A stretch of 64,000 nt of DNA. It comes from a virus. Positions 1 to 64,000 of the stretch are shown here, in pieces. Where the stretch lies: positions 108,908-172,907 of the IMG/VR virus record IMGVR_UViG_3300029787_000002; one strand, written 5' to 3'. How positions within the stretch are numbered: the stretch's first letter is position 1; every line of letters starts with the position of its first letter. The translations under genes were made by a program, and so were the position numbers. The notes beneath the pieces are model-generated. The model was not told the origin of the DNA. It worked only from the letters and a program-made list of their open reading frames with translations, and searched no databases.

Positions 1-2
1 GT

Positions 3-203
3 GGTATGATGTTTACCTTCGATGGTAACGCATGGCACGGTTCTGTTGTGGGCAATTGTGTCGTCAAAGGAGTTGAGATCAAATCAAAGATGTCACTCTT
101 CGGAGACAAACTACATAGTTGTGACCAAGGTTATGTCGATGGACGTATGATCTGGGGTAGCAAAGAAACATATAAGTTTGTTAAAACCAAAAACGCCTTT
201 TAG
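3..203 (+). CDS. cpeT: CpeT/CpcT-family phycobilin lyase, C-terminal part (5' truncated by window)
   Basis: C-terminal pattern WHG...C...DQGY....IWGS...YKF resembles CpcT/CpeT; position next to gp5 is usual in T4-like cyanophages. Confidence 0.75.
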   Translation, partial: GMMFTFDGNAWHGSVVGNCVVKGVEIKSKMSLFGDKLHSCDQGYVDGRMIWGSKETYKFVKTKNAF

Positions 204-257
204 TTTCAAAAATCGGGGTAAAAAAATCCCGCCATTTTTTGACTCTTAGGGTTTTTT

Positions 258-265
258 ACTAAATA
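258..265 (+). promoter_or_regulatory. T4-type late promoter variant (ACTAAATA)
   Basis: Variant of TATAAATA about 20 nt upstream of the gp5 start. Confidence 0.6.
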
Positions 266-284
266 ATCAAAAATCTGCAGATAG

Positions 285-2819
285 ATGCAAACAGTTGAAG
301 GTATCCTAAATGAACCTACAGTAAACTTTGTCGGTAAAGACGGATTTTTCTGGTGGGTTGGTGAAGTCGAAGACAACGAAGATCCGATGGAACTTGGTCG
401 GTGTAAAGTTCGTGTGCTTGGATATTACACTAACGTAAGAGGTGGCACAGTTGCTGATCTACCTACAGATAACTTACCATGGGCAACAGTATTACAACAT
501 ACTTCTCAGGCAGGTAACGACGGACAAGGTGAAAGTTCGGGACAACTACAGCCAGGTGCTGTTGTTATGGGTTTCTTCATGGATGGTGAAGATGCTCAAA
601 TGCCAATAGTTATTGGTGTTTTGCGTGTACAGAAGAGTACAAGTACAAAGCATGACTTCACCCTCACAGGTGAAAACATGGAGGATGGAAGTACAGGTGC
701 AGTCAACCCTGCACTTAGAAGAACTGCCGATCCTAATAGTATTGATATTAATAATAAAATTAATGCTTCTGGGGGTAATTCTGTAAAAATGCCTGGAAGT
801 AAGGTATCACCAGAACCTGCAGGTCCAGGATCACCCAATAATGTAGGTGTACACCTCCCAGGAAGTGCAGGTAATGCTCAAAAACCAAGATCACCTTCTA
901 AACCAATTGCTACTGGTAATGGTGTAGGCGGACCTTGGAAATCTGTGGAATCTAAGTTAAACTATCTTATTGAAGATATTGCAGATACAGCAGGTACACT
1001 GGTTGCAACTGAAGACGGTTCTTTCATTGATATTGTATCTGGTAAAGTTGTAACTATTGAAAAACTTACAGCAAAACTACAAAACTTTCTAGGTTCTGTT
1101 TTCTCCCAAATTATCTCTGCAATTAGAGAGGCAACATCACAACTTGCTGAACAACTTGGTGGTTTGTTAGACTTTGGTAGTCTGATTCCAGGAATTCCAT
1201 TTGCACAAATGGCACTTATTCAGACTGCAGTGACTCAGATTTTATCATCTCTCTGTATTTTTGATAGTCAGATCACCAGTTTCATTAATGATCCTGTGAG
1301 TGCTATTCAAAGTGGTATTAACAGTTTGCTTAGTGGTGCTATCAGTAAAGCACAAATGGTAATGCAGGGTGTTCAAGATACTATTGATAGTATTGTTTGT
1401 TCTGTACAGAACGTTCTCAGTCAACTTAAGGGTGTTATCAACACAGTAAAATCAGCAACTAGTGCAGTTGCAGGTGTTGAGGATATCATCAGCAGTTGGG
1501 AAAAAGGATCTGGCATCTTTGATGGTGGATCTGACATGTTCCAAAATGGACTTAGTGGTCTTGCAGGTTTACTTGCTCTGTTTGTTAAGTTTCTTGGTGG
1601 TGGTTGTGATAGAAAACCTGATGGTGGTACTGATAGTCATGGATATTTCCCACTATTCGGTGTTACCAACTGTAGTGATGAAGAACTAGCAAATATTAAT
1701 AAACTGAGGGGTAGTAATAGAGGAAGTTGTGAAGGTGATAGTTCTCCAACTGGTGTTCTTGATCAAATCTTTACAAAAGCAGATCCTTATCTTTCTGTAG
1801 CAAAAACATTTGTAGATGGTTCATTCGATCACCATGTAGGAACCCCAGGTCGTCAGGCACACGTTGTCAAAGAACCTAGTGGAACGACTCACTCATCTTA
1901 CAATATCAATAACAACACTTTTGCAGAGTGGACTTATCTAAAAGCATTAAGAGAAAAAAATCCTGATATTTCAGATGAAGAAGTTAAGAAAAAGACAGAA
2001 GAATATAAGAAGACTAACAGAGGTGGTAGTAAAGATGATACTGGTAATTTAGTTGCTGATCACTCCAGTTACGCAGGAAATCACACCGTAGATGTTATGG
2101 GTGACGATTGTTGTACTGTAGATGGTGATGGTGTTCTAAACGTAGAGGGTGATTATAGATTAAAAATTACTGGTGATATGCATGTAGAAGTTGGTGGAGG
2201 TTTCTTCCTGAACGCATCTGGTGCACCTAAGACTGTTGATAAAAATGGTAAGAAGAAGAGCAGTAAGATTCAGAAACATGCTATCACGTTCGGATCTGAC
2301 GTAGATATTAAGAGTGCAGGTGCTGCGATGGTGATACAAGCATCAGAATTTTCTCTTGGTGCACCAAATACTAAGTTTACTGGATCTACTTTTGAGAACT
2401 CATATAAGCTTCAAAAGATGGCAGGAAATGAGTTAGTGTTATCAGGAAATAGTGTTATTAATTGCCTAACTCCTGTACTGAATCAACTGATTAATACTGA
2501 AGCAACATCTTTAGTTCCTGCACCAGGAATTTATACTACCTGTCATGGTAATATTACAACTGTACAAAATCCTTCTAAGACAATTCCTTTTCCATTCAAC
2601 AAACTATTGAATCCTATTGGTCCTGTGTCTGTGACTTGTGGTCTGACAGGATATAATCAGCAAGTTCTAGAGGGTGCCCATAATGTGAACGTAGTTAAAG
2701 GTATTATCAATATGACTGCTGTTGCAGGTGCTGTAACCATCACTGCTACCAAGGGTGCTATGGCACTGACATCAGGTGCTGTCATGAAACTGACTGCCAA
2801 GACTATTTTCTTAAACTGA
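285..2819 (+). CDS. gp5: Baseplate hub/needle protein gp5 (OB-fold N-terminus, beta-helix C-terminus, no recognisable lysozyme domain)
   Basis: FFWWVGEVED..DPMELGRCKVRVLGYY...LPWATV...G..VMGFFMDGEDAQMPIVIG is the gp5 OB-fold; VxGD repeats; ends IFLN. Confidence 0.9.
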   Translation: MQTVEGILNEPTVNFVGKDGFFWWVGEVEDNEDPMELGRCKVRVLGYYTNVRGGTVADLPTDNLPWATVLQHTSQAGNDGQGESSGQLQPGAVVMGFFMDGEDAQMPIVIGVLRVQKSTSTKHDFTLTGENMEDGSTGAVNPALRRTADPNSIDINNKINASGGNSVKMPGSKVSPEPAGPGSPNNVGVHLPGSAGNAQKPRSPSKPIATGNGVGGPWKSVESKLNYLIEDIADTAGTLVATEDGSFIDIVSGKVVTIEKLTAKLQNFLGSVFSQIISAIREATSQLAEQLGGLLDFGSLIPGIPFAQMALIQTAVTQILSSLCIFDSQITSFINDPVSAIQSGINSLLSGAISKAQMVMQGVQDTIDSIVCSVQNVLSQLKGVINTVKSATSAVAGVEDIISSWEKGSGIFDGGSDMFQNGLSGLAGLLALFVKFLGGGCDRKPDGGTDSHGYFPLFGVTNCSDEELANINKLRGSNRGSCEGDSSPTGVLDQIFTKADPYLSVAKTFVDGSFDHHVGTPGRQAHVVKEPSGTTHSSYNINNNTFAEWTYLKALREKNPDISDEEVKKKTEEYKKTNRGGSKDDTGNLVADHSSYAGNHTVDVMGDDCCTVDGDGVLNVEGDYRLKITGDMHVEVGGGFFLNASGAPKTVDKNGKKKSSKIQKHAITFGSDVDIKSAGAAMVIQASEFSLGAPNTKFTGSTFENSYKLQKMAGNELVLSGNSVINCLTPVLNQLINTEATSLVPAPGIYTTCHGNITTVQNPSKTIPFPFNKLLNPIGPVSVTCGLTGYNQQVLEGAHNVNVVKGIINMTAVAGAVTITATKGAMALTSGAVMKLTAKTIFLN

Positions 2820-2820
2820 C

Positions 2821-2849
2821 TTGACAGGGGCAGGGCAGTCTGCTATACT
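2821..2849 (+). promoter_or_regulatory. Host-like sigma70 promoter
   Basis: TTGACA-17 nt-TATACT with extended TG; GGAG RBS before ATG 2869. Confidence 0.85.
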
Positions 2850-2868
2850 ACATAGGTACAGGAGATTT

Positions 2869-3072
2869 ATGAACGACACTTACCTAGAACACGTCTTTAT
2901 CAACTTTTCCAAGCGGTCTGTAAAACTCTTGGACAACGAGGGATTCGATCGAGTTATCGATTGGATGTGGAACAAGGAAGGTGCTGAAGGTTTCGCTGAA
3001 GTCGTCAGTGCTATTCAAGATACGGTCGATCACGATCTCATCACTTATTGTTTTGCTGAAGTAGAAGCATGA
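2869..3072 (+). CDS. Hypothetical protein (start moved to ATG downstream of the promoter)
   Basis: GGAG RBS then MNDTYLEHVFINFSKR. Confidence 0.75.
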   Translation: MNDTYLEHVFINFSKRSVKLLDNEGFDRVIDWMWNKEGAEGFAEVVSAIQDTVDHDLITYCFAEVEA

Positions 3073-3293
3073 TTGGACCTATTGGAATCACCCTGCGCCA
3101 AGCAGAGGATCATTTTGATTTTATTATGGATCTAACCGAAACCCAACGGGTATGTTGGAAAATTACTCGTCCTGACGGGAAATCCGCTATGATGGTTCCA
3201 GTCAACGAGGTTCCACCAGTTCCTGAAGAAATTCAGAATCAGGTAGAAGAGTTTAAAAAATCATTTATGGAGGAGACAGTTAAAAGTGACTAA
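3069..3293 (+). CDS. Phd/YefM-like antitoxin-fold protein
   Basis: ITLRQAEDHFDFIMDLTETQRVCWKITRPDGKSAMMVPV follows the Phd/YefM N-terminal pattern. Confidence 0.5.
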   Translation: MIGPIGITLRQAEDHFDFIMDLTETQRVCWKITRPDGKSAMMVPVNEVPPVPEEIQNQVEEFKKSFMEETVKSD

Positions 3294-3366
3294 TTACGGA
3301 CTTGAAGTTGTATTCTGGGTTACGCTCGGACTTTTCCTAATTTACTGGCGAGAGAATAGGAAATGA
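3286..3366 (+). CDS. 26-aa single-TM micro-protein
   Basis: GTG start with GGAGG RBS; NYGLEVVFWVTLGLFLIYWRENRK; overlaps both neighbours. Confidence 0.5.
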   Translation: MTNYGLEVVFWVTLGLFLIYWRENRK

Positions 3367-3512
3367 ACTGTTGGTCCTGTGGATTTCCAAACTTAATATG
3401 GGGTGGAGATCACGATTCAGAAGATTCTGAATATGAGATAGAAACTAATCTATCTTGCCCTCGTTGTGACGCATTTGTACTTGTATACCACCAAAAACGA
3501 GATGAGACCTGA
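3363..3512 (+). CDS. Small zinc-ribbon protein (49 aa, not in ORF track)
   Basis: MNCWSCG...LIWGGDHD...NLSCPRCDAFV: two CxxC pairs. Confidence 0.75.
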   Translation: MNCWSCGFPNLIWGGDHDSEDSEYEIETNLSCPRCDAFVLVYHQKRDET

Positions 3513-3666
3513 GACTAGAGAAGCAATGGAGAATTTATTTACTGCTACTTGGAACTTACCAACAGCAGCAAAGCATTGCAAACTGACCAATAAGGAGATG
3601 AAAATCACCTTTAACGAATATTGTGCATTTCACCCACCAACTGAAGTTTTTGAACCCTTCCAATGA
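3502..3666 (+). CDS. Hypothetical cyanophage protein
   Basis: MRPETREAMENLF...; coupled to neighbours. Confidence 0.7.
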   Translation: MRPETREAMENLFTATWNLPTAAKHCKLTNKEMKITFNEYCAFHPPTEVFEPFQ

Positions 3667-4340
3667 AAAAAATTATTGCAGCATTGATGACAACATGTCT
3701 TGCAACAGCACCAGTTATGGCAGACCCTATTGGAAAGGAGGACTACTATAGTAACCATTCCATGGGATGTATGCTACTTGGTGAATGTAGGGATGATGTG
3801 AAGGAAGTGCATACTTTGTTGGATATCTCCTCAAATTATGACAACCCTGAATCATTTACTTCAGTGGCACAAGAGTTTAACAATATGCTTGTGTCATTGA
3901 ACCAAGTGGGAGTGAATGTATATCTTGCTGATGAGAAGTATTTTCCAGTAGGACATCGAGGTGTCTATCATACTGTGAGTAATAATTTCTTTTTAAACAA
4001 AACTTTCATGAGTCGTCCTCATGTTTTGATGAGTGTGATGCGTCATGAAGGATGGCACGCTGCACAGGATTGTATGGCAGGCACGATTGATAATAGTTTG
4101 ATTGCTATTATCCTACCAGAAGAAAGTGTTCCTCAGATGTGGCAAGAGATGGCACGCAGGACCTATGCATTTCAACCAGGGGCAATTCCTTGGGAGAAAG
4201 AAGCAACTTGGGCAGGTAGAACTCAAGGCATGACTGCTAATGCACTTGCTGCATGTTCAACTGGTGCGATGTGGAATGTATATAAACCTACCCCCTTAAC
4301 CAAAAAGTATCTAGTCGAACAGGGGTATATGATTGAATGA
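3663..4340 (+). CDS. Exported zincin-like metallopeptidase (HExxH)
   Basis: Signal peptide MKKIIAALMTTCLATAPVMA; MRHEGWHAAQDC; downstream WEKEA glutamate. Confidence 0.65.
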   Translation: MKKIIAALMTTCLATAPVMADPIGKEDYYSNHSMGCMLLGECRDDVKEVHTLLDISSNYDNPESFTSVAQEFNNMLVSLNQVGVNVYLADEKYFPVGHRGVYHTVSNNFFLNKTFMSRPHVLMSVMRHEGWHAAQDCMAGTIDNSLIAIILPEESVPQMWQEMARRTYAFQPGAIPWEKEATWAGRTQGMTANALAACSTGAMWNVYKPTPLTKKYLVEQGYMIE

Positions 4341-4468
4341 AACTACCAAACTGGCAGCACCATTCAAAGAAGGAGCAAAAGAGGCATCTTAAACCTCAAG
4401 CACTTCGTGCTGCCAAGGAACGGTTGAAAGCATTAAAAAATAAATTGGGAGTGTGGCGGAATAGGTAG
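4337..4468 (+). CDS. Small basic protein (43 aa) whose 3' end overlaps the tRNA
   Basis: MKLPNWQHHSKKEQKRHLKPQALRAAKERLK...; ATGA overlap with upstream gene. Confidence 0.65.
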   Translation: MKLPNWQHHSKKEQKRHLKPQALRAAKERLKALKNKLGVWRNR

Positions 4469-4530
4469 ACGCACCAGACTTAAAATCTGTTGAGCATGTG
4501 CTCGTGGGAGTTCAAGTCTCCCTACTCCTA
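4447..4530 (+). tRNA. trnL-UAA: tRNA-Leu (anticodon UAA), CCA not encoded
   Basis: Acceptor GGGAGTG/TACTCCT, D-arm TGGCGGAATAGGTAGACGC, anticodon loop CTTAAAA, long variable arm GAGCA-TG-TGCTC, T-loop TTCAAGT. Confidence 0.95.
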
Positions 4531-4543
4531 CTAAATAATTAAA

Positions 4544-4891
4544 ATGCTAAACTTTATGGGAATCTATGATATAATATACTCTCAATTTGATCTCGGTCCA
4601 GGATTCTGGAATCGAGAATTGAGAACTCAGGATCTTGACGGATTCCTGAGTCAATATTATATCGATCCGAAGGGTCATCTCTGGAGTGTTGATTATTCAG
4701 GAACTTATGAACTTGAAGATGCTGAATGCATTAAAGTTGCAAAAAGTCAGAATCATGGAAAAGTTTCACCTTTCTGTATAACTAAACAACTTGAACTGTA
4801 CCCTGCAAAATGGGGAGTTCATTATGCACCTACCCCTCGGTGCATGGTAACATTTGAAGAGGGAATTGTGACTAAATCTTATTATTCTTAA
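4544..4891 (+). CDS. Hypothetical protein
   Basis: ORF track; MGIYDII...YYIDPKGHLW; ACTAAATA late-like box at 4530-4537. Confidence 0.7.
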   Translation: MLNFMGIYDIIYSQFDLGPGFWNRELRTQDLDGFLSQYYIDPKGHLWSVDYSGTYELEDAECIKVAKSQNHGKVSPFCITKQLELYPAKWGVHYAPTPRCMVTFEEGIVTKSYYS

Positions 4892-5553
4892 TGGCATACC
4901 TAGTTCATCCTCTACCACCTAGAAAGGTCTGGGTGAAGAAAGAATATCTTTATGATCTTGAAAAAGGACATGGGGAACTCACCCCAGGTCTATGGATCTC
5001 AGTAAGAAGTATACAAGCAAAAGCATTATACTTCGAGACATTACTTACTGATTATGGTGCTTTATTTGATAAGTTACCACTCAGTGCATTTGTATGGAAA
5101 CCAGACATCAATCCAGATGATCAGTTACCATTAGATGTATTAGAACTATGGGACTGCTTTGATTATAATATCACTGTAGTTGAAAAACCTATTTTAGGTA
5201 GGTGTTCTTTCTTTGGTAAAGACAAGAAGATGCACCCAGGTGAATATGAATTTACGATTGATACTGCACACCCCGACTTCTCTGTATTAGATACTAACTT
5301 CTCAGAGCATGATCCAGAGCATAAAACATTTAATATTATTGCTCTAGATAACGGACAGTTTGCAGCACAACCAAACAATCGATGTCAGTTCTTCGATAAC
5401 AGTTTGGTGGATAATAATAATCTTAAGAGACCTGACTTTAAAGTTTGTACACAGAACTATGCGGTGGAAACTCTACCTAAATGGTGGTCTGTTGGACATA
5501 CTGAAGAGTGGGCATATCGAACTGAAGAGGAAGTTAAAGAATCAGACCTTTAA
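4891..5553 (+). CDS. Conserved hypothetical phage protein
   Basis: 220-aa ORF; LELWDCFDY, HKTFNIIALDNGQFAAQPNNR. Confidence 0.8.
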   Translation: MAYLVHPLPPRKVWVKKEYLYDLEKGHGELTPGLWISVRSIQAKALYFETLLTDYGALFDKLPLSAFVWKPDINPDDQLPLDVLELWDCFDYNITVVEKPILGRCSFFGKDKKMHPGEYEFTIDTAHPDFSVLDTNFSEHDPEHKTFNIIALDNGQFAAQPNNRCQFFDNSLVDNNNLKRPDFKVCTQNYAVETLPKWWSVGHTEEWAYRTEEEVKESDL

Positions 5554-5560
5554 TAACCTT

Positions 5561-5568
5561 TATAAATA
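5561..5568 (+). promoter_or_regulatory. T4-type late promoter
   Basis: Exact TATAAATA upstream of the structural operon. Confidence 0.85.
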
Positions 5569-5595
5569 AAACTGTATCAAATAGTGTGATTATTC

Positions 5596-6921
5596 GTGGG
5601 AACCAGAAAGATTTCACAACTGGAGACAATATCAGACGCTAACCTGTCTGGAGAAGCGATTCTTCCTGTGGTGGTGTCGGATCCCTTGATTCCAAACAGA
5701 AAAGCAAAGATAAATCAGTTATTCAAAGGACTGTCACAGGGAACAAAAGCATCCCCAGGATTATGTTTTGACTTAGATAGAGACAGTGGATTGTATCAGA
5801 ATGCATACGATCAACTCGGCATTGCCTTTGGTGATGGCGGTTTCTACTGTACTCGTATTGATAATGGTAACAGTAGTACATCTCTGTACATTACTGCAGT
5901 TGATGATGTTGCAAATAATACTGACATCGTGCTCGCACCGAAAGGTACGGGTGCTGTCAAGGTTACGGGTAATTTCCTTATCTCTGACCAGACATTTATC
6001 TTAGAAGATGCTCAAGGTCCTAAAGCAAGATTTGAAGTTAGTAATATTGGTACTGGTACTAATACTCGTATCTTCACCCTTCCTGCTATTACCTCTGGTA
6101 ATGGAACTACCGTTGTTGGTGCTGATACTCAGCAGACGCTGACAAATAAGACTATTCTTATTGATGAGGATAACTTTGTTATTGTTGATGGTACAGAAGA
6201 AGCAATCTTCCAGATTAACTGGGCAACTACTTCTGGTGCAAGACGTTCTTACTTCTTACCTGACGCAGGTACAGTAACAACTACTGCAGAACCTACTGCA
6301 ACTGCATCTACTTTACTTGACACTAAAACAGAACAGACTACACTTAATAAGACTGTTGTAGATCTGAAGTTGGCAGCAAACGCTGAGACTGCAACTAACT
6401 ATGCAATCTTCAACACATCTGCTCTAACTGCAAACAGGATCCTCACCGTTCCTGATTTATCATTAACGTTTGTTGGTACAACGACAACTCAAACACTCGC
6501 TAACAAGAGTTATGAGAATGCGATATTTACGGACAATACTGATACAACTAAGAAGGTTTCATTCAATCTTGCTAACGTAAACACATCAACTAGCGAAGTT
6601 TTTAGATTCCCAAACACAGACGGTCTAAATAGAGGTGCAGACACATATAATATGCTTCTTACTGAGAAGTCTGCAGGAGAACTCTTTAACAAGACTCTCA
6701 ATTCTCCAGTCCTTAAAAGTACTGGAAACACTCAGGGACAGATTACACTGTCTACTGAAGGTATCTCAGGTCCGAGAGTCATTAAGTTCCCTGACGCTGA
6801 TGCCACACTCCTATCTACTGAAAACGTTACTGTTGATGACGTTACATTTGGTGCAGGTATTGGAGCAAACAACCTCACTGGGTTAACAAGACAACAACAA
6901 TTCTTCTACGCAGGATTTTAA
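5596..6921 (+). CDS. Virion structural/fibre-like protein
   Basis: RKISQL N-terminus; repeated R..TLP...GT.VG....QTLTNKT fibre units. Confidence 0.75.
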   Translation: MGTRKISQLETISDANLSGEAILPVVVSDPLIPNRKAKINQLFKGLSQGTKASPGLCFDLDRDSGLYQNAYDQLGIAFGDGGFYCTRIDNGNSSTSLYITAVDDVANNTDIVLAPKGTGAVKVTGNFLISDQTFILEDAQGPKARFEVSNIGTGTNTRIFTLPAITSGNGTTVVGADTQQTLTNKTILIDEDNFVIVDGTEEAIFQINWATTSGARRSYFLPDAGTVTTTAEPTATASTLLDTKTEQTTLNKTVVDLKLAANAETATNYAIFNTSALTANRILTVPDLSLTFVGTTTTQTLANKSYENAIFTDNTDTTKKVSFNLANVNTSTSEVFRFPNTDGLNRGADTYNMLLTEKSAGELFNKTLNSPVLKSTGNTQGQITLSTEGISGPRVIKFPDADATLLSTENVTVDDVTFGAGIGANNLTGLTRQQQFFYAGF

Positions 6922-6927
6922 TTAAAA

Positions 6928-8415
6928 ATGGCTAAACAAGGACTACTTGCCTCAGCAAAACCAGGTGCGACTACCAACACGGTGCTCTATAAAGCACCTA
7001 TCGATGCGTCTGCAAGTACGGTTTTGTCTGTGAGTGCACAAGGTGGATCAAACACCTCATTCGATGTCGGTATCAAAGACTACGATCAACATGTCGTCTT
7101 AGATGCTTCAACTTACAAACTACACACTGGTGACGTATTCACTGGTTATAGATTTAACTTAGGTACAGCAGTTGGTGCTGACCAAGGTCTTAACGTCAAT
7201 CAAGCATTATCTTCTGCTGATAATGAAAAAACAGCAGTATTTGAATCATTTTATATTCCACCATTTACTGAAATTACAGTAAAGAGTAGGGCAGTTAGAT
7301 CGATTGCAGTTGAATCTGTGACTGGTACATTTGCCATTGGTAATACTATTTCAAAGGGGGCAGGTAGTAACACATCTGTTGCAACTATCTTTGCTGTAGC
7401 ATCTGGTTCTGGTGGTTCAACTCTTTATATCGGTCCTTCTACCTTGAATGGTTCTGGATCTGAATTTGTTGCAGGTGATTCTATTACTGCATCTGGTGGT
7501 GCAACTGGTACTATCTCATCTGGTGGTGTTGGTACTGCTGCAAACGAGTTTACCTTTACAACGTCTGGTGGAACTGAAAATCTTTATCTTGGAACTGCTT
7601 TAACAGTATTAGGTGATAGAACATATCGCTTTAACGTAGCAGACTCAAGTATGAGTAGTTTGGTATTCAAAATCTCTGAGACTGCAAACGGTGAGTGGGG
7701 TCCTGACGGAACTGCAGGTAACTCCGATGATGGTACTGAGTATACTACAGGTAAGACCACTAACGGAACTGCAGGTTCTAGTGGTGCTTATGTTCAGTAC
7801 GATCTAACTGCAAACACAAGTTTACCATCTAACCTATTTTACTATGAAGGAACAACTGGAACTGCTGCTAACGCAAACTATGGAGGAACCGACAGGTTGC
7901 TCACTACGTCGGGTTCATATTCTTATGACTCTATTTTCGTATACAATGTTTCTGGGACCTGGGTAGACAACACAGATACCTTTACATACAACGGTGTAAC
8001 TTATACTGTTACTAGTCAGACTGCAGGTCCTTACGGATTTGTTCGTGAATACACAGGAACTGCTCTATATGTTGTTCTTGGAGAAGGTTCTGCAAACATC
8101 TCTGGTTCGGATACTTTCTTAGATAATCCTGTCTTAACAACTGGTGCTCGTTCTACTGTAACAGTTTCTTCTGTTACTTCTTCGGGTGCAACATTAGAGA
8201 CTAAGCATTACCTTCGTAAGGATAATGCTATCACTGCGAATAATACAGAAGAGATCAAGTCTCTTATTATTGGACCAGGGCAAAGACTGGTCGTTGAGAA
8301 CAATGACGCAGATTGTTCGTTTACATTAGTTGGTTTTGAAGACAGTTCTACTGGATTCACTACTCGTGCTTATGCTCAAACTGCAGGAACTTCTGGTTCT
8401 GGCGGTGGAAGTTAA
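6928..8415 (+). CDS. Virion structural protein
   Basis: G/S/T-rich, late operon; degenerate cupredoxin-like module (TYRFNVADSS...NLFYY). Confidence 0.75.
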   Translation: MAKQGLLASAKPGATTNTVLYKAPIDASASTVLSVSAQGGSNTSFDVGIKDYDQHVVLDASTYKLHTGDVFTGYRFNLGTAVGADQGLNVNQALSSADNEKTAVFESFYIPPFTEITVKSRAVRSIAVESVTGTFAIGNTISKGAGSNTSVATIFAVASGSGGSTLYIGPSTLNGSGSEFVAGDSITASGGATGTISSGGVGTAANEFTFTTSGGTENLYLGTALTVLGDRTYRFNVADSSMSSLVFKISETANGEWGPDGTAGNSDDGTEYTTGKTTNGTAGSSGAYVQYDLTANTSLPSNLFYYEGTTGTAANANYGGTDRLLTTSGSYSYDSIFVYNVSGTWVDNTDTFTYNGVTYTVTSQTAGPYGFVREYTGTALYVVLGEGSANISGSDTFLDNPVLTTGARSTVTVSSVTSSGATLETKHYLRKDNAITANNTEEIKSLIIGPGQRLVVENNDADCSFTLVGFEDSSTGFTTRAYAQTAGTSGSGGGS

Positions 8416-8420
8416 ACCCC

Positions 8421-8428
8421 AATAAATA
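8421..8428 (+). promoter_or_regulatory. Late promoter (AATAAATA)
   Basis: NATAAATA in intergenic gap about 20 nt before ATG. Confidence 0.7.
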
Positions 8429-8448
8429 ATCAAAAGCAGTAATAGGAA

Positions 8449-11400
8449 ATGTCCCTAACTAGACTAAAGAATATTATTACGTCCAGAACTGGACGTATTA
8501 TCTATGTCAACCCTGACGATTTCGATGCATCTGATGCTATCGATAACAGAGGTAACTCTGCTTTGCGTCCATTTAAATCGATCCAAAGGGCATTCCTAGA
8601 AGTAGCAAGATTTTCATATAGAGTTGGTTTAAGTAATGACGAGTTTGATGCTTTCAGTATCATGCTCTATCCTGCTGAGTATCAAGTAGATAATAGACCT
8701 GGAGACGTATTATATACAAACGTTGCACCTATTGATGCAAACTCTAACCTAGACTTAACCTCACCAAACAACGTATTATATAAGTATAACTCTGTTGAAG
8801 GTGGTATCATCGTACCTAGAGGTTGTTCCCTCGTTGGTACTGACCTCCGTCGTACAAAGATCATTCCAAAATATGTTCCATACCCTACAACTTATGCTGC
8901 AAAAGGCATTAACACAGAAGATCAAGTCCCTCCAAGGACAGCAATCTTCAAAGTTACTGGTGGTACTTATTTCTGGCAATTCTCTTTCTTTGACGGTGCT
9001 GAAGAAGGTGTATACTTCAAACCTGATAGCGTAGAGACACTTGCACCTAAGTTCTCACACCATAGATTAACTTGTTTTGAGTTTGCTGATGGTCTTAACC
9101 CCCTCTCCAAACTTATTACTGATGGTACAGTTCCGAACACAGACTATTCTGCTGTTCCTAACATTCTTGAAAGAACTGACCTAGAGATTTATTATCAGAA
9201 GGTATCGAAAGCATTCGCAACGATTCCTGATACCTCTGGCGATCCTGCTGCTGACCAGATTCAACCAAGGGTCGAAGAAAATAGAATCGTTGGACCGATT
9301 TCAGATGAATACAGAGTCTTACAGGTCACAAGAAATGGACAGACAGCAACGGCTGTCACTGTTGACGAGTTTGATAATCCCAGGGACCACGGATTTTCTG
9401 TTGGTGTTAACATCAACGTTAGTGGTGTTACAGGATCAACTGGACCGCAATCCGAAGTTGATGCAGGACTTTATAACGGAAGTTTCACAGTCACATCCGC
9501 ATCTGGTAACGTCTTCACATACCAAATGCAAGGAGAACCAACAGGAAACGCTGTAGGTTCTAATATTACTGTTAAGACTGAGATTGATACTGTTGACTCA
9601 GCATCACCATACGCATTCAACCTATCACTAAGAAGTGTGTGGGGTATGAATGGTATGCACGCAAACGGTGCAAAAGCAACTGGTTTCAAATCAATGGTTG
9701 TGGCACAGTTTACTGGATTGTCACTCCAAAAAGATGATAGAGCATTTGTTAGATATAATCAATCAACTGGAAACTATGATGCTGCAACATCTGGTGATGG
9801 TGCACACCTAGACGGATTTGCTGAGTATAGAAAAGGATGGGGACATGAGCACATCAAGTGTTCTAATGACTCATTCATTCAGGCAGTTTCTGTGTTCGCT
9901 GTGGGATACTTTGGTCACTTCACTGCTGAGAGTGGTGCTGACATGTCAATTACGAACTCTAACTCTAACTTTGGTAACACAGCGTTAAGAGCAGCAGGAT
10001 TCAAAGCAAAGTCATTCTCGAAAGATAAAGCAGGTGCAATCACACATATCATTCCACCTAAAGCACTCAACGTCATCTCTACTCTTGCAAATGGTTCTAA
10101 TGGTACTAATACTATCACTTTAACTTCTGCAAAAGTTGGTGATGCTCTGGGTATCATTCAAGGTATGACTGTAACAGGAACTAACATTCCCGATAGTACA
10201 ACTGTTGGAACGGTCAATACAAACACTGGTGCTATTACACTTAGTAACACTCTCACTGGAAACATCGTAGCAGGTAATATAATCTTTGGCGAAGAAACTT
10301 CTGTTAACTGGGTTAACATTGATATTCAAAGGACTAAGGTCGTTAACGCATCGCTCGCAGGTCAAGGCGGTACCCCTGGAACTAGACTCTATCTCTACGG
10401 ATATACGACTGAAGCGTCACCTCCTACAACTAGAGTGCAGGGTTTCACCGTTGGTGCACGTCAAGATGGCACAGGTGCGAGTGCTATTGCAGACAAAATC
10501 AACTGTCTCTTAGTTGCAAACGGTGCAACGACTGCAACAACACAAGGAGCAAGTATTTCACCTTATGGTCCTAGTGTATCTGGACTAGCAGCAGGTGTAG
10601 CAGGATCACCGATCCAGTATGATAGTGCAACATATACAATTAATGGTGTAGCAGGTTCAGTTGGTGGTTGGTATCTAAGTGTTACAGCAAACTCTGAAAT
10701 CTATCAAACTTTATCTACAAATACGCAATATAATAACGTAAACTTTACTCCGAGTACATTCCTTAAGAGAATCCCTGACCCTCGTGACTTACAAGATAGA
10801 ACTTATCGTGTAAGAATGGTCATTGATAAGGACAAGTCTAATCCTCTACCTAGAGATCCTATCTCTGGTTTCGTAATGCAACCTTTGAATAGTGACACTA
10901 CAACATTCAACTTAACTAAATGTTTCTACATCTATGATATTGAAATCGTACAACCATTTGAAAGAGGTGTCAATGATGGTATCTATTATCTAACATTATT
11001 GTGCGGTTCTATTGCACCAAGCACATCTAACTTTGACAATAGAAAGTTCTCACAGAACGTCAACGAAGTTTATCCTACATTCGATAGAGATAACCCAGTT
11101 GCTGATCCTCTTCCTGCAGTTTCTGTTGCTGACAATGTTATTATCGGTCTCGTCAATGCTACTGATGGTGCAACACCAACTCCTGCAAAAGATCCCAAGA
11201 GATCTATTACTAAGGAAGGTATTCAGTTCCTTCTAACTGATACAGGTTGGACTCAACCTGGTACTACGCCAAACTATGACTCAAACAACGCAAAACTCTC
11301 AAATGTGCAACTTACTGCACGGGCTGGCGATGAAGAGACACGAAAAATTAAGATTCGAGAAAATAATGATGGAACAGTCGCACCGATCAATATCGAGTTC

Positions 11401-12417
11401 AGACGTCACTCCATCCTCAGATCAGGTAATCACACATTTGAGTACCTTGGTTTCGGACCTGGAAACTATAGTACAGCGTTCCCTCAAACACAGGTAGAGA
11501 CTCTAACTCAAGAACAGATCCGATTCTCTCAGTCTATTAAAGAAGAAGGAGGAGTTTCATTCTACTCTGGACTTAACTCTAACGGTGACCTATTCATTGG
11601 TAACCAAGTTATCAACCCTGTTACAGGTCAGATCACTAATGAAGATATTGCACAGTTGAACGTTGTTGGTGAAGAGAACACAACTATTCAGACATTCTCT
11701 GAGTTGGTTCTTACCGATAAACTAACCGTTCTTGGTGGTGCATCTAACCAGTTAGAATCTATCTTTGCAGGTCCTGTTACATTCCAAGGTCTATCAACCT
11801 TTACGAATAACGTTCAAGCAAGAAAGATTTCTTACTATAACCAAGATGGTACTGTTATTAAGCAAACCTTACTAGCACCTGCATTAGCAAATGGACAACC
11901 TAATTTTGCTAATATTACCAACTACGATACACCTTCTGATGGTGACCTTGTTTATAATATCAACTGGACTCCTGGTAAATCTTTAGGTTGGATCTACTAT
12001 GGTGGTGTTTGGAAAGAATTTGGTCTTACAGATACTGGCGAGATCAATATTGATACTTTTAATAGCACTCAACATATTGGTATTGGTACTGCTGCGGTAT
12101 CTGGATTCAGAGTGGGCATGTTGGGCAACGCAAAAGTTGATGGAGACTTAGTTGTTACTGGTCGAGGTGGTGTTGGTGCTGACAAGTATATTACTAAATC
12201 ATATACAGGAGATGGTACTACTTTAACGTTTGCTGTAACTACATATAGTGGAACTATTAAGCACTCTGACGATTCACTATTAGTATTCCTTAATGGTGTA
12301 GCACAGATTGCAGGAACCAACTACACAGTCGACTCTAACGGAGCAAACGTTGTATTCTCCTCTGGTGATGCTCCACTTGCATCAGACACTGTTCACATCT
12401 TAGAACTACCTATCTAA
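8449..12417 (+). CDS. Large virion structural/tail-fibre-like protein (beta-helix type)
   Basis: MSLTRLKNII...YVNPDDFDASD...RPFKSIQRA...GTDLRRTKIIP is a typical cyanophage fibre head; C-terminal GDG.T..F...LLVFLNGVAQ domain. Confidence 0.8.
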   Translation: MSLTRLKNIITSRTGRIIYVNPDDFDASDAIDNRGNSALRPFKSIQRAFLEVARFSYRVGLSNDEFDAFSIMLYPAEYQVDNRPGDVLYTNVAPIDANSNLDLTSPNNVLYKYNSVEGGIIVPRGCSLVGTDLRRTKIIPKYVPYPTTYAAKGINTEDQVPPRTAIFKVTGGTYFWQFSFFDGAEEGVYFKPDSVETLAPKFSHHRLTCFEFADGLNPLSKLITDGTVPNTDYSAVPNILERTDLEIYYQKVSKAFATIPDTSGDPAADQIQPRVEENRIVGPISDEYRVLQVTRNGQTATAVTVDEFDNPRDHGFSVGVNINVSGVTGSTGPQSEVDAGLYNGSFTVTSASGNVFTYQMQGEPTGNAVGSNITVKTEIDTVDSASPYAFNLSLRSVWGMNGMHANGAKATGFKSMVVAQFTGLSLQKDDRAFVRYNQSTGNYDAATSGDGAHLDGFAEYRKGWGHEHIKCSNDSFIQAVSVFAVGYFGHFTAESGADMSITNSNSNFGNTALRAAGFKAKSFSKDKAGAITHIIPPKALNVISTLANGSNGTNTITLTSAKVGDALGIIQGMTVTGTNIPDSTTVGTVNTNTGAITLSNTLTGNIVAGNIIFGEETSVNWVNIDIQRTKVVNASLAGQGGTPGTRLYLYGYTTEASPPTTRVQGFTVGARQDGTGASAIADKINCLLVANGATTATTQGASISPYGPSVSGLAAGVAGSPIQYDSATYTINGVAGSVGGWYLSVTANSEIYQTLSTNTQYNNVNFTPSTFLKRIPDPRDLQDRTYRVRMVIDKDKSNPLPRDPISGFVMQPLNSDTTTFNLTKCFYIYDIEIVQPFERGVNDGIYYLTLLCGSIAPSTSNFDNRKFSQNVNEVYPTFDRDNPVADPLPAVSVADNVIIGLVNATDGATPTPAKDPKRSITKEGIQFLLTDTGWTQPGTTPNYDSNNAKLSNVQLTARAGDEETRKIKIRENNDGTVAPINIEFRRHSILRSGNHTFEYLGFGPGNYSTAFPQTQVETLTQEQIRFSQSIKEEGGVSFYSGLNSNGDLFIGNQVINPVTGQITNEDIAQLNVVGEENTTIQTFSELVLTDKLTVLGGASNQLESIFAGPVTFQGLSTFTNNVQARKISYYNQDGTVIKQTLLAPALANGQPNFANITNYDTPSDGDLVYNINWTPGKSLGWIYYGGVWKEFGLTDTGEINIDTFNSTQHIGIGTAAVSGFRVGMLGNAKVDGDLVVTGRGGVGADKYITKSYTGDGTTLTFAVTTYSGTIKHSDDSLLVFLNGVAQIAGTNYTVDSNGANVVFSSGDAPLASDTVHILELPI

Positions 12418-12421
12418 TCAC

Positions 12422-12844
12422 ATGGCAATTTCAAGAGTAAGTGGTAATCAAATTGCCACCAGTACACAAGCAATCGTAACAACCTTAAGTTTCTTAAATA
12501 CTAACTCAGTTTTAAGAATCCCTTCAGGTACTCAAGCACAAAGACCTACTGGTGTATCAGTTGGCACACTAAGATTTAATACTGATCTTGACTCTGCAGA
12601 GATTTACAAAGCAGATGATGGAACGGGGTCTGCAGGATGGTCACCCGTTGCAGGTGGTGGACCTGCCTTAGGAACTGATAGTATTATTAGAACAAACAAT
12701 AGTGTAATCGCAGAAAACCTTACAGTTGGACCAAGTGCTAACAATGGTGCTGAGTTTACCAACGGAATGAGTGCAGGTCCTATCACAATTAATTCTGGTT
12801 TCACTGTTACAGTGGAGTCAGGTGCATCATGGAGTGTTAGATGA
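12422..12844 (+). CDS. Short tail-fibre/adaptor protein
   Basis: IPSGTQAQRP...GTLRFNT module; C-terminal NGMSAGPITINSGFTVTVESGASW. Confidence 0.75.
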   Translation: MAISRVSGNQIATSTQAIVTTLSFLNTNSVLRIPSGTQAQRPTGVSVGTLRFNTDLDSAEIYKADDGTGSAGWSPVAGGGPALGTDSIIRTNNSVIAENLTVGPSANNGAEFTNGMSAGPITINSGFTVTVESGASWSVR

Positions 12845-13110
12845 AGGTACGAGCACAGAACTTACAAGGATTAACACCAGGATTTACTGTCACATTAGAT
12901 CATGATAGTGACTTTGCATTTAAAGGTGGAGCAGAACTAAGAATCACAGGTTCTCAAAACTCTTTACCCCTACCATATGGTACAACTCAACAGTTCAATG
13001 ATGCAGTGATTAATAAATCACCTAACAGAGGATATGTAAACGGGCAGTTGAGATTTAATACGGGTAGTAGTAGATTAGAAGTATACAACAACGGAATTTG
13101 GGCAGGTTAA
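12841..13110 (+). CDS. Small fibre-module protein
   Basis: LPLPYGTTQQ...GQLRFNT...LEVYNNGIW. Confidence 0.7.
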   Translation: MKVRAQNLQGLTPGFTVTLDHDSDFAFKGGAELRITGSQNSLPLPYGTTQQFNDAVINKSPNRGYVNGQLRFNTGSSRLEVYNNGIWAG

Positions 13111-13277
13111 TAGTAGAGGATGGGGACGTCCCCGACTTGACATTATATCAAAATCGGATTACAATATGTGATAAGTGTGAGTACAAATCACCTATTGGGA
13201 TCTGTACTAAATGTAACTGTGTACTTGCAGTGAAGGCACGCTTTCCAATATTCCACTGCCCGATCAATAAATGGTAA
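13098..13277 (+). CDS. Small Cys-rich protein (DUF6171-like, 59 aa, not in ORF track)
   Basis: TTG start; RITICDKCEY....ICTKCNCVLAVKARF...HCPINKW. Confidence 0.7.
   Translation: MGRLIVEDGDVPDLTLYQNRITICDKCEYKSPIGICTKCNCVLAVKARFPIFHCPINKW
13137..13165 (+). promoter_or_regulatory. Host-like sigma70 promoter internal to the Cys-rich gene
   Basis: TTGACA-17 nt-TACAAT. Confidence 0.55.
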
Positions 13278-13900
13278 TGAGTCCTTTCGCTTCTCAGTAT
13301 GGAGGCGAACCAGTAATCACTAATTCAATTCATCATGATAACTTTATCAGTGAGTTTGAAACAACATTAAACTGTCAAGAAATAATTGATTATTATCACT
13401 ATATTGCAGATAATGGTTTGACAATCAAGAGACACGCAGAGAAAGGTGCTGCTGATTCTCAAGTCTTTATGCACGAATTGCCTGTAGAATATTTTCATGA
13501 CAATCTATCTCGATCAGTCTTCCAACGTTGGAACTATCTTACTGAGCAAGCACTGAGAGAATATGTACTAAAGTATGATATTCTGGTTGGTCGTAGGTTT
13601 CAACATACGATGGCAAAACTCCAAAAGACTGAGCCAGGACAGGGTTATCACGCATGGCATTATGAAAGTACACCCGCTGCACCCTATCGTAAGTTAGCAA
13701 CTATGATCTATCTTAATGATGGATTTGAAGGTGGTGAGACAGAATTTTTATATCAACATTGTAGAATCACTCCGAAGGCAGGTAAGTTTGTTATCTTCCC
13801 TTGTGATTGGGCATGGACACACCGAGGTAATCCGCCCCTAAATAAAGATAAGTACATCGTTACTGCATGGGTAGAGGAGTATCCGACCCCAGGTCAATAA
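13277..13900 (+). CDS. 2OG-Fe(II) oxygenase (prolyl-4-hydroxylase-like)
   Basis: GYHAWHYE, MIYLND.FEGGETEF, FP..W.WTHRG, KYIVTAW. Confidence 0.9.
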   Translation: MSPFASQYGGEPVITNSIHHDNFISEFETTLNCQEIIDYYHYIADNGLTIKRHAEKGAADSQVFMHELPVEYFHDNLSRSVFQRWNYLTEQALREYVLKYDILVGRRFQHTMAKLQKTEPGQGYHAWHYESTPAAPYRKLATMIYLNDGFEGGETEFLYQHCRITPKAGKFVIFPCDWAWTHRGNPPLNKDKYIVTAWVEEYPTPGQ

Positions 13901-13903
13901 ATA
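13896..13903 (+). promoter_or_regulatory. Late promoter (AATAAATA)
   Basis: About 20 nt upstream of the fibre gene. Confidence 0.7.
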
Positions 13904-13922
13904 GAACTAAATCGCTTAAGTA

Positions 13923-14954
13923 ATGAGCAAACTAACTGTCGGTAGTCTAGGTGGCATACCTGCATCACTGAATCAAATAACTGTTCCTGCAGGACATACA
14001 TTACAGATCAATGGTAATGTATATCATGATGGTACTGGTGCTTTGCGTCTACCTACAGGTACAACTGGGCAGAGACCATCATCACCTACTACAGGTTATA
14101 TAAGATATAATACTCAGGACAATTGTGTAGAAGTTTATACAGGTAGTACTTGGTTACAATATTTTGGAGAGAATGGTACATCTAACGCACCATTTACATC
14201 ACTAGCAAACTTATCAAGTAATGACCCTGGATCTGGGTATTGGTATGTTAAGTTTGACGGAACTAATATAGAAGAAGTATACGCATATAAAGATGCCAAC
14301 GGTAAGTATTGGGTGATGGTTGCATCTATTACAGACAATACTTCACATGGTAGTTATACAGGTGGTTCGGATCACTGGTATGGTAACTGGACAACTACAT
14401 CAACTACTGGTACTGCAAGAACTGCAATGGCATCTGACTTTAAGTCAAATCATTACAGAGGTTGGAGTGCTAACGATGTATTGATTATGCAGGGGTTTGC
14501 TACATCTGGTACACCTTATGATACATCTACTGAAGTTGGATACATATCTGGTTGTTTCACTAACAGAGGTGGTAGCATGTATGCTATGTTTAACGACCAT
14601 ATCTCTTTAGGAAACCATGGTAACATCGGTGGTACACAGATTAGTGGTATGACCTTCCTCAAAGGATCTGCACAGGCATCAGATAATAGATATAGAGGTA
14701 GTAGTGCAGGTGAACTTAATCCAAACAATACTTGGCACGTTTCACCAGCAAACTGTGAAAACTATACTTTCAGTATGATTAATGCTCTAGGTTGTTCATC
14801 TAATGGATGTAACGTTGAGCACCATGCATGGGTAGGACAGACAGGAAACAACTATTCTAATCAAAACTTCCCAGAACCTAACTGGTCTGGTGATTGGGGG
14901 ATAAATAACCCTGGATCCCAAAATCATATGTACTGGTTATTCTTCTACGCATAA
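13923..14954 (+). CDS. Tail-fibre/receptor-binding protein with fibrinogen-like C-terminal domain
   Basis: LPTGTTGQRPSSP.TGYIRYNT module; SGYWYV...YAY...G.YWVMVASI. Confidence 0.7.
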   Translation: MSKLTVGSLGGIPASLNQITVPAGHTLQINGNVYHDGTGALRLPTGTTGQRPSSPTTGYIRYNTQDNCVEVYTGSTWLQYFGENGTSNAPFTSLANLSSNDPGSGYWYVKFDGTNIEEVYAYKDANGKYWVMVASITDNTSHGSYTGGSDHWYGNWTTTSTTGTARTAMASDFKSNHYRGWSANDVLIMQGFATSGTPYDTSTEVGYISGCFTNRGGSMYAMFNDHISLGNHGNIGGTQISGMTFLKGSAQASDNRYRGSSAGELNPNNTWHVSPANCENYTFSMINALGCSSNGCNVEHHAWVGQTGNNYSNQNFPEPNWSGDWGINNPGSQNHMYWLFFYA

Positions 14955-14957
14955 GAC

Positions 14958-16067
14958 ATGAGTACTCTAAACGTTAACGAACTACACGCATCTTCGCTGC
15001 ATAACTTCGAGATCAACTTCGATGATGGAGAAGCATTGATCGTTCAAGGTACATGTAATATGAGTGCATTGGGTCAACTAAGTTTACCTACAGGAACTAC
15101 AGCACAAAGACCTTCATCTCCTTCTACAGGAATGATTAGGTTCAATACAGAATTATTACAAGTAGAAGTTTATAATGGTAGTTCATGGGTACAAGTAATC
15201 AGAGCATCTGCAGGTGGTAATGATGGTGGAACCCCTGCTACAGCAGCGTCTAGTGTTCAAGAACTCATGGATGCAGGTGTTGCTGCAGATGGTAACTATT
15301 ATATGAACCTAGATGGTACAACTCGTAGATACTTTATACCTATCAATAGTCATCCCTATTATATCCTAATCGGTAACTGGGGTGGCGGTGGTGCTGCATT
15401 CTTTAGTAATGCATCATCATTATCAGGACAGAACTTAAGTGATCAAGGAGATTCAACTCCTACGGGTACTTTCGCTTCTAATAGTACTTGGGGTTATTAC
15501 AGAAACGCAAGTGGATCTGACTTTAAATATGCAACCTTTAGTAATAGGGGTGTATCATATCGTTATGTCAAGATGAGATTCAATCTCTATAACTACTATT
15601 CCAATGATGGTGTTAACGGACGTAACTTCCTAAATATTTCATCGAGTGTTGGTGATGGTCTAACGATCATGCGTGACAACTCTGGTGCAGGTGATGGACA
15701 ACACATCTTCACATACTATACTGCTATCTCTAATAATGATGGTAACTCTTGCCCTTCAGTAGCAGGAATGCAACCAACACACGTTGCAGGTGGTAACAAC
15801 CCAGGTGGTTTCATGGGTAACAGATATACATGTTTCTCTAGATCTGGATCTAGTTACACTTCAGAGTATGTGAGAAACTTTACTATACAGGCAGGGGATA
15901 ACTCTGGTGGTACAGGTCCAAACGTATTCAATGGTGATGCATGGTTCACTGTTGATTTAGGAACATCTTATAGTGACAACATGCACGTTGTTATTCACTC
16001 AGATCAAGACACTGGAAACGAAGATACATACCTTAAGAGAGGTTGTGTACTTGTTCGACCTGCATAA
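14958..16067 (+). CDS. Tail-fibre/receptor-binding protein (paralogous N-terminus)
   Basis: LPTGTTAQRPSSPSTGMIRFNT module; ADGNYYMNLDG. Confidence 0.7.
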   Translation: MSTLNVNELHASSLHNFEINFDDGEALIVQGTCNMSALGQLSLPTGTTAQRPSSPSTGMIRFNTELLQVEVYNGSSWVQVIRASAGGNDGGTPATAASSVQELMDAGVAADGNYYMNLDGTTRRYFIPINSHPYYILIGNWGGGGAAFFSNASSLSGQNLSDQGDSTPTGTFASNSTWGYYRNASGSDFKYATFSNRGVSYRYVKMRFNLYNYYSNDGVNGRNFLNISSSVGDGLTIMRDNSGAGDGQHIFTYYTAISNNDGNSCPSVAGMQPTHVAGGNNPGGFMGNRYTCFSRSGSSYTSEYVRNFTIQAGDNSGGTGPNVFNGDAWFTVDLGTSYSDNMHVVIHSDQDTGNEDTYLKRGCVLVRPA

Positions 16068-16070
16068 ATA
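16063..16070 (+). promoter_or_regulatory. Late promoter (CATAAATA)
   Basis: Overlaps the stop codon, precedes AAGGAG RBS and ORF 16094. Confidence 0.7.
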
Positions 16071-16093
16071 ATACGAAGGAGTAATTACTACAC

Positions 16094-17479
16094 ATGTCTC
16101 AGTTAAATGTTGATAAAGTTGTATCCCTAACAGGGGGATCAGGAACCGCTGAGTTCCAATTGGAGGCGTCTGGGCATTTTAACTTTGACTCTGGAACTCT
16201 TTACGTTGACTCTACTAACAATAGAATCGGTATTAATGATGCAACTCCTAGTTATACGTTAGATATCTCAGGTACTGACGGAATGAAAGTACCTGTAGGT
16301 ACTACCGCACAAAGACCTGGGGCAGCAGTAGAAGGATTATTCAGATATAATAGTACAGATAGAACTTTTGAAGGTTATTCATACGATCAAACTGCAGCAC
16401 AGGTACAATGGGGTCCAATTGCAGGTGCAGCAGGTAGTGGAACTCCTGATCAATCTACAGACAGATATAGTGCAAACTACACAGTTGGTGCAATCTTACG
16501 CTCCGATGGTACAGATGCCTACTGGTCATTTGATGGAGAGAACGATACAGGATGGTCAACAGCAAGAATTTGGACACACGGATATGTTGGAGGTGGATAT
16601 CAAAATGGTTCACCTTGGAGAAACGTAAACAGAACAGTTCATGCTACTGATACATCAACAAACTTAGGAGATATTTTAGACAGATCAGGTGCTTACATGT
16701 CAGGATCATGGCATGATACTAGGCACTTCTTTCACTCTATGGAGAACACTTACAGAGGTTCTTCAAACTATACCAATGCGATGGACATGGGTTCAGAGTC
16801 TGGTGTAACTCATCAGTCATCGTGGAACATGACAGTGAACAGAGGTTCAATGGGATCTCACCAAGATCATGTGTTTGCAGGAGGTTACTCTTACCTATAC
16901 GGTGGTGGTAGTTCAAGAACTGACGTATTTAACTTAAAAACTGAAGTCATGAGAACCTCAGGGTGGCCACCAGACTATCCTGATGGTGGCGATGACCCTA
17001 CATGGGGTGGACATGGTAGACTCTACGGTTGGGTCAAGAGATCTGGTACTAGAAGAGGTCAGTTCTTCAAGACTGAATCTTGGGTATCATGGGAACATGG
17101 TCCAGGTGGTGATGGTTGGAAGAAAATTCTTCCTACTATGTTAGGACATATGTACGTTGGTACAGGTAATAACAACCAGAACGGAAACCAGAAGTGTAGT
17201 GACCTCACTGGTATTCAGGTCAGAGGACTTAACTTCGGTAACATGGGTGAGGAAAACTTTGAAATGGGTATGAGAAAAGGTTATTGTTTAGGTAACTATA
17301 ATGGTTCCCAGAACAACAATACCTTTAAAGTTGACTACAATAGTGACAGTTACGCTAACTTAGGTGGTAGTTCACCACCATCAGGACATGGTGGCATGTC
17401 ATCTGCACACTGCTCTTCCTCTAGTTCTGTATCAGGACAGGGCAACTACGATTACGGTACTAACATTCCTAACTACTAA
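16094..17479 (+). CDS. Fibre-module protein with Kelch-like beta-propeller
   Basis: NRIGINDATP..TLDI, VPVGTTAQRP...GLFRYN; GYVGGGY / SYLYGGG / GYCLGNY blades. Confidence 0.7.
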   Translation: MSQLNVDKVVSLTGGSGTAEFQLEASGHFNFDSGTLYVDSTNNRIGINDATPSYTLDISGTDGMKVPVGTTAQRPGAAVEGLFRYNSTDRTFEGYSYDQTAAQVQWGPIAGAAGSGTPDQSTDRYSANYTVGAILRSDGTDAYWSFDGENDTGWSTARIWTHGYVGGGYQNGSPWRNVNRTVHATDTSTNLGDILDRSGAYMSGSWHDTRHFFHSMENTYRGSSNYTNAMDMGSESGVTHQSSWNMTVNRGSMGSHQDHVFAGGYSYLYGGGSSRTDVFNLKTEVMRTSGWPPDYPDGGDDPTWGGHGRLYGWVKRSGTRRGQFFKTESWVSWEHGPGGDGWKKILPTMLGHMYVGTGNNNQNGNQKCSDLTGIQVRGLNFGNMGEENFEMGMRKGYCLGNYNGSQNNNTFKVDYNSDSYANLGGSSPPSGHGGMSSAHCSSSSSVSGQGNYDYGTNIPNY

Positions 17480-18246
17480 TGACAAGCACAACATCGAATG
17501 ACGTCATCGTAATTGATGTCGAGAAATTTCCCAAAGCAGGCGAGTGGGGTATTCAACTTGGTACTCATCTAGGTCTAGAGGTATATCATCTTGCAGACGA
17601 GTTTTATCAGTATATTCCACAAGACGTTACATATCTTAGATTTCCCAGTAAAGAAGGAATCTTAGGAGAGAAGTATTGGGGAGAAATCAGGCAGACAAAA
17701 TCAACCTATGGTGTAAACGAGGAAGGAACTACTAATAAAGAGAAAGAAACTATTGAAGATACTACATTCTCAGAGTATGTTATACCCTTTATGAAAAAGG
17801 TTATTGTTATGAGTGTGCAAGAAACTTTTGAACACAGACTCAACATCCTCAATACAGACTTCTCTACACTTGAGCAAGCAACATGGACAGATCAGTTATG
17901 TGAGGCAATCGCATACCTTGCTGATAATGACTTCACAACAAAACTTATACATAAGTTAGCAGAGGTGAGGGACTTGACAACTTTGCAGTTTGCGACTAAA
18001 ATAGTTGACAAGCAAGCAGAGTTCTCAACCAAACTCTACGACCTAGCAGTCGCAGAACAAAAGATGATCCATATTATTGATGGATGTTCTAGTGTTCGTG
18101 AACTGAACGTTGTTCTAGAAGATTATTTCTCAGAAGCAATGTCAAATGCACAATGTCTTGAATATGGAAGATGCACAACCAATGAAGAAACAGGAAACAT
18201 CGAAAGAAAAGTCACTTTCGACTACTCAGGCGGACTCAAGTTCTGA
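17479..18246 (+). CDS. Hypothetical protein, possible fibre chaperone
   Basis: LEQATWTDQLCEA.AY...LA.VR....FATKIVDK resembles tail-fibre assembly proteins. Confidence 0.6.
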   Translation: MTSTTSNDVIVIDVEKFPKAGEWGIQLGTHLGLEVYHLADEFYQYIPQDVTYLRFPSKEGILGEKYWGEIRQTKSTYGVNEEGTTNKEKETIEDTTFSEYVIPFMKKVIVMSVQETFEHRLNILNTDFSTLEQATWTDQLCEAIAYLADNDFTTKLIHKLAEVRDLTTLQFATKIVDKQAEFSTKLYDLAVAEQKMIHIIDGCSSVRELNVVLEDYFSEAMSNAQCLEYGRCTTNEETGNIERKVTFDYSGGLKF

Positions 18247-19072
18247 TCCAAATCAGTACGATTATAGAGTCGCAGATGTATTAGAGGAACTTAAAAGTAT
18301 CGATGATTGGGATGTAGAAGAGATGTCTGTCAAATTGATGGACTGGTCTGAACAACAACATTTCGGTCAAACTGAGTTTCAAAATAAGTATTATGTTGTT
18401 AACAGTCAGGTCACACCATATAGGCAGATCAGACAAGCAATGATGGAGATCCAAGGTAGGACTAACTCTCTATCTAAAAGCACTATTCAACTTAAGCGAT
18501 GTATGAATGACATTGCAAGGGTTAAACATGATATGGATGACCCTCTAAGGGATGAGTTTGAGAAGCAAGATAAGCAATATGAATTAGAATTACTCTTCCT
18601 TGATAGGCAGATCTGGATTAATAAGATCAAACAATGTAAGGACGAACTTGATGGTCTCTTTAATATTATCAAAGAGAAAGCAGGAACTGATGACCCTGTA
18701 GAAATTACAAACATCCTAGAGAACAAGGAACTAGAGGAAGTTGAAGAGCATAAGTACTGGATTGCTCGTATGGGTAAACAGTCAGCAATTGATTTGTTGA
18801 CTACTGGTAGAGTTCAAGCAGGTAACTTAGAATCTATTTTACAAATGAACCCAGAAGATCAGGCAGCATGTCTAGATCTCGCAATGACTTATTCTACTGC
18901 TGTTAATCGTTCCGTTGGTGGAATCAAGGAAGCAGCAGAAGCAAGAGTCGATAAAATGATGGAAGGTAAACCACCTCAACTATTTGATACAGCAGGAGTA
19001 CTATCTGATTATGCACAAAACAACCTCCAAGAACGTCTTCAGTCTTCCGATAAACCCAAAACTGATTCCTGA
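18146..19072 (+). CDS. Coiled-coil hypothetical protein
   Basis: FQNKYYVVNSQVTPYRQIRQAMMEI, YWIARMGKQSAIDLL..GRV..GN. Confidence 0.75.
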   Translation: MHNVLNMEDAQPMKKQETSKEKSLSTTQADSSSDPNQYDYRVADVLEELKSIDDWDVEEMSVKLMDWSEQQHFGQTEFQNKYYVVNSQVTPYRQIRQAMMEIQGRTNSLSKSTIQLKRCMNDIARVKHDMDDPLRDEFEKQDKQYELELLFLDRQIWINKIKQCKDELDGLFNIIKEKAGTDDPVEITNILENKELEEVEEHKYWIARMGKQSAIDLLTTGRVQAGNLESILQMNPEDQAACLDLAMTYSTAVNRSVGGIKEAAEARVDKMMEGKPPQLFDTAGVLSDYAQNNLQERLQSSDKPKTDS

Positions 19073-20735
19073 GTTTCTTGAAGAGAAGTTTATTCCATTC
19101 CTACTAAGGAATGGAGATTTGATTTACGACTTATATTTTACAACAAGAATGCCTCCATTCATGCAAGATGCAATGGGGGACGTTTTTCGTACCAATGCTG
19201 ATGCTCAAGGGTCAGCACAAAATGCATTATATGTGTCAGAAAAGACTGGTATCCCTCTATCAGCAACCTTTAACAATATATGGGTCAGACCAGACCAAAA
19301 GAATCTGAATGAGTTCATCGAGAACTTTAAGTTTCTATATGATAATGGTGTAAGGTGTGCAACTATACCTCATACATCATGGGTTATGACTGGACAGATT
19401 CAGAAAGAGTTTCCAGAACTAGAGATTAAGAATACTATCTTACGAGAGGTATCTAAACCTAATGAGATTGTATCGCTTGCGAGTGCAGGTTTTCATTATA
19501 TTAACCTTGATAGGGATGTAATGAGAGATAGAGATCTGTTAGTACGCATTATGGATGCGAAGAAATATTGTGAAGAAAAGGGTAATCCTATCAAACTATC
19601 ATTACTTGCTAATGAGCATTGTTGGGGTGGGTGTCCTATCATGCCAGAGCATTATCAATATAATGCAACAAGAGTAGGAAGTGACCCTCAATACTTTAAC
19701 AGTACCATAAGTCGTGTGTCATGCTCACGTTGGGATGCTCATGATGCTGCACATGAACTGAAAGCAGCAAACATTCCACCTTGGAAGAAAGACTGGCAAG
19801 AGTTCTTAGATGTAGGTATTGATGTATTCAAGTTGCATGGTAGAGAAGATGCCATGAGACTGCAAGAATCTATGGATCTCATTGAAAGATGGAGTGACCC
19901 TACCACCAAATTAATGTTCCCTCACTTTGAGGAGTACATGGAAGATGTGGACATGCCTGATGCACCTATAAATATCTGGCGAGAGAAGATCAAAACATGT
20001 CGATTTGATTGTTGGGATTGCAACTATTGCGAATCTGTGCTAGACTCTCGGTTAAAGAAACAAAAGCGTAAAATGAATCCACTCGTAGACCATGCTATTC
20101 GAGCAATTGATGGTGCGGTCGATAACAACTCAAACTTTAATCCCAAAGGTTATAACGTACTTGGTCTTTCATCTAATAAGGTAAGACACTTGCTTAATAA
20201 CCTATGCAATGAGCGTGGGACAGTATATGTTGACGCAGGTGCATACATGGGTAGTACAGTTTTTGCTGCACTCATGGGTAATACTGCTGTCAAAGCATAC
20301 GCTATTGATGACTTCCAAGATGAAATCATTAAACCTAAACGTAAAGACTTACATAAAGATTACAAGGACATCACAAACCCAGTTGATGAGTTTATTCAGA
20401 ATGCTGAGAAGTGGATGAACACAGATTGCTCTATTGGTTTCTCTGTTAAACCTATTCAAGCAGTGGTATTTAATCCTGAGTTCCCACCTCGTGTAGTATT
20501 CTATGATGCTGCTGTAGATGATGACATGGTTCCTAATCTAGAACATATCCATAAGTATGCTGAAAAGGATTACATTCTTGTAGTTGATGATGCAAACTTT
20601 GAAGGTGTGATTGATAAGACTAGAGAGTTCACTAAGGATAAGAATGTTATCTGGGATAGAACTATTTTGACAGAGACAGCAGAAGACTCTAATGATTTTT
20701 GGAACGGTGTTTACATTTGTGTAATTGAAAAATGA
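19011..20735 (+). CDS. Peptidase-U32-family (Fe-S) domain fused to class I SAM methyltransferase
   Basis: INLDRD, LANEHCWGGCP...H...C, DVFKLHGRE, CRFDCWDCNYC; then YVDAGAYMGST, AIDDF, VFYDA, LVVDDAN, FWNG. Confidence 0.75.
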   Translation: MHKTTSKNVFSLPINPKLIPEFLEEKFIPFLLRNGDLIYDLYFTTRMPPFMQDAMGDVFRTNADAQGSAQNALYVSEKTGIPLSATFNNIWVRPDQKNLNEFIENFKFLYDNGVRCATIPHTSWVMTGQIQKEFPELEIKNTILREVSKPNEIVSLASAGFHYINLDRDVMRDRDLLVRIMDAKKYCEEKGNPIKLSLLANEHCWGGCPIMPEHYQYNATRVGSDPQYFNSTISRVSCSRWDAHDAAHELKAANIPPWKKDWQEFLDVGIDVFKLHGREDAMRLQESMDLIERWSDPTTKLMFPHFEEYMEDVDMPDAPINIWREKIKTCRFDCWDCNYCESVLDSRLKKQKRKMNPLVDHAIRAIDGAVDNNSNFNPKGYNVLGLSSNKVRHLLNNLCNERGTVYVDAGAYMGSTVFAALMGNTAVKAYAIDDFQDEIIKPKRKDLHKDYKDITNPVDEFIQNAEKWMNTDCSIGFSVKPIQAVVFNPEFPPRVVFYDAAVDDDMVPNLEHIHKYAEKDYILVVDDANFEGVIDKTREFTKDKNVIWDRTILTETAEDSNDFWNGVYICVIEK

Positions 20736-21001
20736 TTTTATTTTCTTTCATTCTATCCATTCAAACATTATTTGCTAATCACATACCAGTGATGTATGTA
20801 CAAGTACCTCAGTGGGCAGATGACTGGGCAGTGTGTGCTGTAGATATTCCAGACTCAGCATGTCACTGGTATATTGTGTCACCTGATTTTACAGGTGAAG
20901 GATTTGACTGGGAGACAGCACCATGGTTTAGTGCTGAAGGACTCATTGATGTAGCACCAATGCAGAAGGAAACAGTATTACAGAAGTTACAAGAGAAATG
21001 A
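20732..21001 (+). CDS. Small exported hypothetical protein (cyanobacteria/cyanophage type)
   Basis: Hydrophobic N-terminus; YVQVPQWADDWAVCAVDIPD..CHWY. Confidence 0.7.
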   Translation: MILFSFILSIQTLFANHIPVMYVQVPQWADDWAVCAVDIPDSACHWYIVSPDFTGEGFDWETAPWFSAEGLIDVAPMQKETVLQKLQEK

Positions 21002-21498
21002 TTGATATACAAGAGAATTTTCTACATGATGGTGAGTTTGAGCATCTTTATAAGATGATGATGAGTTACAATGTTCTTTGGGAAGCATCTAAGATTGTTG
21101 ATGATGCACCTCACAACATGAATCGTAACATGCAAATGTGTCATTTCTTTTATGATAGACATGCACCTACCGATAAAACTATTGAGATTCTTTACCCTGT
21201 ATTGCAAAAAATGCAACCTTGTGCTATGATCAAATGCAAAGCAAACATGGTCATGGGTACTGATAGTCTCGTGGAACATGGTATGCACATTGATATACTG
21301 GACGCAGATGACCGTCCTTATATTAAAACAAGTATCCTTTACATGAACACATGTGATGGTTACACATTATTTGAGGATGGTACTAAGGTAGAGTCTGTTG
21401 CTAACAGGTTCGTAACATTTCCAAATGGTTTAAAACACACAGGTACATCAACTACAAACGCATCCTTTCGGATGGTAATCAACTTTAACTATGTTTAA
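20998..21498 (+). CDS. 2OG-Fe(II) oxygenase
   Basis: HGMHID, TSILYMNTCDGYT, SVANRFVTF...KHTG...R.VINFNY. Confidence 0.85.
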   Translation: MIDIQENFLHDGEFEHLYKMMMSYNVLWEASKIVDDAPHNMNRNMQMCHFFYDRHAPTDKTIEILYPVLQKMQPCAMIKCKANMVMGTDSLVEHGMHIDILDADDRPYIKTSILYMNTCDGYTLFEDGTKVESVANRFVTFPNGLKHTGTSTTNASFRMVINFNYV

Positions 21499-21859
21499 AA
21501 AACTACTTAATCGTTACTTCAAACTCTTAAAAAAGATCGATGAGAGACACTATTGGCCTCTGTTTATCTTCTTATCATGTTATTTCGTGATCCCATACAG
21601 TGAGTTTGTTGTTACAGCATTAATTCTTCTATACTTTAAGTTTGAAGCACAGTTTCGTAAGATTGGTGGTAAACTTGTAAGACCTCTTCCTGAGTGGTTG
21701 AGGATCGGTGGTTCTACTATCTTCTTCCTTGTTATGTTAGATGATACACTTGCATATTTGAGTATCATTGCTATTGCTTTTTGGAGTAATAAAGAACTTA
21801 AGAAGAGAGAAAAGCAAGAGCAACTAGAGAGAGAAGAAAAAGAAAAAGGTTTAATGTAG
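21491..21859 (+). CDS. Membrane protein
   Basis: Several hydrophobic segments, charged C-terminal tail. Confidence 0.7.
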   Translation: MFKKLLNRYFKLLKKIDERHYWPLFIFLSCYFVIPYSEFVVTALILLYFKFEAQFRKIGGKLVRPLPEWLRIGGSTIFFLVMLDDTLAYLSIIAIAFWSNKELKKREKQEQLEREEKEKGLM

Positions 21860-21867
21860 ACAAAATG

Positions 21868-21875
21868 TATAAATA
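21868..21875 (+). promoter_or_regulatory. T4-type late promoter
   Basis: Exact TATAAATA, intergenic. Confidence 0.85.
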
Positions 21876-21903
21876 AGACTGTAAGTCTTATTGAGTAGGT
21901 TAG

Positions 21904-22713
21904 ATGTCTCAGTTAAATGTAGGTACTCTGAATGTGGGAACTACCCAGTTTACTGGTGACTCGACCACGTTAAATACTGCACCTGCCAGTGATCTGACTG
22001 GATTTCTTACTGGTACACCCAGTGCGAACCATTCGATCATGTGGAACGGTTCAGCATGGGTTCCCACCGCAATGGGTGGAAGATTGTTAGGGATGAATGT
22101 ATATACATCGCAGAATGGTACTTGGAACTCTAAGAGTACATCAGGTGGTAGTGGTACATGGACTAAACCATCTGGTTGTAGTAATGTTCTTGTATATGTC
22201 ACAGGTGGTGGCGGTGGTGCAAGAATTAATGATAACACCTATCGTGGTGCAGGTGGTGGCGGTGGTGCTACTTCTATTAAATGGATTGACGTGTCAGGTG
22301 TTAGTACAGTAAGTTATACTTACGGTAATGGTGGTGCTTATGTAAGAAATGGTGGCAGAGCAGCATCAGGCGGTACGTCATCGTTTGGTTCATATTGCAC
22401 TGCAACTGGTGGTCAAGGTGGTCAATCAGACAACCCTCATCAGGGTGGGCCAGGGGGAAATGCCAGTGGTGGAGACATTAATTTGCCAGGTGGTGGTGGA
22501 GAAATGTCACATGGTTCAAACAATGAAGGTGTGGCAGGTTCATCATTCTGGCATAAAGCAGGTTCATCACACCATTATTATAACAACCAAGAAGAAGTCA
22601 CTCATGGACAATGGGGTTCTGGTGGTGGTCATGGTTATTATTCACAACACTCTTACGCATACAACAACTCAAATGGTGGTGCGGGAGTCGTAATCGTTTA
22701 CAATTATTCTTAA
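21904..22713 (+). CDS. Glycine-rich tail-fibre adhesin
   Basis: SGTWTKPSGCSNVLVYVTGGGGG...GGGGGAT...SSFGSYCTATGG...GGAGVVIVY. Confidence 0.8.
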   Translation: MSQLNVGTLNVGTTQFTGDSTTLNTAPASDLTGFLTGTPSANHSIMWNGSAWVPTAMGGRLLGMNVYTSQNGTWNSKSTSGGSGTWTKPSGCSNVLVYVTGGGGGARINDNTYRGAGGGGGATSIKWIDVSGVSTVSYTYGNGGAYVRNGGRAASGGTSSFGSYCTATGGQGGQSDNPHQGGPGGNASGGDINLPGGGGEMSHGSNNEGVAGSSFWHKAGSSHHYYNNQEEVTHGQWGSGGGHGYYSQHSYAYNNSNGGAGVVIVYNYS

Positions 22714-22718
22714 GTCAC

Positions 22719-23078
22719 ATGAAAGCACTAGTACACACTACAGCAGGTCTCGTTTGTCAGTTTGTAGAAGACGCAGACACATTTGAAGCACATAGCGATT
22801 ACGCATGGAAAGATATCGATGAAACTGGATTATCTTTTGTTGCAGGGACAGACCAACCCCCAGATTTTGCTTATGATCAATCAACGGATACTATCTCAAG
22901 AAAAACAATAGCACCTGCACCATATGATCTGCAGAGAAGGTTTGCATATAATGAACTACCAGAACAACTCGATCAACTCTGGCATGACATTGATGATGGT
23001 AAACTAGGAGAAGACGCAAAGACTGGCATCTGGTACAACGGAGTCAAGAGTACGAAAGACGCATATCCAAAGGGTTGA
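22719..23078 (+). CDS. Probable tail-fibre assembly chaperone
   Basis: C-terminal RR.AY..LPEQLDQLWHD...W...VK..KDAYPK. Confidence 0.7.
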   Translation: MKALVHTTAGLVCQFVEDADTFEAHSDYAWKDIDETGLSFVAGTDQPPDFAYDQSTDTISRKTIAPAPYDLQRRFAYNELPEQLDQLWHDIDDGKLGEDAKTGIWYNGVKSTKDAYPKG

Positions 23079-23103
23079 CACCTGACTGGAAATCCATTAT
23101 AAT
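23075..23103 (+). promoter_or_regulatory. Consensus sigma70 promoter
   Basis: TTGACA-17 nt-TATAAT. Confidence 0.9.
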
Positions 23104-23127
23104 ACGAGGGTTCACTTGGTAAAACCA

Positions 23128-23364
23128 ATGCCCTCTTTTATTTTGACCGCAACTGACGAAGACGGAACTGTCACAACTAAGGAGTTTGAAGGAACTATCC
23201 TACAGGATGTGGTGGAAAAGACCTCTGACTTCCTACATGGTGTCGGTTATGTTTTCGATGATCTCTATGTTATCGAAGAAGAAGTGGAGGACAATGATGT
23301 TCTTCCTTTCAGTGATGTTATGGAAGCAGTTCGGAATTCCGTAGCATCCGAAACTGAGGTATAA
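23128..23364 (+). CDS. Acidic hypothetical protein
   Basis: TKEFEG..LQDVVEKTSDFLHGVGY. Confidence 0.75.
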   Translation: MPSFILTATDEDGTVTTKEFEGTILQDVVEKTSDFLHGVGYVFDDLYVIEEEVEDNDVLPFSDVMEAVRNSVASETEV

Positions 23365-23418
23365 TCCTCGGTTTCATATATAAAATGTAGTTTACTTTAG
23401 AATAAAATCTAAGTACAA

Positions 23419-23604
23419 ATGGGTAAGACGTTTAGGCGGGGTGGTAGCGAAAAAGGCAACTACTCCTACGGTAAATCTATCCGAGACAAAAGGACTCGGA
23501 ACTCGAAATCAAACTTTCTCGAAGACACAAATGGCAACTACAAGTCAAAAACAAATAGACAACAAAAATTCAATGCTCACGTCCAAGAAGAGGACTGGGG
23601 ATGA
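23419..23604 (+). CDS. Small basic protein
   Basis: MGKTFRRGG...; K/R-rich. Confidence 0.7.
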   Translation: MGKTFRRGGSEKGNYSYGKSIRDKRTRNSKSNFLEDTNGNYKSKTNRQQKFNAHVQEEDWG

Positions 23605-23605
23605 C

Positions 23606-23692
23606 ATGGATTTCTATGAAGATGTTGACATGCTAGAGTTCGATGATGGTTCTGAAGTAGACACTAATCTTGACTATACAACACAATACTAA
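23606..23692 (+). CDS. Acidic micro-protein (28 aa)
   Basis: MDFYEDVDMLEFDDGSEVDTNLDYTTQY; start reassigned. Confidence 0.45.
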   Translation: MDFYEDVDMLEFDDGSEVDTNLDYTTQY

Positions 23693-23701
23693 TGACATCA
23701 A

Positions 23702-23893
23702 ATGACAGAACGTGATGAAAAATTCAATCGGGGATTGACTCTGTTTGAAGAGTCATTACATAAACCTGATCATAAACTCAGGGCATGTGCGTTAAACCAA
23801 ACATGTCTTGACGAACTGCTCGAAATACGAGATCATGTGTTAGAGTACACCCAGTCATTACGGAGAAGAGAGGATGTCTTACCTCTACCATAG
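23702..23893 (+). CDS. Hypothetical cyanophage protein
   Basis: LFEESLHKPDHKLRACALNQ.C.DEL. Confidence 0.7.
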   Translation: MTERDEKFNRGLTLFEESLHKPDHKLRACALNQTCLDELLEIRDHVLEYTQSLRRREDVLPLP

Positions 23894-24074
23894 TTCTATG
23901 TTTGATATAGACGAGAAGAGTCTATTAAAAGAGTCTCTCGTTAAATACGTTTCGTATTTACAAAAAAGATTCTTCAAAGATAAGAATATCTCGGAAGAAG
24001 ATTATCATCAACAAATGAATCATATTGAATCAATTGTTGGAAAACTACATCTAAATGATCTCTATAAATTATGA
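23874..24074 (+). CDS. Hypothetical protein
   Basis: ORF track, GAGGA RBS. Confidence 0.65.
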   Translation: MSYLYHSSMFDIDEKSLLKESLVKYVSYLQKRFFKDKNISEEDYHQQMNHIESIVGKLHLNDLYKL

Positions 24075-24697
24075 GTATTGAAATGTTCTGCCCTCAGTGG
24101 TATTACGTTGAGAGCGTACCTGTTGAGTATCAGGCACAAATTGAAAAATTATTTGAACCGCAGATCAGAGACGAGAGTCTATATGTGCAATCCCCTTGGG
24201 ATTGTAACTGTTTATCTACATTTCAATCTAAAAGTAATTTAGATCTACCTTGGAATGACTGGTTAGAATGTTGTAGGTCAACACTTGACAAGATGATTGA
24301 CGCATTGCAACCTAAAATTGATATCGAAGTAGTACCTCAGGAAGCATGGGCAAATCTATATACTAAAGGTATGCATCAAGAGTACCATACACATAGTTTA
24401 CCAAACTGTAATCTAAGCATGTGTTACTTGTATGATGTACCCGAAGGTGACCCATTGTTTCGGTTCGTTTATAATGGACATGATGACTATAAAAGGTCAG
24501 GTCTAACCGAAGCATTCGATATGCCCATACAAACGAGAATCGTCCCTAAGGCAACTAAAGGAGACCTTATTATATTTCCCTCGCATTATCCTCACTTCGT
24601 TGCTCCTAACCCCTCTGATGCCCCTCGCATCACATTCTCAGGGAACCTGTACGTTGTGCCAAACAACAAAGCGTCACAGGACACTCCCACACCATAA
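24071..24697 (+). CDS. Putative 2OG-Fe(II) oxygenase (TIGR02466-like)
   Basis: WANLY..G.HQEYHTH, GDLIIFPS..PHFV.P, RITFSGN. Confidence 0.85.
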   Translation: MSIEMFCPQWYYVESVPVEYQAQIEKLFEPQIRDESLYVQSPWDCNCLSTFQSKSNLDLPWNDWLECCRSTLDKMIDALQPKIDIEVVPQEAWANLYTKGMHQEYHTHSLPNCNLSMCYLYDVPEGDPLFRFVYNGHDDYKRSGLTEAFDMPIQTRIVPKATKGDLIIFPSHYPHFVAPNPSDAPRITFSGNLYVVPNNKASQDTPTP

Positions 24698-24712
24698 AAT
24701 TCATGCTATGAT
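24656..24712 (+). promoter_or_regulatory. Early promoter module copy 1 (palindrome plus -10)
   Basis: GTGCC-AAACAACAAAGC-GTCAC (24656-24677), 29 nt, TATGAT preceded by TGC. Confidence 0.7.
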
Positions 24713-24908
24713 TACTCCTGTAAACAAACCTCAGACTTCTATCGGCATCATTAAGTCGATCAAGAAGGCACTCAAAGAGGCAGACAATGACCCCTTTCTT
24801 TATTCAATCGATGAAATCAAAACTCTCAAACGCAAAAAGCGTGAATGGCAAGACCTTGAACGCAGGGCGAACATCGAAGAACGCAATGGGTTCGGTCAGT
24901 ACCTATAA
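24708..24908 (+). CDS. Hypothetical protein (start uncertain)
   Basis: IKSIKKALKEADNDPFLYSIDEI..LKRK...NGFG. Confidence 0.6.
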   Translation: MITPVNKPQTSIGIIKSIKKALKEADNDPFLYSIDEIKTLKRKKREWQDLERRANIEERNGFGQYL

Positions 24909-25026
24909 ACTGGACAATGTAAACATCGAGTACAATAGTTCATTCGATTGTGTTCAAGAGAACGAGGATGATTGGGTATCTAGTTTCCTCGGTTCTGAAT
25001 ATGATGTAGTCAATTCACTTTATTAA
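24886..25026 (+). CDS. Small acidic protein
   Basis: ...ENEDDWVSSFLGSEYDVVNSLY; start reassigned. Confidence 0.5.
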   Translation: MGSVSTYKLDNVNIEYNSSFDCVQENEDDWVSSFLGSEYDVVNSLY

Positions 25027-25028
25027 AT

Positions 25029-25202
25029 ATGTCAGAGTCAACTTCCTATCATATCTACTACGATGATAAAGTTCTATTCAAGAACTTGAGTCTAGAAGAG
25101 TTCACATTGATCTGGAAGAAACTCTATCGGTCATACCATACTGATAGTATTACTTACTCAATTTGTAAGGATGACTTATGTACCTTAGAACAGAGTTATT
25201 AA
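25029..25202 (+). CDS. Hypothetical protein (57 aa, not in track)
   Basis: MSESTSYHIYYDDKVLFKNLSLEEF...EQSY. Confidence 0.7.
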   Translation: MSESTSYHIYYDDKVLFKNLSLEEFTLIWKKLYRSYHTDSITYSICKDDLCTLEQSY

Positions 25203-25391
25203 ATGAGAGTCAGACTGGAACCTCGAACAGGTAATCGAGAAGCACAAGAAATGTTCAGGTATCATTTACATCGTGATGGTTATGTTCATGTGAGCGAACG
25301 TCTCGATAGATGGTATGTTTTTCACCCAAATTCCAATACAGGTTTTTGGGTACACCCAACAAAAGACCCTAATTGGATTGTACACAAATGA
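25203..25391 (+). CDS. Hypothetical protein
   Basis: FWVHPTKDPNWIV C-terminus. Confidence 0.7.
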   Translation: MRVRLEPRTGNREAQEMFRYHLHRDGYVHVSERLDRWYVFHPNSNTGFWVHPTKDPNWIVHK

Positions 25392-25549
25392 ATCCCTACA
25401 AAGTCATCTACTGGAAGGACGGTTCACTTGATCGCAAAGAGATCATCACCTTTGGTGAAGAGTCCACCGCTAACTTGATGGACTTGTTTGAAGAGAACAT
25501 TAATTATGATGTACATTGTGTGAAATCCCAGACATTACTGACTAAATAG
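25388..25549 (+). CDS. Hypothetical protein (53 aa, not in track)
   Basis: ATGA coupling; MNPYKVIYWKDG... Confidence 0.6.
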   Translation: MNPYKVIYWKDGSLDRKEIITFGEESTANLMDLFEENINYDVHCVKSQTLLTK

Positions 25550-25621
25550 TATCAGTCAGGAGAACAAGATGATCTAAAACTCCATGATATTATGGAAATC
25601 AAATTCAACAAGTGAGGTTCA

Positions 25622-25789
25622 ATGCACAACATCTTTACACAGAAACAAACTCCAGAGTTTACAAACTTTAACGCTGAAACATACGAAAACGAGTTATGGA
25701 ATGACTACTTTGAATGTTTAGTCGATTCTGAAAACTTAAGACACAACCAATCAGCAAAGAAAATCTGTAGATATCTAGTTCCAGAATAG
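25622..25789 (+). CDS. Small protein with DYFECL...KKICR motif (55 aa, not in track)
   Basis: GAGG RBS; MHN...NDYFECLVDS...KKICRYL. Confidence 0.7.
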   Translation: MHNIFTQKQTPEFTNFNAETYENELWNDYFECLVDSENLRHNQSAKKICRYLVPE

Positions 25790-25844
25790 GACACTCTACA
25801 TACTGTCACAAACCCCCACACAGGGGGTTTTTTTGTGCTATACT
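25788..25844 (+). promoter_or_regulatory. Early promoter module copy 2 (palindrome in inverted orientation, hairpin, -10)
   Basis: AGGAC-ACTCTACATACT-GTCAC (25788-25809), AAACCCCC-ACACA-GGGGGTTT hairpin, TATACT at 25839. Confidence 0.75.
25810..25834 (+). terminator. Intrinsic terminator-like hairpin inside the promoter module
   Basis: AAACCCCC/GGGGGTTT stem followed by T-run. Confidence 0.6.
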
Positions 25845-25865
25845 AAGGGTACTGACGAACGAAGT

Positions 25866-27095
25866 ATGAATTTGAGACCCCATCAGCAAAGAGCATTCGA
25901 TAGGATGCAGCAGTATGATATCGGTAAGATCATCGTACCTACTGGTGGCGGTAAGACTTATATTATGATCGCTGACTTGATCGAGCAGATGCAGCAGAGA
26001 TATGACACTACAACTGTAGTTGTTGCACCTCGTATCCTATTGGCAAACCAATTGTGTGCAGAGTTCACAGAGTTTGTAAGCGATGCTGATATTATGCACG
26101 TCCACTCAGGTGAGACTCACTATACATCTAGCACTAAACCTGAAGATGTCAAACTATTTGTAAGCACACATACTAAGCATAAGATCATCTTTACTACATA
26201 TCATTCATTACATCGTGTAGTTGATTCAGATATCACTATTGATACTGTATACTATGATGAAGCACACAATGGAACAGGCAAAAAGTTCTTTGAAGGTGTG
26301 AATGGTATGGTTCACAATGCTACTCGTAGGTTCGCATTCACCGCAACACCTCGCATGGGACGTGGTGTCTCAGCAAATCGTGGCATGAACAACTCACAAG
26401 TGTGGGGACAGACTCTAGAGAACGTACCCGCAACTGAATTGATCGAAGCAGGTGCTATTCTTCCACCTCAGATCGTACCTTTTGAGACTGATAGAGTCAG
26501 AGAAAAGCATAACGCACATGATGTTGACGCTGAGAACCTCAAGGACATTCTAAGTTCACTTGATAGTCAGCAGTCAGCAAAAGTATTAGTGGCAGCACCT
26601 AGTTCAAGGATCCTTGGGTTCATGTTGGGTAGAACTGACATCCTAGAGTATCTCAAAGAGAATGGATATGATGTACTACACATCACATCTAAGTTCGGTG
26701 CTATCATCAATGGCAAGAAAGTAGGACGTGAAGAGTTCTTCAATACTCTTACAGAGTGGGGCAACGATGACAATCGTAGGTTCGTTGTTTTCCACTATTC
26801 TATCCTATCTGAAGGAATCAACGTCAATGGTCTCACTCATACTGTATTGTTGAGGAATCTACCTATCATCGAAATGGCACAAACTATCGGACGTGTTATC
26901 AGAGTGCATAAGGATGACCGCAAAGCAGTTGAATCTGGTAGTATACCCTCTGGTGCATTCCACCTCTACAAGAAGGGTGCAGGTTATGTAACTGTACCAA
27001 CTGGATTTAAGTATGGTGATCGCATTGCAAAGAGACTTCAGAGCGTGGTAGAGTACATTTTTGTGGAAGGCATCCCACCTCTTTCATATTGCTGA
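25866..27095 (+). CDS. SF2 (DEAH, type III Res-like) helicase
   Basis: LRPHQQ, PTGGGKT, DEAH, FTATP, LSEGINV, QTIGRVIR. Confidence 0.9.
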   Translation: MNLRPHQQRAFDRMQQYDIGKIIVPTGGGKTYIMIADLIEQMQQRYDTTTVVVAPRILLANQLCAEFTEFVSDADIMHVHSGETHYTSSTKPEDVKLFVSTHTKHKIIFTTYHSLHRVVDSDITIDTVYYDEAHNGTGKKFFEGVNGMVHNATRRFAFTATPRMGRGVSANRGMNNSQVWGQTLENVPATELIEAGAILPPQIVPFETDRVREKHNAHDVDAENLKDILSSLDSQQSAKVLVAAPSSRILGFMLGRTDILEYLKENGYDVLHITSKFGAIINGKKVGREEFFNTLTEWGNDDNRRFVVFHYSILSEGINVNGLTHTVLLRNLPIIEMAQTIGRVIRVHKDDRKAVESGSIPSGAFHLYKKGAGYVTVPTGFKYGDRIAKRLQSVVEYIFVEGIPPLSYC

Positions 27096-27098
27096 TGT

Positions 27099-27156
27099 GT
27101 GACAGTTGACAAAGTGTCACAACATCCCACACAACACCCCAAATCTTTGTTATATT
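27099..27156 (+). promoter_or_regulatory. Early promoter module copy 3
   Basis: GTGAC-AGTTGACAAAGT-GTCAC (27099-27120), 30 nt, TATATT preceded by TGT. Confidence 0.8.
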
Positions 27157-27162
27157 AATAAT

Positions 27163-27317
27163 GTCGAAACAAACCAACCTAAGACTTTCAAGGTTGCGGA
27201 CACCAGAGGTCTAATGGATTTAATCCTGATCAACGAAGGTTAATTTATTAATCTGTCTTGGCGATTCCTTTGCATACGCATTTAAATCGAACTTAAGCAG
27301 TTGAGTTTTGTTTCGAC
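27163..27317 (+). ncRNA. Candidate structured non-coding RNA (about 155 nt)
   Basis: Starts at the predicted TSS; perfect 11-bp closing stem GTCGAAACAAA/TTTGTTTCGAC; only a 17-codon ORF from ATG 27161. Confidence 0.55.
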
Positions 27318-27338
27318 CCATCATAATCACAGGTCACT

Positions 27339-27536
27339 ATGGTCACACTACAACTGACAAAAGATCAATTTTTTGAACTGTATGATGCAGTCAAAGATCT
27401 ACCAGACATCTACAAATCCGAAGCACTTGCGGGTGAGTATGAATTGGATGCAGCACACTATGATCTTTTTGATGCAGTCAAAGTAATGGATAAAATTGCT
27501 CTTAATCCATCGGTCGAAATCTTTCTAGGAAAATAA
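27339..27536 (+). CDS. Hypothetical early protein
   Basis: ORF track. Confidence 0.7.
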   Translation: MVTLQLTKDQFFELYDAVKDLPDIYKSEALAGEYELDAAHYDLFDAVKVMDKIALNPSVEIFLGK

Positions 27537-27578
27537 CCCTATGTCTAATAAATATTACAACAGTCAGGGTTTACTACG

Positions 27579-27806
27579 ATGAGTAAGATCAAAGATGTCA
27601 CCAACTCACCAGAAGACTGGGAGGATTTTTGGTACAATTCAGAGGATGGATTTTACTTTGATTCTGTTACTGGTTTATCCTACCAGATCGAAGGATGGGA
27701 TGGGCAAGAGGACAGTGCATCAGAGTATCAAAAAAAGATCTATCTGGAATCTACCATCGCTGAATTGGAAAGTCAAGCAGATGACCCCATGGGAATCGGC
27801 AAGTGA
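27579..27806 (+). CDS. Acidic Trp-rich small protein
   Basis: DVTNSPEDWEDFW; AATAAATA late box at 27547-27554. Confidence 0.7.
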   Translation: MSKIKDVTNSPEDWEDFWYNSEDGFYFDSVTGLSYQIEGWDGQEDSASEYQKKIYLESTIAELESQADDPMGIGK

Positions 27807-27807
27807 T

Positions 27808-27865
27808 GTGACAGTTGGCAAAGTGACCACTAAACCCCCACAGAGGGGTTTTTCTATGGCATACT
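27808..27865 (+). promoter_or_regulatory. Early promoter module copy 4
   Basis: GTGAC-AGTTGGCAAAGT-GACCAC (27808-27830), AAACCCC/GGGGTTT hairpin, CATACT at 27860. Confidence 0.75.
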
Positions 27866-27890
27866 AGTAATAGTTAAACAAACAACACAC

Positions 27891-28094
27891 ATGGACATCG
27901 CTCTCGAACGTGAATATGCTATCGACAACATGGCAGACTCACTCTTCGATCAAATGAAAGATTTGATCAAGCAAGATCAGCATAATGATGCTATTGCAGT
28001 TTGTGAAGAGTGGTTGGTAGATGGCAAAGACCCTCAGGATGGCGATTATAAGTTTATCTTCCTTAAGAACTTCACACTAAACGAGGACAACTAA
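27891..28094 (+). CDS. Hypothetical early protein
   Basis: ORF after AC-rich leader. Confidence 0.75.
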   Translation: MDIALEREYAIDNMADSLFDQMKDLIKQDQHNDAIAVCEEWLVDGKDPQDGDYKFIFLKNFTLNEDN

Positions 28095-28095
28095 A

Positions 28096-28341
28096 ATGAA
28101 ACAATCCGAAAAGGACTTCCAAAACTGGATCGAATCATGTCCCGACCTACTCAGGTTTAGACTTGAGTATGTTGACGTGAGAGCAGATGTTGAAAACGTC
28201 ATCACAACTTACGAATACGAATTTGCGGATGACGAGACTAGAAAAGAGGTGACTGAAGCAGTCATCGAAGATTTCTATGATCAAGATTGGTCAGACCATA
28301 ACGAATTCATTGCACACCTATTAGACAGGAGACTCTCATGA
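28096..28341 (+). CDS. Hypothetical acidic early protein
   Basis: GAGGA RBS; FQNWIESCP. Confidence 0.75.
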   Translation: MKQSEKDFQNWIESCPDLLRFRLEYVDVRADVENVITTYEYEFADDETRKEVTEAVIEDFYDQDWSDHNEFIAHLLDRRLS

Positions 28342-28568
28342 AAACTATCGATGTTCCTTTTACCTATGATCAATTAAGTGACGTGATTTACTATCTTGAG
28401 TGGAAGATCTCAGAGATCAACGAAGCAGGATGTGATCTCGAATTTCCAGAGATAGAGAACACCTTACAACAGTTACAGGAGACTCAGGACAGACTCAGAG
28501 TGAGAACTGACGAAGATTATCAACTCATGATGAACAATAGAGCAAAACAACCAACAGCAGAGTGGTAG
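28338..28568 (+). CDS. Hypothetical early protein
   Basis: GGAG RBS, ATGA coupling. Confidence 0.75.
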   Translation: MKTIDVPFTYDQLSDVIYYLEWKISEINEAGCDLEFPEIENTLQQLQETQDRLRVRTDEDYQLMMNNRAKQPTAEW

Positions 28569-28569
28569 T

Positions 28570-28627
28570 GTGCCAGTTCAATTAGTGTCACATGACCTAT
28601 TGTAATAGGTCTCTGATGCTTTATAAT
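28570..28627 (+). promoter_or_regulatory. Early promoter module copy 5
   Basis: GTGCC-AGTTCAATTAGT-GTCAC (28570-28591), GACCTAT/ATAGGTC hairpin, TATAAT at 28622. Confidence 0.85.
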
Positions 28628-28652
28628 ATTAGTATAGCAACGGAGATCACAC

Positions 28653-28958
28653 ATGCACAACTTCAAACAATTTCTTGACTATTGTGAATCATTCTACAGT
28701 CCAGAGCATCCTGACTGTTTATATCCTATCGATGGATTGACTAGGGGTGAGTTAGCACTTGCAATTCTCAACTATCTTGACTTATGTGCAGAGGATGAGA
28801 ATGTTAACTGGGGTGATGGTGATTCACTAGACAGAGAGAGAGTCAGAGATTTTGTTATTGAGCGTAGAGCAATTGATTACAACAGAATTCAGAAAATTTT
28901 AGCAATTGAAGATGCTAAGAACCCAGTAAGAGGTCTCAACTTCACAGGAGGACAGTAA
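28653..28958 (+). CDS. Conserved cyanophage early protein
   Basis: FLDYCESFY...LYPI...WGDGDSLDRERVRD. Confidence 0.8.
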   Translation: MHNFKQFLDYCESFYSPEHPDCLYPIDGLTRGELALAILNYLDLCAEDENVNWGDGDSLDRERVRDFVIERRAIDYNRIQKILAIEDAKNPVRGLNFTGGQ

Positions 28959-28959
28959 G

Positions 28960-29067
28960 ATGCAGAAAATTATCATCGAAGACATTACTGACTACAAAAA
29001 GTTACAGGAATGGATTGACAGTCTTGACCCTAGACTTAAAGAACAATACGAAAAGGAGGACAACTAA
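28960..29067 (+). CDS. Micro-protein (35 aa)
   Basis: GGAGG RBS; MQKIIIEDITDYKKLQEWIDSLDP. Confidence 0.55.
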   Translation: MQKIIIEDITDYKKLQEWIDSLDPRLKEQYEKEDN

Positions 29068-29068
29068 A

Positions 29069-29236
29069 ATGAATCAATTTAAAGTCGAATGTTCAGAGGT
29101 TAATTACTTCACAGTATTAGTTGAAGCAGAAACCGAAGAGGAAGCAAGGAAACTTGCTAACGCAAACATTAACTCATTTGAAGTCGAAGATGAGTATGTT
29201 TCAGAGTGGACTATTGAAAGTGTGGAGGAACTGTAA
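29069..29236 (+). CDS. DpnD/PcfM-like small acidic protein
   Basis: AAGGAGG RBS; FKVECSEVNYFTVLVEAETEEEARKLA. Confidence 0.65.
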   Translation: MNQFKVECSEVNYFTVLVEAETEEEARKLANANINSFEVEDEYVSEWTIESVEEL

Positions 29237-29523
29237 TGAGTTACGACAATTCAAAAGAGGTAACAATCAGGTTATCTAAAAGGGAACTCGGAATTCTCAA
29301 CATGTATACCTCTGGTTTATTTGCTCGCATCGATAGCGATGTAACAGAGTGGGGTAGTTCATGCACTGGTCATGATACAATCGAACATGACTATTTTGGT
29401 AAGGATGCAATTCTCGGATTAAGAAAAGAAGTCAAGAATGCAGTAGACTCATTCTATACTCATGAGAATGATCTAAGACTACCAAAAGATCACAACGGAA
29501 ATCCAAACCCTTGTGCCAGATGA
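29236..29523 (+). CDS. Hypothetical early protein
   Basis: GGAGG RBS; stop codon lies inside palindrome copy 6. Confidence 0.75.
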   Translation: MSYDNSKEVTIRLSKRELGILNMYTSGLFARIDSDVTEWGSSCTGHDTIEHDYFGKDAILGLRKEVKNAVDSFYTHENDLRLPKDHNGNPNPCAR

Positions 29524-29570
29524 TAAAGTGGCACAAAACCCCTCGCAATGGGGTGACCTCTTGCTATAAT
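29513..29570 (+). promoter_or_regulatory. Early promoter module copy 6
   Basis: GTGCC-AGATGATAAAGT-GGCAC (29513-29534), ACCCC/GGGGT hairpin, TATAAT at 29565. Confidence 0.85.
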
Positions 29571-29597
29571 AAAGACATGAACACACAAAGGAGAATT

Positions 29598-29795
29598 ATG
29601 GAAAAAGGTTTAAACATCGAAGTCACATCTTCACAGTATGAGTATCTCTATGAAGTACTCATGGAAGCATACTCAAACGATGTTGCAGAGCAAAAAGACT
29701 GGGATGTCCAGACTTTCGATAACTTACTTGACAATGTAATGAATGCGAAGTCAACTTACTTGTCAGATTCAACTCGTGGGATTCTAAAACGATAA
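29598..29795 (+). CDS. Hypothetical early protein
   Basis: AAGGAG RBS before ATG 29598. Confidence 0.75.
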   Translation: MEKGLNIEVTSSQYEYLYEVLMEAYSNDVAEQKDWDVQTFDNLLDNVMNAKSTYLSDSTRGILKR

Positions 29796-29864
29796 TTCTT
29801 ACATTCTTAATTCCAGTGGGTGACTACCTACACCCTATAAACATTTAATTTTATTCCTTTTATT

Positions 29865-30026
29865 ATGAGTCATTCAGTCAACACAGAAATCCTTGAAAAC
29901 CTTTACGATGAGATCTTAAATGAACTCAGTTTCAAGAATATCCAACTCGGTATTATGCTACCGATGCATAGACTTGAAGAGATCGCAGCAGATCACGCAC
30001 AAAAACGTTTTGAAGAGTTAGGTTAA
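29865..30026 (+). CDS. Hypothetical early protein (53 aa, not in track)
   Basis: MSHSVNTEILENLYDEI...AQKRFEELG. Confidence 0.7.
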   Translation: MSHSVNTEILENLYDEILNELSFKNIQLGIMLPMHRLEEIAADHAQKRFEELG

Positions 30027-30080
30027 CTCTTTAATAACGATTCTTCTAATTAAAACTTCACTTCAAACCTTTAATAAGAC

Positions 30081-30254
30081 ATGAACACAATTTTCGCAGC
30101 AATCACCGAGGGAGTTCCATTTTATGACTTCCCTAAAAGTCCAATTTTGGTGCTTGGGTTTTTTGGCATTCTCGTGGCAATGGTCACAGTATACACAGTT
30201 AATAAAGCATACTTCAATTCACCTTTTAACCCTGACAATCAAAAGAGATCATGA
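30081..30254 (+). CDS. Small membrane protein (57 aa, not in track)
   Basis: PILVLGFFGILVAMVTVYTVNKAYFNSPFN. Confidence 0.7.
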   Translation: MNTIFAAITEGVPFYDFPKSPILVLGFFGILVAMVTVYTVNKAYFNSPFNPDNQKRS

Positions 30255-30421
30255 TCACACAAAAGAAACCAACATTCGCTGAACTTGAGAAAAGATGGCG
30301 AGAGCATAATCATGAGTATAGCGAAGAGTTTACTCAAAACATCTACGATGCTCACATTGCAATTGCTGAACAGTTCCCATTCTTATATGACAGTTACGGA
30401 TTCCCAAAGGAGGACTACTAA
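30251..30421 (+). CDS. Hypothetical protein (56 aa, not in track)
   Basis: ATGA coupling; MITQKKPTFAELEKRW. Confidence 0.65.
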   Translation: MITQKKPTFAELEKRWREHNHEYSEEFTQNIYDAHIAIAEQFPFLYDSYGFPKEDY

Positions 30422-30562
30422 ATGAAATTTACAGAAGACCAAATTGAATACCTTAAAGAGTGTGTTTCATTCCATTATGAAATGAACTCTGACATCAAAG
30501 AACATATAATTGACATTAACGCACAATGCAGCAAAAAACTATGGGAGTGTGCCAGTGAATAA
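30422..30562 (+). CDS. Hypothetical protein (46 aa, not in track)
   Basis: AGGAGG RBS; stop inside palindrome copy 7. Confidence 0.65.
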   Translation: MKFTEDQIEYLKECVSFHYEMNSDIKEHIIDINAQCSKKLWECASE

Positions 30563-30607
30563 AGTGTCACAACATGGGTTTCTTTTAATCTCATTATTGT
30601 TTATAAT
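30549..30607 (+). promoter_or_regulatory. Early promoter module copy 7
   Basis: GTGCC-AGTGAATAAAGT-GTCAC (30549-30570), 31 nt, TATAAT at 30602. Confidence 0.85.
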
Positions 30608-30633
30608 AATAGTATAAACAAACAAAGAACATT

Positions 30634-30876
30634 ATGAACGCAACTTCAGTATACACAGAACCAGTAAACAGAATCAAGCAAAGAATTCTGTTTGATGACA
30701 ATCTACAGAATATGGCATGTTGCTGTTGTGACTGGGCAGAATTCGTTGTTGAGATCAACGAGTGGGGAATCGAGAGACTTGGAGGTGTCTGGTTCGATGA
30801 TCTTTCAGAATTCGATATACAGCACTTAGACATCTTCATTAAGGCAGAAAACGGTTACATCAGAGAGGAGGTTTAA
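30634..30876 (+). CDS. Hypothetical early protein
   Basis: ORF directly after promoter. Confidence 0.75.
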   Translation: MNATSVYTEPVNRIKQRILFDDNLQNMACCCCDWAEFVVEINEWGIERLGGVWFDDLSEFDIQHLDIFIKAENGYIREEV

Positions 30877-30879
30877 ATC

Positions 30880-31095
30880 ATGTGTAACAATCAACTTAAA
30901 AAGTGGGAAACAGGAACAGAGGGAGAAACATGGGATTTTGGTTATGTTGACAATCCCAAGCAATTTATCGAAGAGGTTTTTGAAATCGCATTTGGGGATG
31001 ATGCAATCAACCGTAACTATTCGATGGGCGAAGTTTTAGATAGACTCATGGAATTTAGTGATGATGCATTACGTTATAATGGAGAGTTAGACTAA
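30880..31095 (+). CDS. Conserved cyanophage early protein
   Basis: FIEEVFEIAFGDDAINRNYS..EVL..L.EFSDDAL. Confidence 0.8.
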   Translation: MCNNQLKKWETGTEGETWDFGYVDNPKQFIEEVFEIAFGDDAINRNYSMGEVLDRLMEFSDDALRYNGELD

Positions 31096-31253
31096 TGACT
31101 AATGTTCCAATCAGTTTTGACGAAGCATATCAGATGACGAGATTATACGATACTCTCAGAGATATGGATTTTGAACTTACTGACAATCAAGTGGCAGTAT
31201 TTGATAAATTACTTGATATTCGTAAATATGTCAAGTCAGAGGGTGCCAGTTAA
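31095..31253 (+). CDS. Hypothetical protein (52 aa, not in track)
   Basis: MTNVPISFDEAYQ..LYDTLRDMDFELT; stop inside palindrome copy 8. Confidence 0.7.
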   Translation: MTNVPISFDEAYQMTRLYDTLRDMDFELTDNQVAVFDKLLDIRKYVKSEGAS

Positions 31254-31300
31254 TTATGTGTCACACTCTACCTCGCATCGGTGGTTCAAACCGCTATAAT
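31243..31300 (+). promoter_or_regulatory. Early promoter module copy 8
   Basis: GTGCC-AGTTAATTATGT-GTCAC (31243-31264), 30 nt, TATAAT at 31295. Confidence 0.85.
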
Positions 31301-31307
31301 AAAGACA

Positions 31308-31362
31308 TGAACAGAGCGTTGCTCACTTTATCAATTGCTGAGGGATACCCTCGCTTTGTTCA
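31308..31362 (+). ncRNA. Candidate 5'-terminal structured RNA / leader
   Basis: 11-bp stem TGAACAGAGCG/CGCTTTGTTCA beginning at the predicted TSS; inner GAGGG-ATA-CCCTC. Confidence 0.45.
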
Positions 31363-31389
31363 AACAATTTTCACTTTACTTAAAATCAA

Positions 31390-31569
31390 ATGAGAATGAC
31401 TAAAGTTCAAGTAGTTTCACAATTTCGAGAAATGCTTCGTGAGTCAGGTGCAAACCTTAGGGGCGATTCAATTGCTAAACGTGAAGCATTTAACGATTAT
31501 GTTGACATGCTTAACAAAGATGGCGATGTAACCGACTGGCAAGCATACAACTGGAGCAACCCATTCTAA
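31390..31569 (+). CDS. Conserved cyanophage early protein (59 aa, not in track)
   Basis: MTKVQVVSQFRE...DSIAKREAFNDYVDMLNKDG.VT.WQ..NWSNPF. Confidence 0.8.
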   Translation: MRMTKVQVVSQFREMLRESGANLRGDSIAKREAFNDYVDMLNKDGDVTDWQAYNWSNPF

Positions 31570-31691
31570 TGACAATCACAGAATATAAAGAACTATGCAA
31601 ACAAAATAAATTGCATATCGGTGAGGAAGTCCCTGAAGACAATGACACCAAGAACAACGAAGACGAAACAAACACTTATCAAGGAGCATAA
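31569..31691 (+). CDS. Micro-protein (40 aa)
   Basis: TAATG coupling; MTITEYKELCKQNKL. Confidence 0.5.
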   Translation: MTITEYKELCKQNKLHIGEEVPEDNDTKNNEDETNTYQGA

Positions 31692-31695
31692 ACAC

Positions 31696-31902
31696 ATGAT
31701 CATCGAAAATTTCAGTAGAGAGCAATTTATTTTACTCTCAAAGGCACTTGATAATTATCGTATTTACATGACATCAGAAGAAGAAACTTTATCTGAAGAA
31801 ATTTTAGATAATGTCTTTTATCCATCTATTGGAATGAGTAAACCGAGAAATACCGCAAAGGTTACAAGTATAGCGGAAGCGATCCGCAAGGGACATAAGT
31901 AA
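31696..31902 (+). CDS. Hypothetical protein
   Basis: AAGGAG RBS before ATG 31696. Confidence 0.7.
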   Translation: MIIENFSREQFILLSKALDNYRIYMTSEEETLSEEILDNVFYPSIGMSKPRNTAKVTSIAEAIRKGHK

Positions 31903-31921
31903 CTATACTAACCTAAACAAA

Positions 31922-32134
31922 ATGAGTTGGAATCTTATCCCTTGGAGCGAACAAACAACGAACGTAATGGCAACAATGACCTATGAAGACTTAATCACTA
32001 AGTTACAACAATTGAACCCTAATCAGTTGAAGAAAAATGTTGCTATCTATGATGAACATTTAAATGAGAAGGTATTAGTTCACAATGAATTAATCTTCTT
32101 TGATAACAATCAGTTCCCCTATTTAAAGATTTAA
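31922..32134 (+). CDS. Hypothetical protein
   Basis: MTYEDLITKLQQLNPNQLKKNVAIYD. Confidence 0.7.
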   Translation: MSWNLIPWSEQTTNVMATMTYEDLITKLQQLNPNQLKKNVAIYDEHLNEKVLVHNELIFFDNNQFPYLKI

Positions 32135-32380
32135 ATGAACTTCCAAAAAGGTGACTATTACTCACTAAATGACTTAAATGGATGGGTTAATTTCATCGAT
32201 AGTAGTTATATCACTCTTGTTATAAATGAGTGGACTAAATGTGATGAATTAGCAAAAGGTAGTCGTAGTAATGTACATCAAGTGCAGTTACTAGTATACC
32301 CTCACCAATGGAAAGATATGGTGAAAAGTAATCGAAATCGCTTTGAAGATGGTCTACTAAATAACACTCATGAGAAGTAA
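32135..32380 (+). CDS. Hypothetical protein
   Basis: GWVNFIDSSYITL...LLVYPHQW. Confidence 0.75.
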   Translation: MNFQKGDYYSLNDLNGWVNFIDSSYITLVINEWTKCDELAKGSRSNVHQVQLLVYPHQWKDMVKSNRNRFEDGLLNNTHEK

Positions 32381-32507
32381 TCCGCAACCTATTCTTAATA
32401 GCGAGTTTAACACATTTTGGACTATATGTAAAGAACTCGTGGTAAGTACTTGGGAGTTGTATAGAACAACTGTAAGTAACAAAGTAACAAGAATAAGGGA
32501 AGATTAA
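32370..32507 (+). CDS. Small hypothetical protein (45 aa, not in track)
   Basis: ACTAAATA late-like box at 32356-32363; MRSNPQPILNSEFNTFWTICKEL. Confidence 0.5.
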   Translation: MRSNPQPILNSEFNTFWTICKELVVSTWELYRTTVSNKVTRIRED

Positions 32508-32579
32508 CGAATGTTGTTAAATATTAAAATAAATCTATTGTTGTTAACAATACCGAGATTAATTGCTCAGGTAATTGTA

Positions 32580-32608
32580 CTCTTAGCACGCAACTTACCG
32601 ATTGTCAA
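32580..32608 (-). promoter_or_regulatory. Possible leftward sigma70 promoter
   Basis: Minus strand TTGACA-17 nt-TAAGAG with extended TG; -10 is imperfect. Confidence 0.4.
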
Positions 32609-32633
32609 TGATAGTCAGCAAACACAGATTTTC

Positions 32634-32663
32634 TTGACAGATTATAAACAATTATGGTATAAT
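32634..32663 (+). promoter_or_regulatory. Sigma70 promoter
   Basis: TTGACA-18 nt-TATAAT with extended TG. Confidence 0.8.
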
Positions 32664-32699
32664 AACTCTGTAAGGGTTCAGAAATTCCTCTAAGTATCA

Positions 32700-32900
32700 A
32701 TGCTAAGTAACATCAAAGCACCTCAGAAGTACATGGAGTTGTTAACACTTTGGGAGGAAGGATTATGCCCACTAAATGAAGGTATTGCTTTGTTTCAGTT
32801 CTTGTTAGATACTGACCAATGTTGGGAGGATGAGATATTATCTAATACAGCAAGTTATATGGTTATGGAAGGATTTTGTTATTACGTTTACACCCCTTAA
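32700..32900 (+). CDS. Hypothetical protein
   Basis: LFQFLLDTDQCW. Confidence 0.7.
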   Translation: MLSNIKAPQKYMELLTLWEEGLCPLNEGIALFQFLLDTDQCWEDEILSNTASYMVMEGFCYYVYTP

Positions 32901-32909
32901 TTAACAACA

Positions 32910-33119
32910 ATGACCCAAAAGATGCTCTATAAAGTTTATAACAATGAATGTGAACTTATAGGGGAGTTTGTATCAATTTACGATATGGAACATTTTATGG
33001 ACGATGTTAGAAACTCACGGGGAGAGAGGTATAAAGAATTGCCCAGATTATCGGTATTTGATTATATTAAATCGATCGGTTACTATATGGAAATTAATTG
33101 CCCTGTGACAGTTAAATAA
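32910..33119 (+). CDS. Hypothetical protein
   Basis: Stop inside palindrome copy 9. Confidence 0.7.
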   Translation: MTQKMLYKVYNNECELIGEFVSIYDMEHFMDDVRNSRGERYKELPRLSVFDYIKSIGYYMEINCPVTVK

Positions 33120-33162
33120 GTGGCACAATAGGGGTTGTAAGGGGTTGCCCACCTGCTATAAT
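33105..33162 (+). promoter_or_regulatory. Early promoter module copy 9
   Basis: GTGAC-AGTTAAATAAGT-GGCAC (33105-33126), 30 nt, TATAAT at 33157. Confidence 0.85.
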
Positions 33163-33187
33163 TAATGTATACCAAACAAAGGGACAC

Positions 33188-33508
33188 ATGAGAAAAATTG
33201 AAAGACAAATGAACAACGCAATCAGAACAGGCAAAAACTTCTCATCATCCAATACAATGGTTAAGCAAGGATGGGAGGGAGAAGCAGATGTTTATTTACA
33301 TGGAAATCACATTGCAACTGTGAAGAACAATTCAATCGTCATTAAAGATGGGGGTTGGCAGTCTAATACAACGAAATCTAGACTTAATGCACTACTAGAC
33401 GAATTTTCTTATGGTATGAGAGTATTTCAGAAAAACTTTGAGTGGTTCGTATCTTATAAGAACGTTAAAGAGGATTTCGTAAGCGGTATGGAGTTAGCAA
33501 TCGACTAG
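33188..33508 (+). CDS. Conserved cyanophage early protein
   Basis: MRKIERQMNNAI...VYLHGNHIA...DGGWQSNTTKSRLNALL..VFQKNFEWFV. Confidence 0.85.
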   Translation: MRKIERQMNNAIRTGKNFSSSNTMVKQGWEGEADVYLHGNHIATVKNNSIVIKDGGWQSNTTKSRLNALLDEFSYGMRVFQKNFEWFVSYKNVKEDFVSGMELAID

Positions 33509-33537
33509 TTGACAGAATCACAGTTATAGAGTATAAT
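33509..33537 (+). promoter_or_regulatory. Consensus sigma70 promoter
   Basis: TTGACA-17 nt-TATAAT. Confidence 0.85.
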
Positions 33538-33565
33538 AGAGGGGTACAGACAACCCCTCTTTTTT
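33538..33565 (+). terminator. Rho-independent terminator
   Basis: AGAGGGGT-ACAGACA-ACCCCTCT followed by T-run. Confidence 0.8.
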
Positions 33566-33743
33566 ATTGTTTATGACTTAAGGCAGTAATCACAGTTACT
33601 AATTATTAAGAATGGCAGTTAAATTGCCCCCCTTAAATATAAAAAAGGGCCATAACCTAACCTACAAAGGTACCCCAGAGCAAGCAATATATTATTAAAG
33701 ATCTTAAATACTAGTAGATTCAAAAAATTTCCCAGAAAAATTT

Positions 33744-33947
33744 ATGCCTAATAGAGATTATCCCCAAGATCTACGAGTATGGTGTCTAGAAAGTTTGATT
33801 CAGATGGAAAGTCAACTCCACAGTGACATGTACCAGGTTGCAGACATGTACCTGGGTTCGTATACAACTAAAAACTCCGAAGCACTATATACACTATGGA
33901 TGGGGTGGAAACTAAAACACCCCACTAAGAATACGAACCCCCTGTAA
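33744..33947 (+). CDS. Hypothetical protein
   Basis: ORF track. Confidence 0.65.
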   Translation: MPNRDYPQDLRVWCLESLIQMESQLHSDMYQVADMYLGSYTTKNSEALYTLWMGWKLKHPTKNTNPL

Positions 33948-33952
33948 AATAA

Positions 33953-34117
33953 ATGTCACAAAGATTCTACACAACACTCGAAGAAGACGACTTTGGCGAT
34001 CTAATCCTTACGATACCTTACGAAGTGTGTGAAGAACTTGGATGGTCCGTCAATACAAAACTAGATTACACTATAGAGGAAGACTCCTTTACACTGAAGA
34101 AACACCCAGATGAATAA
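33953..34117 (+). CDS. AbrB/MazE/SpoVT-like DNA-binding protein (54 aa, not in track)
   Basis: GDLILTIPYEVCEELGWSVNTKLDYTIEEDSFTLKK fits the swapped-hairpin pattern. Confidence 0.75.
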   Translation: MSQRFYTTLEEDDFGDLILTIPYEVCEELGWSVNTKLDYTIEEDSFTLKKHPDE

Positions 34118-34343
34118 TGAACAAGAAGTAGCAGAAGCACTCAATGCTATCAACGATTGTCTAATTGCATTAGGTAAGCGTTTACAAGAAGTTGAGGAGT
34201 ATGTTGCTACAATGAATATTGCTGAGAAGGTGTTGTATAAACCAAACGGACAGGAAAAGTACTTAAATATAAAGGAAAACTACGATCTTATCTACCAGAG
34301 ATTAGATAAACTAGAGAAAGAAAGACCATGGGATGTAAAATAG
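34110..34343 (+). CDS. Hypothetical coiled-coil protein
   Basis: ORF track. Confidence 0.7.
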   Translation: MNNEQEVAEALNAINDCLIALGKRLQEVEEYVATMNIAEKVLYKPNGQEKYLNIKENYDLIYQRLDKLEKERPWDVK

Positions 34344-36919
34344 TCGATGGACGTGCAGGTCAGATCACTGATGTATGTCAGGATGCTGATGGTTGTCCAC
34401 GCTTTGAACCTTTACCTGCTGATAGAACGATCGGTATCAAGTATCGTGAATACCCAAAGAGTAGTATTCGTGGTAGTCTGAATAGTTTAAACAATGTCAA
34501 TGTGAATATCACTGGTGCTGAAGGACAAGCAGTGATGTATCCTTCCATTTTAGTCGGTAATCAAGGCGGTCGTGCTACATTTGGTGGCAATCCTGGAACA
34601 TTCTCACAACCTGTGTCTGCAGCAAACTGTGGTAAGGTAACAAGAGCAGGTACACTTTGTACTGGTTTCAGTAATGGTGCTACTGCAGTGTATGATTATT
34701 TCCCTACAGAACTCTCATTTAGTTTTCAGAACAGTGATACTTGGTTTTCTTACATCTACACGATGAATAGTAACTCAGGTCAGATTGGTATAGCATCTTA
34801 TATCATTGAGGATGAACAGCGGGGAACCACTGGAGGTACTTCGGATGGTACTCCAACGGGCGATCCACTAAGTGATAGTACCATTGCCAATACTATTTGT
34901 CACCCTTGTGCAGGATTTACCTGTACCCCCGCTTCCACACAGTGCTCATATACTATCGAAAGTGATGTAGATTACACTGGAGATGAAGATTGTCCCCACC
35001 CGACGCTGTTTGGCATTGGTACAGGAAGTTTTAAAGTGGTGTTTACCTATGATTCTCTATCCACTACGATTCCAAACGGTGTAACGGACCTCTCAGTGTC
35101 CTATGATGGCACGAATTACTCCGATGCATGGAACGAAGGTGAGAACTTTGGTATCTCATTTGACTCTCCACAGAATACTTGGCAAGCAGGAGATGAAGCA
35201 GCAGATACCTTTACCGTGTATACACTTGAAGCAACAGGTAAAACTGGTCTTCAACTGAATATTCGTATCGCACCGATCGTCGATGAGTCGGGATCCACTG
35301 TTGCATTCACAGGAACACGTTGGACTATCTTAGATATTGTTCAACCTGGCACAGGATATGCACAAAATGATACATTTAACATCACTCACGATCATATTCA
35401 CCCTGATAATACGACTACAACCTTTACATTAACTGTTAAAATCACTGCTGTTGGACCAATCGAGTCCCAATCTGGGTCAATTGCTGATGTTTTGCGTAGT
35501 GGTGATACATTAAATGGTCATGAAGTGACTCGTGTTCTTCATGGACCTTCAATTGATAGTGATTATAGTACATCAACAGGTCTCTTCCCTTACCATTTTG
35601 CTTATTTGGATGGAAATGGCAACGATTTTACTAAAGACACCTCTTATACAAGTAGTAGAGCACACCAAGTAACTGCAATTGCAGGTTACGGAATCAAAGA
35701 TGTAGGATTTTTCGGTGGACTTTATGAGTTTACGGATAAGTCTGTTCAATATACTACTGGTTTTGTTGACAGGAATGCTCCTGACGTCTATAATACCCTT
35801 GTTCAACCTTCATGTACCGTGAAATTAGACAACGGAAGAGTTGATCGTGTCGAGATTGACAACAACGGAGGAGGTTCTGGGTGGAATACACTCGGTAGAA
35901 TCCCTGAGTTGAGTATTACCGCACCAACTGTAGACTCTGGAGAGGCAGCGCAGGTCGTTGGTGACTTTGAAAACGGTGTTCTAGTCAATGTTACCGTCAC
36001 AAATCAAGGAAGCGGGTACGTTGAGAGCAATCTTCCACAAGTTTCCGTTACAAATATCCATAAATCAGAGAATTTTACAGTTGAAGACGCTGCTGTGCGC
36101 GAATTTGGGTTCGATAACCTCACTCAGTTCTATAAAACGTTCCCAGATGCAGTAGATGCGTTCCCAGAACTTGATCAAACAGCAATTCAGACAATTTTAT
36201 CGCAACATGAGACACTAAAAGCAAATGTTGAACCAGTAAAGGCGTATTCGAGGAACGAACCGAACGTAGAAATCAAAAAAGACCCCAATTATAAGCGTAG
36301 AGACGAGATGGTGCAGCGTCTTTTTAATAGACAGGACGTAGAAGGACTAAAAGTAACACTTAATCCCCCACAAACTTACAAAAGTATCGATACAGTTGAC
36401 TTTGGACCGTCTAAAGAAGCGCAAGACCTCAAAAAGTCTGCTAGAGAACTGATGGAAACACCTGCAATTGATAATGAGGTGCAAATTGAGAGTTTAATCC
36501 AAGAAGTGATCCCTGAAACTAGCATTTATGACGAATCTTACGTCGAAACTGTGCGTGGACCCTTTTCAGAACTGCCATATTCGTCTGACCTCACTAAATA
36601 CTTCATGAGACAGTTTATACCAGATGGAAGAGGAGAAGTAAAGGTTAAGCTTTCACTTGGCGTGACGCAACAGAACGTAGGAAATGCACATTTCTCTTGT
36701 ACCGCATCCGCAACTACAAGAGCAGACGCAACAGACGCTACTACTGGTGCGGTTACATCATCTACATTCTCATTTCCCTTTGGTCAAGTTCCTCAAGGAC
36801 CTGGTTGTCAGAATTGGAGTTGTAACGGAGACATGACTATCCGCAATGACTTTACCAATGCATCACAAACCATGGCAAAGGCAACAGAAAGATACGGTAA
36901 CCCTTATAACGTAACGTAA
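34328..36919 (+). CDS. Virion structural (baseplate/hub-associated) protein
   Basis: 863 aa, Cys-rich N-terminus, GxGY repeats, adjacent to PAAR and gp25. Confidence 0.7.
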   Translation: MGCKIVDGRAGQITDVCQDADGCPRFEPLPADRTIGIKYREYPKSSIRGSLNSLNNVNVNITGAEGQAVMYPSILVGNQGGRATFGGNPGTFSQPVSAANCGKVTRAGTLCTGFSNGATAVYDYFPTELSFSFQNSDTWFSYIYTMNSNSGQIGIASYIIEDEQRGTTGGTSDGTPTGDPLSDSTIANTICHPCAGFTCTPASTQCSYTIESDVDYTGDEDCPHPTLFGIGTGSFKVVFTYDSLSTTIPNGVTDLSVSYDGTNYSDAWNEGENFGISFDSPQNTWQAGDEAADTFTVYTLEATGKTGLQLNIRIAPIVDESGSTVAFTGTRWTILDIVQPGTGYAQNDTFNITHDHIHPDNTTTTFTLTVKITAVGPIESQSGSIADVLRSGDTLNGHEVTRVLHGPSIDSDYSTSTGLFPYHFAYLDGNGNDFTKDTSYTSSRAHQVTAIAGYGIKDVGFFGGLYEFTDKSVQYTTGFVDRNAPDVYNTLVQPSCTVKLDNGRVDRVEIDNNGGGSGWNTLGRIPELSITAPTVDSGEAAQVVGDFENGVLVNVTVTNQGSGYVESNLPQVSVTNIHKSENFTVEDAAVREFGFDNLTQFYKTFPDAVDAFPELDQTAIQTILSQHETLKANVEPVKAYSRNEPNVEIKKDPNYKRRDEMVQRLFNRQDVEGLKVTLNPPQTYKSIDTVDFGPSKEAQDLKKSARELMETPAIDNEVQIESLIQEVIPETSIYDESYVETVRGPFSELPYSSDLTKYFMRQFIPDGRGEVKVKLSLGVTQQNVGNAHFSCTASATTRADATDATTGAVTSSTFSFPFGQVPQGPGCQNWSCNGDMTIRNDFTNASQTMAKATERYGNPYNVT

Positions 36920-37464
36920 TGTCAGTACAAGCAGCAGCACTATTCATGGGAACATGTAGTGGACATGGTAAAGCAAATGGTGTCAACTGGCACCCAGGTC
37001 CAGGTGGAGGCATCTTATCTCCTTGCCCTCATCCATCTCTTGCACCTTATATTGTACCAAAGGGTATGGAGATTGCGGATAATTTTGCAACATGGTTACC
37101 TACAGCACAACTTCCGTTGGAACCTATTGTAAGAAACGTGGTAATTAATAAGAAGATCCCTATTATTGATCAGGATAACTTAATTCCACATCCTACAGTC
37201 ACACAGCATGTTACTATGTCAGTAGGATTCAAATGTTTCACGGTAAGAAATACTCCTGCGTGGCATTGTACTATTGGAACAGGCGGAGGTGGTCGAGAAG
37301 CAGCTACAGGTCATGCTCGAAGACTTTTTGCAACTACAAAGACAGTATTCATTAATGGAAAGCGTGCAGGTAGGATGGCAGATCCATTTGGAAATAAAAC
37401 AGTTCCATTTCCATGTTTGAGTGTCGTTGCAGGAGCAAGTAAAGACGTATTCATCGGAAGTTGA
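36919..37464 (+). CDS. PAAR-like spike-tip protein (gp5.4-like)
   Basis: CSGHG, NVVINKKIP, TVFINGKRAGRMADP, C...VAGASKDVFIG. Confidence 0.8.
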   Translation: MSVQAAALFMGTCSGHGKANGVNWHPGPGGGILSPCPHPSLAPYIVPKGMEIADNFATWLPTAQLPLEPIVRNVVINKKIPIIDQDNLIPHPTVTQHVTMSVGFKCFTVRNTPAWHCTIGTGGGGREAATGHARRLFATTKTVFINGKRAGRMADPFGNKTVPFPCLSVVAGASKDVFIGS

Positions 37465-37470
37465 TAAATA
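37463..37470 (+). promoter_or_regulatory. Late promoter (GATAAATA)
   Basis: NATAAATA upstream of the baseplate operon. Confidence 0.65.
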
Positions 37471-37501
37471 AAGTGGGATAGCAACCCCATTAAAAGTTCT
37501 A

Positions 37502-37666
37502 ATGTCGTATACATTACACTTTTTAATGATTAATCCCGATCGCGATCCAAAGTACATGTTAGAAACACATGGAACTGTAGGACTAGTCACAGATTACGGT
37601 TCGACTGCCTACATAGAGAAAGCAAAAACTAAAAAAGAAGTTAAAGCACCTAGCAAATGGCGTTAA
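37502..37666 (+). CDS. Small hypothetical protein (54 aa, not in track)
   Basis: ...MINPDRDPKYMLETHGTVGLVTDY; overlaps gp25 start. Confidence 0.55.
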   Translation: MSYTLHFLMINPDRDPKYMLETHGTVGLVTDYGSTAYIEKAKTKKEVKAPSKWR

Positions 37667-38076
37667 AGGATATAAAAGGTCAAAACTTTAAGAGGTCTCG
37701 AAGATTCGACGACCTTAATATTGCTTTGACCAAAAATCCTTTTACAAAAGATGTCTATAGTGTGAAAAACGACAACGCTATCAAACAAGCAATTAAAAAC
37801 TTGGTTCTCACCTCTCCTGGTGAGAAACCATTCCAACCTCTTGTAGGTTCAAGGGTAAGTCAATTACTTTTTGAACCTTTGGATGCATTTACCGCAGATG
37901 CAATTAAGCAAGAGATCATAAATACCATTACACAGCATGAACCAAGAGTAAATCTTACTGAAGTCGATGTAACACCGATCTATGCGAATAACAAGATCAA
38001 CATAACGGTAGAATATCAGATTGTCGGATTGCCCATTGTTGAATCGATATCCTTTGTCTTACAGAGACCCGAATAA
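37657..38076 (+). CDS. gp25: Baseplate wedge subunit gp25
   Basis: AIKQAIKNLVLTSPGEKPFQPLVGS...LLFEP...HEPRV. Confidence 0.95.
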   Translation: MALKDIKGQNFKRSRRFDDLNIALTKNPFTKDVYSVKNDNAIKQAIKNLVLTSPGEKPFQPLVGSRVSQLLFEPLDAFTADAIKQEIINTITQHEPRVNLTEVDVTPIYANNKINITVEYQIVGLPIVESISFVLQRPE

Positions 38077-40109
38077 TGCAACCGAATAACCTAACAGCAC
38101 TAGACTTTGAAGATGTCAAAGCAAGTATTAAATCATACCTAAGAACTCGAAGTGAGTTTACGGATTATGACTTTGATGGTTCTGCATTATCGTATATGGT
38201 TGATGCACTTGCTTATAATACTTACTATACAGCATTCAATGCTAACATGTCACTGAATGAAGCATTCTTGCCTTCATCTACAGTTAGAGATAACGTCGTT
38301 AATATTGCCAAGTTAATGAATTACACTCCTAGAAGTGTAATTTCATCTAGAGCGTCTGTAAAAATTGATGTTCAGACTTCTCAAGCAAATGGAGTGTACC
38401 CAAGTAGTGTTACCTTGAAGAAAGGTTCTATTGCGACTGGTGGTAACTTCGTTTGGAACATTTTAAGAGATACTACTGCTGAAGTTAGTCCCACTACAGG
38501 TATTGGTACCTTTCCTGAGGTTTGTATCTACGAAGGACAAATTGTAAACTTCCAGTACATTGTTAATACCTTTGCAAGACAAACATATGCAATCCCTTCT
38601 GCAGAAGCAGACCTTGCAACACTCAAAGTTAGTGTAAAAGCAAACGAGACTGCCACAGCAGCGGATATTTACAACCAAGTAGACACTGTTACTGGTCTAA
38701 CCGCATCTACCCGCGCATACTTCCTTTCTGAAGGTGAGGATATGCGCTTTGAGGTTAGGTTTGGTGATGATAGTGTCGGAAGAGCATTAAAAGACGGAGA
38801 AGTCGTACAATTCGAGTATTTGGTGACTTCTGGCAAGGAAGCAAATGAAGTTAACTCATTTGGTTACGTTGGAACCGCGATAGATGCTACAGGAACTAAT
38901 GTTGTTACTTCTGATGTAACTCTAACGGTTTTACATCGTTCTCAGATGGGAACTGGTGCGGAAAGTATTGAATCTATCAAATATAACGCTCCAAGATACT
39001 ACTCTTCTCAATATAGAGCAGTTACAGCGCAAGATTACGCTTTAATCACTCAAAGGATCTATGATAATGCGGATTCCGTTGTTGCTTATGGTGGAGACAG
39101 TTTAAATCCTCCTATTTACGGAAAAGTCTTTATTGCAATCAAAACTAAGACAGGATCCCTTCTAAATGACGCTACGAAGAAGGAAATTTCTGCTAACCTT
39201 AGGAAGTATGCCATGGCATCGATTGACCCTGTTGTAGTCGATCCTGATAACGTATACATCTATACTAAGATCTTTGCTCTATACGATACTGGAGCAGGAA
39301 GTAGTTCCTCACAGATTAAAACTGATATTCAGACATCGATTAATGATTGGGCAACTCAAACACAAATTAATAACTTCAACTCAACCTTTAGAGGTTCTGC
39401 ATACGAGAAAGCAATCACTCTTGCTAATAATGCCATTACTGACGTTTCACTTCAGACAACTACTCTAAAATACATTACACCAAATAGTAACCAGACCAAT
39501 ACTTACTGTATTAGCACTGGTAGTGGACTTTATAACTCCGCACCTTCTAAAGATGGTGATGACGGTACTTGTAAGAAAGAACCTGTCTTGTTATCAGGAA
39601 CATTTAGAACTGCAGACCGTCCTGGAGTAGATCAGCAGTTTGAAGACGATGGATATGGAAATCTACGCATTTTCTATAATACAGGTACTAAAAAGGTATA
39701 TACGAACAACTCAATCGGTACAGTCAACTATGATACTGGAGAAATCTGTTTTGGTCCAGTAAATGTGATCAGTACAGGAACAAATGTTCCGTCTTCTTCG
39801 GCAGTAAATATCACAGACACTGTAACTGGTGCAGGTAGTGTTACAGATCCATCACTTCTCCCTGGAGACCTAAGGATTCCTGTTATTACTATTCCTGCCA
39901 ACAGTGGTACCATTCCTGCTTCAACCCCAGGAACAATTATCAATATTATTAGTCCTGAGGTAACAGTATCACCAATTGGTACAACACCACCTGCCTCTGT
40001 CCCTCTAAATAGTTTGACACCAACGATATTTGATGATACCCCCTCAGTTGTGGAGGTTGCACCAATTGATAACAGCGGTGGTCTAAACACATCAACCTGT
40101 TTCTCGTAA
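38076..40109 (+). CDS. gp6: Baseplate wedge subunit gp6
   Basis: LDFEDVKASIKSYL..FTDYDFDGS...LAYNTYY; ESIESIKYNAP...QYRAVTAQDY. Confidence 0.95.
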   Translation: MQPNNLTALDFEDVKASIKSYLRTRSEFTDYDFDGSALSYMVDALAYNTYYTAFNANMSLNEAFLPSSTVRDNVVNIAKLMNYTPRSVISSRASVKIDVQTSQANGVYPSSVTLKKGSIATGGNFVWNILRDTTAEVSPTTGIGTFPEVCIYEGQIVNFQYIVNTFARQTYAIPSAEADLATLKVSVKANETATAADIYNQVDTVTGLTASTRAYFLSEGEDMRFEVRFGDDSVGRALKDGEVVQFEYLVTSGKEANEVNSFGYVGTAIDATGTNVVTSDVTLTVLHRSQMGTGAESIESIKYNAPRYYSSQYRAVTAQDYALITQRIYDNADSVVAYGGDSLNPPIYGKVFIAIKTKTGSLLNDATKKEISANLRKYAMASIDPVVVDPDNVYIYTKIFALYDTGAGSSSSQIKTDIQTSINDWATQTQINNFNSTFRGSAYEKAITLANNAITDVSLQTTTLKYITPNSNQTNTYCISTGSGLYNSAPSKDGDDGTCKKEPVLLSGTFRTADRPGVDQQFEDDGYGNLRIFYNTGTKKVYTNNSIGTVNYDTGEICFGPVNVISTGTNVPSSSAVNITDTVTGAGSVTDPSLLPGDLRIPVITIPANSGTIPASTPGTIINIISPEVTVSPIGTTPPASVPLNSLTPTIFDDTPSVVEVAPIDNSGGLNTSTCFS

Positions 40110-40116
40110 AGCGTAG

Positions 40117-43100
40117 ATGAACATTAATAAGGTTTCCCAGTCGATTGAGTCTCAATCACCAGACTTTATTGGATCAGAATATCCTCTGTTTAATAAGTTT
40201 CTTGAGTATTATTACAAATCTCAAGAGAAGACTGGTTTAGGGCAAAATATACTTAATAACTTCCTCCAGTATCTTGATATCGACAAACTCGATATCGGTA
40301 TCCTAGATGGTGCGACAACGCTTGTAGAAGCGATTACAGATAGTTCAGATAAGATCGTTGTTGAGAGTATCAACCCTTTCCTAGAAACGAATGGGTCTAT
40401 TCTAGTTGGCGATGAAGTCATATATTATGAAGGTGTAGATAAATCTCCAGAGATCTCACTTTCTCCAGGTATTTCATATGAACAGGTAAAACTTAAGTGG
40501 ACTACTCTTGCTAGTCTTATCAACAGTTTTGATGGTACCACTACAGCATTTGCAATAACATCTCAAGACAGTCCAATTGCTCCCCCTTCAGCACAGCATT
40601 TGGTTGTTTCTTTGTATGGTAATATTTTAGTTCCAAATATTGATTATACAGTTAGCGGATCAAATATCGTATTCACTACTGCACCTAGAACCAAAATTCC
40701 TGCTGATGATGCAGGTTCAACTTACATCTTCTATCTTAGCGGTTTTGTTGAGAACACCATTTATGGATTAGACAATCTTTCTGGTGCTTTTGGTGATGGT
40801 AAGAAGCAATTCAGTCTAACTCGTAATGGAGTTAAGTATGAACCAGAAGTTGAAGAGTATTTGAATGTCATTTATGATAATCGTCTCTTAGTTCCTAAAG
40901 TTGATTACTTTATTGATGAAGATCAATTTGTATTTAAAGTAGCACCCCTTAACGGTCGTTTCTTATCAATCCATGCAATTGAGGCACCTATTCCGTCTTT
41001 CGGTAGTGGTGCAGTTGGTTTTTCTCGTATTAATGATAATGGACTTCTAACAAGTGTCTCATCTAGTGCTATTGGTACTGGATATCGCTTTGAATATCCT
41101 CCTCAAGTTAGCATTGACTCTGAGCAAGGTTCAGGTGCTGCTGCAACTGCCCTTGTTAACGGTTTGAAGTCAATCACCCTACTAGAGGGTGGAAGGGGTT
41201 ACAGCACGACTAACCCTCCTGTTGTGCAGGTTCAATCTCCTACTAAAACTGGTTCTAGTCAAGCAACTATTAGTGCAACGGTTACTGACGGTTCAGTTAC
41301 TGCACTGAGCATTACTAACTCTGGTTCTGGTTATACCTTTACTCCTAGAATTACTTTTGTTCAACCTGGTGGGGCAAAACTGGGTACTCCAGTTATTACT
41401 AATGAACAGGTAACATCAATCCCTGTTACTGACGGAGGTTTTGGTTATACTACTGCTCCAACTGTTTATATTGATGAATCAACTGGTTCAAACCCAATTA
41501 AGGCAGCATTAAGAGCAAATCTTACTGAAGGTAAGGTTACTAGCATTTCAATCTTAAATGCAGGACAAGGATATACAACTGTTCCTAGAGTTGCGATTGT
41601 AGACCCTGTAGGTGCACAAGTATTACAAACTGTTGTTGATGGTGATGGTAGAGTCATCAGAATCGAATTACTTAATGGTGGTGGCGGATATGACGATGTT
41701 CCTTCTGTTTATATTGTAGATAATAGAACTAACGGTGGTACTGGCGCAACTGCGGTTGCTTCTATTTTCAACGGTCGAATTACTGATCTTAATATTACTA
41801 ATTTTGGTAGCGGTTACTCTGCTGCTAATCCTCCTGAGATTGTAATCCAAGCACCTCCTCAGGCAAAAGCATCTGTTGAAATTGGTCTTAATGAAGTCAC
41901 AGGTTTCGTAGTTACTGAGTCAGGTAAAGGATACAACAAGGCAGCATTTACTGGATGTGCGAGAGCAGCATCTGGTATTACTAAGTACACTGAAACAGGT
42001 AATGCAGTATTCAGTAATAACACTACAGCAGCATCTGCAGCGGTTGGTTCAAGCGTTAAGTGTTTGGATGCACTATTTGTTAAGAGACTACTAGACAAGT
42101 ATACAGAACAGTTCTTACCTGATGTTCCAGAACTTGACTACTCTAAGATTGATGTTCGTACATCGATCAAAACTATTAAAGATTTTTATTCATCTAAAGG
42201 TACTTCGTTCAGTATTGCTTATCTGTTCAAGTTACTTTACGGTGAAACTGTTACGGTCACATATCCAAAAGACCAAATCATCAAACCCTCTGCAGCAACT
42301 TGGTCTATCGACACAATTTTGCGTGCAACCCTAGTAAGTGGTAATGCTGAGAATATTAGAGATGGTTTGTTAACTCAAGAAGCAGATATTGCAGATCCTA
42401 ATGTAACTGCTGCAAGTGCCTTAGTTGAAAACTATATTTCAATCAAAACCTCTGATGTAGAGATCTTTGAACTTGTTCTTTCAGAAGAAACTATTGTTGG
42501 GACGTTTACCGTACCATATAAGACAAAACTTGCTGAACCTCTCAATCAAACTGATTCGATCATTACGGTTGACTCTACAATTGGTTGGCCAGAACGAAAT
42601 GGTGAGTTTGTCATCGGTGGTGGTACAACAACTGAACTTGTACAGTATAAAGAGAAATCACTCAACCAGTTCATCGAATGTACTCGTTCTGCAAACGGTA
42701 TTGTAGAAGACTGGGATTCTGCAACTCAAGTTGCTTCTAACTTCACGGTATATGTGAATAGAGGAACTACTCAAGAAGTAGTGTTAAATGTTGTTGGTAT
42801 TGTTGATGCACAGCAAACTGTTCTTACTGACACTGGTTCATACTACTTACCTGGCGATAAACTCGCTGTGTCTAAGTTAGGTGGAACTAGTATTGATCCT
42901 CATTTAACTACATGGTTATATAACGTCAAAAAACTTATCAATGTCTCTACAGTTGTCTTTGGAGGTGTTAATAATAGGTTTGCAACTATTACTTGTTCAA
43001 ACAATCACGGTTTATTGGTTGGTGATCAGGTTACAGTTTATGGTGCAAACCCAATCATCTATAATGGAACATTCCTTGTAACATCTAGGGATAGTGCAAC

Positions 43101-46100
43101 AGTATTCCAGTATCAGTTACCCCAACCCGCAACTGTGGTACCACAGGGTAACATTTTAGTATCTGTTGACTTGAACAAAGGTAAGTCTACAAGTACTGCT
43201 GTATTGAATGCTATTGGTCCTTATACGACTAACGTTCAAAACTCATTCTTCAATACAAACTATGCATACCTAGCATCTACAGGTATTCCAAACTATAATA
43301 TTGGTCCTTTCCCAGGATCTGCTCTGCTTCCAGGAAACCAACGTAAGTTGAATCGTTTCCCGATTACTTCTACAACAATTTCTACAAAGAATACTGTTTC
43401 TCCAGGTCCTATCGGAACTTGGGTTAATGGCGTCTCTATCTGGTCTTATAAGTCAACTCTCAAGAAAACCTTTGGTGCTGTAACTAGCGTTGCTATTACA
43501 AATGCAGGTAAAGAATATGATGCTGCCTCTCCACCTGTATTAACTATCAGTGGTGGCGGAGGAACTGGTGCAACTGCTGCAGTTGTTGTTAACGGTTCTG
43601 TTAATGAAATTACTGTATCTACAGGGGGTTCTGGGTTTACTTCTTCTCCTCTAGTCTCTATCGTTGGTGGAGGCGGTTCTGGAGCGTCTGCAACTGCTAT
43701 TATTACAAAAGGGGTTGTCTCTAGAATTCTAATCAACTCAGGTGGTAGTGGATACACCTCACAACCTTCTATTACTGTTGTTGGTGGCGGTGGTACTGGT
43801 GCTGCAGCAACTGCATCTGTTCGTGGTCCTATTCAGTCTGTTTCCGTTGGATCAGGTGGTAGTTCTTATACTTCTACTCCTACGGTATCGTTAAGTTCTG
43901 GTAGTGGTGCTGTTGCACAGGCAATTGTACAGAATGGTCGTATTATTTCGATCGCTATTATTTCTGCAGGTTCTGGATATACAACTGCTCCTGAAATTAC
44001 TATTCAGGGTGAAGGTTTTGGTGCTGTTGCTAGAGCATCTATTGATACTGATGGTGAAAATGCAGGTAGAGTTACAAGCATTTCTATTATTAACCGAGGT
44101 ATTGGATATCTTCAAGGAACAACTATCATTAACTTGAACTCTGTTGGTTCTGAAGCAACTTTTACTGCAAACGTATTTGAATGGACTTATAACTTACAAT
44201 CAACTACTACATTTGATACTGCTAAGGGTTCTGTCTTTGAAGGATTTAATAATCAGTATGGTGGTGAGTATGCTCACTTATCAAACCCTCAAACACTAAG
44301 ATATATTCTTGGTGACAACTTATTTGAAAATGCATCAGGCGTAATCAAAGAACAGGAAGATGGTTTACTACACTCTCCTATTATTGGTTGGGCATTTGAT
44401 GGTAACCCAATTTACGGTCCTTATGGTTACTCTGATCCTACTGATCAGTCATCTGCGATCCAAAAACTTAATACTTCATATAGATTAAAGACAAATCTTG
44501 TTTATAATGTAGATTCTAACCCAAATCCTGTTAGAACAGCAGGTCCTTTACTATCTGCTGAGGCAGCAGGTAAATTTGTTGAGGACTATGAGTATGTGTT
44601 CGGTCTTGGTGCATTAGATCAGTATAACGGTAGATTCTGTAAGACTCCTGAGTATCCCGAAGGTAGATATTCTTACTTCGTTACTATTGATGCAACTGAC
44701 GATGGTAATCCATTATTCCCTTATGTTATGGGTCCTAGTTTCAACTCTGTTGTTGATTCTTGGAACTTGAATGCTAGTGCACAACAGCAAAATATTCCTA
44801 CTGGTGTTGTTAGATATCGTGATCCTTATGAGAATGTTGATATTGACGTTGAGAGGGCACCCAATGCTTCTACAAACGCTCTAACACTAGAGAATGGAGA
44901 TGTATTACTATTTGATATAGAAGACGAAGATAGAAGTGGTGTTATTGAAGCGGATGAGACTGCTGATCCCGATCAGGTCTTTGAAGAGTCACCATTACAG
45001 TTATTTGATTACTTCCCCAAAGTCAAGTTTGACTCTAAGGTTGATATTGAAGTTGAAACAACTACTAAGTTTGAAGATGCTTCTGTAACTGGATTTACAG
45101 TTGAAAACCCAGGTATATCTTATCAGGTTAATGATAGACTAATCTTTGACAATACTGATACCGATGGTAGTGGTGTTTCTGCTCGTATTTCTAGAATTAA
45201 AGGTGAAGCGGTTGAAGCATATACATTTGAAAATGTAAGTGGTAATAACTTCGGTGTTCTTACTACAGTCAATCCTCACAACTTACAAGCAGGTGATAGT
45301 GTCTTTATTGACTACACTCCTGTCATGGACAGCACTAATAAGACATTTGTTGTTCGTCAATTTAAAGGTATTGAAGAGATTGTAGTTAATCAAACTGGAT
45401 CTGGTTATAATACTGATATTCCTCCTACTATCATTATCGATGGTAATGGAACTGGTGGTAGACTTGAAGCAGTTGTAACTTCTGTTGGTTCTATTGAAAA
45501 TGTCAATATTATCAACTCTGGTTATGGATACACAAGTAATCCTAGAGTTATCCTTTCACATCCTCAAGTCTTCAAAAAAGCAGACTACTATGTTGCTAAG
45601 TTTACTAATAGAAACTATGTGAGGATCAGTGATGTATACATTAATGATTCTAAAGAAACTTATATTTGCGGTAAAACTTATGATGCTGCATCTAATGATG
45701 TTGCATTCATTGCAAAACTCTCTGCTACAGGTGTTAAGGAATGGGAAGCATCCTTAGAACTTCCAGGTGGTCAACAAGACTCTGAATTCCTCAAGTTGTA
45801 TGTTGATGGTAAGAGTATCTGGGTTGTTGGTCAAAATAGTCCAAATAGTGTTATTCTTTCCTCTTATAACCCTGATGTTATTCTTTGTAAGTATACTGAA
45901 GCAGCAAACGGACTAAGTGCAGCATTAACCTTCCAAAAAGGTTATGCAGGTATCTCTGGTTCTACTCGTGGTGACTTTATCACTGCTATTAAGAAATACT
46001 CTGATACTAGATTCATTATTGGAGGATATACCAATACTAACTCTGGTGCACCGTATGATGCTTTCATTGCATCTATCGATACTAGTGGTAACTTTGCAAT

Positions 46101-49100
46101 CAAGAGAAAGATTGCATCTTCTAACAAATCGGAAAAGATTACTGATATTGTTATCGATGGAACAGACGTTTATGCATCTTTAGAACTTGCTGCTACACAA
46201 TCTAACGCAGATATTGATACTGGTGTTGCTAAGATTGCTTTTGGTGTTAATACTATTAGTGTAACTTGGATCAAGCAATTTGCTAATAGTCTGTATTCTA
46301 TTATGGATACTAGTCTTGCTATTGATGAATTCAAAGAACTTTATGTTACTGGTGGTCTAAGACTTAAGTCAGACGATACTACTAGAGATAGTTTCTGGGT
46401 TGGTAAGATTGATGCAAATGGCACATTTATCTGGAACTATCGTTATCTTGCTCCAACTGGAGGATCTATTACTGTTACTCCTAGTTCTGCAATTGATATC
46501 TTTGGTGATTTAAACATTGCGTTTACTAGCACCAATAATACCAATACTTTACCTACTGTTGATACTGTCAAGATTGGTTATGACGGAAAAATTAAAAATC
46601 ATACAACTAACCAATTTACACAAAACAATACTGAGGGTATTACTGCTTACTCTGTTGATGTTGATAACTCTGGTGATATTAATATTGTTGGACAAACTCA
46701 ATGGAATAGAAACGAGTTTATCTTCCCCTTCACTGCAGGGTCTAATGCTGATACAACTACTCATTATACCTTAACTTCTACATCAACAAACAACTCCATC
46801 ACTTATGCCAATGATGTTGCTAAGATCCATGGTTATGCAACTGGTGCAACTACTTGGACTCAAGGTAATCTGCAAATTACTTCTGCTCAATTAGGAGCAA
46901 GACTTAATAGTGACTTCACTGTTGAGATGATGATTTATAAAGATACTAATACATCAAGTTTAACTGGTGGTAGTATCACTCAACATACTCTTCTTGCTAT
47001 CGGTGATGCTGAAGAGGCAACTGGTGGTCTTTGGTTATACTATGACGTAAGTAGCGGATACTTAGAACTTGTTGTAACTAACGCAACTACTAAACTTAAT
47101 AGTGCATCTGGTGCAGGACAGTCCTCTCTCAACAACATGTTTGCTGATAATACATGGCAGTTTATTGGATTGAAGAAAGAAGGAAATGTCTTTACCGTCT
47201 ATGTGAACGGTATTCAAGCAATTCAATCTACAGTTCCTAGTACTGCTCTTGGTAGTAAGCATCTTTATGTTGGTCAGATCCCTGGTAGATCTGGTAGTGC
47301 AGGTAACTTTAGAATCAATGAGCAAGGTCAGTTCCATGTTGATAACTTCAGATTAAGAAACAGAGCGATTACTCCTACTGTTCCTTCTGATGTTAGTGCA
47401 TTCCCAACTGCAGGTGGATTTGGTCTCCAATACACTTGGACTGATACTGCATGGTTCACTACTAACCTTAACAGATATGACTTCATCGATTATGATGGAT
47501 TCTCACTTAAAATTGATAAGAATGCTGATGCTGCAAGAATCGGTACAGTTTCTACTCAAACTAATACTCAACTAGGATTTACAAGAACTGCTGTTACTCC
47601 TGTAACTGGTAGTACTCTTACAATGCAGAATACTGGTTATGCTTTATCTGAGGCAGGATTCCAATCTCTTGACTTTGATGATGCTACAATCAATATGACT
47701 CCTGCAACTGAGACTCTTACTTATACTCAGGATGTTTGGAGTTCTAGAACTGCAACTGTTCCTTCTCCTGGATCTCAGAAACTTAATGTATCTGCTGTTG
47801 TTAAAGACAGATATTTCTTCAAGGTTACTCCTACAACTAAGATTGATAACATTCAAGAGTTAACGATAAATCAGTCATTTAGGTTTACTGTTGGTAGTAA
47901 GTTACGTCTAAACAATGCTGCTGGAACATTTGTCAACAGCGGTTATATCGTAAGAGTTGATGATGCAAATAATAAAGTATATCTTGCTGTAAACAATAAT
48001 ACATGGACAGATGATACTGCTACTGGAAACTTAGTAACTGAACAGTTTAGTGAGCAATCAACTTATGGTATTGTTGGACCTATTCCAAATGATATCAACG
48101 TTATTGAGGGTTATACATTCCCATTAGTTAATAATACAACTCCAGGAACTTTTGATATTGATCTTGACAAATATAATTTAGATGGTACTTACAACGCAGC
48201 AGGTAGTCAAAATCTTGACTCATTTGCTAAATTCAAACCATTTGCAACTATTGATTACTCTGTAAGAATCGATGAAGTAGGGGGTTCTTCTCCATTCATC
48301 GTTGGTTCTGTTGTACAACTGACTTCCAGTGATATCTCATTCAATGCAGCATATAGCACAACACAGATAACAAACTTAACTGGCGTAACCAAAATTACAT
48401 TAGTTGCTAATCTTGATAAGATCTTACAAGTTTCTTCTGTTGCAAACAGTGATGAAGTTTACGTTATTACAAGTACTAGTCATTACCTTTCTGCAGGAGA
48501 CGTACTTTATGTTGATGGTAACCCATCTCAGACTGTAGGTAGTGTTGTATATGATGAATACGATGGTGCATTCCCTGTTGATCGTGTTATCAGTCCTCTT
48601 GAATTCACTTATAAGTTAAATCAAGCAGCAGTTACTTCACCTGCTACAACTGCAGGAAATGTCAATATCTTCATGAAGTCTCCGACTTTGAAGATGTACT
48701 ATGGTCACCAGTATATCTTTGACTTAAGTCACTCCTCACTTCTTGGTGGCAACCTTTCCTTTGCTAAGGATAGTCTATACAAACTTGAATATTCATTCAA
48801 CTCTATTGAAAGGGTCGGAACCCCTGGTGTCACTGGAGCAGGATCACCTACTCCATCTGTGAAACTAAAAGTTGACCCAACAATTGTTACTAATATTTCT
48901 TACTACTTTGACCCTTCTAGAACTGGTTCTGATTCTCCTGTTGTGCCTGGTAGTTACCTCGATGTTGTAGACTCTCCATATAAGGGTAACTTTGTGATCT
49001 CCTCTGTTGCAGGTCAGACTATTACTCGTGGTGCTGATATTATCAAGTTCCCTCTTCTTAACGAACCAGAAGGTGCTGCTGATATCAACCAAGCAAGTTA

Positions 49101-52100
49101 TGCAACTTCTTCCTTAAGAGCAGTTGGATCAATTAACGCTGTTCGTATTGTAAACCCAGGTGGTTTCTATACTAGATTACCTGTTGTTACTGGTATTCAA
49201 TCAACTAGACAAATTGAAAGAATTCAAATTAATGATCCTGGAACTGAATATGCTGTTGGACAGTACACCAGTGTACCTATTGCAGGTGACGGTGAAGGTG
49301 GATTTGTTACTATTAATGTTGCTGACGGACAAGATGCTAATGGCGTAACTATCCCTGGTCAGATTCAACTAGTAACTGTTACATCTCCTGGTAAAGGATA
49401 CACTACAGCAAGCATTGATATTGAGTCAGTGTCTGGTATCTTAGGATCTGGTTTGACTGGATCTGGTGCTGAAGTTGTAGTTGTTATCCCACCATTCGGT
49501 TCTGGTGCATCTATCTTCACTCAAGGATCTAGTGTTGGTAAGATTAAGAAACTTAAAAATAATAACTTTGGTTATGACTATCCTCATGACTATACATTAC
49601 GTCCTGAGATTACATTCCCAATCAATGCTCAGTTAACATCTACAAGTATTCTCGATAGTATTACAGTTACCGATCCTGGTACTGGATATTCTCAAGCACC
49701 TGCTGTTGTCATCACTGGAGGTGGTGGTAGTGGTGCTATTGCAGAAGCAACAACTAAGAATGGTCGTCTTGATACTATTATTGTTAAAGATCCTGGTGCA
49801 GGATATTCTTCAACTCCTACTGTATCACTAAGATCTTCATTCAACTATGTTGTTAACCTTGACTTGGGACTCTTACAGTTCGCTTTCCCACATGGTATTA
49901 CAAACGGATCTGCTGTCACACTGAATGTTGTTGACACTGGAGACGGTGTTGCTTATCCTCTATCTGCAGGTGCAACTGGTAGATTGAATGGAACTACTAC
50001 TTACTATGCTATTGCAGGTTCTGCTAACTCTCTTGAAAATGATCAATTAAAACTTGCGATCACTTCTGCTAACGCTTCACTTGGTGATGCATTGGCATAT
50101 GTCAACGCAGGTACAGGTCGTCAACAGGTTCTTACTGAATCATTTGGTGGTGCTGCTACAGCAAACGTTATTACATCTACTTTCTTAGAAGGAGAACTTG
50201 TATATCAGGGTGAATCTTTATCTACTTCAACTGCAACTGGATATGTTTCTACTAACGCAGGTTGGCAAGTTGGACCTAGAGTTCTTAAGATTGTTGACTA
50301 TACTGGAGAGTTCTCTACTGGTCAAAGAATCACTGGTGTGATTTCTAAGTCTTCTGGTATCATGACTGATATCAAAGTTGCTAAAGGTGTTCTTGAGATT
50401 GGTTCTGTTACTAAAACTACAGGTCAGTTTATCGATGACGTTGGTAAACCATCTGAGATTATTCAGAAGATTCAAGATAGTTACTATTATCAAGACTTCT
50501 CATATGCTGTTAAGTCTGCTGTTTCTATTGGTGAATGGAAAGAGATTCTTATCAAGAACGTTCACCCCGCATCATTTAAAGTATTTGGTGAGTTAGATCT
50601 CAATGATTATGGATTTATTCCTAATAAAGAGACATTCTTCCAGTTAACTAAGTCTGTTGAACTTGCAAGAGATGCAATTGTTCCTAATATTCAAAACTTT
50701 GCTCTTGTTGAACCTGTTTACTCTGAGTTCAATAATACTGAAGTACTATTCAGACAAAAACGACTAACTTCTTCTGAGAACATTCTAACTTCTGTTGTAC
50801 AGAGACTTGATGATATTTCTACTCAGTTTGATGGTCAAAAGATTTCCTTCCCTCTAACTGTTGATGGTAACAACGTTGTTGCGAATGCTAACCAGTTGAT
50901 GATTGTTCTTAATGGTGTTGTTCAAACTCCAGGAACTGCATTTGAGATTCAAGGTGATTCAGTTGTCTTTGCAGAACCACCTCAACCTCCTGCAAGTGTT
51001 AAGTATGTAAACGTTTCTATCAATCAGATTGCAACTGTTGCTCTAACATTCAATAATATCAGTGGTATTTTCCCAACTGCAGGTATGACCGTAGTTGGCA
51101 CATCGTCTCAGGCAAGATTGACTGTTACCACTGTTGTTGGTAATACTATCAATGGTTTCATCACTCAAGGAACATACACTATCGGTGAACTAGTAACTGT
51201 TGGTGCAACTGGTTTTGCTGCTAACGTTGCTACTGTAACTAGCATTTCTAATATCGGTCTGTTTGTCTTCGGTGAAAACATTACGAACCTTACAGGTGAT
51301 ACTGCAAAAGTTGAACAAATTAACCTCGCCAGCGGTGCAGAAACTCCACTTGCTCAGTTACGATACACCATCGGTGCAGCGACTACATCTATTGAGATGG
51401 TTGCATACAAGACAGATAATACTGGTACTGACTATCCAGTTACTCCAGGTGTGTTTGTTGCAGCAACCAACTATCAATTAGGATCTGAAATCTTCAGAGT
51501 AGATTCTGTTACTCAAAATAATGACTCAACAACTCTTGTTATAACCAGAGGTCAGAACGGAACTACACCAGTTTCTCATCAAGAAGATGCTCCTAGTTAC
51601 AGTACTGACATTTCTATTACTAATGCACTTACATTAAGTAAGATTGCAGGTACTTATCAATCAACACCTGGATTATTCGATATTCAGTTAAATGATGTTA
51701 TTATTGGTGCACAGTCTGGTGTTGTTGCTCGTGTTACCCAAACTTCAACCTATCAAGATCCTACAACTCAAGAGTTTATTGGTCAGGTTAACATTTCCGA
51801 AGGTTCTTCCTTCTTTGGATTACTATTCAACAGAATCACTTCTCAGACATATCCGAACGTCGTTCTTGATGATATCTCCAAGTCTCAGATTGGTATTGTT
51901 GATTTCACTGACAACAGTACTGCATTCGATAGTAGTTTCCCTGCTAATGAGCAAATAAACAACTATGTTATTCCTTATGATAACTTAACTGGCACATTCC
52001 AAGAGAATGAGTATATTCGTAACTATAAGATTGAATATGGTAATAACCAAGGTGAATTCCTTCCTACAGAATCTGCTAAGATCAGAAAACTTACTTTCAC

Positions 52101-55100
52101 TGACAGAATCGGTTCTGGATTCTTCCAAGCAGGTCAAATTATTAGATCTAGAGATACTAAGGCAGAAGTTATTGGTGCAAACTCTGCACGTTCTACTATC
52201 TTCCTCGGTAAGGTTGGTAGATCACAGCGTGGCGGTTTAGATTATAATATTCCAACTTGGGAAGGTGAAGCACAGATTGATACTTCAACTAAGAAGTTTG
52301 GTACTGCATCTCTTCTTTTAGGTAGAGCAAATCATACTCACACATTTGTAAGTGGCGTTGCTAATGCCATCCAAGCATCAAACGGTGCTACTTCTACACA
52401 TACTGCTGTAGCGGGTACGACTTATGATCCTGAGGCAGGAACATTAGTCATCAATATTGGAACCCATAGTTTGACCACAAGTAATAAAGTTACTATTGCT
52501 GACGGTGGTTTAACCTTTACTTGTACTGCTGATAGCAATACAACAAATCATCCATATCCAAGATCAACTGATCCTGCGTCTGGACAAGCATTAACAATCT
52601 CTGCGGTAACTTCCACAACGATTACTGTAGATGTTGGTGTTGCACAAGTTTCTTTAGATTACTTAAGTGTTGATTCTAGCAGTGATTTTGCATGGGGTAC
52701 TGCAGGATATACTATTGAACTTTATATCAAGGCAGCAGCATCCTCTATCAGTGGTATTCATTCTATCCTTGACTTTAGAACAGCATCCACTGATGCTGCA
52801 GGTCATCTCTACTTAAATGCAGGACAAGTTCGTTACAACGTAAGTAACTCTGATATTGTAACTTCTGGTGCAACTACGATTGCTCAAGATACTTGGACTC
52901 ATATCGCTGTTCAAAGAACTTCTACTACCGTTAAGATCTTCATCAATGGCGCAGAAGCAGGAACTGGAACTGATAGCACTAACTATGCTGCCAAACCATT
53001 CGTTCTTGGTGCATCTTATGCTCTTGGAAATGCATTCTATGGTCATATCGACGAACTTAGATTGAGTGCTACTACTCGCTATTCTACTATTCCGTTTACT
53101 CCTGTAAATGGTATTTTCCAAGGTGATACTAATACCAAGATTCTATGGCACTTTGATGGTGCTGATAAACAGGTATTCTTAGAAGACTGGTCTGGTACTC
53201 AAGATTTCACTATCAACGAATACATTAATAACGATGCAATCCGTGCAACTGCTAGATTGATCGGTGGTGTTCATAAATTTGTTTCTGCATCGAGTAATGC
53301 AGTATCTGTAACTGGATCAAGTAGTTTCACTCCAACTGCAGTTGATTATGATGCAATTACAGGTTCGATGGAAATTAATATCGGATCTCATAGTTATACA
53401 ACATCTGATACTATCACGATTGCTGCAAACTCTTTAACCTTCACTTGCTCGAAAGATAATCATGCTACTCAGCATACTTATCCTCGTCTGACTGATCCTT
53501 CTTACGGTGCAACCCTTACTATCACTGCAGTTACAGGAACTACAATTACTGTCAACGTTGGTGTTGCGAGCAGAGGATTTAATAAAAAGACACACAGATA
53601 TATCAATGCTTCTGATAACCTCATCTTAAATAAAGACTTCATTGCTCAAGAGGCAGTGTATATCATGAAGGCACGTTATCCATTCTTCACTGTTCTTGGT
53701 GGAGAAGTTAACTGTGAAGATGATGTTAAAGACATTGTAAGTGCAATGATTGAAGACTTTAGAAATGGATCTAACAGTCACATTTGGGATGCTGCTGCAC
53801 TTTATGTTAATAGAACTACAAACCCAATCACTCTTCTACATGTTTCCGATGATCTAAAAGAATCTCTGTATGTATTGGAGACTGTTGGTAAACTACTTAA
53901 GTATGTTATCACTAACACTCCATGGGATGTTCAAGGTGATCATGGTTTCACTCAGAAGTTTGATACTACAATTACTGAGTCTGACTACCTTTCACAATCA
54001 GTAACTCAGTTTACTCCAACAGGGGCAACATATAATCCTGCTACTGGTGACATGGTTATCACCTCTAGTAGTCACAACTTAGTAAGTGATACTACTATCA
54101 CAGCATCTAATGCAACTTATGATGCTACAACTGGTGTATTGGTCATCACTTCTAATGGTCATAACTTAGAAAATGGTGATAGTATTCAACTTGCTGATAA
54201 TTCATTGACATTCACATGTACAATGGATGGCAATGCTACAAACCATACATATCCAAGACCAAACGATCCTGCTGCTCAAGGTTGGTTAGAAGTTTCTAAT
54301 AAGACAACAAATACATTTGAAGTCAACGTTGGTAAGTCACCAATCGTCAACTATCAACCAACAACAGGAACAACTTATGATCCTGCAACTGGACTTCTTA
54401 AGATGTTCATTGGTGATCATAACTTAGCAGTTGGCACAAACATTAAGTTAACTACTGATTCGTTATCATTCACTTGTACAACTGATGGAAACACATCAGT
54501 TAAAACTTATCCTCGTGCTTCTGGTACAGGTGCTAACTCAGGAACTCCTGACCCTGCATATAATACATCTATAGCAATCGTTGCTGATGGTGTATCATCT
54601 ACTGCTACAGGTGCATCCTACAATACTTCTAGCGGTGTTTTAGTCATCACTCAGAATGCTCATGGATTTGTTGTAGGAGACAAGATCAGAATTGTTGATA
54701 ACTCACTATCCTTTACTTGTACTAAAGATGGTAATCATGAGACTAAGACTTATCCTCGTTCAACTGATCCTTTCTCTGGTAGATGGTTAAGAATTTCTGC
54801 TAAGACAGACAATACATTCACAGTTAATGTTGGTTCTTCTTCTGCTGCTGATCAATATGTTCATACATTCGTATCTGCTGCAGCAAACGGTATTATCAAA
54901 AGAGATAATTCTATTACTGTCAATGTTGGTACATCTTCAGACACTACAGCACACACCTTTGTTTCTGCAACTTCAAATGCAGTTGTTACTGGTGGTAGTT
55001 ACACCCACTCCTTCGTATCTGCTACCACAAATGGTATAACTAAAGCAGGTGACGCAGTATTCCTTGCTGACGGTGCTATATCCTTTACTTGTTCTAAAGA

Positions 55101-58100
55101 TGGAAACCAAAAAATTACCGCATACCCAAGATCTACTGATCCTGCTTCTAAGCAAGTCCTCAAGATCTCTGCCCACACCACGAATACGTTTACTGTCAAC
55201 GTTGGTCCATCAAGTGCTGATGATCAATACACTCACACCTTCTCAAGTGCAGTAACTAATGGTATCACTAAGTCTGAGTACAGTCTTACTGATTGTGCTG
55301 ATGTTATCACTACTGCTGATAATCTACTTGATATCATCACTGACACCCTAACATATGCTTCTGCTGCATCGCCTGTTGATTATCTTGCAACTGTAACTAA
55401 ATCTCTACCTGCATACGAATTTGTTGGTGGTACAGTCAATTCCTTCTCAGAGATTCCATTTGTTGTTGATTATCATAATGGTACGACAGATCAAATCTAC
55501 ACTAATCAGATTGATGAAGATGCTCGTGGTAGATTCCGTGATGCTGCTAACTTAATTAGAGCAAATAGAAAGGTTATCGTTGATAAAGCAGCATTTGATA
55601 TGCTTACAAGATATCCTGATCTTGCACTTTCTATGCCTAGAAATGCTAACGGTACATCTACTGATGGTACGTTACGTTGTAAGACTGACCTTGGATTGAT
55701 CTTAGATGGTCTTGCTGATGATGTTTATGACGGTGGTAACTTAGAAACTATCACTGCTGCTAATTTCTATATCGGAAATAGTGGTGAGTTACAACATATC
55801 AGGTTACAAGTTTGGCAATCTGTTTATGCACACGAAAGACTTGGATTCTATGCCAAGCAAGCAGTTACTGGTGATCTAGATTATACTAACACTGATGGTA
55901 TTATCGTTGGTGACTGGGGTATTACTAATGATGCAGGTGGATGTGCAAACGTCAAGACTGCGATTGATAATCTTGTAACTACAATCAATGATATTATTGC
56001 TCCTACTGGTGCTGACTTTGAGGTTGCTGCTGATAGACTTTACTTCAATAGAAACTTTATTGCAGAAGAAATTACTGGTCTCATCACTACTGAGTTTACA
56101 TATCTTCTAAACGGTGTTCAGTATCAAGCATTCACATATCCTGATGGTGCTCTTGGTGAATCAAAATGTCAGAGAGACTTAAAACTCATTATTGAGAGTG
56201 CAATCTCTGATTTACAGACTGGTGGAAATAACTCTATTATCGATGCTATCGCTAAGTATCTAACTGCTGCTTTAACTCTTAATATCGTTGATGGGGTTGA
56301 GCAAGAGTTACTTGCAACTGTATATGGTATTGAGCAACTTTCTTCACTTGGTGAGAAAGCAATTGATAACTTACTCTATGCAAATGGTGAAGATACAGGT
56401 GGCACAGCAGGTGCATACAGTGCATTACATACTGATGATGCTGCAGTTCGTGATTCATTATCACTAAGTTCTGCGATAACTGTTAAGAATAGATGGAAAG
56501 AACTTATTGAACTTGCTATTAATATTCTTGCACCCGCTAAACAGATTGGTAGAAGTGCTGCAAAACATATCCTTTACAACCGTAACTACTTCTTACAAGA
56601 GATTCAAACACAAACTCTTGCTCAGTTTGGTGCAGGTTCATGGACTTATAATGATTTCGTCAACACTACTGTTAATGATATCGTTCATGATCTTATTACA
56701 ACTGACACTAAGAAGAAAACAACTGCATATAATATTACAATTCAGAGTGTAAGTTCAACAGCATTCCAAGTTGGTGAAGTTGTAAGATCTAACATTGGCG
56801 GTTATGCAACTGTCCTTGAATATGATTCTGACACTAACTTCTTCGTTGTTGGTCCTTTCACAGGCACTGCATGGGTTGCAACTAATACACTGACAGGTAA
56901 GACATCTGGTGCAACTGCTACTATCTCTAGTGGTGGAGTTGGTAGTTCTTATGACTGGTACACTGAAGTTGCTAACGTTAGAACTCTTGCAAGCGCAAGA
57001 CTTATTACTTCTAACATCTCTGGTCAGATCGCAGGTACAAACCTCTGGACTAACCCTGAGGCATATGGAATCAACTGGACTCCTACAACTAATGTAACAA
57101 TTACTGATAATCAAGGTCTTGCTCCTGATGATACTCAAACTGCAGAAGATGTTACTCCTAATAGTGGTCAAAACGGACAGCATGAAATTAACAGAGATTA
57201 TAACTTAACAGCATTTGAAACCTTTGACTCTGGCACAGTTACTTTCGATACTACTAACGAATCGTTTGATACTGGTTCTCCTGGAACTTCTGCAACACAG
57301 CAGTTTACCTTCTCTGGATTCGTTAAAGAATCTGGTTCACAATCAATCAGATTCCAACTACAACTTGATCCAGGTGGTGCAGGTGAACAGAATGCATTCT
57401 TCGATCTTAACCTTACAAATGGTACAACTGGAACAGTATTTACTCCTCAGGGTGGTATTACTGCCGATGCATTCGGTGCTATCCCTCTTGGAAATGGTTG
57501 GTACAGATGTTACATCACATGTACATTCTCCTTCGGTTTCAATACTCTAAGATCTAAGTTTATCATCAAGAGTGGCAGTGGTGCTACTGTTTGGACTGGC
57601 GATGCTTCAACTGGTATTCTTGTTTGGGGTGCAAAACTTACTAAGGGTGCACTTGATCCTTATCAAGCACAAAGTGGTAAAACATTCTTCTCTGATACTG
57701 AGTTTAATACTAAAAACTACATTCTTGAATTGCTACAGCAATACATGATTGCTACTCTTGATAATAGTTTGACATCTCCCTCTACTTCTGCAGGATTCTA
57801 TTCCTTCTACAGTTCTACTGATGCTGCAAACTATACTAAGGCATCTGTTTCTGCGATGCTCAGAACTAACCTTAGAATCATCACTAATCAGTTAAGTAAC
57901 GATACTTCTTACATCGGTATTACAACTTATAATGGAATCGCTATTCCTACAAAAGCATACGGAAATGCAGTTGTTCCTGTTGGTGTCAACGGTGGACTCA
58001 ATCCTGCTGACTTTGTATACGGTTTACTTAGCAACGCATATTGTGAAGTTGAATCTGTCACTCTCAACGAGGGTCTAGTTGCACAGGTCTACTCCAGATT

Positions 58101-59937
58101 TAGAATTGATGGTGATATCACTGATGGTCCTTTCACTATGAATGAAGTTGTTGCCAAGCAAGGTGCACCTTCGATCACGGGTGTTGTTTACGGGTTCCAT
58201 GAGGATGCTAACTTCAAGTATCTTGATGTTAAGATTACAGCAGGTCCTTGGGCAATTACAGATAACGTTGTTGGTGCAACTAACTCTACAACTGCTCAAA
58301 TCAGTGCTATTGAAACTCGTGTTCATATCATTAATCTGAAGGGTGACTTTGTTGCTGACATTCCATTCAAAGGTTATACCTCTGGTGCTACTGCACAACC
58401 TACTTCATTCTTGAAGACAGAAGCAGCAATTACTGATAATACTGGTGGTAAGTTGACTGTTGATACTGCATCTCTCTTAGGTAACTTTGAGACAACTGCA
58501 GTTGTTTATCCTTCATCTTCCAGACAGTATATTACGGTTTCTAAGTACGCAGGTCTGGACATCGGTGTTGGTGACAGAATCGCATCTGTCGGATACAAGA
58601 GATTTGGTATTAATATTATCAGTGGACTTAATAACTTCACTGTTGGTAACAGACTTTATAAGGTTGTATCTGGTGTTCAAGATTCTGCCACATACGGTAT
58701 CATTACTGATGTAGACATTGCAAATAACTACGTCTACATGGTTGAGTATCAAGGAACATTTACTCAGGGTGATCAGATTGGTGATTACGGGTTAGCAGCA
58801 ACATTCCCCGTGGGATATGCTTCTATCGCAACTATCGTTACAACTGCAGGTGCAGGTGCTGCTCTCGTACAGGATGTACGTCCAGACGGTGTTAACAAGC
58901 GTCTGTATCTAAGTGATGTCGCAGGAACATTCGGTGTTAGAGATGCTATCAAGGGACCTGATTCATATGGTTCTGTCATCGTCACTCAAGTTGATCTTAA
59001 GGCAAGAGTCAAGAGATCCTTCAAGGGATTTGATGGTACACAGACTACATTCAATCTGTCACAGAACAATGGTACCTCATACCTCCCAGATCCTGCAGGA
59101 CATCTCCTAGTCTTCGTTAATGGTATCTTACAACCCCCAGGTGCTACAAACGCATACACAGCGTTCTCTAACCAGATTCAGTTTACTGAAGCACCTGATC
59201 TTGGAGCATCCTTCACTGGATTCTACATTGGTAAACTTAGACAGTTGGATGACATCTCATTCGAGTTTGACTCATTGAGACAGTCCTTCAACCTTAAGCG
59301 TAATGACGTGTTCTACTCCTTGACACTGACTGATGGTGTTCAGTCTAGTGTGATCAGACCTGAGAACAACATCATCTGTTCGCTCAACGGTGTGATCCAA
59401 GAACCTGGAGTTGGTTTTGAGATTGTTGGTTCTAGAATCATCTTCTCTGAGATTCCTAGATTCGGATCTACTTTCGTCGCATTCTCTTACGTTGGTTCTG
59501 AGGCAGACGTTGATGCTGCTGAAGTTGTACCACCGATTGAACCTGGTGACTTTATTGACATTCAGGGTGAGACTTCAGATAGAGAAGTTGCTGTTATTGA
59601 ATCATCAAACTCTCTAATCACATTTGATTATCTTGGATCTGTATTCGGTCAGAACGCATCTGCAACTGCGCTCTTGACATCTGGATTCATTGACACAGTT
59701 CAAGTCACTGGTGGAGGTTCTGGATATACTTCTAGACCTACCGTAAGAATCGACTCCATCTCTGGATTCGAGGGAAACATTCGTGCCTTGGTTGGTGTTG
59801 CAGGTGTTGAACTCAGTGCAACTGGTTCTGGATATCAAAATCCAGGCATCAGCGTTGACACTGTTGTTCCTGATGATTATGTTGCTCCTGACCTTTCAAC
59901 TTACGGTGAAGAGTTAGTAGACCCCGAAACCCCATAA
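40117..59937 (+). CDS. gp7: Giant (6606 aa) baseplate wedge initiator gp7-like virion protein
   Basis: Follows gp6; QSPDFI..EYPLF.KFLEYYY, IKDFYSSKGT..SI..LFKLLYGE, KIQDSYYYQDFSYAVKS...HPA.FK; YHYH-like, LamG-like, propeller and GxGY modules. Confidence 0.8.
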   Translation: MNINKVSQSIESQSPDFIGSEYPLFNKFLEYYYKSQEKTGLGQNILNNFLQYLDIDKLDIGILDGATTLVEAITDSSDKIVVESINPFLETNGSILVGDEVIYYEGVDKSPEISLSPGISYEQVKLKWTTLASLINSFDGTTTAFAITSQDSPIAPPSAQHLVVSLYGNILVPNIDYTVSGSNIVFTTAPRTKIPADDAGSTYIFYLSGFVENTIYGLDNLSGAFGDGKKQFSLTRNGVKYEPEVEEYLNVIYDNRLLVPKVDYFIDEDQFVFKVAPLNGRFLSIHAIEAPIPSFGSGAVGFSRINDNGLLTSVSSSAIGTGYRFEYPPQVSIDSEQGSGAAATALVNGLKSITLLEGGRGYSTTNPPVVQVQSPTKTGSSQATISATVTDGSVTALSITNSGSGYTFTPRITFVQPGGAKLGTPVITNEQVTSIPVTDGGFGYTTAPTVYIDESTGSNPIKAALRANLTEGKVTSISILNAGQGYTTVPRVAIVDPVGAQVLQTVVDGDGRVIRIELLNGGGGYDDVPSVYIVDNRTNGGTGATAVASIFNGRITDLNITNFGSGYSAANPPEIVIQAPPQAKASVEIGLNEVTGFVVTESGKGYNKAAFTGCARAASGITKYTETGNAVFSNNTTAASAAVGSSVKCLDALFVKRLLDKYTEQFLPDVPELDYSKIDVRTSIKTIKDFYSSKGTSFSIAYLFKLLYGETVTVTYPKDQIIKPSAATWSIDTILRATLVSGNAENIRDGLLTQEADIADPNVTAASALVENYISIKTSDVEIFELVLSEETIVGTFTVPYKTKLAEPLNQTDSIITVDSTIGWPERNGEFVIGGGTTTELVQYKEKSLNQFIECTRSANGIVEDWDSATQVASNFTVYVNRGTTQEVVLNVVGIVDAQQTVLTDTGSYYLPGDKLAVSKLGGTSIDPHLTTWLYNVKKLINVSTVVFGGVNNRFATITCSNNHGLLVGDQVTVYGANPIIYNGTFLVTSRDSATVFQYQLPQPATVVPQGNILVSVDLNKGKSTSTAVLNAIGPYTTNVQNSFFNTNYAYLASTGIPNYNIGPFPGSALLPGNQRKLNRFPITSTTISTKNTVSPGPIGTWVNGVSIWSYKSTLKKTFGAVTSVAITNAGKEYDAASPPVLTISGGGGTGATAAVVVNGSVNEITVSTGGSGFTSSPLVSIVGGGGSGASATAIITKGVVSRILINSGGSGYTSQPSITVVGGGGTGAAATASVRGPIQSVSVGSGGSSYTSTPTVSLSSGSGAVAQAIVQNGRIISIAIISAGSGYTTAPEITIQGEGFGAVARASIDTDGENAGRVTSISIINRGIGYLQGTTIINLNSVGSEATFTANVFEWTYNLQSTTTFDTAKGSVFEGFNNQYGGEYAHLSNPQTLRYILGDNLFENASGVIKEQEDGLLHSPIIGWAFDGNPIYGPYGYSDPTDQSSAIQKLNTSYRLKTNLVYNVDSNPNPVRTAGPLLSAEAAGKFVEDYEYVFGLGALDQYNGRFCKTPEYPEGRYSYFVTIDATDDGNPLFPYVMGPSFNSVVDSWNLNASAQQQNIPTGVVRYRDPYENVDIDVERAPNASTNALTLENGDVLLFDIEDEDRSGVIEADETADPDQVFEESPLQLFDYFPKVKFDSKVDIEVETTTKFEDASVTGFTVENPGISYQVNDRLIFDNTDTDGSGVSARISRIKGEAVEAYTFENVSGNNFGVLTTVNPHNLQAGDSVFIDYTPVMDSTNKTFVVRQFKGIEEIVVNQTGSGYNTDIPPTIIIDGNGTGGRLEAVVTSVGSIENVNIINSGYGYTSNPRVILSHPQVFKKADYYVAKFTNRNYVRISDVYINDSKETYICGKTYDAASNDVAFIAKLSATGVKEWEASLELPGGQQDSEFLKLYVDGKSIWVVGQNSPNSVILSSYNPDVILCKYTEAANGLSAALTFQKGYAGISGSTRGDFITAIKKYSDTRFIIGGYTNTNSGAPYDAFIASIDTSGNFAIKRKIASSNKSEKITDIVIDGTDVYASLELAATQSNADIDTGVAKIAFGVNTISVTWIKQFANSLYSIMDTSLAIDEFKELYVTGGLRLKSDDTTRDSFWVGKIDANGTFIWNYRYLAPTGGSITVTPSSAIDIFGDLNIAFTSTNNTNTLPTVDTVKIGYDGKIKNHTTNQFTQNNTEGITAYSVDVDNSGDINIVGQTQWNRNEFIFPFTAGSNADTTTHYTLTSTSTNNSITYANDVAKIHGYATGATTWTQGNLQITSAQLGARLNSDFTVEMMIYKDTNTSSLTGGSITQHTLLAIGDAEEATGGLWLYYDVSSGYLELVVTNATTKLNSASGAGQSSLNNMFADNTWQFIGLKKEGNVFTVYVNGIQAIQSTVPSTALGSKHLYVGQIPGRSGSAGNFRINEQGQFHVDNFRLRNRAITPTVPSDVSAFPTAGGFGLQYTWTDTAWFTTNLNRYDFIDYDGFSLKIDKNADAARIGTVSTQTNTQLGFTRTAVTPVTGSTLTMQNTGYALSEAGFQSLDFDDATINMTPATETLTYTQDVWSSRTATVPSPGSQKLNVSAVVKDRYFFKVTPTTKIDNIQELTINQSFRFTVGSKLRLNNAAGTFVNSGYIVRVDDANNKVYLAVNNNTWTDDTATGNLVTEQFSEQSTYGIVGPIPNDINVIEGYTFPLVNNTTPGTFDIDLDKYNLDGTYNAAGSQNLDSFAKFKPFATIDYSVRIDEVGGSSPFIVGSVVQLTSSDISFNAAYSTTQITNLTGVTKITLVANLDKILQVSSVANSDEVYVITSTSHYLSAGDVLYVDGNPSQTVGSVVYDEYDGAFPVDRVISPLEFTYKLNQAAVTSPATTAGNVNIFMKSPTLKMYYGHQYIFDLSHSSLLGGNLSFAKDSLYKLEYSFNSIERVGTPGVTGAGSPTPSVKLKVDPTIVTNISYYFDPSRTGSDSPVVPGSYLDVVDSPYKGNFVISSVAGQTITRGADIIKFPLLNEPEGAADINQASYATSSLRAVGSINAVRIVNPGGFYTRLPVVTGIQSTRQIERIQINDPGTEYAVGQYTSVPIAGDGEGGFVTINVADGQDANGVTIPGQIQLVTVTSPGKGYTTASIDIESVSGILGSGLTGSGAEVVVVIPPFGSGASIFTQGSSVGKIKKLKNNNFGYDYPHDYTLRPEITFPINAQLTSTSILDSITVTDPGTGYSQAPAVVITGGGGSGAIAEATTKNGRLDTIIVKDPGAGYSSTPTVSLRSSFNYVVNLDLGLLQFAFPHGITNGSAVTLNVVDTGDGVAYPLSAGATGRLNGTTTYYAIAGSANSLENDQLKLAITSANASLGDALAYVNAGTGRQQVLTESFGGAATANVITSTFLEGELVYQGESLSTSTATGYVSTNAGWQVGPRVLKIVDYTGEFSTGQRITGVISKSSGIMTDIKVAKGVLEIGSVTKTTGQFIDDVGKPSEIIQKIQDSYYYQDFSYAVKSAVSIGEWKEILIKNVHPASFKVFGELDLNDYGFIPNKETFFQLTKSVELARDAIVPNIQNFALVEPVYSEFNNTEVLFRQKRLTSSENILTSVVQRLDDISTQFDGQKISFPLTVDGNNVVANANQLMIVLNGVVQTPGTAFEIQGDSVVFAEPPQPPASVKYVNVSINQIATVALTFNNISGIFPTAGMTVVGTSSQARLTVTTVVGNTINGFITQGTYTIGELVTVGATGFAANVATVTSISNIGLFVFGENITNLTGDTAKVEQINLASGAETPLAQLRYTIGAATTSIEMVAYKTDNTGTDYPVTPGVFVAATNYQLGSEIFRVDSVTQNNDSTTLVITRGQNGTTPVSHQEDAPSYSTDISITNALTLSKIAGTYQSTPGLFDIQLNDVIIGAQSGVVARVTQTSTYQDPTTQEFIGQVNISEGSSFFGLLFNRITSQTYPNVVLDDISKSQIGIVDFTDNSTAFDSSFPANEQINNYVIPYDNLTGTFQENEYIRNYKIEYGNNQGEFLPTESAKIRKLTFTDRIGSGFFQAGQIIRSRDTKAEVIGANSARSTIFLGKVGRSQRGGLDYNIPTWEGEAQIDTSTKKFGTASLLLGRANHTHTFVSGVANAIQASNGATSTHTAVAGTTYDPEAGTLVINIGTHSLTTSNKVTIADGGLTFTCTADSNTTNHPYPRSTDPASGQALTISAVTSTTITVDVGVAQVSLDYLSVDSSSDFAWGTAGYTIELYIKAAASSISGIHSILDFRTASTDAAGHLYLNAGQVRYNVSNSDIVTSGATTIAQDTWTHIAVQRTSTTVKIFINGAEAGTGTDSTNYAAKPFVLGASYALGNAFYGHIDELRLSATTRYSTIPFTPVNGIFQGDTNTKILWHFDGADKQVFLEDWSGTQDFTINEYINNDAIRATARLIGGVHKFVSASSNAVSVTGSSSFTPTAVDYDAITGSMEINIGSHSYTTSDTITIAANSLTFTCSKDNHATQHTYPRLTDPSYGATLTITAVTGTTITVNVGVASRGFNKKTHRYINASDNLILNKDFIAQEAVYIMKARYPFFTVLGGEVNCEDDVKDIVSAMIEDFRNGSNSHIWDAAALYVNRTTNPITLLHVSDDLKESLYVLETVGKLLKYVITNTPWDVQGDHGFTQKFDTTITESDYLSQSVTQFTPTGATYNPATGDMVITSSSHNLVSDTTITASNATYDATTGVLVITSNGHNLENGDSIQLADNSLTFTCTMDGNATNHTYPRPNDPAAQGWLEVSNKTTNTFEVNVGKSPIVNYQPTTGTTYDPATGLLKMFIGDHNLAVGTNIKLTTDSLSFTCTTDGNTSVKTYPRASGTGANSGTPDPAYNTSIAIVADGVSSTATGASYNTSSGVLVITQNAHGFVVGDKIRIVDNSLSFTCTKDGNHETKTYPRSTDPFSGRWLRISAKTDNTFTVNVGSSSAADQYVHTFVSAAANGIIKRDNSITVNVGTSSDTTAHTFVSATSNAVVTGGSYTHSFVSATTNGITKAGDAVFLADGAISFTCSKDGNQKITAYPRSTDPASKQVLKISAHTTNTFTVNVGPSSADDQYTHTFSSAVTNGITKSEYSLTDCADVITTADNLLDIITDTLTYASAASPVDYLATVTKSLPAYEFVGGTVNSFSEIPFVVDYHNGTTDQIYTNQIDEDARGRFRDAANLIRANRKVIVDKAAFDMLTRYPDLALSMPRNANGTSTDGTLRCKTDLGLILDGLADDVYDGGNLETITAANFYIGNSGELQHIRLQVWQSVYAHERLGFYAKQAVTGDLDYTNTDGIIVGDWGITNDAGGCANVKTAIDNLVTTINDIIAPTGADFEVAADRLYFNRNFIAEEITGLITTEFTYLLNGVQYQAFTYPDGALGESKCQRDLKLIIESAISDLQTGGNNSIIDAIAKYLTAALTLNIVDGVEQELLATVYGIEQLSSLGEKAIDNLLYANGEDTGGTAGAYSALHTDDAAVRDSLSLSSAITVKNRWKELIELAINILAPAKQIGRSAAKHILYNRNYFLQEIQTQTLAQFGAGSWTYNDFVNTTVNDIVHDLITTDTKKKTTAYNITIQSVSSTAFQVGEVVRSNIGGYATVLEYDSDTNFFVVGPFTGTAWVATNTLTGKTSGATATISSGGVGSSYDWYTEVANVRTLASARLITSNISGQIAGTNLWTNPEAYGINWTPTTNVTITDNQGLAPDDTQTAEDVTPNSGQNGQHEINRDYNLTAFETFDSGTVTFDTTNESFDTGSPGTSATQQFTFSGFVKESGSQSIRFQLQLDPGGAGEQNAFFDLNLTNGTTGTVFTPQGGITADAFGAIPLGNGWYRCYITCTFSFGFNTLRSKFIIKSGSGATVWTGDASTGILVWGAKLTKGALDPYQAQSGKTFFSDTEFNTKNYILELLQQYMIATLDNSLTSPSTSAGFYSFYSSTDAANYTKASVSAMLRTNLRIITNQLSNDTSYIGITTYNGIAIPTKAYGNAVVPVGVNGGLNPADFVYGLLSNAYCEVESVTLNEGLVAQVYSRFRIDGDITDGPFTMNEVVAKQGAPSITGVVYGFHEDANFKYLDVKITAGPWAITDNVVGATNSTTAQISAIETRVHIINLKGDFVADIPFKGYTSGATAQPTSFLKTEAAITDNTGGKLTVDTASLLGNFETTAVVYPSSSRQYITVSKYAGLDIGVGDRIASVGYKRFGINIISGLNNFTVGNRLYKVVSGVQDSATYGIITDVDIANNYVYMVEYQGTFTQGDQIGDYGLAATFPVGYASIATIVTTAGAGAALVQDVRPDGVNKRLYLSDVAGTFGVRDAIKGPDSYGSVIVTQVDLKARVKRSFKGFDGTQTTFNLSQNNGTSYLPDPAGHLLVFVNGILQPPGATNAYTAFSNQIQFTEAPDLGASFTGFYIGKLRQLDDISFEFDSLRQSFNLKRNDVFYSLTLTDGVQSSVIRPENNIICSLNGVIQEPGVGFEIVGSRIIFSEIPRFGSTFVAFSYVGSEADVDAAEVVPPIEPGDFIDIQGETSDREVAVIESSNSLITFDYLGSVFGQNASATALLTSGFIDTVQVTGGGSGYTSRPTVRIDSISGFEGNIRALVGVAGVELSATGSGYQNPGISVDTVVPDDYVAPDLSTYGEELVDPETP
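52324..55275 (+). repeat. Six copies of an ~85-100-aa module (Y...TG...H....I...SL.FTC..D.N...YPR..DP...T.TVNVG) in gp7
   Basis: Protein-level repeats with partial DNA identity (e.g. ACTTATCCTCGT, CTTTACTTGT). Confidence 0.8.
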
Positions 59938-59940
59938 ATA
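59933..59940 (+). promoter_or_regulatory. Late promoter (CATAAATA)
   Basis: Overlaps gp7 stop, about 20 nt before next ATG. Confidence 0.7.
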
Positions 59941-59960
59941 ACTAAAAATCGTAGCGAGTA

Positions 59961-61205
59961 ATGGCTAAGCAAACTCTTGGTCTTGGCACATCGGCAAATG
60001 ACAACACAGGGGATACCCTGCGAGTCGGTGGCGATAAAGTCAATGACAACTTCAATGAAATCTATGCAGCGTTAGGTAATGGTACGACACTTACTGTCGA
60101 TACCACTAACCCTGCTGTAGGACAAGTATTAAGATATAACGGTGCCACATTTTTGCCATCGGATTACACCAACCTGACTGCAGCGTTGGATGTAAATGGT
60201 AATAGTATCATCTCCTCTTCAAACGGTAATATCCCAATCGCTACGAACGGAACTGGCGATATTACTCTTGCTGCAGGTGGTATTACTTCTACTTTCGATG
60301 GTGCTACTGGCACGGTTGATTTCCCAACTTCAATTTCTTATAAGAACGAATATAACGCATTAGGTAGTGCTCCCGCTGCAGCAACCTATACTGGTTATTA
60401 TTTCACGGTTAATGGTGATGATAACCCATATGTAAACATTAATATTACTGCAGGTGGTGTTGGAGATACAAGAGCAAAGTTACTTACTGAATATTCTAGT
60501 GTTAACTTATTAACCGATATTGATACAACCACCACACCTCCTACTAATGGTCAGGTTCTTAAGTGGAATACTGCTAATTCTAAATGGTTACCTGGAGATG
60601 ACTCTGCAGGTATTGGTAGTATTAACGTGTTCGCTTCTGTTGCAGGTGATACAGGATCAACAACAGCAAATAGTCAAACAGATACATTAACTATTGCAGG
60701 TGGTAGTAACATTACTACTGCAGTCGTCGGAGACACTGTAACAGTGAACTTCTCTGGAACTTTAACAACAACACTTGCTGCTCTGACTGATACTAATACA
60801 TCAGGTCTAACTCAAGGTGATATGTTGTACTGGTCTGGATCTGAATGGATTCCAACTCCTACATCTGGTCCTATTATCTGGTATGAGGTGGGTGCACCAG
60901 TTGAGAACTCAAGTACTGACTTCCTAATCAACGGACCTGGACTTCCTGCAGGAGAAAACCGTGACCCAACGCTATATCTGCATAGAGGATTTACTTATGC
61001 ATTTGATAATAGCGTTGAAGGTGGAGGACACCCATTTAGGATTCAATCCACACAGGGTTTATCAGGAACACCATATACAACAGGACAGACTGGTAGTATA
61101 ACTGCAGTATTATATTGGACAGTACCATTTGATGCTCCATCAACTCTTTATTATCAGTGTACACTCCATGCTGCAATGCAAGGAACCATTAACATCGTAT
61201 CATAA
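59961..61205 (+). CDS. Baseplate/fibre protein with T4 gp9/gp10-like N-terminus and C-terminal cupredoxin-like domain
   Basis: MAKQTLGLGTSANDNTGDTLRVGGDKVNDNFNEIY; GHPF...LYYQCTLHAAM. Confidence 0.8.
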   Translation: MAKQTLGLGTSANDNTGDTLRVGGDKVNDNFNEIYAALGNGTTLTVDTTNPAVGQVLRYNGATFLPSDYTNLTAALDVNGNSIISSSNGNIPIATNGTGDITLAAGGITSTFDGATGTVDFPTSISYKNEYNALGSAPAAATYTGYYFTVNGDDNPYVNINITAGGVGDTRAKLLTEYSSVNLLTDIDTTTTPPTNGQVLKWNTANSKWLPGDDSAGIGSINVFASVAGDTGSTTANSQTDTLTIAGGSNITTAVVGDTVTVNFSGTLTTTLAALTDTNTSGLTQGDMLYWSGSEWIPTPTSGPIIWYEVGAPVENSSTDFLINGPGLPAGENRDPTLYLHRGFTYAFDNSVEGGGHPFRIQSTQGLSGTPYTTGQTGSITAVLYWTVPFDAPSTLYYQCTLHAAMQGTINIVS

Positions 61206-61208
61206 TAA

Positions 61209-64000
61209 ATGGCAAGAACTGTCCCAGGAACAGGTGCATCGATCGAACCTATCTTTGATGAGGTGTTCGGTGTTCGTGCTGTAAAAGTTTTAAACGGAGG
61301 ATCAGGTTATGATCCTGCGGATCCCCCTCGCCTAACAATTACAGGTTGTGGTACACCAACTGTAGCAGCATTATTATATCCGATCATCGGTTCTGGTGGA
61401 CAAATTATTCATGTCAGAGTTTTAGAAAGAGGAAGTGGATATGATCCTTTACGTTTGCAGATCATTCCAGAACAAGAAACACCAAACGTAGTAGATTCAT
61501 TTGATTTCAATAGAATATGGCAACGTCATCCTAACTCATTAACACAGGGAACTTTTGCATTAACTGGTACTACAAAAACTGATAGATTAACTATCGTATC
61601 AGATAATCATCCAAAACCTTCACAGGTTTATGTAAATGAAAGACAACCTGGAGGTTCTACTGATGTTGTAGATAGAAACTTTAATCAACAGTTTGTATTT
61701 CGTGGTGGTAAAGACGTTCCAAATCCAGGAACTAGAGAATTTCAAGAAAATAAAGCAGTTGGTATATTAGCAAATGGTGGTCTATTACATACTGCCGATT
61801 GGGGTGTAGCAGGTAATGCATTTACAAACTTCCCCATTGATGTAATTAAATATGATTATGTAAAAAATACTACTGCATATGATACTATCAATGATAGTGG
61901 AGTTCATTATTACCATACCAGTAAAACTGTAGATGAGTTTAAAATTGGAAAAGGTGTATTTGAATGGGGTTTATTAAGAGTATTCATTTGGAATGTTAAG
62001 GTAGAATTTGATAATGTAATGCTACCTATAGATCAGATTGATGAGACTCTTGGTTCTATTGAAGTTGGTAGAATTGTTGATGATATTGCGGGAACTGGGC
62101 GTGGAGAGATTGCAAAGATTGTTAGAAATAATTTAGGAGTTATAACAAGAATTTATCTAAGACTTCTTACTGGTGATAGTTTTGCTAATGGTGATCTTTG
62201 CCTAGGTTCTAACGGGTTTAAGTTTAGAGTATCTGCAGATCCTATTACTTTCACCAATGGTCTGTTTTATATTGACTTTGGTACTCATGCAAGTGAGTTT
62301 GGTGCTTTTACATCAGGTCAGTACTACCTTGCTCCAGAAGATATTAAAGTTCATCAGAATAATCTGATTATATGGAATCAGTCAGATAGTTCAAATAGTC
62401 AAGGTAATGCACCACATTCTATGCAGTTCTCTACAACTGCAGATGGAACTTTAAATGGTGGTACATTATATTACACAAGCACAGGATCATCAGGAAACGT
62501 TGTTGCAGATTACGAAAATAGCTTGCAACCATGGTTCATCATGAATGGTGATGAGACGCAGAAAATATATTACTATTGTGCTAATCACAGATATATGTCT
62601 GGGTATGCAGGTGACGAAGGTTATATACAACTTGATACTGCAGTACAAACTGGGACAGCAGGAGTTACTCCCAACACATATTATATCAACGGTTATTATG
62701 GAAGTGGAGCAACGTTAGATTACTCAAGATATGCAGATGGTCACTCTAGAATCCTTGGTATGTCCTTTGATGGATACCCGATCTATGGACCATGGGGATA
62801 TAATTCTTCTGGTGCAGTAGCAAGGGAAACTTCTAGTTTCCGTTTAAGGAATACAGCAGAACTTCAAGGTGCTAGACCTATTGTAAACACTGCAAGCACT
62901 GTGACTTATGCAGTTACTGTTGCTAACGGTGAGTTTGCATTTGATGGATCATCACCAGAATTTCTGAATCTGTATAGAGGAAAAACTTACATTTTTAATC
63001 AAGATGACTCGACAAATGACGACTCAAACCATATCCTATTCTCTACTCAGACGGATGGTTGGCACAGTAGCAATCCTGCTGTTATTGGTGATACTTCAGT
63101 TCTCTATTCTGGCAATGGTATCTCGTACTGGATTAATGGAGCGAGCGTTACATACGCACAATACCTCAGTGGTTTCAACCTTGCTACTACTAGAGAGATA
63201 CGATTTACAGTTCCAGTAGATGCACCTACAGTATTATACTTATTTGGTTACCTCAGATCTGGATATGGAGTCAGACTAGTTAACGATGGTTATATTTTAG
63301 GAGATCTTACATCAGATTATATTTACGATTCTAGTGTAGGAACCTTAGATGCATACAATGGTAAGTTTGGAGTAACGCCAGAGTATCCTAATGGAACTTA
63401 TGCTTACTTCATGACTGAAGATGGTAGTGGTAATCCTGTGTATCCATATGCTATCGGTCCACAGTATTATGGTGCTCCTATATTTGAAGGTGATACCGTT
63501 CCTGCACAACCATCAGTATTCCCATCAATAGCAAGTGGTGATGTTGTACTTGCAAGCAACGGTTCTGTTGCTTATGTCAAGATGACTAGAAAAGGTGATA
63601 ACTTCTTTGGTCCTGCTAAAGCAAAAATTCTTGGTGGTGAAGGATCTGGTGCAGTAGGTACTCCTACTGTTCAAACTGTTACTGGTCTATCTCTACTCAA
63701 TCAAGGTAGAAGTTATGCATCTCCTCCAACGCTCATCTTTGAAGGTGGTGGTGGACAAGGTGCACAAGGTGCTGCTGCGATTGATACCTTAGGTAAAGTT
63801 ACAGGTGTCAATATTGTTGATCCAGGTGAGTTCTATCAAGAAGAACCTTATGTTCTCATTTCTGGTGGTGGAGGTATTGGTGCAAAAGCAGAGGCAACTA
63901 TATCACAGGGTGCTATTACAGGTATTAATATTACCGACCCAGGTGAAGGATATACTTCTGTACCAAATATTATCTTCACTAAACTTGTAAATCTTAAACG
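61209..64000 (+). CDS. Large virion structural protein with YHYH-like and cupredoxin-like modules (3' truncated; absent from ORF track)
   Basis: MARTVPGTGASIEP...; HSRILGMSFDGYPIYGPWGY, LDAYNGKFGVTPEYPNGTYAYF; frame spot-checked and consistent up to the window end. Confidence 0.85.
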   Translation, partial: MARTVPGTGASIEPIFDEVFGVRAVKVLNGGSGYDPADPPRLTITGCGTPTVAALLYPIIGSGGQIIHVRVLERGSGYDPLRLQIIPEQETPNVVDSFDFNRIWQRHPNSLTQGTFALTGTTKTDRLTIVSDNHPKPSQVYVNERQPGGSTDVVDRNFNQQFVFRGGKDVPNPGTREFQENKAVGILANGGLLHTADWGVAGNAFTNFPIDVIKYDYVKNTTAYDTINDSGVHYYHTSKTVDEFKIGKGVFEWGLLRVFIWNVKVEFDNVMLPIDQIDETLGSIEVGRIVDDIAGTGRGEIAKIVRNNLGVITRIYLRLLTGDSFANGDLCLGSNGFKFRVSADPITFTNGLFYIDFGTHASEFGAFTSGQYYLAPEDIKVHQNNLIIWNQSDSSNSQGNAPHSMQFSTTADGTLNGGTLYYTSTGSSGNVVADYENSLQPWFIMNGDETQKIYYYCANHRYMSGYAGDEGYIQLDTAVQTGTAGVTPNTYYINGYYGSGATLDYSRYADGHSRILGMSFDGYPIYGPWGYNSSGAVARETSSFRLRNTAELQGARPIVNTASTVTYAVTVANGEFAFDGSSPEFLNLYRGKTYIFNQDDSTNDDSNHILFSTQTDGWHSSNPAVIGDTSVLYSGNGISYWINGASVTYAQYLSGFNLATTREIRFTVPVDAPTVLYLFGYLRSGYGVRLVNDGYILGDLTSDYIYDSSVGTLDAYNGKFGVTPEYPNGTYAYFMTEDGSGNPVYPYAIGPQYYGAPIFEGDTVPAQPSVFPSIASGDVVLASNGSVAYVKMTRKGDNFFGPAKAKILGGEGSGAVGTPTVQTVTGLSLLNQGRSYASPPTLIFEGGGGQGAQGAAAIDTLGKVTGVNIVDPGEFYQEEPYVLISGGGGIGAKAEATISQGAITGINITDPGEGYTSVPNIIFTKLVNLK

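Follow-up and report, generated by a model that had tools for sequence, protein, structure and literature searches.

What are the repeated palindromes in the small-gene region of this virus for, and which protein, if any, reads them? The window, i.e., the whole 64,000-nucleotide stretch of DNA that was analyzed, covers bases 108908-172907 of a 172,907-bp genome record. An earlier note on this DNA had described nine copies of a 22-bp palindrome, each upstream of a promoter -10 box, and every copy was found where it had been placed. With the note's consensus and up to three mismatches, all nine sites were recovered (24656, 25788, 27099, 27808, 28570, 29513, 30549, 31243, and 33105), and the palindrome search of the window gave 17 strand-hits versus 1.95 expected, a number reached in 0 of 100 shuffles. 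Four further copies lie outside the window, at genome positions 44422, 46683, 67641, and 95523, with identical palindrome-to--10 spacing, for a genome total of thirteen. A matrix built from these thirteen copies finds 21-26 matches in the genome versus 0-6 in shuffles.

Anatomy of the cassette

All modules point rightward. The copy at 25788 had been called inverted, but functionally it is not, as its + strand carries a terminator hairpin and then TGn-TATACT 29 nt away. The modules and the gene set under them are as follows, in window coordinates.

24656..24712, + strand: Module 1, degenerate palindrome (24656-24677), 29-nt linker, and -10 TATGAT (24707-24712), overlapping the 3' end of a 2OG-Fe(II) oxygenase gene (24071-24697)
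25788..25844, + strand: Module 2, palindrome (25788-25809), intrinsic-terminator hairpin in the linker (25810-25830), and TGn-TATACT (25839-25844), with a 409-aa helicase gene (25866-27095) downstream
27099..27156, + strand: Module 3, perfect palindrome (27099-27120), 30-nt hairpin-free linker, and -10 TATATT (27151-27156), followed by a 155-nt leader without an ORF
27808..27865, + strand: Module 4, 23-bp variant palindrome from 27808, terminator-like linker hairpin (-9.5 kcal/mol), and -10 CATACT (27860-27865), with three small acidic ORFs (27891-28568) downstream
28570..28627, + strand: Module 5, palindrome (28570-28591), linker hairpin with a -35-like TTGTAA in its loop, and -10 TATAAT (28622-28627)
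29513..29570, + strand: Module 6, palindrome (29513-29534) overlapping the stop of ORF 29236-29523, linker hairpin, and TGn-TATAAT (29565-29570)
30549..30607, + strand: Module 7, palindrome (30549-30570) whose spacer contains the stop codon of ORF 30422-30562, 31-nt linker, and -10 TATAAT (30602-30607)
31243..31300, + strand: Module 8, palindrome (31243-31264) overlapping the stop of ORF 31095-31253, linker, and -10 TATAAT (31295-31300), with a run of about nine small ORFs downstream
33105..33162, + strand: Module 9, palindrome (33105-33126) overlapping the stop of ORF 32910-33119, TTGTAA as -35-like hexamer, and TGn-TATAAT (33157-33162); downstream lie a Kyano_Gp96-family gene and the last small genes ahead of a baseplate gene at 34328
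24787..34343, + strand: gene set under the modules, about 45 ORFs, mostly 35-106 aa and acidic, plus one SF2 helicase

The region 24787-34343 is syntenic with Syn9 gp55-gp93 and P-RSM1 CPPG_00007-00042. In eight of the nine window modules, the upstream ORF stops between -4 and +14 nt from the start of the palindrome. The Module 9 operon also holds a small gene with a SpoVT/AbrB fold (33953-34117), which is conserved across 291 cyanomyovirus records; with a net charge of -10 and a single invariant arginine retained, its product is a poor DNA binder. Four copies of the cassette precede larger genes (e.g., a 312-aa gene at genome position 95630); hence the class is perhaps not "early" in a strict sense.

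The symmetric site can be written TGTGMCA-N10-TGKCACA, 22 bp long, or 24 bp with its flanks. Among 372 modules from related loci, the set used for symmetry and covariation, the symmetry runs one base wider on each side, with a preceding T in 84% and a trailing A in 93%. The gap from palindrome to -10 in the nine window copies is 30 nt in six, 29 nt in two, and 31 nt in one, in agreement with the spacing of 29-31 nt claimed earlier, and it is held there although the linker sequences diverge. The -10 hexamer is TATAAT in five copies and TATATT, TATGAT, TATACT, or CATACT in the others, often with TGn in front, and the leader that follows is A/C-rich. The proposed palindrome center near -53 (about -53.5) holds if transcription starts about 7 nt past the -10. 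The claim that a -35 is lacking is only partly right: TTGACA is mostly absent, but weak -35-like hexamers such as TTGTAA (3-4 of 6 positions) occur 8 nt past the palindrome and 16-17 nt ahead of the -10, and in relatives this hexamer is often a good TTGACn. About six of the nine window copies do have the second hairpin that had also been described (two strong terminators and four more at -6 to -9 kcal/mol); across the genome, four of the thirteen linkers fold at 0 or -0.9 kcal/mol.

Judged by its sequence, the palindrome itself is a site for protein on duplex DNA, not a hairpin. As RNA, most copies would fold at only -1 to -3 kcal/mol. In the 372-module set, arm positions 4 and 19 are without covariation (chi-square p = 0.05), and positions 7 and 16 are non-complementary in 263 modules versus 71. 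The half-site centers lie about 17 bp, or 1.6 turns, apart, which is unusual for a simple dimer.

Distribution among phages and host genomes

A "novel early regulatory element" was reportedly found in T4-like cyanophages, including Syn9 and P-TIM40 (Doron et al. 2016, ISME J 10:1437), and the cassette type in the window is probably this element. Pattern counts exceed those of the control in Syn9 (17 versus 3), P-TIM40 (19 versus 5), and P-RSM1 (17 versus 4). Six Syn9 modules lie at 47.2-53.0 kb in the syntenic small-gene region, before gp68, gp73, gp75, gp78, gp79, and gp89/90, and P-TIM40 has at least six at 50.3-55.0 kb, also in the syntenic region. The unit of palindrome plus promoter is present in more than 100 viral contigs; 112 of 185 exact palindromes in viral contigs have TAnnnT 27-33 nt downstream. 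Since the unit recurs in all three phages and these contigs, it is the family-wide promoter type of T4-like cyanophages. Enrichment of the element was also sought in T4, HTVC008M, Ma-LMM01, P-SSP7, and S-TIM5, and none was found; with other cyanophages doing without it, the element is not required for infecting cyanobacteria. The pelagiphage HTVC008M is filed under Kyanoviridae and has a non-cyanobacterial host.

The cassettes also coincide with the ends of homology blocks. When the region is compared to that of P-RSM1, 6 of 20 block ends fall inside modules, which cover 6% of the region (P = 0.001), and five of them fall on the palindrome itself (P = 1e-4); the ends at modules are 25786/25792, 27118, 28592, 29543, and 30546. 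By this alignment, the cassettes are markers of recombination junctions, as are the promoter-early stem-loops (PeSLs) discussed below. Because they are repeated and abut each upstream stop codon, they could serve as homology patches for the gain, loss, and swapping of small genes.

The same site occurs in an unrelated phage. The Microcystis siphophage Mic1 has 51 matches versus 1 in the control, all at 57.3-72.1 kb and with the layout seen here (palindrome-8-(-35)-17-(-10)), and the only homologues common to Mic1 and the present genome are Dam and PhoH. According to RNA-seq of Mic1, gp49-gp73 belong to the early phase and gp69-gp73 form a pioneer cluster at 0.5 h (PMC11237433). The approximately 50 copies fill this RNA-seq-defined early region, and the densest sites precede the fastest genes.

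Moreover, the site stands ahead of host genes for the small RNA Yfr2. In 81 Microcystaceae genomes (a family sampled around Crocosphaera), there are 22 sites versus 0 in the control. At 13 of 14 loci (L242-L254), the site lies about 30 nt ahead of a -10 and is followed by a conserved RNA sequence; the sequence at L255 runs into the same RNA gene and is counted outside the 13 with that spacing. Two further loci of the family (L233 and L235) have the same site, spacing of about 30 nt, and conserved RNA. Rfam identified the downstream RNA as Cyano-1 (RF01701) at all eight sites submitted, and its 5' sequence fits the Yfr2 family. In 39 picocyanobacterial yfr2 upstream regions, a matrix made from phage copies only scores a median of 4.2 versus -7.8 for background (p = 4e-16), and 46% of the regions score above the 99th percentile of background. 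The best match lies almost always on the sense strand and begins 56-64 nt upstream of where the Rfam model starts; in the phage, 29-31 nt separate the 22-nt element from the -10, and the transcription start is a predicted one. The strict phage pattern showed no enrichment in five picocyanobacterial genomes. In Microcystaceae yfr2 promoters and some picocyanobacterial copies, the half-sites are face to face across a 6-bp gap, as in the phage, while in many low-light Prochlorococcus and marine Synechococcus yfr2 promoters they are back to back.

A candidate reader comes from work on these host promoters. In Lambrecht et al. 2018 (PMC6191309), CGRE1 is a palindromic element of 21-22 nt that starts 55-57 nt before the yfr2 transcription start. 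As described there, CGRE1 pulled down PMM1637, which shifted it in EMSA, an effect lost with R50A; PMM1637 raised the activity of the MED4 yfr2 and yfr4 promoters in a reporter; and its homologues are universal in, and exclusive to, cyanobacteria. Published binding and activation both concern the yfr2 and yfr4 promoters of MED4. The paper also states that CGRE1 is restricted to marine picocyanobacteria; contrary to this, the face-to-face form occurs before yfr2 in Microcystaceae. PMM1637, also called PlmA, has PII-PipX and thioredoxin as interaction partners (PMC7344720), which makes its activity conditional. Three Prochlorococcus genomes carry a single GntR-domain gene apiece. No GntR domain was found in the present phage genome.

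A host protein as the probable reader

Since the phage site matches the site ahead of host Yfr2 sRNA genes, PlmA is a testable candidate for its reader. That the modules are early-class promoter cassettes we regard as very probable, with start sites and early timing in the present phage that we infer from anatomy and relatives. It is likely that the site is read by a host protein, and PlmA is narrowly favored as that protein. Our best reading, toward which we lean somewhat, is that these early promoters imitate the one ahead of host yfr2 and recruit PlmA from the host; PlmA would bind at the phage site and activate rather than repress. Under this mechanism, the -10 would serve host RNA polymerase carrying the housekeeping sigma factor, while the symmetric site near -53.5 would be read as duplex by a dimeric protein that the cell already contains. 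The best candidate would be PlmA (PMM1637 in Prochlorococcus MED4), a cyanobacteria-specific GntR-family regulator, and the phage would thereby turn on its first genes with an activator taken from the host. The linker hairpin, often with the -35-like hexamer in its loop, would end the upstream transcript, and the cassettes would have a second role as homology patches where relatives gain, lose, and swap small genes. The pre-existing dimeric host factor suggested earlier holds up by sequence, as the same element is found in the same position before host yfr2 genes. For the wider proposition, that marine T4-like myoviruses and the freshwater phage Mic1 both start infection by mimicking yfr2 promoters, with PlmA firing the early genes, we see the case as evenly balanced. 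No literature that we searched names a reader protein for the phage element or links cyanophage early promoters to yfr2 or PlmA.

Could the reader instead be a phage protein, either delivered with the virion or made early as an auto-activator or shut-off repressor? T4 has virion-delivered and early modifiers of transcription, the Module 9 operon contains the conserved SpoVT/AbrB-fold gene, and a site ending 7 nt ahead of the -35 could also suit a repressor. However, the charge of the AbrB-like protein makes it a poor DNA binder, the phage lacks a GntR domain, and uninfected cyanobacteria use the same element to drive yfr2 genes of their own chromosomes. The virion-delivered activator offered as one option in the earlier note is disfavored, as the early region of Mic1 uses the same site with so few homologues in common. 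Thus, we consider a phage reader unlikely. Slightly less likely again is that PlmA or another host protein acts as a brake, making early transcription depend on the nitrogen, light, or redox state of the host, or shutting it off later. Many GntR-family proteins are repressors, extended -10 promoters can function without a -35 or activator, and a TG-extended -10 alone would give basal activity. The conditional activity of PlmA via PII-PipX and thioredoxin (PMC7344720) would also fit a brake. Against this, PMM1637 raised rather than lowered yfr2/yfr4 reporter activity (PMC6191309), a center at -53.5 lies upstream of the -35 as is typical of activators, and the densest Mic1 sites precede the fastest genes.

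It is also conceivable that nothing reads the repeat, and that copying keeps it as a PeSL-like recombination patch or an RNA element (a terminator or processing hairpin). The P-RSM1 breakpoints on modules, the stop codons abutting eight of nine palindromes, and the two linkers that are strong terminators all suit this idea. Yet covariation between the arms is lacking, pairing is avoided at one symmetric position, and most copies fold poorly. The -10 spacing is fixed despite diverging linkers, the same site precedes host sRNA genes and occurs in a phage without sequence similarity, and repeated promoters could well bring about the junction role as a by-product. We therefore judge a readerless repeat quite improbable, and recruitment of PlmA by a mimicked yfr2 promoter remains the reading that we prefer.

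A sizeable fraction of the main primary producers in the ocean is killed by T4-like cyanophages, which to our knowledge lack MotA and AsiA. The non-canonical early element that was reportedly described in 2016 bears on the timing of the first genes in these phages. If PlmA is the reader, the missing early factor would have a name and be within reach of existing EMSA, pull-down, and two-plasmid GFP reporter assays. PlmA would gain a large and physiologically meaningful set of targets, and host state (high light, nitrogen stress, redox, and PII-PipX signaling) could gate the onset of infection. The element also flags early-type gene cassettes in uncultured cyanophage contigs, along with their points of exchange among relatives.

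Comparison with known regulatory elements

The element of Doron et al. and the cassette share a setting, i.e., a T4-like cyanomyovirus with small-gene clusters of unknown function, and cassettes are found in the syntenic regions of Syn9 and P-TIM40. A second comparison is with the PeSLs of T4-type coliphages and vibriophages (Arbiol et al. 2010, PMC2839356; Comeau et al. 2014, PMC4122927). Like PeSLs, the cassettes are repeated, co-oriented terminator/promoter composites flanking small ORFs in a hyperplastic region (here nine units in 8.5 kb), and the boundaries of indels and replacements among close relatives coincide with the units, as seen here versus P-RSM1. At the level of recombination, then, the cassette works like a PeSL. 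In contrast, a PeSL is a GC-rich stem-loop followed by a near-consensus TTGACA-N17-TATAAT, whereas the conserved core here is an A/T-centered, protein-type palindrome upstream of a weak -35, with an optional hairpin, varying or missing in four of the nine window copies. We rejected filing the cassette as a PeSL on the grounds of this core, the weak -35, and the inconstant hairpin. No dense PeSLs were seen in the cyanophage S-PM2 (Puxty et al. 2015, PMC4503421).

CGRE1, the PlmA-responsive element of yfr2, differs in that it belongs to the promoter of a chromosomal sRNA gene, with one to a few copies per genome, whereas the phage cassettes are repeated 13-50 times, and in many picocyanobacteria its half-sites are back to back, unlike the phage half-sites that face each other across 6 bp. 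A PlmA dimer may read the two arrangements differently. Both are palindromes of 21-22 nt, both have the half-site GTGACAGTT followed by G or A, and both stand upstream of a -10-only or weak -35 promoter; with the predicted phage transcription start, the promoter position would be the same as well. By position, length, symmetry, and shared half-site, the phage element would be identified with both CGRE1 and the Doron motif.

Probable promoter cassettes of the small-gene region

On DNA similarity and gene content, we class the source phage as a T4-like cyanomyovirus. The window covers bases 108908-172907 of its record, which is 172,907 bp long and about 99% complete. The phage encodes psbA, a 2OG-Fe(II) oxygenase, an SF2 helicase, and a Kyano_Gp96-family protein, and P-RSM1 is its closest named relative, at about 80% identity. 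The region at 24-34.4 kb of the window is syntenic with Syn9 gp55-gp93 and P-RSM1 CPPG_00007-00042, and in all three phages it consists of small rightward genes plus one helicase, with a baseplate gene at its end.

Features of the small-gene region (window coordinates)
24656, 25788, 27099, 27808, 28570, 29513, 30549, 31243, 33105: palindrome starts of modules 1-9
24787-34343 (+): about 45 small proteins encoded downstream of the modules, mostly acidic (pI 4-5)
25203-25391, 31642-31902, 33188-33508: the few basic proteins of this region; the last, of the Kyano_Gp96 family, is the first gene past the last module
27157-27338 (+): stretch of about 180 nt that follows module 3, with no credible ORF
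29565-29578, 31295-31308 (+): modules 6 and 8, with 18 identical nt starting at the -10; transcription is predicted to start on the A of an in-frame ATG
32634-32663, 33509-33560 (+): two perfect 12/12 sigma-70 promoters (TTGACA-17/18-TATAAT) with no palindrome
33538-33560: terminator-like hairpin directly after the second of these promoters, within a 235-bp ORF-free gap (33509-33743)
33953-34117 (+): 54-aa protein in the operon of the last module

Each module, or cassette, joins a 22-bp palindrome to a -10 box. The nine palindromes that the earlier note placed here were recovered with 17 strand-hits against 1.95 expected, a count reached by none of 100 shuffles. Its -10 spacing also held, with a -10-like hexamer, often preceded by TGn, lying 29, 30 or 31 nt past every copy. 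A weak -35-like hexamer sits 8 nt past the palindrome and 16-17 nt ahead of the -10. The copy at 25788 had been read as inverted; its plus strand carries an intrinsic terminator (25810-25830) and then TGn-TATACT at 29 nt, heading the helicase gene. This copy thus serves a plus-strand -10, and all nine modules point rightward. A second small hairpin between palindrome and -10, described earlier as frequent, is present in about six of the nine copies (two being strong terminators).

Four further copies lie elsewhere in the genome, preceding genes of 728, 356, 309, and 312 aa. An A/C-rich AAACAAAC run occurs in 6 of the 13 leaders. In eight of the nine window modules the upstream ORF stops between -4 and +14 nt from the palindrome start, with four of the stops inside the palindrome. 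The messages of modules 6 and 8 may be leaderless, judging from the predicted start sites, and the second perfect sigma-70 promoter with its hairpin may yield a very short transcript or act as an attenuator. Past module 3, P-RSM1 matches the first 25 nt (27150-27174) at 100% identity and has other sequence in place of the remainder; an Rfam search of 27157-27338 at gathering level gave no match.

Conservation and form of the palindrome

A motif scan of the genome and its relatives found the element above control in three T4-like cyanophages: the symmetric core (at most one mismatch) occurs 17 times in Syn9, 19 in P-TIM40, and 17 in P-RSM1; the reversed control gives 3-5. In Syn9, a position matrix built solely from the 13 phage copies located six modules (47205, 48559, 49079, 51001, 51212, and 52997), each preceding a small gene or the helicase. 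An exact 14-base pattern matched at least 120 viral contigs in IMG/VR, a lower bound that includes chance matches. Among the matches listed, a TAnnnT follows 27-33 nt downstream of 112 of 185 sites; many sites also carry a good TTGACn 8 nt past the palindrome, frequently within a GC-hairpin loop. Given these copies in named phages and viral contigs, the cassette is the standard promoter type of the family for such genes. The element was not enriched in the negative controls T4, Ma-LMM01, P-SSP7, S-TIM5, and pelagiphage HTVC008M, the last of which is filed under Kyanoviridae and infects SAR11. In 2016, Doron et al. reportedly described a "novel regulatory element" that controls early genes of Syn9 and P-TIM40 and is conserved among T4-like cyanophages. 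The cassette element is probably this one, and the promoter class to which the cassettes belong has probably been reported already for T4-like cyanophages. For the source phage, early timing is predicted from the anatomy of the cassettes and from relatives.

Is the palindrome a hairpin or a duplex site? Among 372 non-identical modules (loci L089-L211 plus the genome), the flanks extend the symmetry: a T precedes the palindrome in 84% and an A follows it in 93%. Arm positions 4 and 19 do not covary (C-G 160, A-G 92, C-T 50, A-T 44; chi-square p = 0.05), and positions 7 and 16 carry an identical base (G-G 144, C-C 119) far more often than a complementary pair (71). Most copies fold as RNA at only -1 to -3 kcal/mol. 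The non-covariation at 4/19, the anti-pairing at 7/16, and the weak folds argue against a selected RNA or DNA hairpin, a reading that we rejected; they agree with protein recognition of the palindrome as duplex DNA. The spacer prefers T at positions 8-9 and A at 14-15, and the 7/16 asymmetry near the centre occurs in both orientations relative to the -10.

Host counterpart and candidate reader

Cyanobacterial chromosomes carry a counterpart of the site. Across 201 cyanobacterial genomes, the 24-bp symmetric pattern turns up chiefly in the larger ones. In the family sampled around Crocosphaera, 81 Microcystaceae genomes hold 22 sites against 0 in the control. A -10-like box follows about 30 nt past the site in 13 of 14 newly fetched loci (L242-L254), as well as in L233 and L235 from earlier, and one highly conserved RNA sequence, common to all, lies downstream in 16 of 16, including L255, which was left out of the spacing count. 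Rfam assigned this RNA to Cyano-1 (RF01701) at 8 of 8 sites submitted, and the GUGUGAGGAGU motif in its 5' part is the one found in Yfr2 sRNAs. In the 100-nt regions upstream of 39 Cyano-1/Yfr2 genes of Prochlorococcus and marine Synechococcus, the phage-only matrix scored a median of 4.2 against -7.8 for background (p = 4e-16), with 46% of regions above the background 99th percentile. The best match is nearly always on the sense strand and starts 56-64 nt before the RNA model. Phage and host share the half-site GTGACAGTT, followed by G or A. The half-sites stand face to face in the phage and in some yfr2 copies; in many copies from low-light Prochlorococcus and from Synechococcus, they form a back-to-back pair. 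A search of the window for a phage-borne yfr2 copy with Rfam matched only a tRNA.

For yfr2 promoters, a binding protein has been published. Lambrecht, Wahlig and Steglich (2018) described CGRE1, a conserved palindromic element of yfr2 promoters that measures 22 nt in high-light Prochlorococcus, or 21 nt in marine Synechococcus and low-light strains, and that starts 55-57 nt before the yfr2 start site (PMC6191309). It pulled down the GntR-family protein PMM1637 and was shifted by the pure protein and not by an R50A mutant; PMM1637 increased the activity of the yfr2 and yfr4 promoters in an E. coli reporter (PMC6191309). PMM1637 is a homologue of PlmA, which is reported to be universal in and exclusive to cyanobacteria and whose regulon a 2020 paper still described as unknown (PMC7344720). 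In each of three Prochlorococcus genomes, a single gene, of about 340 codons, encodes a GntR domain. Among the papers searched that mention CGRE1, PMM1637 or PlmA, none links them to phage promoters.

CGRE1 is reported to be absent from the rest of the MED4 genome (PMC6778093), which agrees with our scans: sought as a host regulon in five picocyanobacterial genomes, the strict phage pattern was not enriched. One recurrent match there lies in a conserved gene, which we would guess to be RNase P RNA, and some recurrent matches of the phylum-wide exact search (L222-L225) were set aside as coding sequence. In filamentous cyanobacteria (L226-L229, L231, L237), what follows a perfect palindrome is not Cyano-1 but the gene for a conserved secreted protein of 163 aa without known family; a -10-like box lies 27 nt past the palindrome in L237 and about 31 nt past it in L226 and L231. 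Other single sites precede ppk and an ndhD/F-like gene. All of these may be further PlmA-type targets.

The element also occurs in an unrelated phage. One contig of the pattern scan is related to the Microcystis siphophage Mic1 (MN013189), which has 51 copies against 1 in the control, all within 57.3-72.1 kb, in the layout of the source phage (palindrome-8-(-35)-17-(-10)). They stand singly ahead of small genes or in tandem arrays with a 56-64-bp period. Mic1 RNA-seq assigns the early phase to gp49-gp73 (52.6-71.9 kb) and a 0.5-h pioneer cluster to gp69-gp73 (PMC11237433), and site density is highest at gp69-gp73. Between the tiny pioneer genes at 65.9-72.1 kb, arrays of 56-58-bp and 62-64-bp period have a -35/-10 only after the final copy of each; they are either an enhancer-like stack of sites or have another function, for example in replication origin or partitioning.

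Who, then, reads the phage palindrome? The earlier note had offered a dimeric host factor or a virion-delivered protein. The host half of that proposal gains sequence support from Mic1 and from the yfr2 counterpart, and PlmA now gives it a named candidate; a pre-existing, cyanobacteria-specific host factor would be the simplest reader. Within the phage, the 54-aa protein has a predicted SpoVT/AbrB/MazE-type fold (pLDDT 87), with AbrB-N, SpoVT, and MazE as its best PDB structure matches (TM about 0.7), and its gene is found in 291 cyanomyovirus records and is absent from other phages of the collection. A sequence-profile search of PDB with it gave no match. Its strong acidity (net charge -10) makes DNA binding unlikely, and this, together with the lack of a homologue in Mic1, lowers its standing as reader; instead of binding DNA, it could mimic an antitoxin or serve as a protein decoy. 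As for a reader common to both phages, Dam and PhoH are the only shared homologues, and a search for a GntR domain in the source phage found none. NtcA, CRP, sigma-54, DnaA-box, HLR1/RpaB, CIRCE, and parS readings were set aside, as their spacing or half-site would not fit.

In the mechanism that we propose, host RNA polymerase carrying its primary sigma factor would use the often TG-extended -10 and weak -35, while a PlmA dimer would sit at about -64 to -43 relative to the predicted start site. Its centre, at about -53.5, would lie upstream of the -35 centre by two turns of the helix, and PlmA would presumably activate from this class-I-like position. The linker hairpins would stop transcription arriving from the preceding cassette.

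Cassettes and homology breakpoints

Relative to P-RSM1, homology blocks end at 25786/25792, 27118, 28592, 29543, and 30546. The ends at 25786/25792 flank the position of a 513-bp extra cassette in P-RSM1, unrelated sequence takes the place of the cassettes after modules 3, 5, and 6, and the small gene at 31095-31212 lies behind a different module in P-RSM1. Of the 20 inner block ends, six lie within modules, which make up 6% of the region (P = 0.001); for the palindrome alone the count is five (P = 1e-4). This pattern suggests a second role for the cassettes as recombination junctions. The promoter-early stem-loops (PeSLs) of T4-type coliphages and vibriophages show the same junction behaviour (PMC2839356, PMC4122927). 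The defining core of a PeSL is a GC stem-loop before a near-consensus promoter, and this is not the conserved part of the cyanophage cassettes, which would therefore be PeSL-like in behaviour and not members of that class.

Follow-up and report, generated by a model that had tools for sequence, protein, structure and literature searches.

A repeated palindrome at transcription-unit boundaries of a T4-like cyanophage: predicted promoter operator and genome compaction

Palindromes, promoters and stop codons at the locus

The window analysed here is a 64,000-nt stretch of IMG/VR record IMGVR_UViG_3300029787_000002, a phage placed in the Kyanoviridae by Pfam Kyano_Gp96 and megablast. A 24-bp palindrome, TGTGNCAGT-N6-AGTGNCACA, is repeated 12 times genome-wide, with nine copies in the window. 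Allowing at most two mismatches, the 22-mer pattern had 19 strand-matches in the window, where 4.6 would be expected; allowing at most one, it had eight forward matches in the whole 172.9-kb genome against 0 for the reversed control.

Each window copy opens a module on the + strand. The weak module (24655..24712) lies in the 3' end of a 2OG-Fe(II) oxygenase gene and heads the gene at 24787; its degenerate palindrome (24655-24678) is separated by a 28-nt gap from TGC-TATGAT (-10 at 24707-24712). The helicase-gene module (25787..25844), which precedes the helicase gene (25866-27095), consists of a degenerate palindrome (25787-25810) that begins with the TAG stop (25787-89) of a 55-aa ORF, a terminator hairpin (25810-25830) and the -10 box TATACT (25839-25844). 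On the 3' side of the helicase gene, whose TGA (27093-95) ends 2 nt 5' of the next site, a perfect palindrome (27098-27121), a 29-nt gap and TGT-TATATT (27151-27156) form the module 27098..27156, which would drive a structured, ORF-free stretch of ~155 nt and then the gene at 27339. The palindrome of the module at 27807..27865 (27807-27830), adjoined by the upstream TGA (27804-27806), has a degenerate right arm (AGTGACCAC) and is followed by a GC hairpin with a T run, by CATACT (27860-27865) and by the gene at 27891. Likewise, the upstream TAG (28566-28568) adjoins the palindrome (28569-28592) of the module at 28569..28627, which carries the hairpin GACCTATTGTAATAGGTC and TTGTAA-16-TATAAT (-10 at 28622-28627) and heads the gene at 28653.

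Four further palindromes contain the upstream stop. The module at 29512..29570 (palindrome 29512-29535; -10 TGC-TATAAT, 29565-29570) holds the TGA (29521-29523) of a 95-aa ORF and heads the gene at 29598, and that at 30548..30607 (palindrome 30548-30571; -10 TATAAT, 30602-30607) holds the TAA (30560-30562) of a 46-aa ORF and heads the gene at 30634. The TAA (31251-31253) of a 52-aa ORF lies in the palindrome (31242-31265) of the module at 31242..31300 (-10 TATAAT, 31295-31300), which has a 21-nt stretch, GCTATAATAAAGACATGAACA, in common with module 29512 and is absent from lineages L270 and L273. The module at 33104..33162 (palindrome 33104-33127; TTGTAA-16-TGC-TATAAT, -10 at 33157-33162) holds the TAA (33117-33119) of a 69-aa ORF, heads the Kyanoviridae Gp96 gene (33188-33508) and is orthologous in 43 other loci.

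Altogether, the upstream ORF stops between -4 and +16 relative to the palindrome in 11 of the 12 copies genome-wide and in 8/9 within the window. The stops at 27093-95, 27804-06 and 28566-68 lie 0-2 nt 5' of the 24-mer, and those of the three copies beyond the window (genome 44421, 46682 and 67640) at palindrome positions 1-3. Only the weak copy at 24655 is fully within a gene, with the stop 41 nt past its start. The observation of the earlier note that ORFs end at or inside the palindrome was thus confirmed stop by stop, and the pattern is not due to chance.

A predicted operator and its candidate binding protein

The gap from the palindrome to the -10 box is 28-30 nt, on the gene strand, in all nine window copies, and about the same (judged by eye) in the three copies beyond it. 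An extended TGN accompanies the -10 box in 6/9 window copies, and a generic sigma-70 scan found a -35 box in only 2/9. At least 120 IMG/VR contigs contain the exact 24-mer, and of 120 loci 86 have genes in common with this phage. Across 188 unique instances, TTG peaks 7 nt past the site and TAtaaT at positions 54-59, and in one contig arrays of 2-6 sites with a 58-bp period lie ahead of each promoter. Copies are also found in Syn9 (2), P-TIM40 (6), P-SSM2 (9), S-PM2 (6) and P-RSM1 (6), with 0 control matches; those of Syn9 and P-TIM40 lie upstream of clusters of small hypothetical genes. The palindrome is very likely an upstream protein-binding site, a predicted operator, of a promoter type common to T4-like cyanophages (Kyanoviridae), rather than a dedicated gene-shuffling site, with the stop overlap resulting from compaction. 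The module would then comprise, in order, the 24-bp site at about -65 to -42, a variable spacer of 28-30 nt that at times carries a predicted terminator hairpin for the upstream unit, mostly no -35 box, a TATAAT-type -10 box and a leader of ~25 nt. These promoters would be read by the host RNA polymerase, and most likely a two-fold symmetric DNA-binding protein already in the cell at injection binds the palindrome and recruits or stabilises the polymerase.

Host promoters suggest what this protein might be. The left half-site of the palindrome occupies the equal promoter position in host yfr2 sRNA promoters: G[AC]CAGT[TC] was found 52-66 nt upstream in 19/39 yfr2/Cyano-1 promoters of Prochlorococcus and Synechococcus (background 0.004 per 15 nt), and a gap of 29-30 nt, like that of the phage, separates half-site and -10 box in examples counted by hand. 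PMM1637 binds CGRE1, an element of the yfr2 promoter (PMC6191309), and two Prochlorococcus genomes carry a similar site, TATGACAAA-N6-AGTGTCACT, upstream of plmA. Judging from sequence, the best candidate for the binder is the host GntR-type regulator PlmA/PMM1637, a tentative assignment to which we give slightly less than an even chance. The exact phage palindrome was not found in the five host genomes searched.

Alternatively, a phage-made early or middle protein may later repress these promoters, alone or beside activation by a host factor. The strength and symmetry of the site, its arrays in one contig and the general precedent of phage operators are consistent with such a shut-off, but at about -65 to -42, 5' of the core promoter, the site is placed like that of an activator and not of a repressor, and host yfr2 promoters share the half-site and its position, which favours a host protein. 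No GntR, MarR or XRE HTH domain was found in the phage-encoded proteins, among which small novel DNA binders may nevertheless exist. We therefore regard later repression as improbable.

Genome compaction, RNA structure and rearrangement

The placement of stops within a putative operator follows from the lengths involved. The stop-to-start gap at palindrome junctions is typically 66-87 nt, and since this is shorter than the full module (24 + 29 + 6 + ~7 + ~25 nt), the upstream ORF must overlap the module. The module makes up the whole intergenic spacer, with upstream ORFs running on to the first in-frame stop within it; with no spare DNA before each promoter, genes end inside the palindrome. 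The consensus site offers stops in up to all three frames, from its AT-rich spacer (TGA, TAA) and its GTGAC core. Ahead of the Gp96 promoter, members of one and the same upstream gene family end at +14, +26, +35 or +56, depending on the phage, indicating that ORFs simply run into the promoter. The same stop overlap is present in 54/109 IMG/VR instances and in GenBank-annotated P-TIM40, where the TGA of GTGACAG is the stop codon of gp074, gp077 and gp079. We conclude that the stop-in-palindrome pattern is genome compaction at transcription-unit boundaries.

As an RNA element, the palindrome would fold into a 3'-terminal hairpin of the upstream mRNA and serve as stabiliser, terminator or processing site, which would also account for stops inside it; a stem of 7-8 bp can form, and in modules where a terminator hairpin comes after the palindrome (25810-25830), the transcript of the upstream unit has the palindrome in its tail. 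However, the sole variable stem pair, positions 5 and 20, varies independently (CG 82, AG 46, CT 41, AT 11; odds ratio 0.48), complementary pairs falling below the prediction of independence, and a conserved, asymmetric G/G mismatch (positions 8 and 17) interrupts the stem. This lack of covariation at the variable half-site positions is more in line with protein binding than with a hairpin. Termination is already served by separate GC hairpins with T runs, the palindrome keeps its distance to the downstream -10 box but not to the upstream stop (-4 to +56), and the half-site also occurs in host promoters without an upstream ORF. A function in RNA is accordingly highly improbable.

The earlier note had further proposed that the region is built of promoter-plus-ORF units fused at the palindrome. 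The units were borne out, each consisting of a palindrome, a promoter and 1-9 ORFs. The upstream gene had changed while the palindrome stayed with the downstream gene in 102/285 cases, whereas the downstream gene had changed while the palindrome stayed with the upstream gene in only 53/336, so the left edge of the palindrome marks the unit boundary; for instance, 28 different upstream ORF families precede the Gp96 promoter palindrome. A fixed fusion point is not supported, however, in view of the varying stops at that promoter.

Several observations bear on exchange between units. Where the 55-aa ORF meets the helicase gene (window 25786-25845), relatives carry three different module-flanked cassettes, and module 25787 is chimeric between the two that border an extra cassette in relatives L256/L259, with its palindrome from one and its hairpin, -10 box and leader from the other. 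Lineage L273 has an extra cassette in which modules flank a 33-aa and a 95-aa ORF. Based on two palindrome-flanked cassette polymorphisms and this chimeric module, occasional exchange like that of the promoter-early stem-loops (PeSLs) is possible. Under a full PeSL-like scheme, the operator-hairpin-promoter modules would, besides their promoter role, serve as short homologies for the phage recombination machinery, and promoter-plus-ORF cassettes would be deleted, inserted or swapped at them. There is precedent in RB49/phi1, with crossovers mapped within modules and minicircles (PMC2839356), and three of the four genes that have diverged most from a 94% relative directly follow a module. Yet this divergence is patchy within genes and does not start at the palindrome, and modules of one genome share a median exact match of 9 nt (maximum 21 nt) and 48% in-register identity, which makes them a poor substrate for homologous recombination.

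Breakpoints are likewise not focused on the palindromes. Among three related lineages they were not enriched there (4/9 versus 17/27 junctions), synteny breaks affected 9/27 palindrome and 27/80 other lineage-junctions (Fisher p = 1.0), and three of four recent indels or replacements had no palindrome at either end. Across 81 loci, palindrome junctions were the least conserved adjacency class (0.135, versus 0.38 for tight junctions), but other long spacers, at 0.168 (p = 0.04 per occurrence and 0.09 per adjacency type), came close, the palindrome junctions being only marginally less stable. Gene order in these loci breaks mainly at transcription-unit boundaries in general, and selection that keeps transcription units intact accounts for this just as well. 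Homology-driven shuffling, as suggested in the earlier note, is thus weakly supported, and we consider it possible but unlikely.

An integron-like system, with the palindrome as the core site at which a tyrosine or serine recombinase captures and excises cassettes, was also suggested, in keeping with the 8-6-8 geometry and the location at cassette boundaries. The earlier note had seen no integrase in the window, and this absence extends to the 99%-complete genome, which had 0 matches to Phage_integrase (PF00589) and Resolvase (PF00239), while controls were detected in 14/14 and 12/14 genomes. Moreover, the 6-nt spacers differ between copies, the arms lack covariation, spacing to the -10 box is a rigid 28-30 nt in every copy, every unit has its own promoter, as opposed to promoterless integron cassettes, and breakpoints do not concentrate at the site. 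The integron-like reading is rejected, with next to no chance of being correct. The units act as rearrangement units, as operons generally do, and the palindrome is not a dedicated recombination site.

Comparison with known systems

In the yfr2 sRNA promoters of Prochlorococcus and marine Synechococcus, CGRE1 is the element that responds to PMM1637/PlmA (GntR; Lambrecht et al. 2018, PMC6191309). It resembles the phage site in its half-site, GTG[AC]CAGTT, and in its equal distance to the -10 box and transcription start, and both sets of promoters lack a clear -35 box. Binding of the GntR regulator to CGRE1 has been demonstrated by experiment (PMC6191309). Its layout, reconstructed from published text and host loci, has an everted partner half-site directly upstream (ACTGNCAC-(A)T-GTGNCAGTT, 21-22 nt), while the phage has a strong partner 6 nt downstream, where host promoters have a weak one (AGCGNCC); owing to this difference, PlmA is no more than a candidate binder of the phage arrangement.

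PeSLs are found in RB49/phi1, T4/PST and KVP40/nt-1 (Arbiol et al. 2010, PMC2839356; Comeau et al. 2014, PMC4122927); no description of them in cyanophages was found in the literature. As here, they are composite modules of promoter and hairpin repeated among small ORFan genes in a plastic region of T4-like phages, and the module-flanked indels of some cassettes and the one chimeric module are PeSL-like. PeSLs, however, have near-consensus -35/-10 sigma-70 promoters with the stem-loop upstream, and their copies are alike enough to recombine. The phage modules mostly lack the -35 box, have a protein-type palindrome upstream and carry a hairpin in some copies only, between palindrome and -10 box; their copies share only 9-21 nt, and breakpoints between close relatives are not focused on them.

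Integron attC/attI sites are also short imperfect palindromes bounding small gene cassettes, but the phage differs in having no integrase, no folded-strand covariation, one promoter per unit and rigid promoter spacing. Class I activator sites, such as those of the CRP family, sit upstream of promoters with weak -35 boxes. Like the phage site, they are two-fold symmetric, lie just upstream of the -35 region and go with reliance on an extended -10. The phage half-site and spacing (9-6-9) differ from those of CRP (TGTGA-N6-TCACA) and NtcA (GTA-N8-TAC), and the site is centred near -53, which is not a canonical CRP position.

Also close to the module palindrome is the early-gene regulatory element of T4-like cyanophages (Syn9, P-TIM40) reportedly described by Doron et al. 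(2016, ISME J 10:1437), which is probably the same element: it belongs to the same virus family, and the 22/24-bp site with its fixed -10 spacing is found in both Syn9 and P-TIM40. The promoters are predicted to be early on the basis of their module architecture and of that work, which may not have dealt with the overlap of stop codons or the question of cassettes. The palindromes of this locus are thus best read as a known promoter class combined with genome compaction.

Promoter modules of a member of the Kyanoviridae

The source record, of which the window is bases 108908-172907, is 172,907 bp long and has an estimated completeness of 99% (CheckV). Its sole megablast matches are to T4-like cyanophages (the top match being the P-RSM1 helicase, at 78%), it carries psbA, and its gene at 33188 belongs to the Pfam family Kyano_Gp96 (E = 6.5e-44); these features place the phage in the Kyanoviridae. 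With the exception of the helicase, a 2OG oxygenase and Gp96, the cassette genes fall only into families of unknown function in Pfam and PHROGs.

The 24-bp palindrome TGTGNCAGT-N6-AGTGNCACA occurs on the gene strand at window positions 27098, 28569, 29512, 30548, 31242 and 33104, with degenerate copies on the same strand at 24655, 25787 and 27807 and three further gene-strand copies outside the window (genome positions 44421, 46682 and 67640). A reversed-pattern control gave zero matches in the whole genome. All nine copies in the window are followed on the gene strand by a TATAAT-type hexamer 28-30 nt past the 24-mer, and the next start codon usually lies 21-27 nt beyond that hexamer. An extended TGN is present in six of these nine modules (palindrome, spacer and -10 box, named here by window start), and a generic sigma-70 scan finds a -35-like hexamer in only two. 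The palindrome itself spans roughly -65 to -42.

This arrangement is widespread in cyanophages. An exact-pattern scan of IMG/VR found the palindrome in at least 120 contigs; among the matches listed there are 188 unique instances, and genes in common with this phage are found at 86 of the 120 loci. Over the 188 instances listed, downstream conservation is confined to a TTG 7 nt past the site and TAtaaT at positions 54-59. With up to one mismatch allowed, clustered palindromes are also found in model cyanophages whose temporal programmes are known, namely Syn9 (2), P-TIM40 (6), P-SSM2 (9), S-PM2 (6) and P-RSM1 (6), and the control pattern has 0 matches in these five genomes. The fixed spacing and the conservation across cyanophages thus make the palindrome a fixed part of a family-wide promoter type; as a promoter operator, it falls in a class known from T4-like cyanophages. 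The genes downstream are probably transcribed early; the citing papers that were searched hold no description of the early motif of Doron et al. 2016. Five of the six S-PM2 matches (NC_006820, 2186-20676) lie in or beside the 'ORFanage' region, which has been described as poor in promoter-early stem-loops, or PeSLs (Puxty et al. 2015, PMC4503421).

Several other elements accompany the modules. A perfect TTGACA-18-TG-TATAAT promoter without a palindrome (32634-32663) stands ahead of the gene at 32700, and the region therefore holds at least two promoter classes. Directly past the Gp96 stop lies a perfect consensus sigma-70 promoter (TTGACA-17-TATAAT, 33509-33537), abutted by a strong terminator hairpin at 33538-33560; since the promoter leads straight into this hairpin, its transcript would start within the terminator. 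Right behind module 27098, an ORF-free stretch of ~155 nt (27163-27320) is closed by an 11-bp stem (GTCGAAACAAA / TTTGTTTCGAC), of which a ~94% relative (L257) keeps both arms with ~65 nt of the interior missing. An Rfam search of window positions 24000-38000 returned no match at E <= 0.1, which places this stretch, a candidate early phage ncRNA, outside every curated family.

Stop codons, gene order and cassette turnover

The earlier note suggested that the palindrome is the fusion point of units made of a promoter and 1-6 ORFs, since unrelated genes take their last codons from it. Its coordinates for stops and palindromes were correct on re-check: at 11 of 12 copies, the stop codon of the upstream ORF starts at -4 to +14 relative to the first base of the 24-mer. 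The same overlap is seen in P-TIM40, where gp074, gp077 and gp079 stop on the TGA of GTGACAG (GenBank annotation), and in 54 of the 109 scorable IMG/VR instances among the matches listed. The consensus palindrome contains stops in all three frames, namely the TGA of GTGAC and the TGA and TAA of its AT-rich spacer. Ahead of the orthologous promoter of Gp96 (33188-33508, headed by module 33104), 28 distinct ORF families were found. The family of the gene at 32910, which precedes this promoter, stops at +14, +26, +35 or +56, depending on the phage. Such variation indicates that ORFs extend into the promoter to the first available stop, and hence that genes are not fused at one fixed point. The overlap of stops with the palindrome is compaction: in a genome as compact as can be, it marks where a promoter unit begins on its left side, and it is no sign of a recombinase site. 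For cyanophage early regions this provides an annotation rule, in which a palindrome followed 29 nt later by TATAAT marks the start of a unit, and upstream ORFs may legitimately terminate within the palindrome.

The units themselves are real. The palindrome is kept in 36% of cases when the predecessor gene changes versus 16% when the downstream gene changes (baseline, 8% of junctions), which confirms its left edge as the unit boundary; travelling with the downstream gene is the behaviour expected of a promoter. The note had also proposed to ask whether breakpoints map to the palindrome, and by its own criterion their placement here is random. In a scripted comparison of 36 assessable junctions across three lineages, breaks occur at 4 of 9 palindrome junctions versus 17 of 27 others (Fisher p = 0.44), and counted per lineage-junction the figures are 9/27 and 27/80 (Fisher p = 1.0). 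In a wider sample, 80 further Gp96-bearing loci, yielding 81 non-redundant gene orders, adjacency conservation is 0.38 at tight junctions (<25 nt, n=522), 0.22 across gaps of 25-59 nt (n=129), 0.17 across long spacers (>=60 nt) without a palindrome (n=206) and 0.135 at palindrome junctions (n=98). The excess of breaks at palindromes over other long spacers is marginal (p = 0.04 per occurrence, 0.09 per adjacency type). Gene order therefore breaks at transcription-unit boundaries generally, with little contributed by the palindrome. This pattern is accounted for by selection for intact units as well as by any mechanism.

Individual events were followed in close relatives at ~94% (L256 and L259 upstream; L257, identical to L263, and L262, identical to L266, downstream), ~78% (L252, L254, L255 and L271) and ~77% (L260, identical to L273, L258 and L261). 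Modules are syntenic landmarks in every relative compared. Between the window and the ~94% relatives there are four events. Three of them lack a module on either side: the loss of the gene at 27339, the exchange of 28877-29235 for a zinc-ribbon-like gene, and the replacement of 21501-21897. The fourth is module-flanked. L256 and L259 carry an additional 84-aa gene between two modules ahead of the helicase gene (25866-27095), and the single module of the window at this place (25787-25844) is chimeric: its palindrome is that of their first module, and its hairpin, -10 box and leader are those of their second. The same pre-helicase junction holds different cassettes in other lineages, and L273 has one further module-flanked cassette. 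The proposal of homology-driven shuffling is weakly supported: the chimeric module and the module-flanked cassettes argue for it, and the absence of break enrichment, together with the three module-free events out of four, argues against it as a general mechanism. Exchange at modules through short homology or microhomology is real, as the chimeric module attests, but occasional; gene turnover here is not driven mainly by it, and its contribution is minor at best. That gene order in these regions breaks at the borders of transcription units of any kind calls for caution over PeSL-style claims in cyanophages.

Other changes in the region were observed alongside these events. The segment 28877-29235 (compared with L257:2475-2780) is a hypervariable slot whose two breakpoints are identical in three lineages; it holds 35-aa and 55-aa ORFs in the window, a Cys-rich zinc-ribbon-like 92-aa gene in the ~94% relative and yet other genes in other lineages. 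The homolog of the 52-aa gene at 31095-31253, which ends in palindrome 31242, is the first gene past the helicase module in L273 (4736-4853), a single-gene translocation between units. The genes that come first behind three of the modules (28653-28958, 29598-29795 and 33188-33508) are only 79-83% identical to the ~94% relative, and their neighbours 92-97%. Identity steps at the modules were considered and discarded, the divergence being patchy within genes and not module-bounded; it could stem from gene conversion or from rapid evolution of the genes expressed first.

A symmetric site with one half-site shared by host yfr2 promoters

The palindrome could in principle act as a folded stem or as a protein site. 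Its free arm positions 5 and 20 vary independently (CG 82, AG 46, CT 41 and AT 11 among the IMG/VR instances listed); complementary pairs fall below the independence expectation (odds ratio 0.48), so that the sole variable pair shows no covariation. Positions 8 and 17 form a conserved G/G clash, and a freshwater-type contig has 2-6 palindromes with a 58-bp period ahead of every promoter. Independent arm positions, G/G clash and arrays fit the half-sites of a symmetric protein, not an RNA or cruciform stem. Such tandem arrays of 2-6 palindromes, with a 57-58-bp period ahead of each promoter of a low-GC phage contig, are seen in L063 (IMGVR_UViG_3300031784_003461, reverse strand 6196-8835) and also in L058 and L124; they are an enhancer-like or titration-like arrangement, of which the window has none. 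The module at genome 44421-44460, which lies beyond the window, repeats the right half-site (AGTGGCACA) 3 nt past its palindrome. Assignments to NtcA, CRP or sigma-54 were dropped on sequence inspection, for mismatch of half-site and spacing.

To look for a host counterpart, Cyano-1/Yfr2 genes (RF01701) were located in 45 picocyanobacterial genomes. In 19 of 39 yfr2 promoters, G[AC]CAGT[TC] lies 52-66 nt upstream of the RNA, against a background of 0.004 per 15 nt. The half-site GTG[AC]CAGTT stands ~60 nt ahead of the start in these promoters, with the phage half-site at the equivalent position, and in the hand-counted host promoters 29-30 nt separate it from the -10 box, as in the phage. No GntR, MarR or XRE HTH domain was found encoded by the phage; this, together with the half-site match, makes a host factor the economical reading, and activation would accordingly come from the host.

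Several host yfr2 promoters contain an everted pair, ACTGNCAC-(A)T-GTGNCAGTT, which fits the published description of CGRE1, an element of 21-22 nt with GTTG/GTTA flanks 13-14 nt apart, bound by PMM1637 (PlmA) in pull-down and EMSA (PMC6191309). Against CGRE1 as reconstructed from the text of Lambrecht et al. 2018 and host loci, the phage site keeps the common half-site in place and has a strong partner downstream at N6, whereas it lacks the upstream partner and with it the 21-22-nt GTTG/GTTA everted repeat; the downstream partner in host promoters is weak only (AGCGNCC). From these sequence resemblances, PlmA is our best candidate for the factor predicted to act on the phage palindrome. In two Prochlorococcus genomes, plmA itself has a phage-like site, TATGACAAA-N6-AGTGTCACT, immediately upstream, a link that is suggestive only. 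Five picocyanobacterial host genomes lack the exact phage site; the sole near-match to the phage 22-mer in them is GTGACCGTGAGGAGAGTGCCAC, conserved in L210, L211 and L212.

A broader reading, which we offer tentatively and consider rather unlikely as a whole, is that the first-expressed promoters of T4-like cyanophages are a strengthened, fully symmetric version of the PlmA-controlled host yfr2 promoter, that a host regulator linked to PII-PipX nitrogen, carbon and energy sensing controls when infection starts, and that the modules double as PeSL-like landing pads moving [promoter + ORFan] units between cyanophages. The findings lend support to the testable idea that a host GntR regulator, PlmA, turns on the genes that abundant ocean viruses express first; if true, the onset of infection would be tied to the nutrient and energy state of the host.

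Comparison with PeSLs and integrons

The modules can be set beside the PeSLs of other T4-type phages, in which an adjacent stem-loop acts as a terminator. Module 25787 (at 25810-25830) and, as judged by eye, module 27807 have a GC hairpin with a T run; modules 28569 and 29512 have a hairpin that lacks the T run, and modules 27098 and 30548 show no evident hairpin. Whereas PeSLs have near-consensus -35 and -10 boxes, the phage modules have a good -10 box and a -35-like hexamer in just two of nine. Minicircles and crossovers inside modules have been demonstrated for the PeSLs of RB49 and phi1 (PMC2839356), which are conserved. In contrast, module pairs within this genome have exact matches of median 9 nt (maximum 21 nt) and a median in-register identity of 48%, too dissimilar for homologous recombination. 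As to whether modules bound indels and replacements as PeSLs do, one of the four events that separate the ~94% relatives has modules on its flanks, breaks are not enriched at modules in three lineages, and the excess over other long spacers in the 81 gene orders is marginal.

The integron-like system suggested by the earlier note is rejected on three counts. The recombinase sought in the rest of the genome gave no match to PF00589 or PF00239 (E <= 0.01) in this 99%-complete sequence, so that, unlike an integron, the phage encodes no integrase or other tyrosine or serine site-specific recombinase. In contrast to the folded arms of attC, the sole variable pair of the phage site does not covary (odds ratio 0.48). 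Finally, whereas integron cassettes are promoterless and served by a common promoter, each phage unit has its own -10 box at a fixed spacing from the palindrome.

Follow-up and report, generated by a model that had tools for sequence, protein, structure and literature searches.

Orphan structured RNAs of T4-like cyanophages have been described as the manA, wcaG and PhotoRC-II motifs (RF01745, RF01761 and RF01717; Weinberg et al. 2010, PMC2864571), and a 2023 catalogue lists more than 10,000 candidates for structured RNAs in viruses (PMC10690425). A large share of the Prochlorococcus and Synechococcus in the ocean is killed by T4-like cyanophages, whose early takeover programme consists mostly of small genes without assigned function. 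Beyond these phages, 6S RNA and the Y RNAs are abundant, stand-alone, rod-shaped RNAs that sequester proteins; paired ends held in a long closing helix and a conserved internal loop as the functional site are what we take to be their resemblance to the RNA described here.

The locus of interest lies at 27163–27317 (+ strand) of a 64,000-nt stretch of DNA, hereafter the window. This stretch closes a virus record of 172,907 bp (IMGVR_UViG_3300029787_000002) judged 99% complete. By DNA similarity the source virus is a T4-like cyanomyovirus, with P-RSM1 as its nearest cultured relative (75% DNA identity) and 309 cyanophage records matching its helicase region; elsewhere, the window carries a single ORF of 6,606 aa at 40117–59937, a giant structural gene. 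As read from the sequences of its relatives, 27163–27317 is the gene of a conserved, promoter-anchored, co-varying, rod-shaped RNA encoded on the + strand. The search against Rfam that the preliminary description had suggested returned no RNA family for it, the sole match in the window being a tRNA at 4447–4530. The element was unmatched in Rfam 15 at the gathering score (manA, wcaG, PhotoRC, Cyano-1/Yfr2, 6S, Y RNA, ribozymes and riboswitches included), gave only chance matches of 10–13 bits at E-values up to 10, and its 83- and 93-nt relatives matched nothing in Rfam either. Our search of the literature on cyanophage non-coding RNAs, early promoters and structured RNAs found no description of the family, although the 2023 catalogue (PMC10690425) may contain it. 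The family is large, belongs to T4-like cyanomyoviruses and was found in no catalogue.

Early-region setting, promoter and coding potential

The element sits in the early region, a series of small + strand genes split into cassettes by a palindromic box. The copy of this box upstream of the element (TGTGACAGTTGACAAAGTGTCACA, 27098–27121, + strand) lies outside the RNA. Its pattern, TGTGMCAGT-N5-AAGTGKCACA, has 13 matches in the window against 0.12 expected, and nine sites are spread over 24655–33127 (e.g. 27098–27121, 27807–27830 and 30548–30571). Downstream of the box there is often a terminator-like hairpin followed by a -10 box, and many relatives carry the same box upstream of the RNA promoter. 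The two variable positions of the box show no co-variation, which suggests a protein-binding DNA site rather than an RNA hairpin.

An extended -10 promoter element, TGtTATATT, can be read at 27148–27156 on the + strand; given its TATATT box (27151–27156) with TG extension (27148–27149), the predicted +1 is G27163. This is the first base of the closing stem, in agreement with the earlier proposal that the stem starts at the predicted transcription start site: the closing helix (P1) begins 6–7 nt after the -10 box, a spacing kept in nearly all of 46 relatives. In these relatives the -10 box reads TATATT or TATAAT, often together with TTGCAT or TTGACA 17 nt upstream, or with a TG extension.

The perfect 11-bp stem said to close these 155 nt is indeed present, with GTCGAAACAAA at 27163–27173 and its reverse complement at 27307–27317, the sole two exact copies in the window. 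Taken alone, however, it is not beyond chance, since the window contains three perfect inverted repeats of at least 11 bp within 200 nt, compared with 5.2 ± 3.0 in 100 dinucleotide shuffles. Folding of the 155 nt gave z = -3.0 for the + strand and -2.3 for the - strand. The window by itself therefore proves little, and the weight of the argument rests on conservation and covariation in relatives. Two further stems were observed in the same region. One, at 31308–31362, likewise begins where transcription is predicted to start (GAACAGAGCG... / ...CGCUUUGUUC), with a GAGGG/CCCUC hairpin inside it; this stem had no match to the covariance model of the RNA family. The other, a perfect 12-bp inverted repeat (31603–31614 / 31723–31734), spans coding sequence and is probably due to chance, as shuffles give about five such repeats per window.

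As previously claimed, we found no credible ORF between the arms. The + strand has just a micro-ORF of 17 codons, which begins at the ATG at 27162, and a 45-aa frame that opens with TTG upstream of the promoter; the - strand has a 36-aa GTG frame. A micro-peptide, whether from a leaderless MSKQT... ORF starting at 27162 or from a 34–36-aa frame on the - strand, is scarcely credible as the product of this locus, even though 36 of the 40 aligned family members have an ATG or GTG overlapping the predicted start and the 36-aa frame is there on the - strand of the window. The start codon of the micro-ORF would lie 2 nt upstream of the predicted +1, its peptide varies from 8 to 41 residues in length, and the invariant core described below is read in all three frames; the - strand frame usually lacks its start, the ATG being present in just 12 of 40 members. 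Both ORFs were rejected for this use of all three frames and this missing start.

Consensus structure and covariation

We aligned 40 distinct members of the family, the window included, anchored on the promoter, and modelled four helices (P1, P2, P2b and P3). From its ends inwards, the resulting rod consists of P1 (12 bp with one bulged U), P2, P2b, a nearly invariant asymmetric internal loop of ~35 nt over two strands, P3 with its 4 bp, and finally an apical domain whose length and sequence are free. In P1, the 5' arm GUCGAAACAAAC (27163–27174) pairs with 27305–27317, leaving U27306 bulged, and the outer four pairs co-vary in relatives (GUCG/CGAC, GGGG/CCUC, ACGA/UCGU, GAG/CUC). A CAAC/GTTG extension of the stem had been proposed at 27175–27178 / 27300–27303; it is present and constitutes P2, with CAAC as its 5' arm, and relatives support it through replacements such as GAUCAA/UUGAUC, CACCU/AGGUG, CGAGG/CCUCG, CUGGAUCGC/GCGAUCCAG and others. 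On the 3' side, 27300–27317 comprises the P2 arm (27300–27303), a bulged A27304 and the P1 arm (27305–27317). Beyond P1 lie a C-rich tail and linker (CCAUC..., 27318–27338) with a weak AGG 5 nt before the ATG of the next gene; in relatives, P1 is followed by a tail reading CCAYC or UCGUC.

Other early-cassette leaders in the window open with (U/A)AAACAAAC (24700–24720, 27873–27885, 30612–30625 and 33165–33175), a start shared with the 5' arm of P1, which may thus derive from a common early leader. The reading of the arm as merely this common leader was rejected: four other cassettes share its words, yet genome-wide enrichment of AAACAAAC is weak (4 occurrences vs 1.06 expected).

Inside the closing helices are two core strands. 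The 5' strand, cUAAGACUUUCAAGGU (27179–27194), is invariant at 12 of its 16 positions across the 40 distinct relatives, and part of it forms P2b (G27183:C27298, C27185:G27297, U27186:A27296 and U27187:A27295); the 3' strand, UUUAAAUCGAACUUAAGCA (27281–27299), is invariant at 15 of 19. The core consensus, UAAGACUUUCAAGGU plus UUUAARUCGAACUUAAGYA, occurs complete in the window at 27180–27194 and 27281–27299. When 64 distinct core-bearing elements were compared, the pair 27183/27298 was G:C in 54 and A:U in 10 with zero mismatches, and the A:U state was found with four different outer helices. P3, formed in the window by UGCG (27195–27198) and CGCA (27277–27280), likewise co-varies, with 11 different 4-bp versions and 43 of 44 cells paired in the same set. 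It carries the variable apical domain, which measures 78 nt in the source phage (27199–27276).

Covariation among homologues, which had been put forward as the check on the proposed RNA, was found. Across the 40 members, 96.4% of the model cells were paired vs 86.1% in shuffles, 16 of 28 model pairs showed changes on both sides, and the covariation score was 0.247, compared with 0.097 for shuffles and ≤0.057 for slid partners; none of 500 shuffles reached the observed values. All 24 modelled pairs form in the window sequence. G.U cells outnumber A.C cells (35 vs 7), and we therefore read the pairing on the + strand RNA. In the window sequence, the family fold reaches -31.6 kcal/mol and the single-sequence optimum -39.3 kcal/mol, a difference of 7.7 kcal/mol in favour of the latter, so that energy minimisation alone would have missed it.

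Two other pairings from the preliminary description fared less well. The TAAG/CTTA extension can be drawn in the window, but it is broken by an A.C in 9 of 40 members, and the rival register with G27183:C27298 co-varies. The CAACCT/AGGTTG hairpin, which would create two mutually exclusive folds, can also be drawn in the window but is intact in only 3 of 40 members, leaving a conserved switch unsupported. A generic riboswitch, which would have such exclusive pairings and downstream genes of coherent function, finds no support either, the downstream genes being unrelated or absent. A local hairpin within the 3' core strand (UUAAR-UCGAA-CUUAA), whose sole variable pair shows no co-variation and is mismatched in 12 of 40 members, may form as an alternative pairing.

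Modularity of the core, closing helix and apical domain

The apical domain ranges across the family from a 6-nt loop to ~130 nt. The 78-nt form of the source phage recurs identically in two metagenome contigs (L172), whereas its closest relative, whose helicase is 98% identical in protein sequence, has an 83-nt minimal form of the element (L008, positions 1060–1142). There, a clean swap has put the hexaloop UUCAGU in place of the 78-nt apical domain, and a compensatory A:U stands for G27183:C27298. The apical domain is hence dispensable. The same relative lacks the 65-aa ORF that follows the element in the window, and 27163–27536 is an insertion-deletion hotspot.

Exchange is also seen below the apical domain. 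The core of class A elements occurs with quite different outer helices as well, without the GAAACAAAC arm, in a T4-like cyanophage context where this was checked. Conversely, at the site where helicase, element and small ORF follow one another, relatives have other interiors enclosed in the same promoter-plus-P1 frame. In P-RSM1, the promoter and both arms are identical letter for letter and sit at the same site between helicase and small ORF, and the interior is unlike that of the window in sequence and length; this class B element is a 122-nt form (L001, positions 2858–2979) that keeps just UUUAAGUCGAAC of the core. Class C elements (L003–L006) are without the core, one being a 74-nt form (L003, positions 3799–3872). 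Core and frame are thus separable modules, and P1 may have a role of its own, beyond the account that we favour below.

Distribution and copy number

By blastn, the element was found in the cultured phages P-RSM4, S-TIM4, P-SSM4, P-RSM3, P-SSM3 and P-RSM1, and it is unannotated in all six. When IMG/VR was scanned for both arms around any interior, 27 stretches matched, with element lengths of 74 to 166 nt and two unrelated chance matches among them. A pattern of the 3' core plus arm matched 52 stretches, and a metagenome scan for the 3' core alone gave at least 120 contig matches. Metagenome matches that had the 3' core without the 5' core were set aside as unrelated chance matches or cut contigs. 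Altogether, the marine viral and metagenome contigs that carry the element number more than 100. One family member, on a metagenome contig (L190, positions 1772–1958), lies directly upstream of a tRNA gene.

The covariance model detected one copy in the window, which is also the only one in the whole 172,907-bp genome, and one copy each in P-RSM4, S-TIM4, P-SSM4 and P-RSM1; a search of the Syn9 genome detected none. The window scored 122 bits (E = 2e-26), a match by construction as it is among the 40 seed sequences, and family members outside the seed scored 112–130 bits. Among 185,579 prokaryote species genomes, scanned for forms with 14–44 nt between the two core strands, there were two matches, a probable phage contig in a MAG and a chance partial match. 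The former (L200, positions 860–984) is a genuine member at 112 bits; its contig is 1,079 nt long, had been assigned to a Weeksellaceae MAG and probably represents mis-binned phage DNA. Apart from it, these genomes yielded no host copy or mimic of the RNA.

These data also bear on whether the locus acts as DNA, as an inverted-repeat mobile element, recombination site, operator or replication origin. Terminal inverted repeats do bracket a variable interior, and close relatives differ by clean indels and swapped interiors at the same site. Nevertheless, we regard a DNA-level element as very unlikely: the element is single-copy in each genome, the promoter stands at a fixed, conserved distance, the internal helices co-vary although a DNA site would not need them, and the excess of G.U over A.C (35 to 7) would matter only for a + strand RNA. 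A miniature inverted-repeat mobile element in particular was rejected on the strength of that same excess and of the one copy per genome in five complete genomes.

Downstream genes and predicted transcript

In the window, the element is followed on the + strand by a 65-aa ORF without a Pfam match (27339–27536) and a 75-aa ORF (27579–27806), both probably on the same transcript; in the closest relative, the homologue of the 75-aa ORF directly follows the RNA. The first downstream terminator-like hairpin, picked out by eye and absent from the list of the consensus scan, would be that at 27834–27853 (+ strand; 5-bp G+C stem, 6-nt loop and U run), inside the next cassette module. With no terminator between the RNA and the two small ORFs, the predicted primary transcript is ~690 nt long unless processed.

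To place this arrangement, we classified the 85 distinct contexts with enough flanking sequence. Sixty of them, including that of the window, have an ORF starting no more than 40 nt downstream, a terminator precedes any ORF in 15, the ORF lies farther away in 9, and one has neither. In P-SSM4, for example, an ORF-free unit is made up of the RNA, a hairpin, the following box and a terminator. The suggestion that the RNA takes the place that a protein gene has in other cassettes applies to some relatives, in which the RNA alone fills the cassette from promoter to terminator; in the window, it heads the predicted transcript with the two small ORFs. The ORFs found 3' of the RNA belong to many unrelated families. 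In 65 of 92 contexts, an SF2 helicase gene (ResIII/DEAD/SNF2) is found no more than 3.5 kb away, before or after the RNA and at variable distance; as this helicase is a core gene of all cyanomyoviruses, we read the proximity as synteny and not as partnership. It occurs also in phages without the RNA, and was rejected as a partner candidate by neighbourhood.

Such contexts bear directly on a rival account, in which the element is a cis-acting 5' leader: its helix at +1 would stabilise the early mRNA, or its core would be an aptamer (riboswitch) controlling the downstream genes. 5'-terminal stem-loops do stabilise bacterial mRNAs, that of the ompA leader being an example, and the helix of the present element begins right at the predicted +1. 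Aptamers typically have a conserved core enclosed by a closing P1, with outer stems that vary, and the short distance to an ORF in 60 of 85 contexts leaves room for a leader role. We nonetheless hold this account to be rather doubtful. The 15 stand-alone contexts have a terminator and no ORF to control, the downstream genes are unrelated small ORFs without assigned function, and the weak ribosome-binding site of the window lies outside the structure. The one alternative pairing put forward lacks conservation, each genome has a single copy among its many early cassettes, and ~35 invariant bases are more than a simple stabiliser would need.

The absence of a terminator in contexts such as the window brings in a further possibility, an RNA-processing element. 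The P1–P2 helix would be a site for host RNase III, as in the T7 early region, or the loop would be a self-cleaving ribozyme, and cutting would free a stable small RNA and a trimmed mRNA. A discrete RNA does need a cut where no terminator follows. P1, P2 and P2b together give ~20 bp interrupted by bulges, a length compatible with an RNase III site, and the sequence of P1 with its bulged U is kept even where the interior of relatives is unrelated. No known ribozyme family matches, however, even at E = 10, and the occurrence of the core with quite different outer helices indicates that P1 as such is not required for the core. We judge a processing element to be unlikely.

RNA-library runs contained 5–10% of the words of the stretch. 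The matches were contigs of the 83- and 93-nt forms of relatives, from four studies, leaving the window's own apical domain uncovered. One such contig starts exactly at 27163, a weak hint at most, and another extends 103 nt further upstream than the predicted start; contigs of this kind cannot prove transcription, RNA ends or abundance. A search for antisense targets of the RNA in its own genome gave best matches of 12–13 nt (E ≥ 0.3).

Candidate function

Even among phages with only ~68% DNA identity between their helicase genes, the core hardly varies; it is far better conserved than the neighbouring protein genes, and the RNA has a strong host-type promoter. A nearly invariant core behind such a promoter, present once per genome and in some lineages only, points to a specific, selected interaction with a conserved component of the infected cell. 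We consider it fairly probable, the identity of the element included, that 27163–27317 is a structured RNA gene acting as a binding or decoy RNA. Host RNA polymerase would make this RNA in the first minutes of infection, from a promoter whose sigma-70-type geometry makes the closing helix begin at the predicted +1, and the fully paired 5' end would shield it from nucleases needing a free 5' end. Set on a rigid helix, the invariant loop could present a recognition surface for a conserved partner, be it a protein, an RNA or a small ligand, and the RNA would act by binding or as a decoy rather than as the regulator of one particular downstream gene. In the source phage, it would be the first 155 nt of the ~690-nt early transcript, either cut out of it or working while attached.

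Of the original proposal of a discrete early structured RNA, the conserved, promoter-anchored, non-protein RNA stands, while decoy, antitoxin-like or anti-defence activity is a guess, the antitoxin reading lacking tandem repeats and a recognisable toxin neighbour. A type III toxin-antitoxin (ToxI-like) RNA was rejected on the same points, the element being single-copy without tandem repeats and the neighbouring ORFs matching no Pfam toxin family. More specifically, and only tentatively, the invariant loop may be the working part of a new functional class of phage RNA, deployed in the first minutes of infection and serving as a decoy for a conserved host factor (e.g. RNase E, RNA polymerase or a defence sensor) or as the core of a new aptamer or ribozyme. 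Were this true, the free apical domain and the swapped interiors would reflect an arms race or modular cargo.

Because cultured carriers exist (P-SSM4, P-SSM3, P-RSM1, P-RSM3, P-RSM4 and S-TIM4) and the minimal form is 83 nt long, the binding partner of the RNA is directly testable. The covariance model would also let the RNA gene be marked in cyanophage genomes, in a region that is now blank or overlapped by spurious ORFs.

Comparison with known RNA systems

The RNA shares with the RNase III sites and 5' hairpins of the T7 early region a helix and internal loop placed after host-type early promoters and before small early genes. In contrast to T7, which has several RNase III sites, the present element occurs once per genome; its core of 35 nt is invariant and its apical domain free to vary. 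On the level of the motif, the loop strands UUUAAG and CAAGG (in P-RSM1-type elements, CAUGG) may be set out, as a tentative lead, in the pattern of the 11-nt GAAA tetraloop receptor (CCUAAG...UAUGG), with G.U replacing G:C. Unlike the receptor, the element has a 7-nt bulge (UCGAACY) directly after this pattern, and its minimal form is without a GNRA loop. The rod-shaped 6S and Y RNAs differ from it in that it matches neither in Rfam and that its minimal form is just 83 nt.

Closest in setting are the manA, wcaG and PhotoRC-II motifs. Like them, the present RNA is known from comparative genomics only, comes from marine T4-like cyanophages, is intergenic and on the gene strand, and is of unproven function, yet it matches them neither in sequence nor in structure. 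Whereas those motifs are tied to particular classes of downstream gene, the present RNA precedes unrelated genes or none; and compared with them it has its own promoter, with the RNA beginning at +1, and a much more invariant core.
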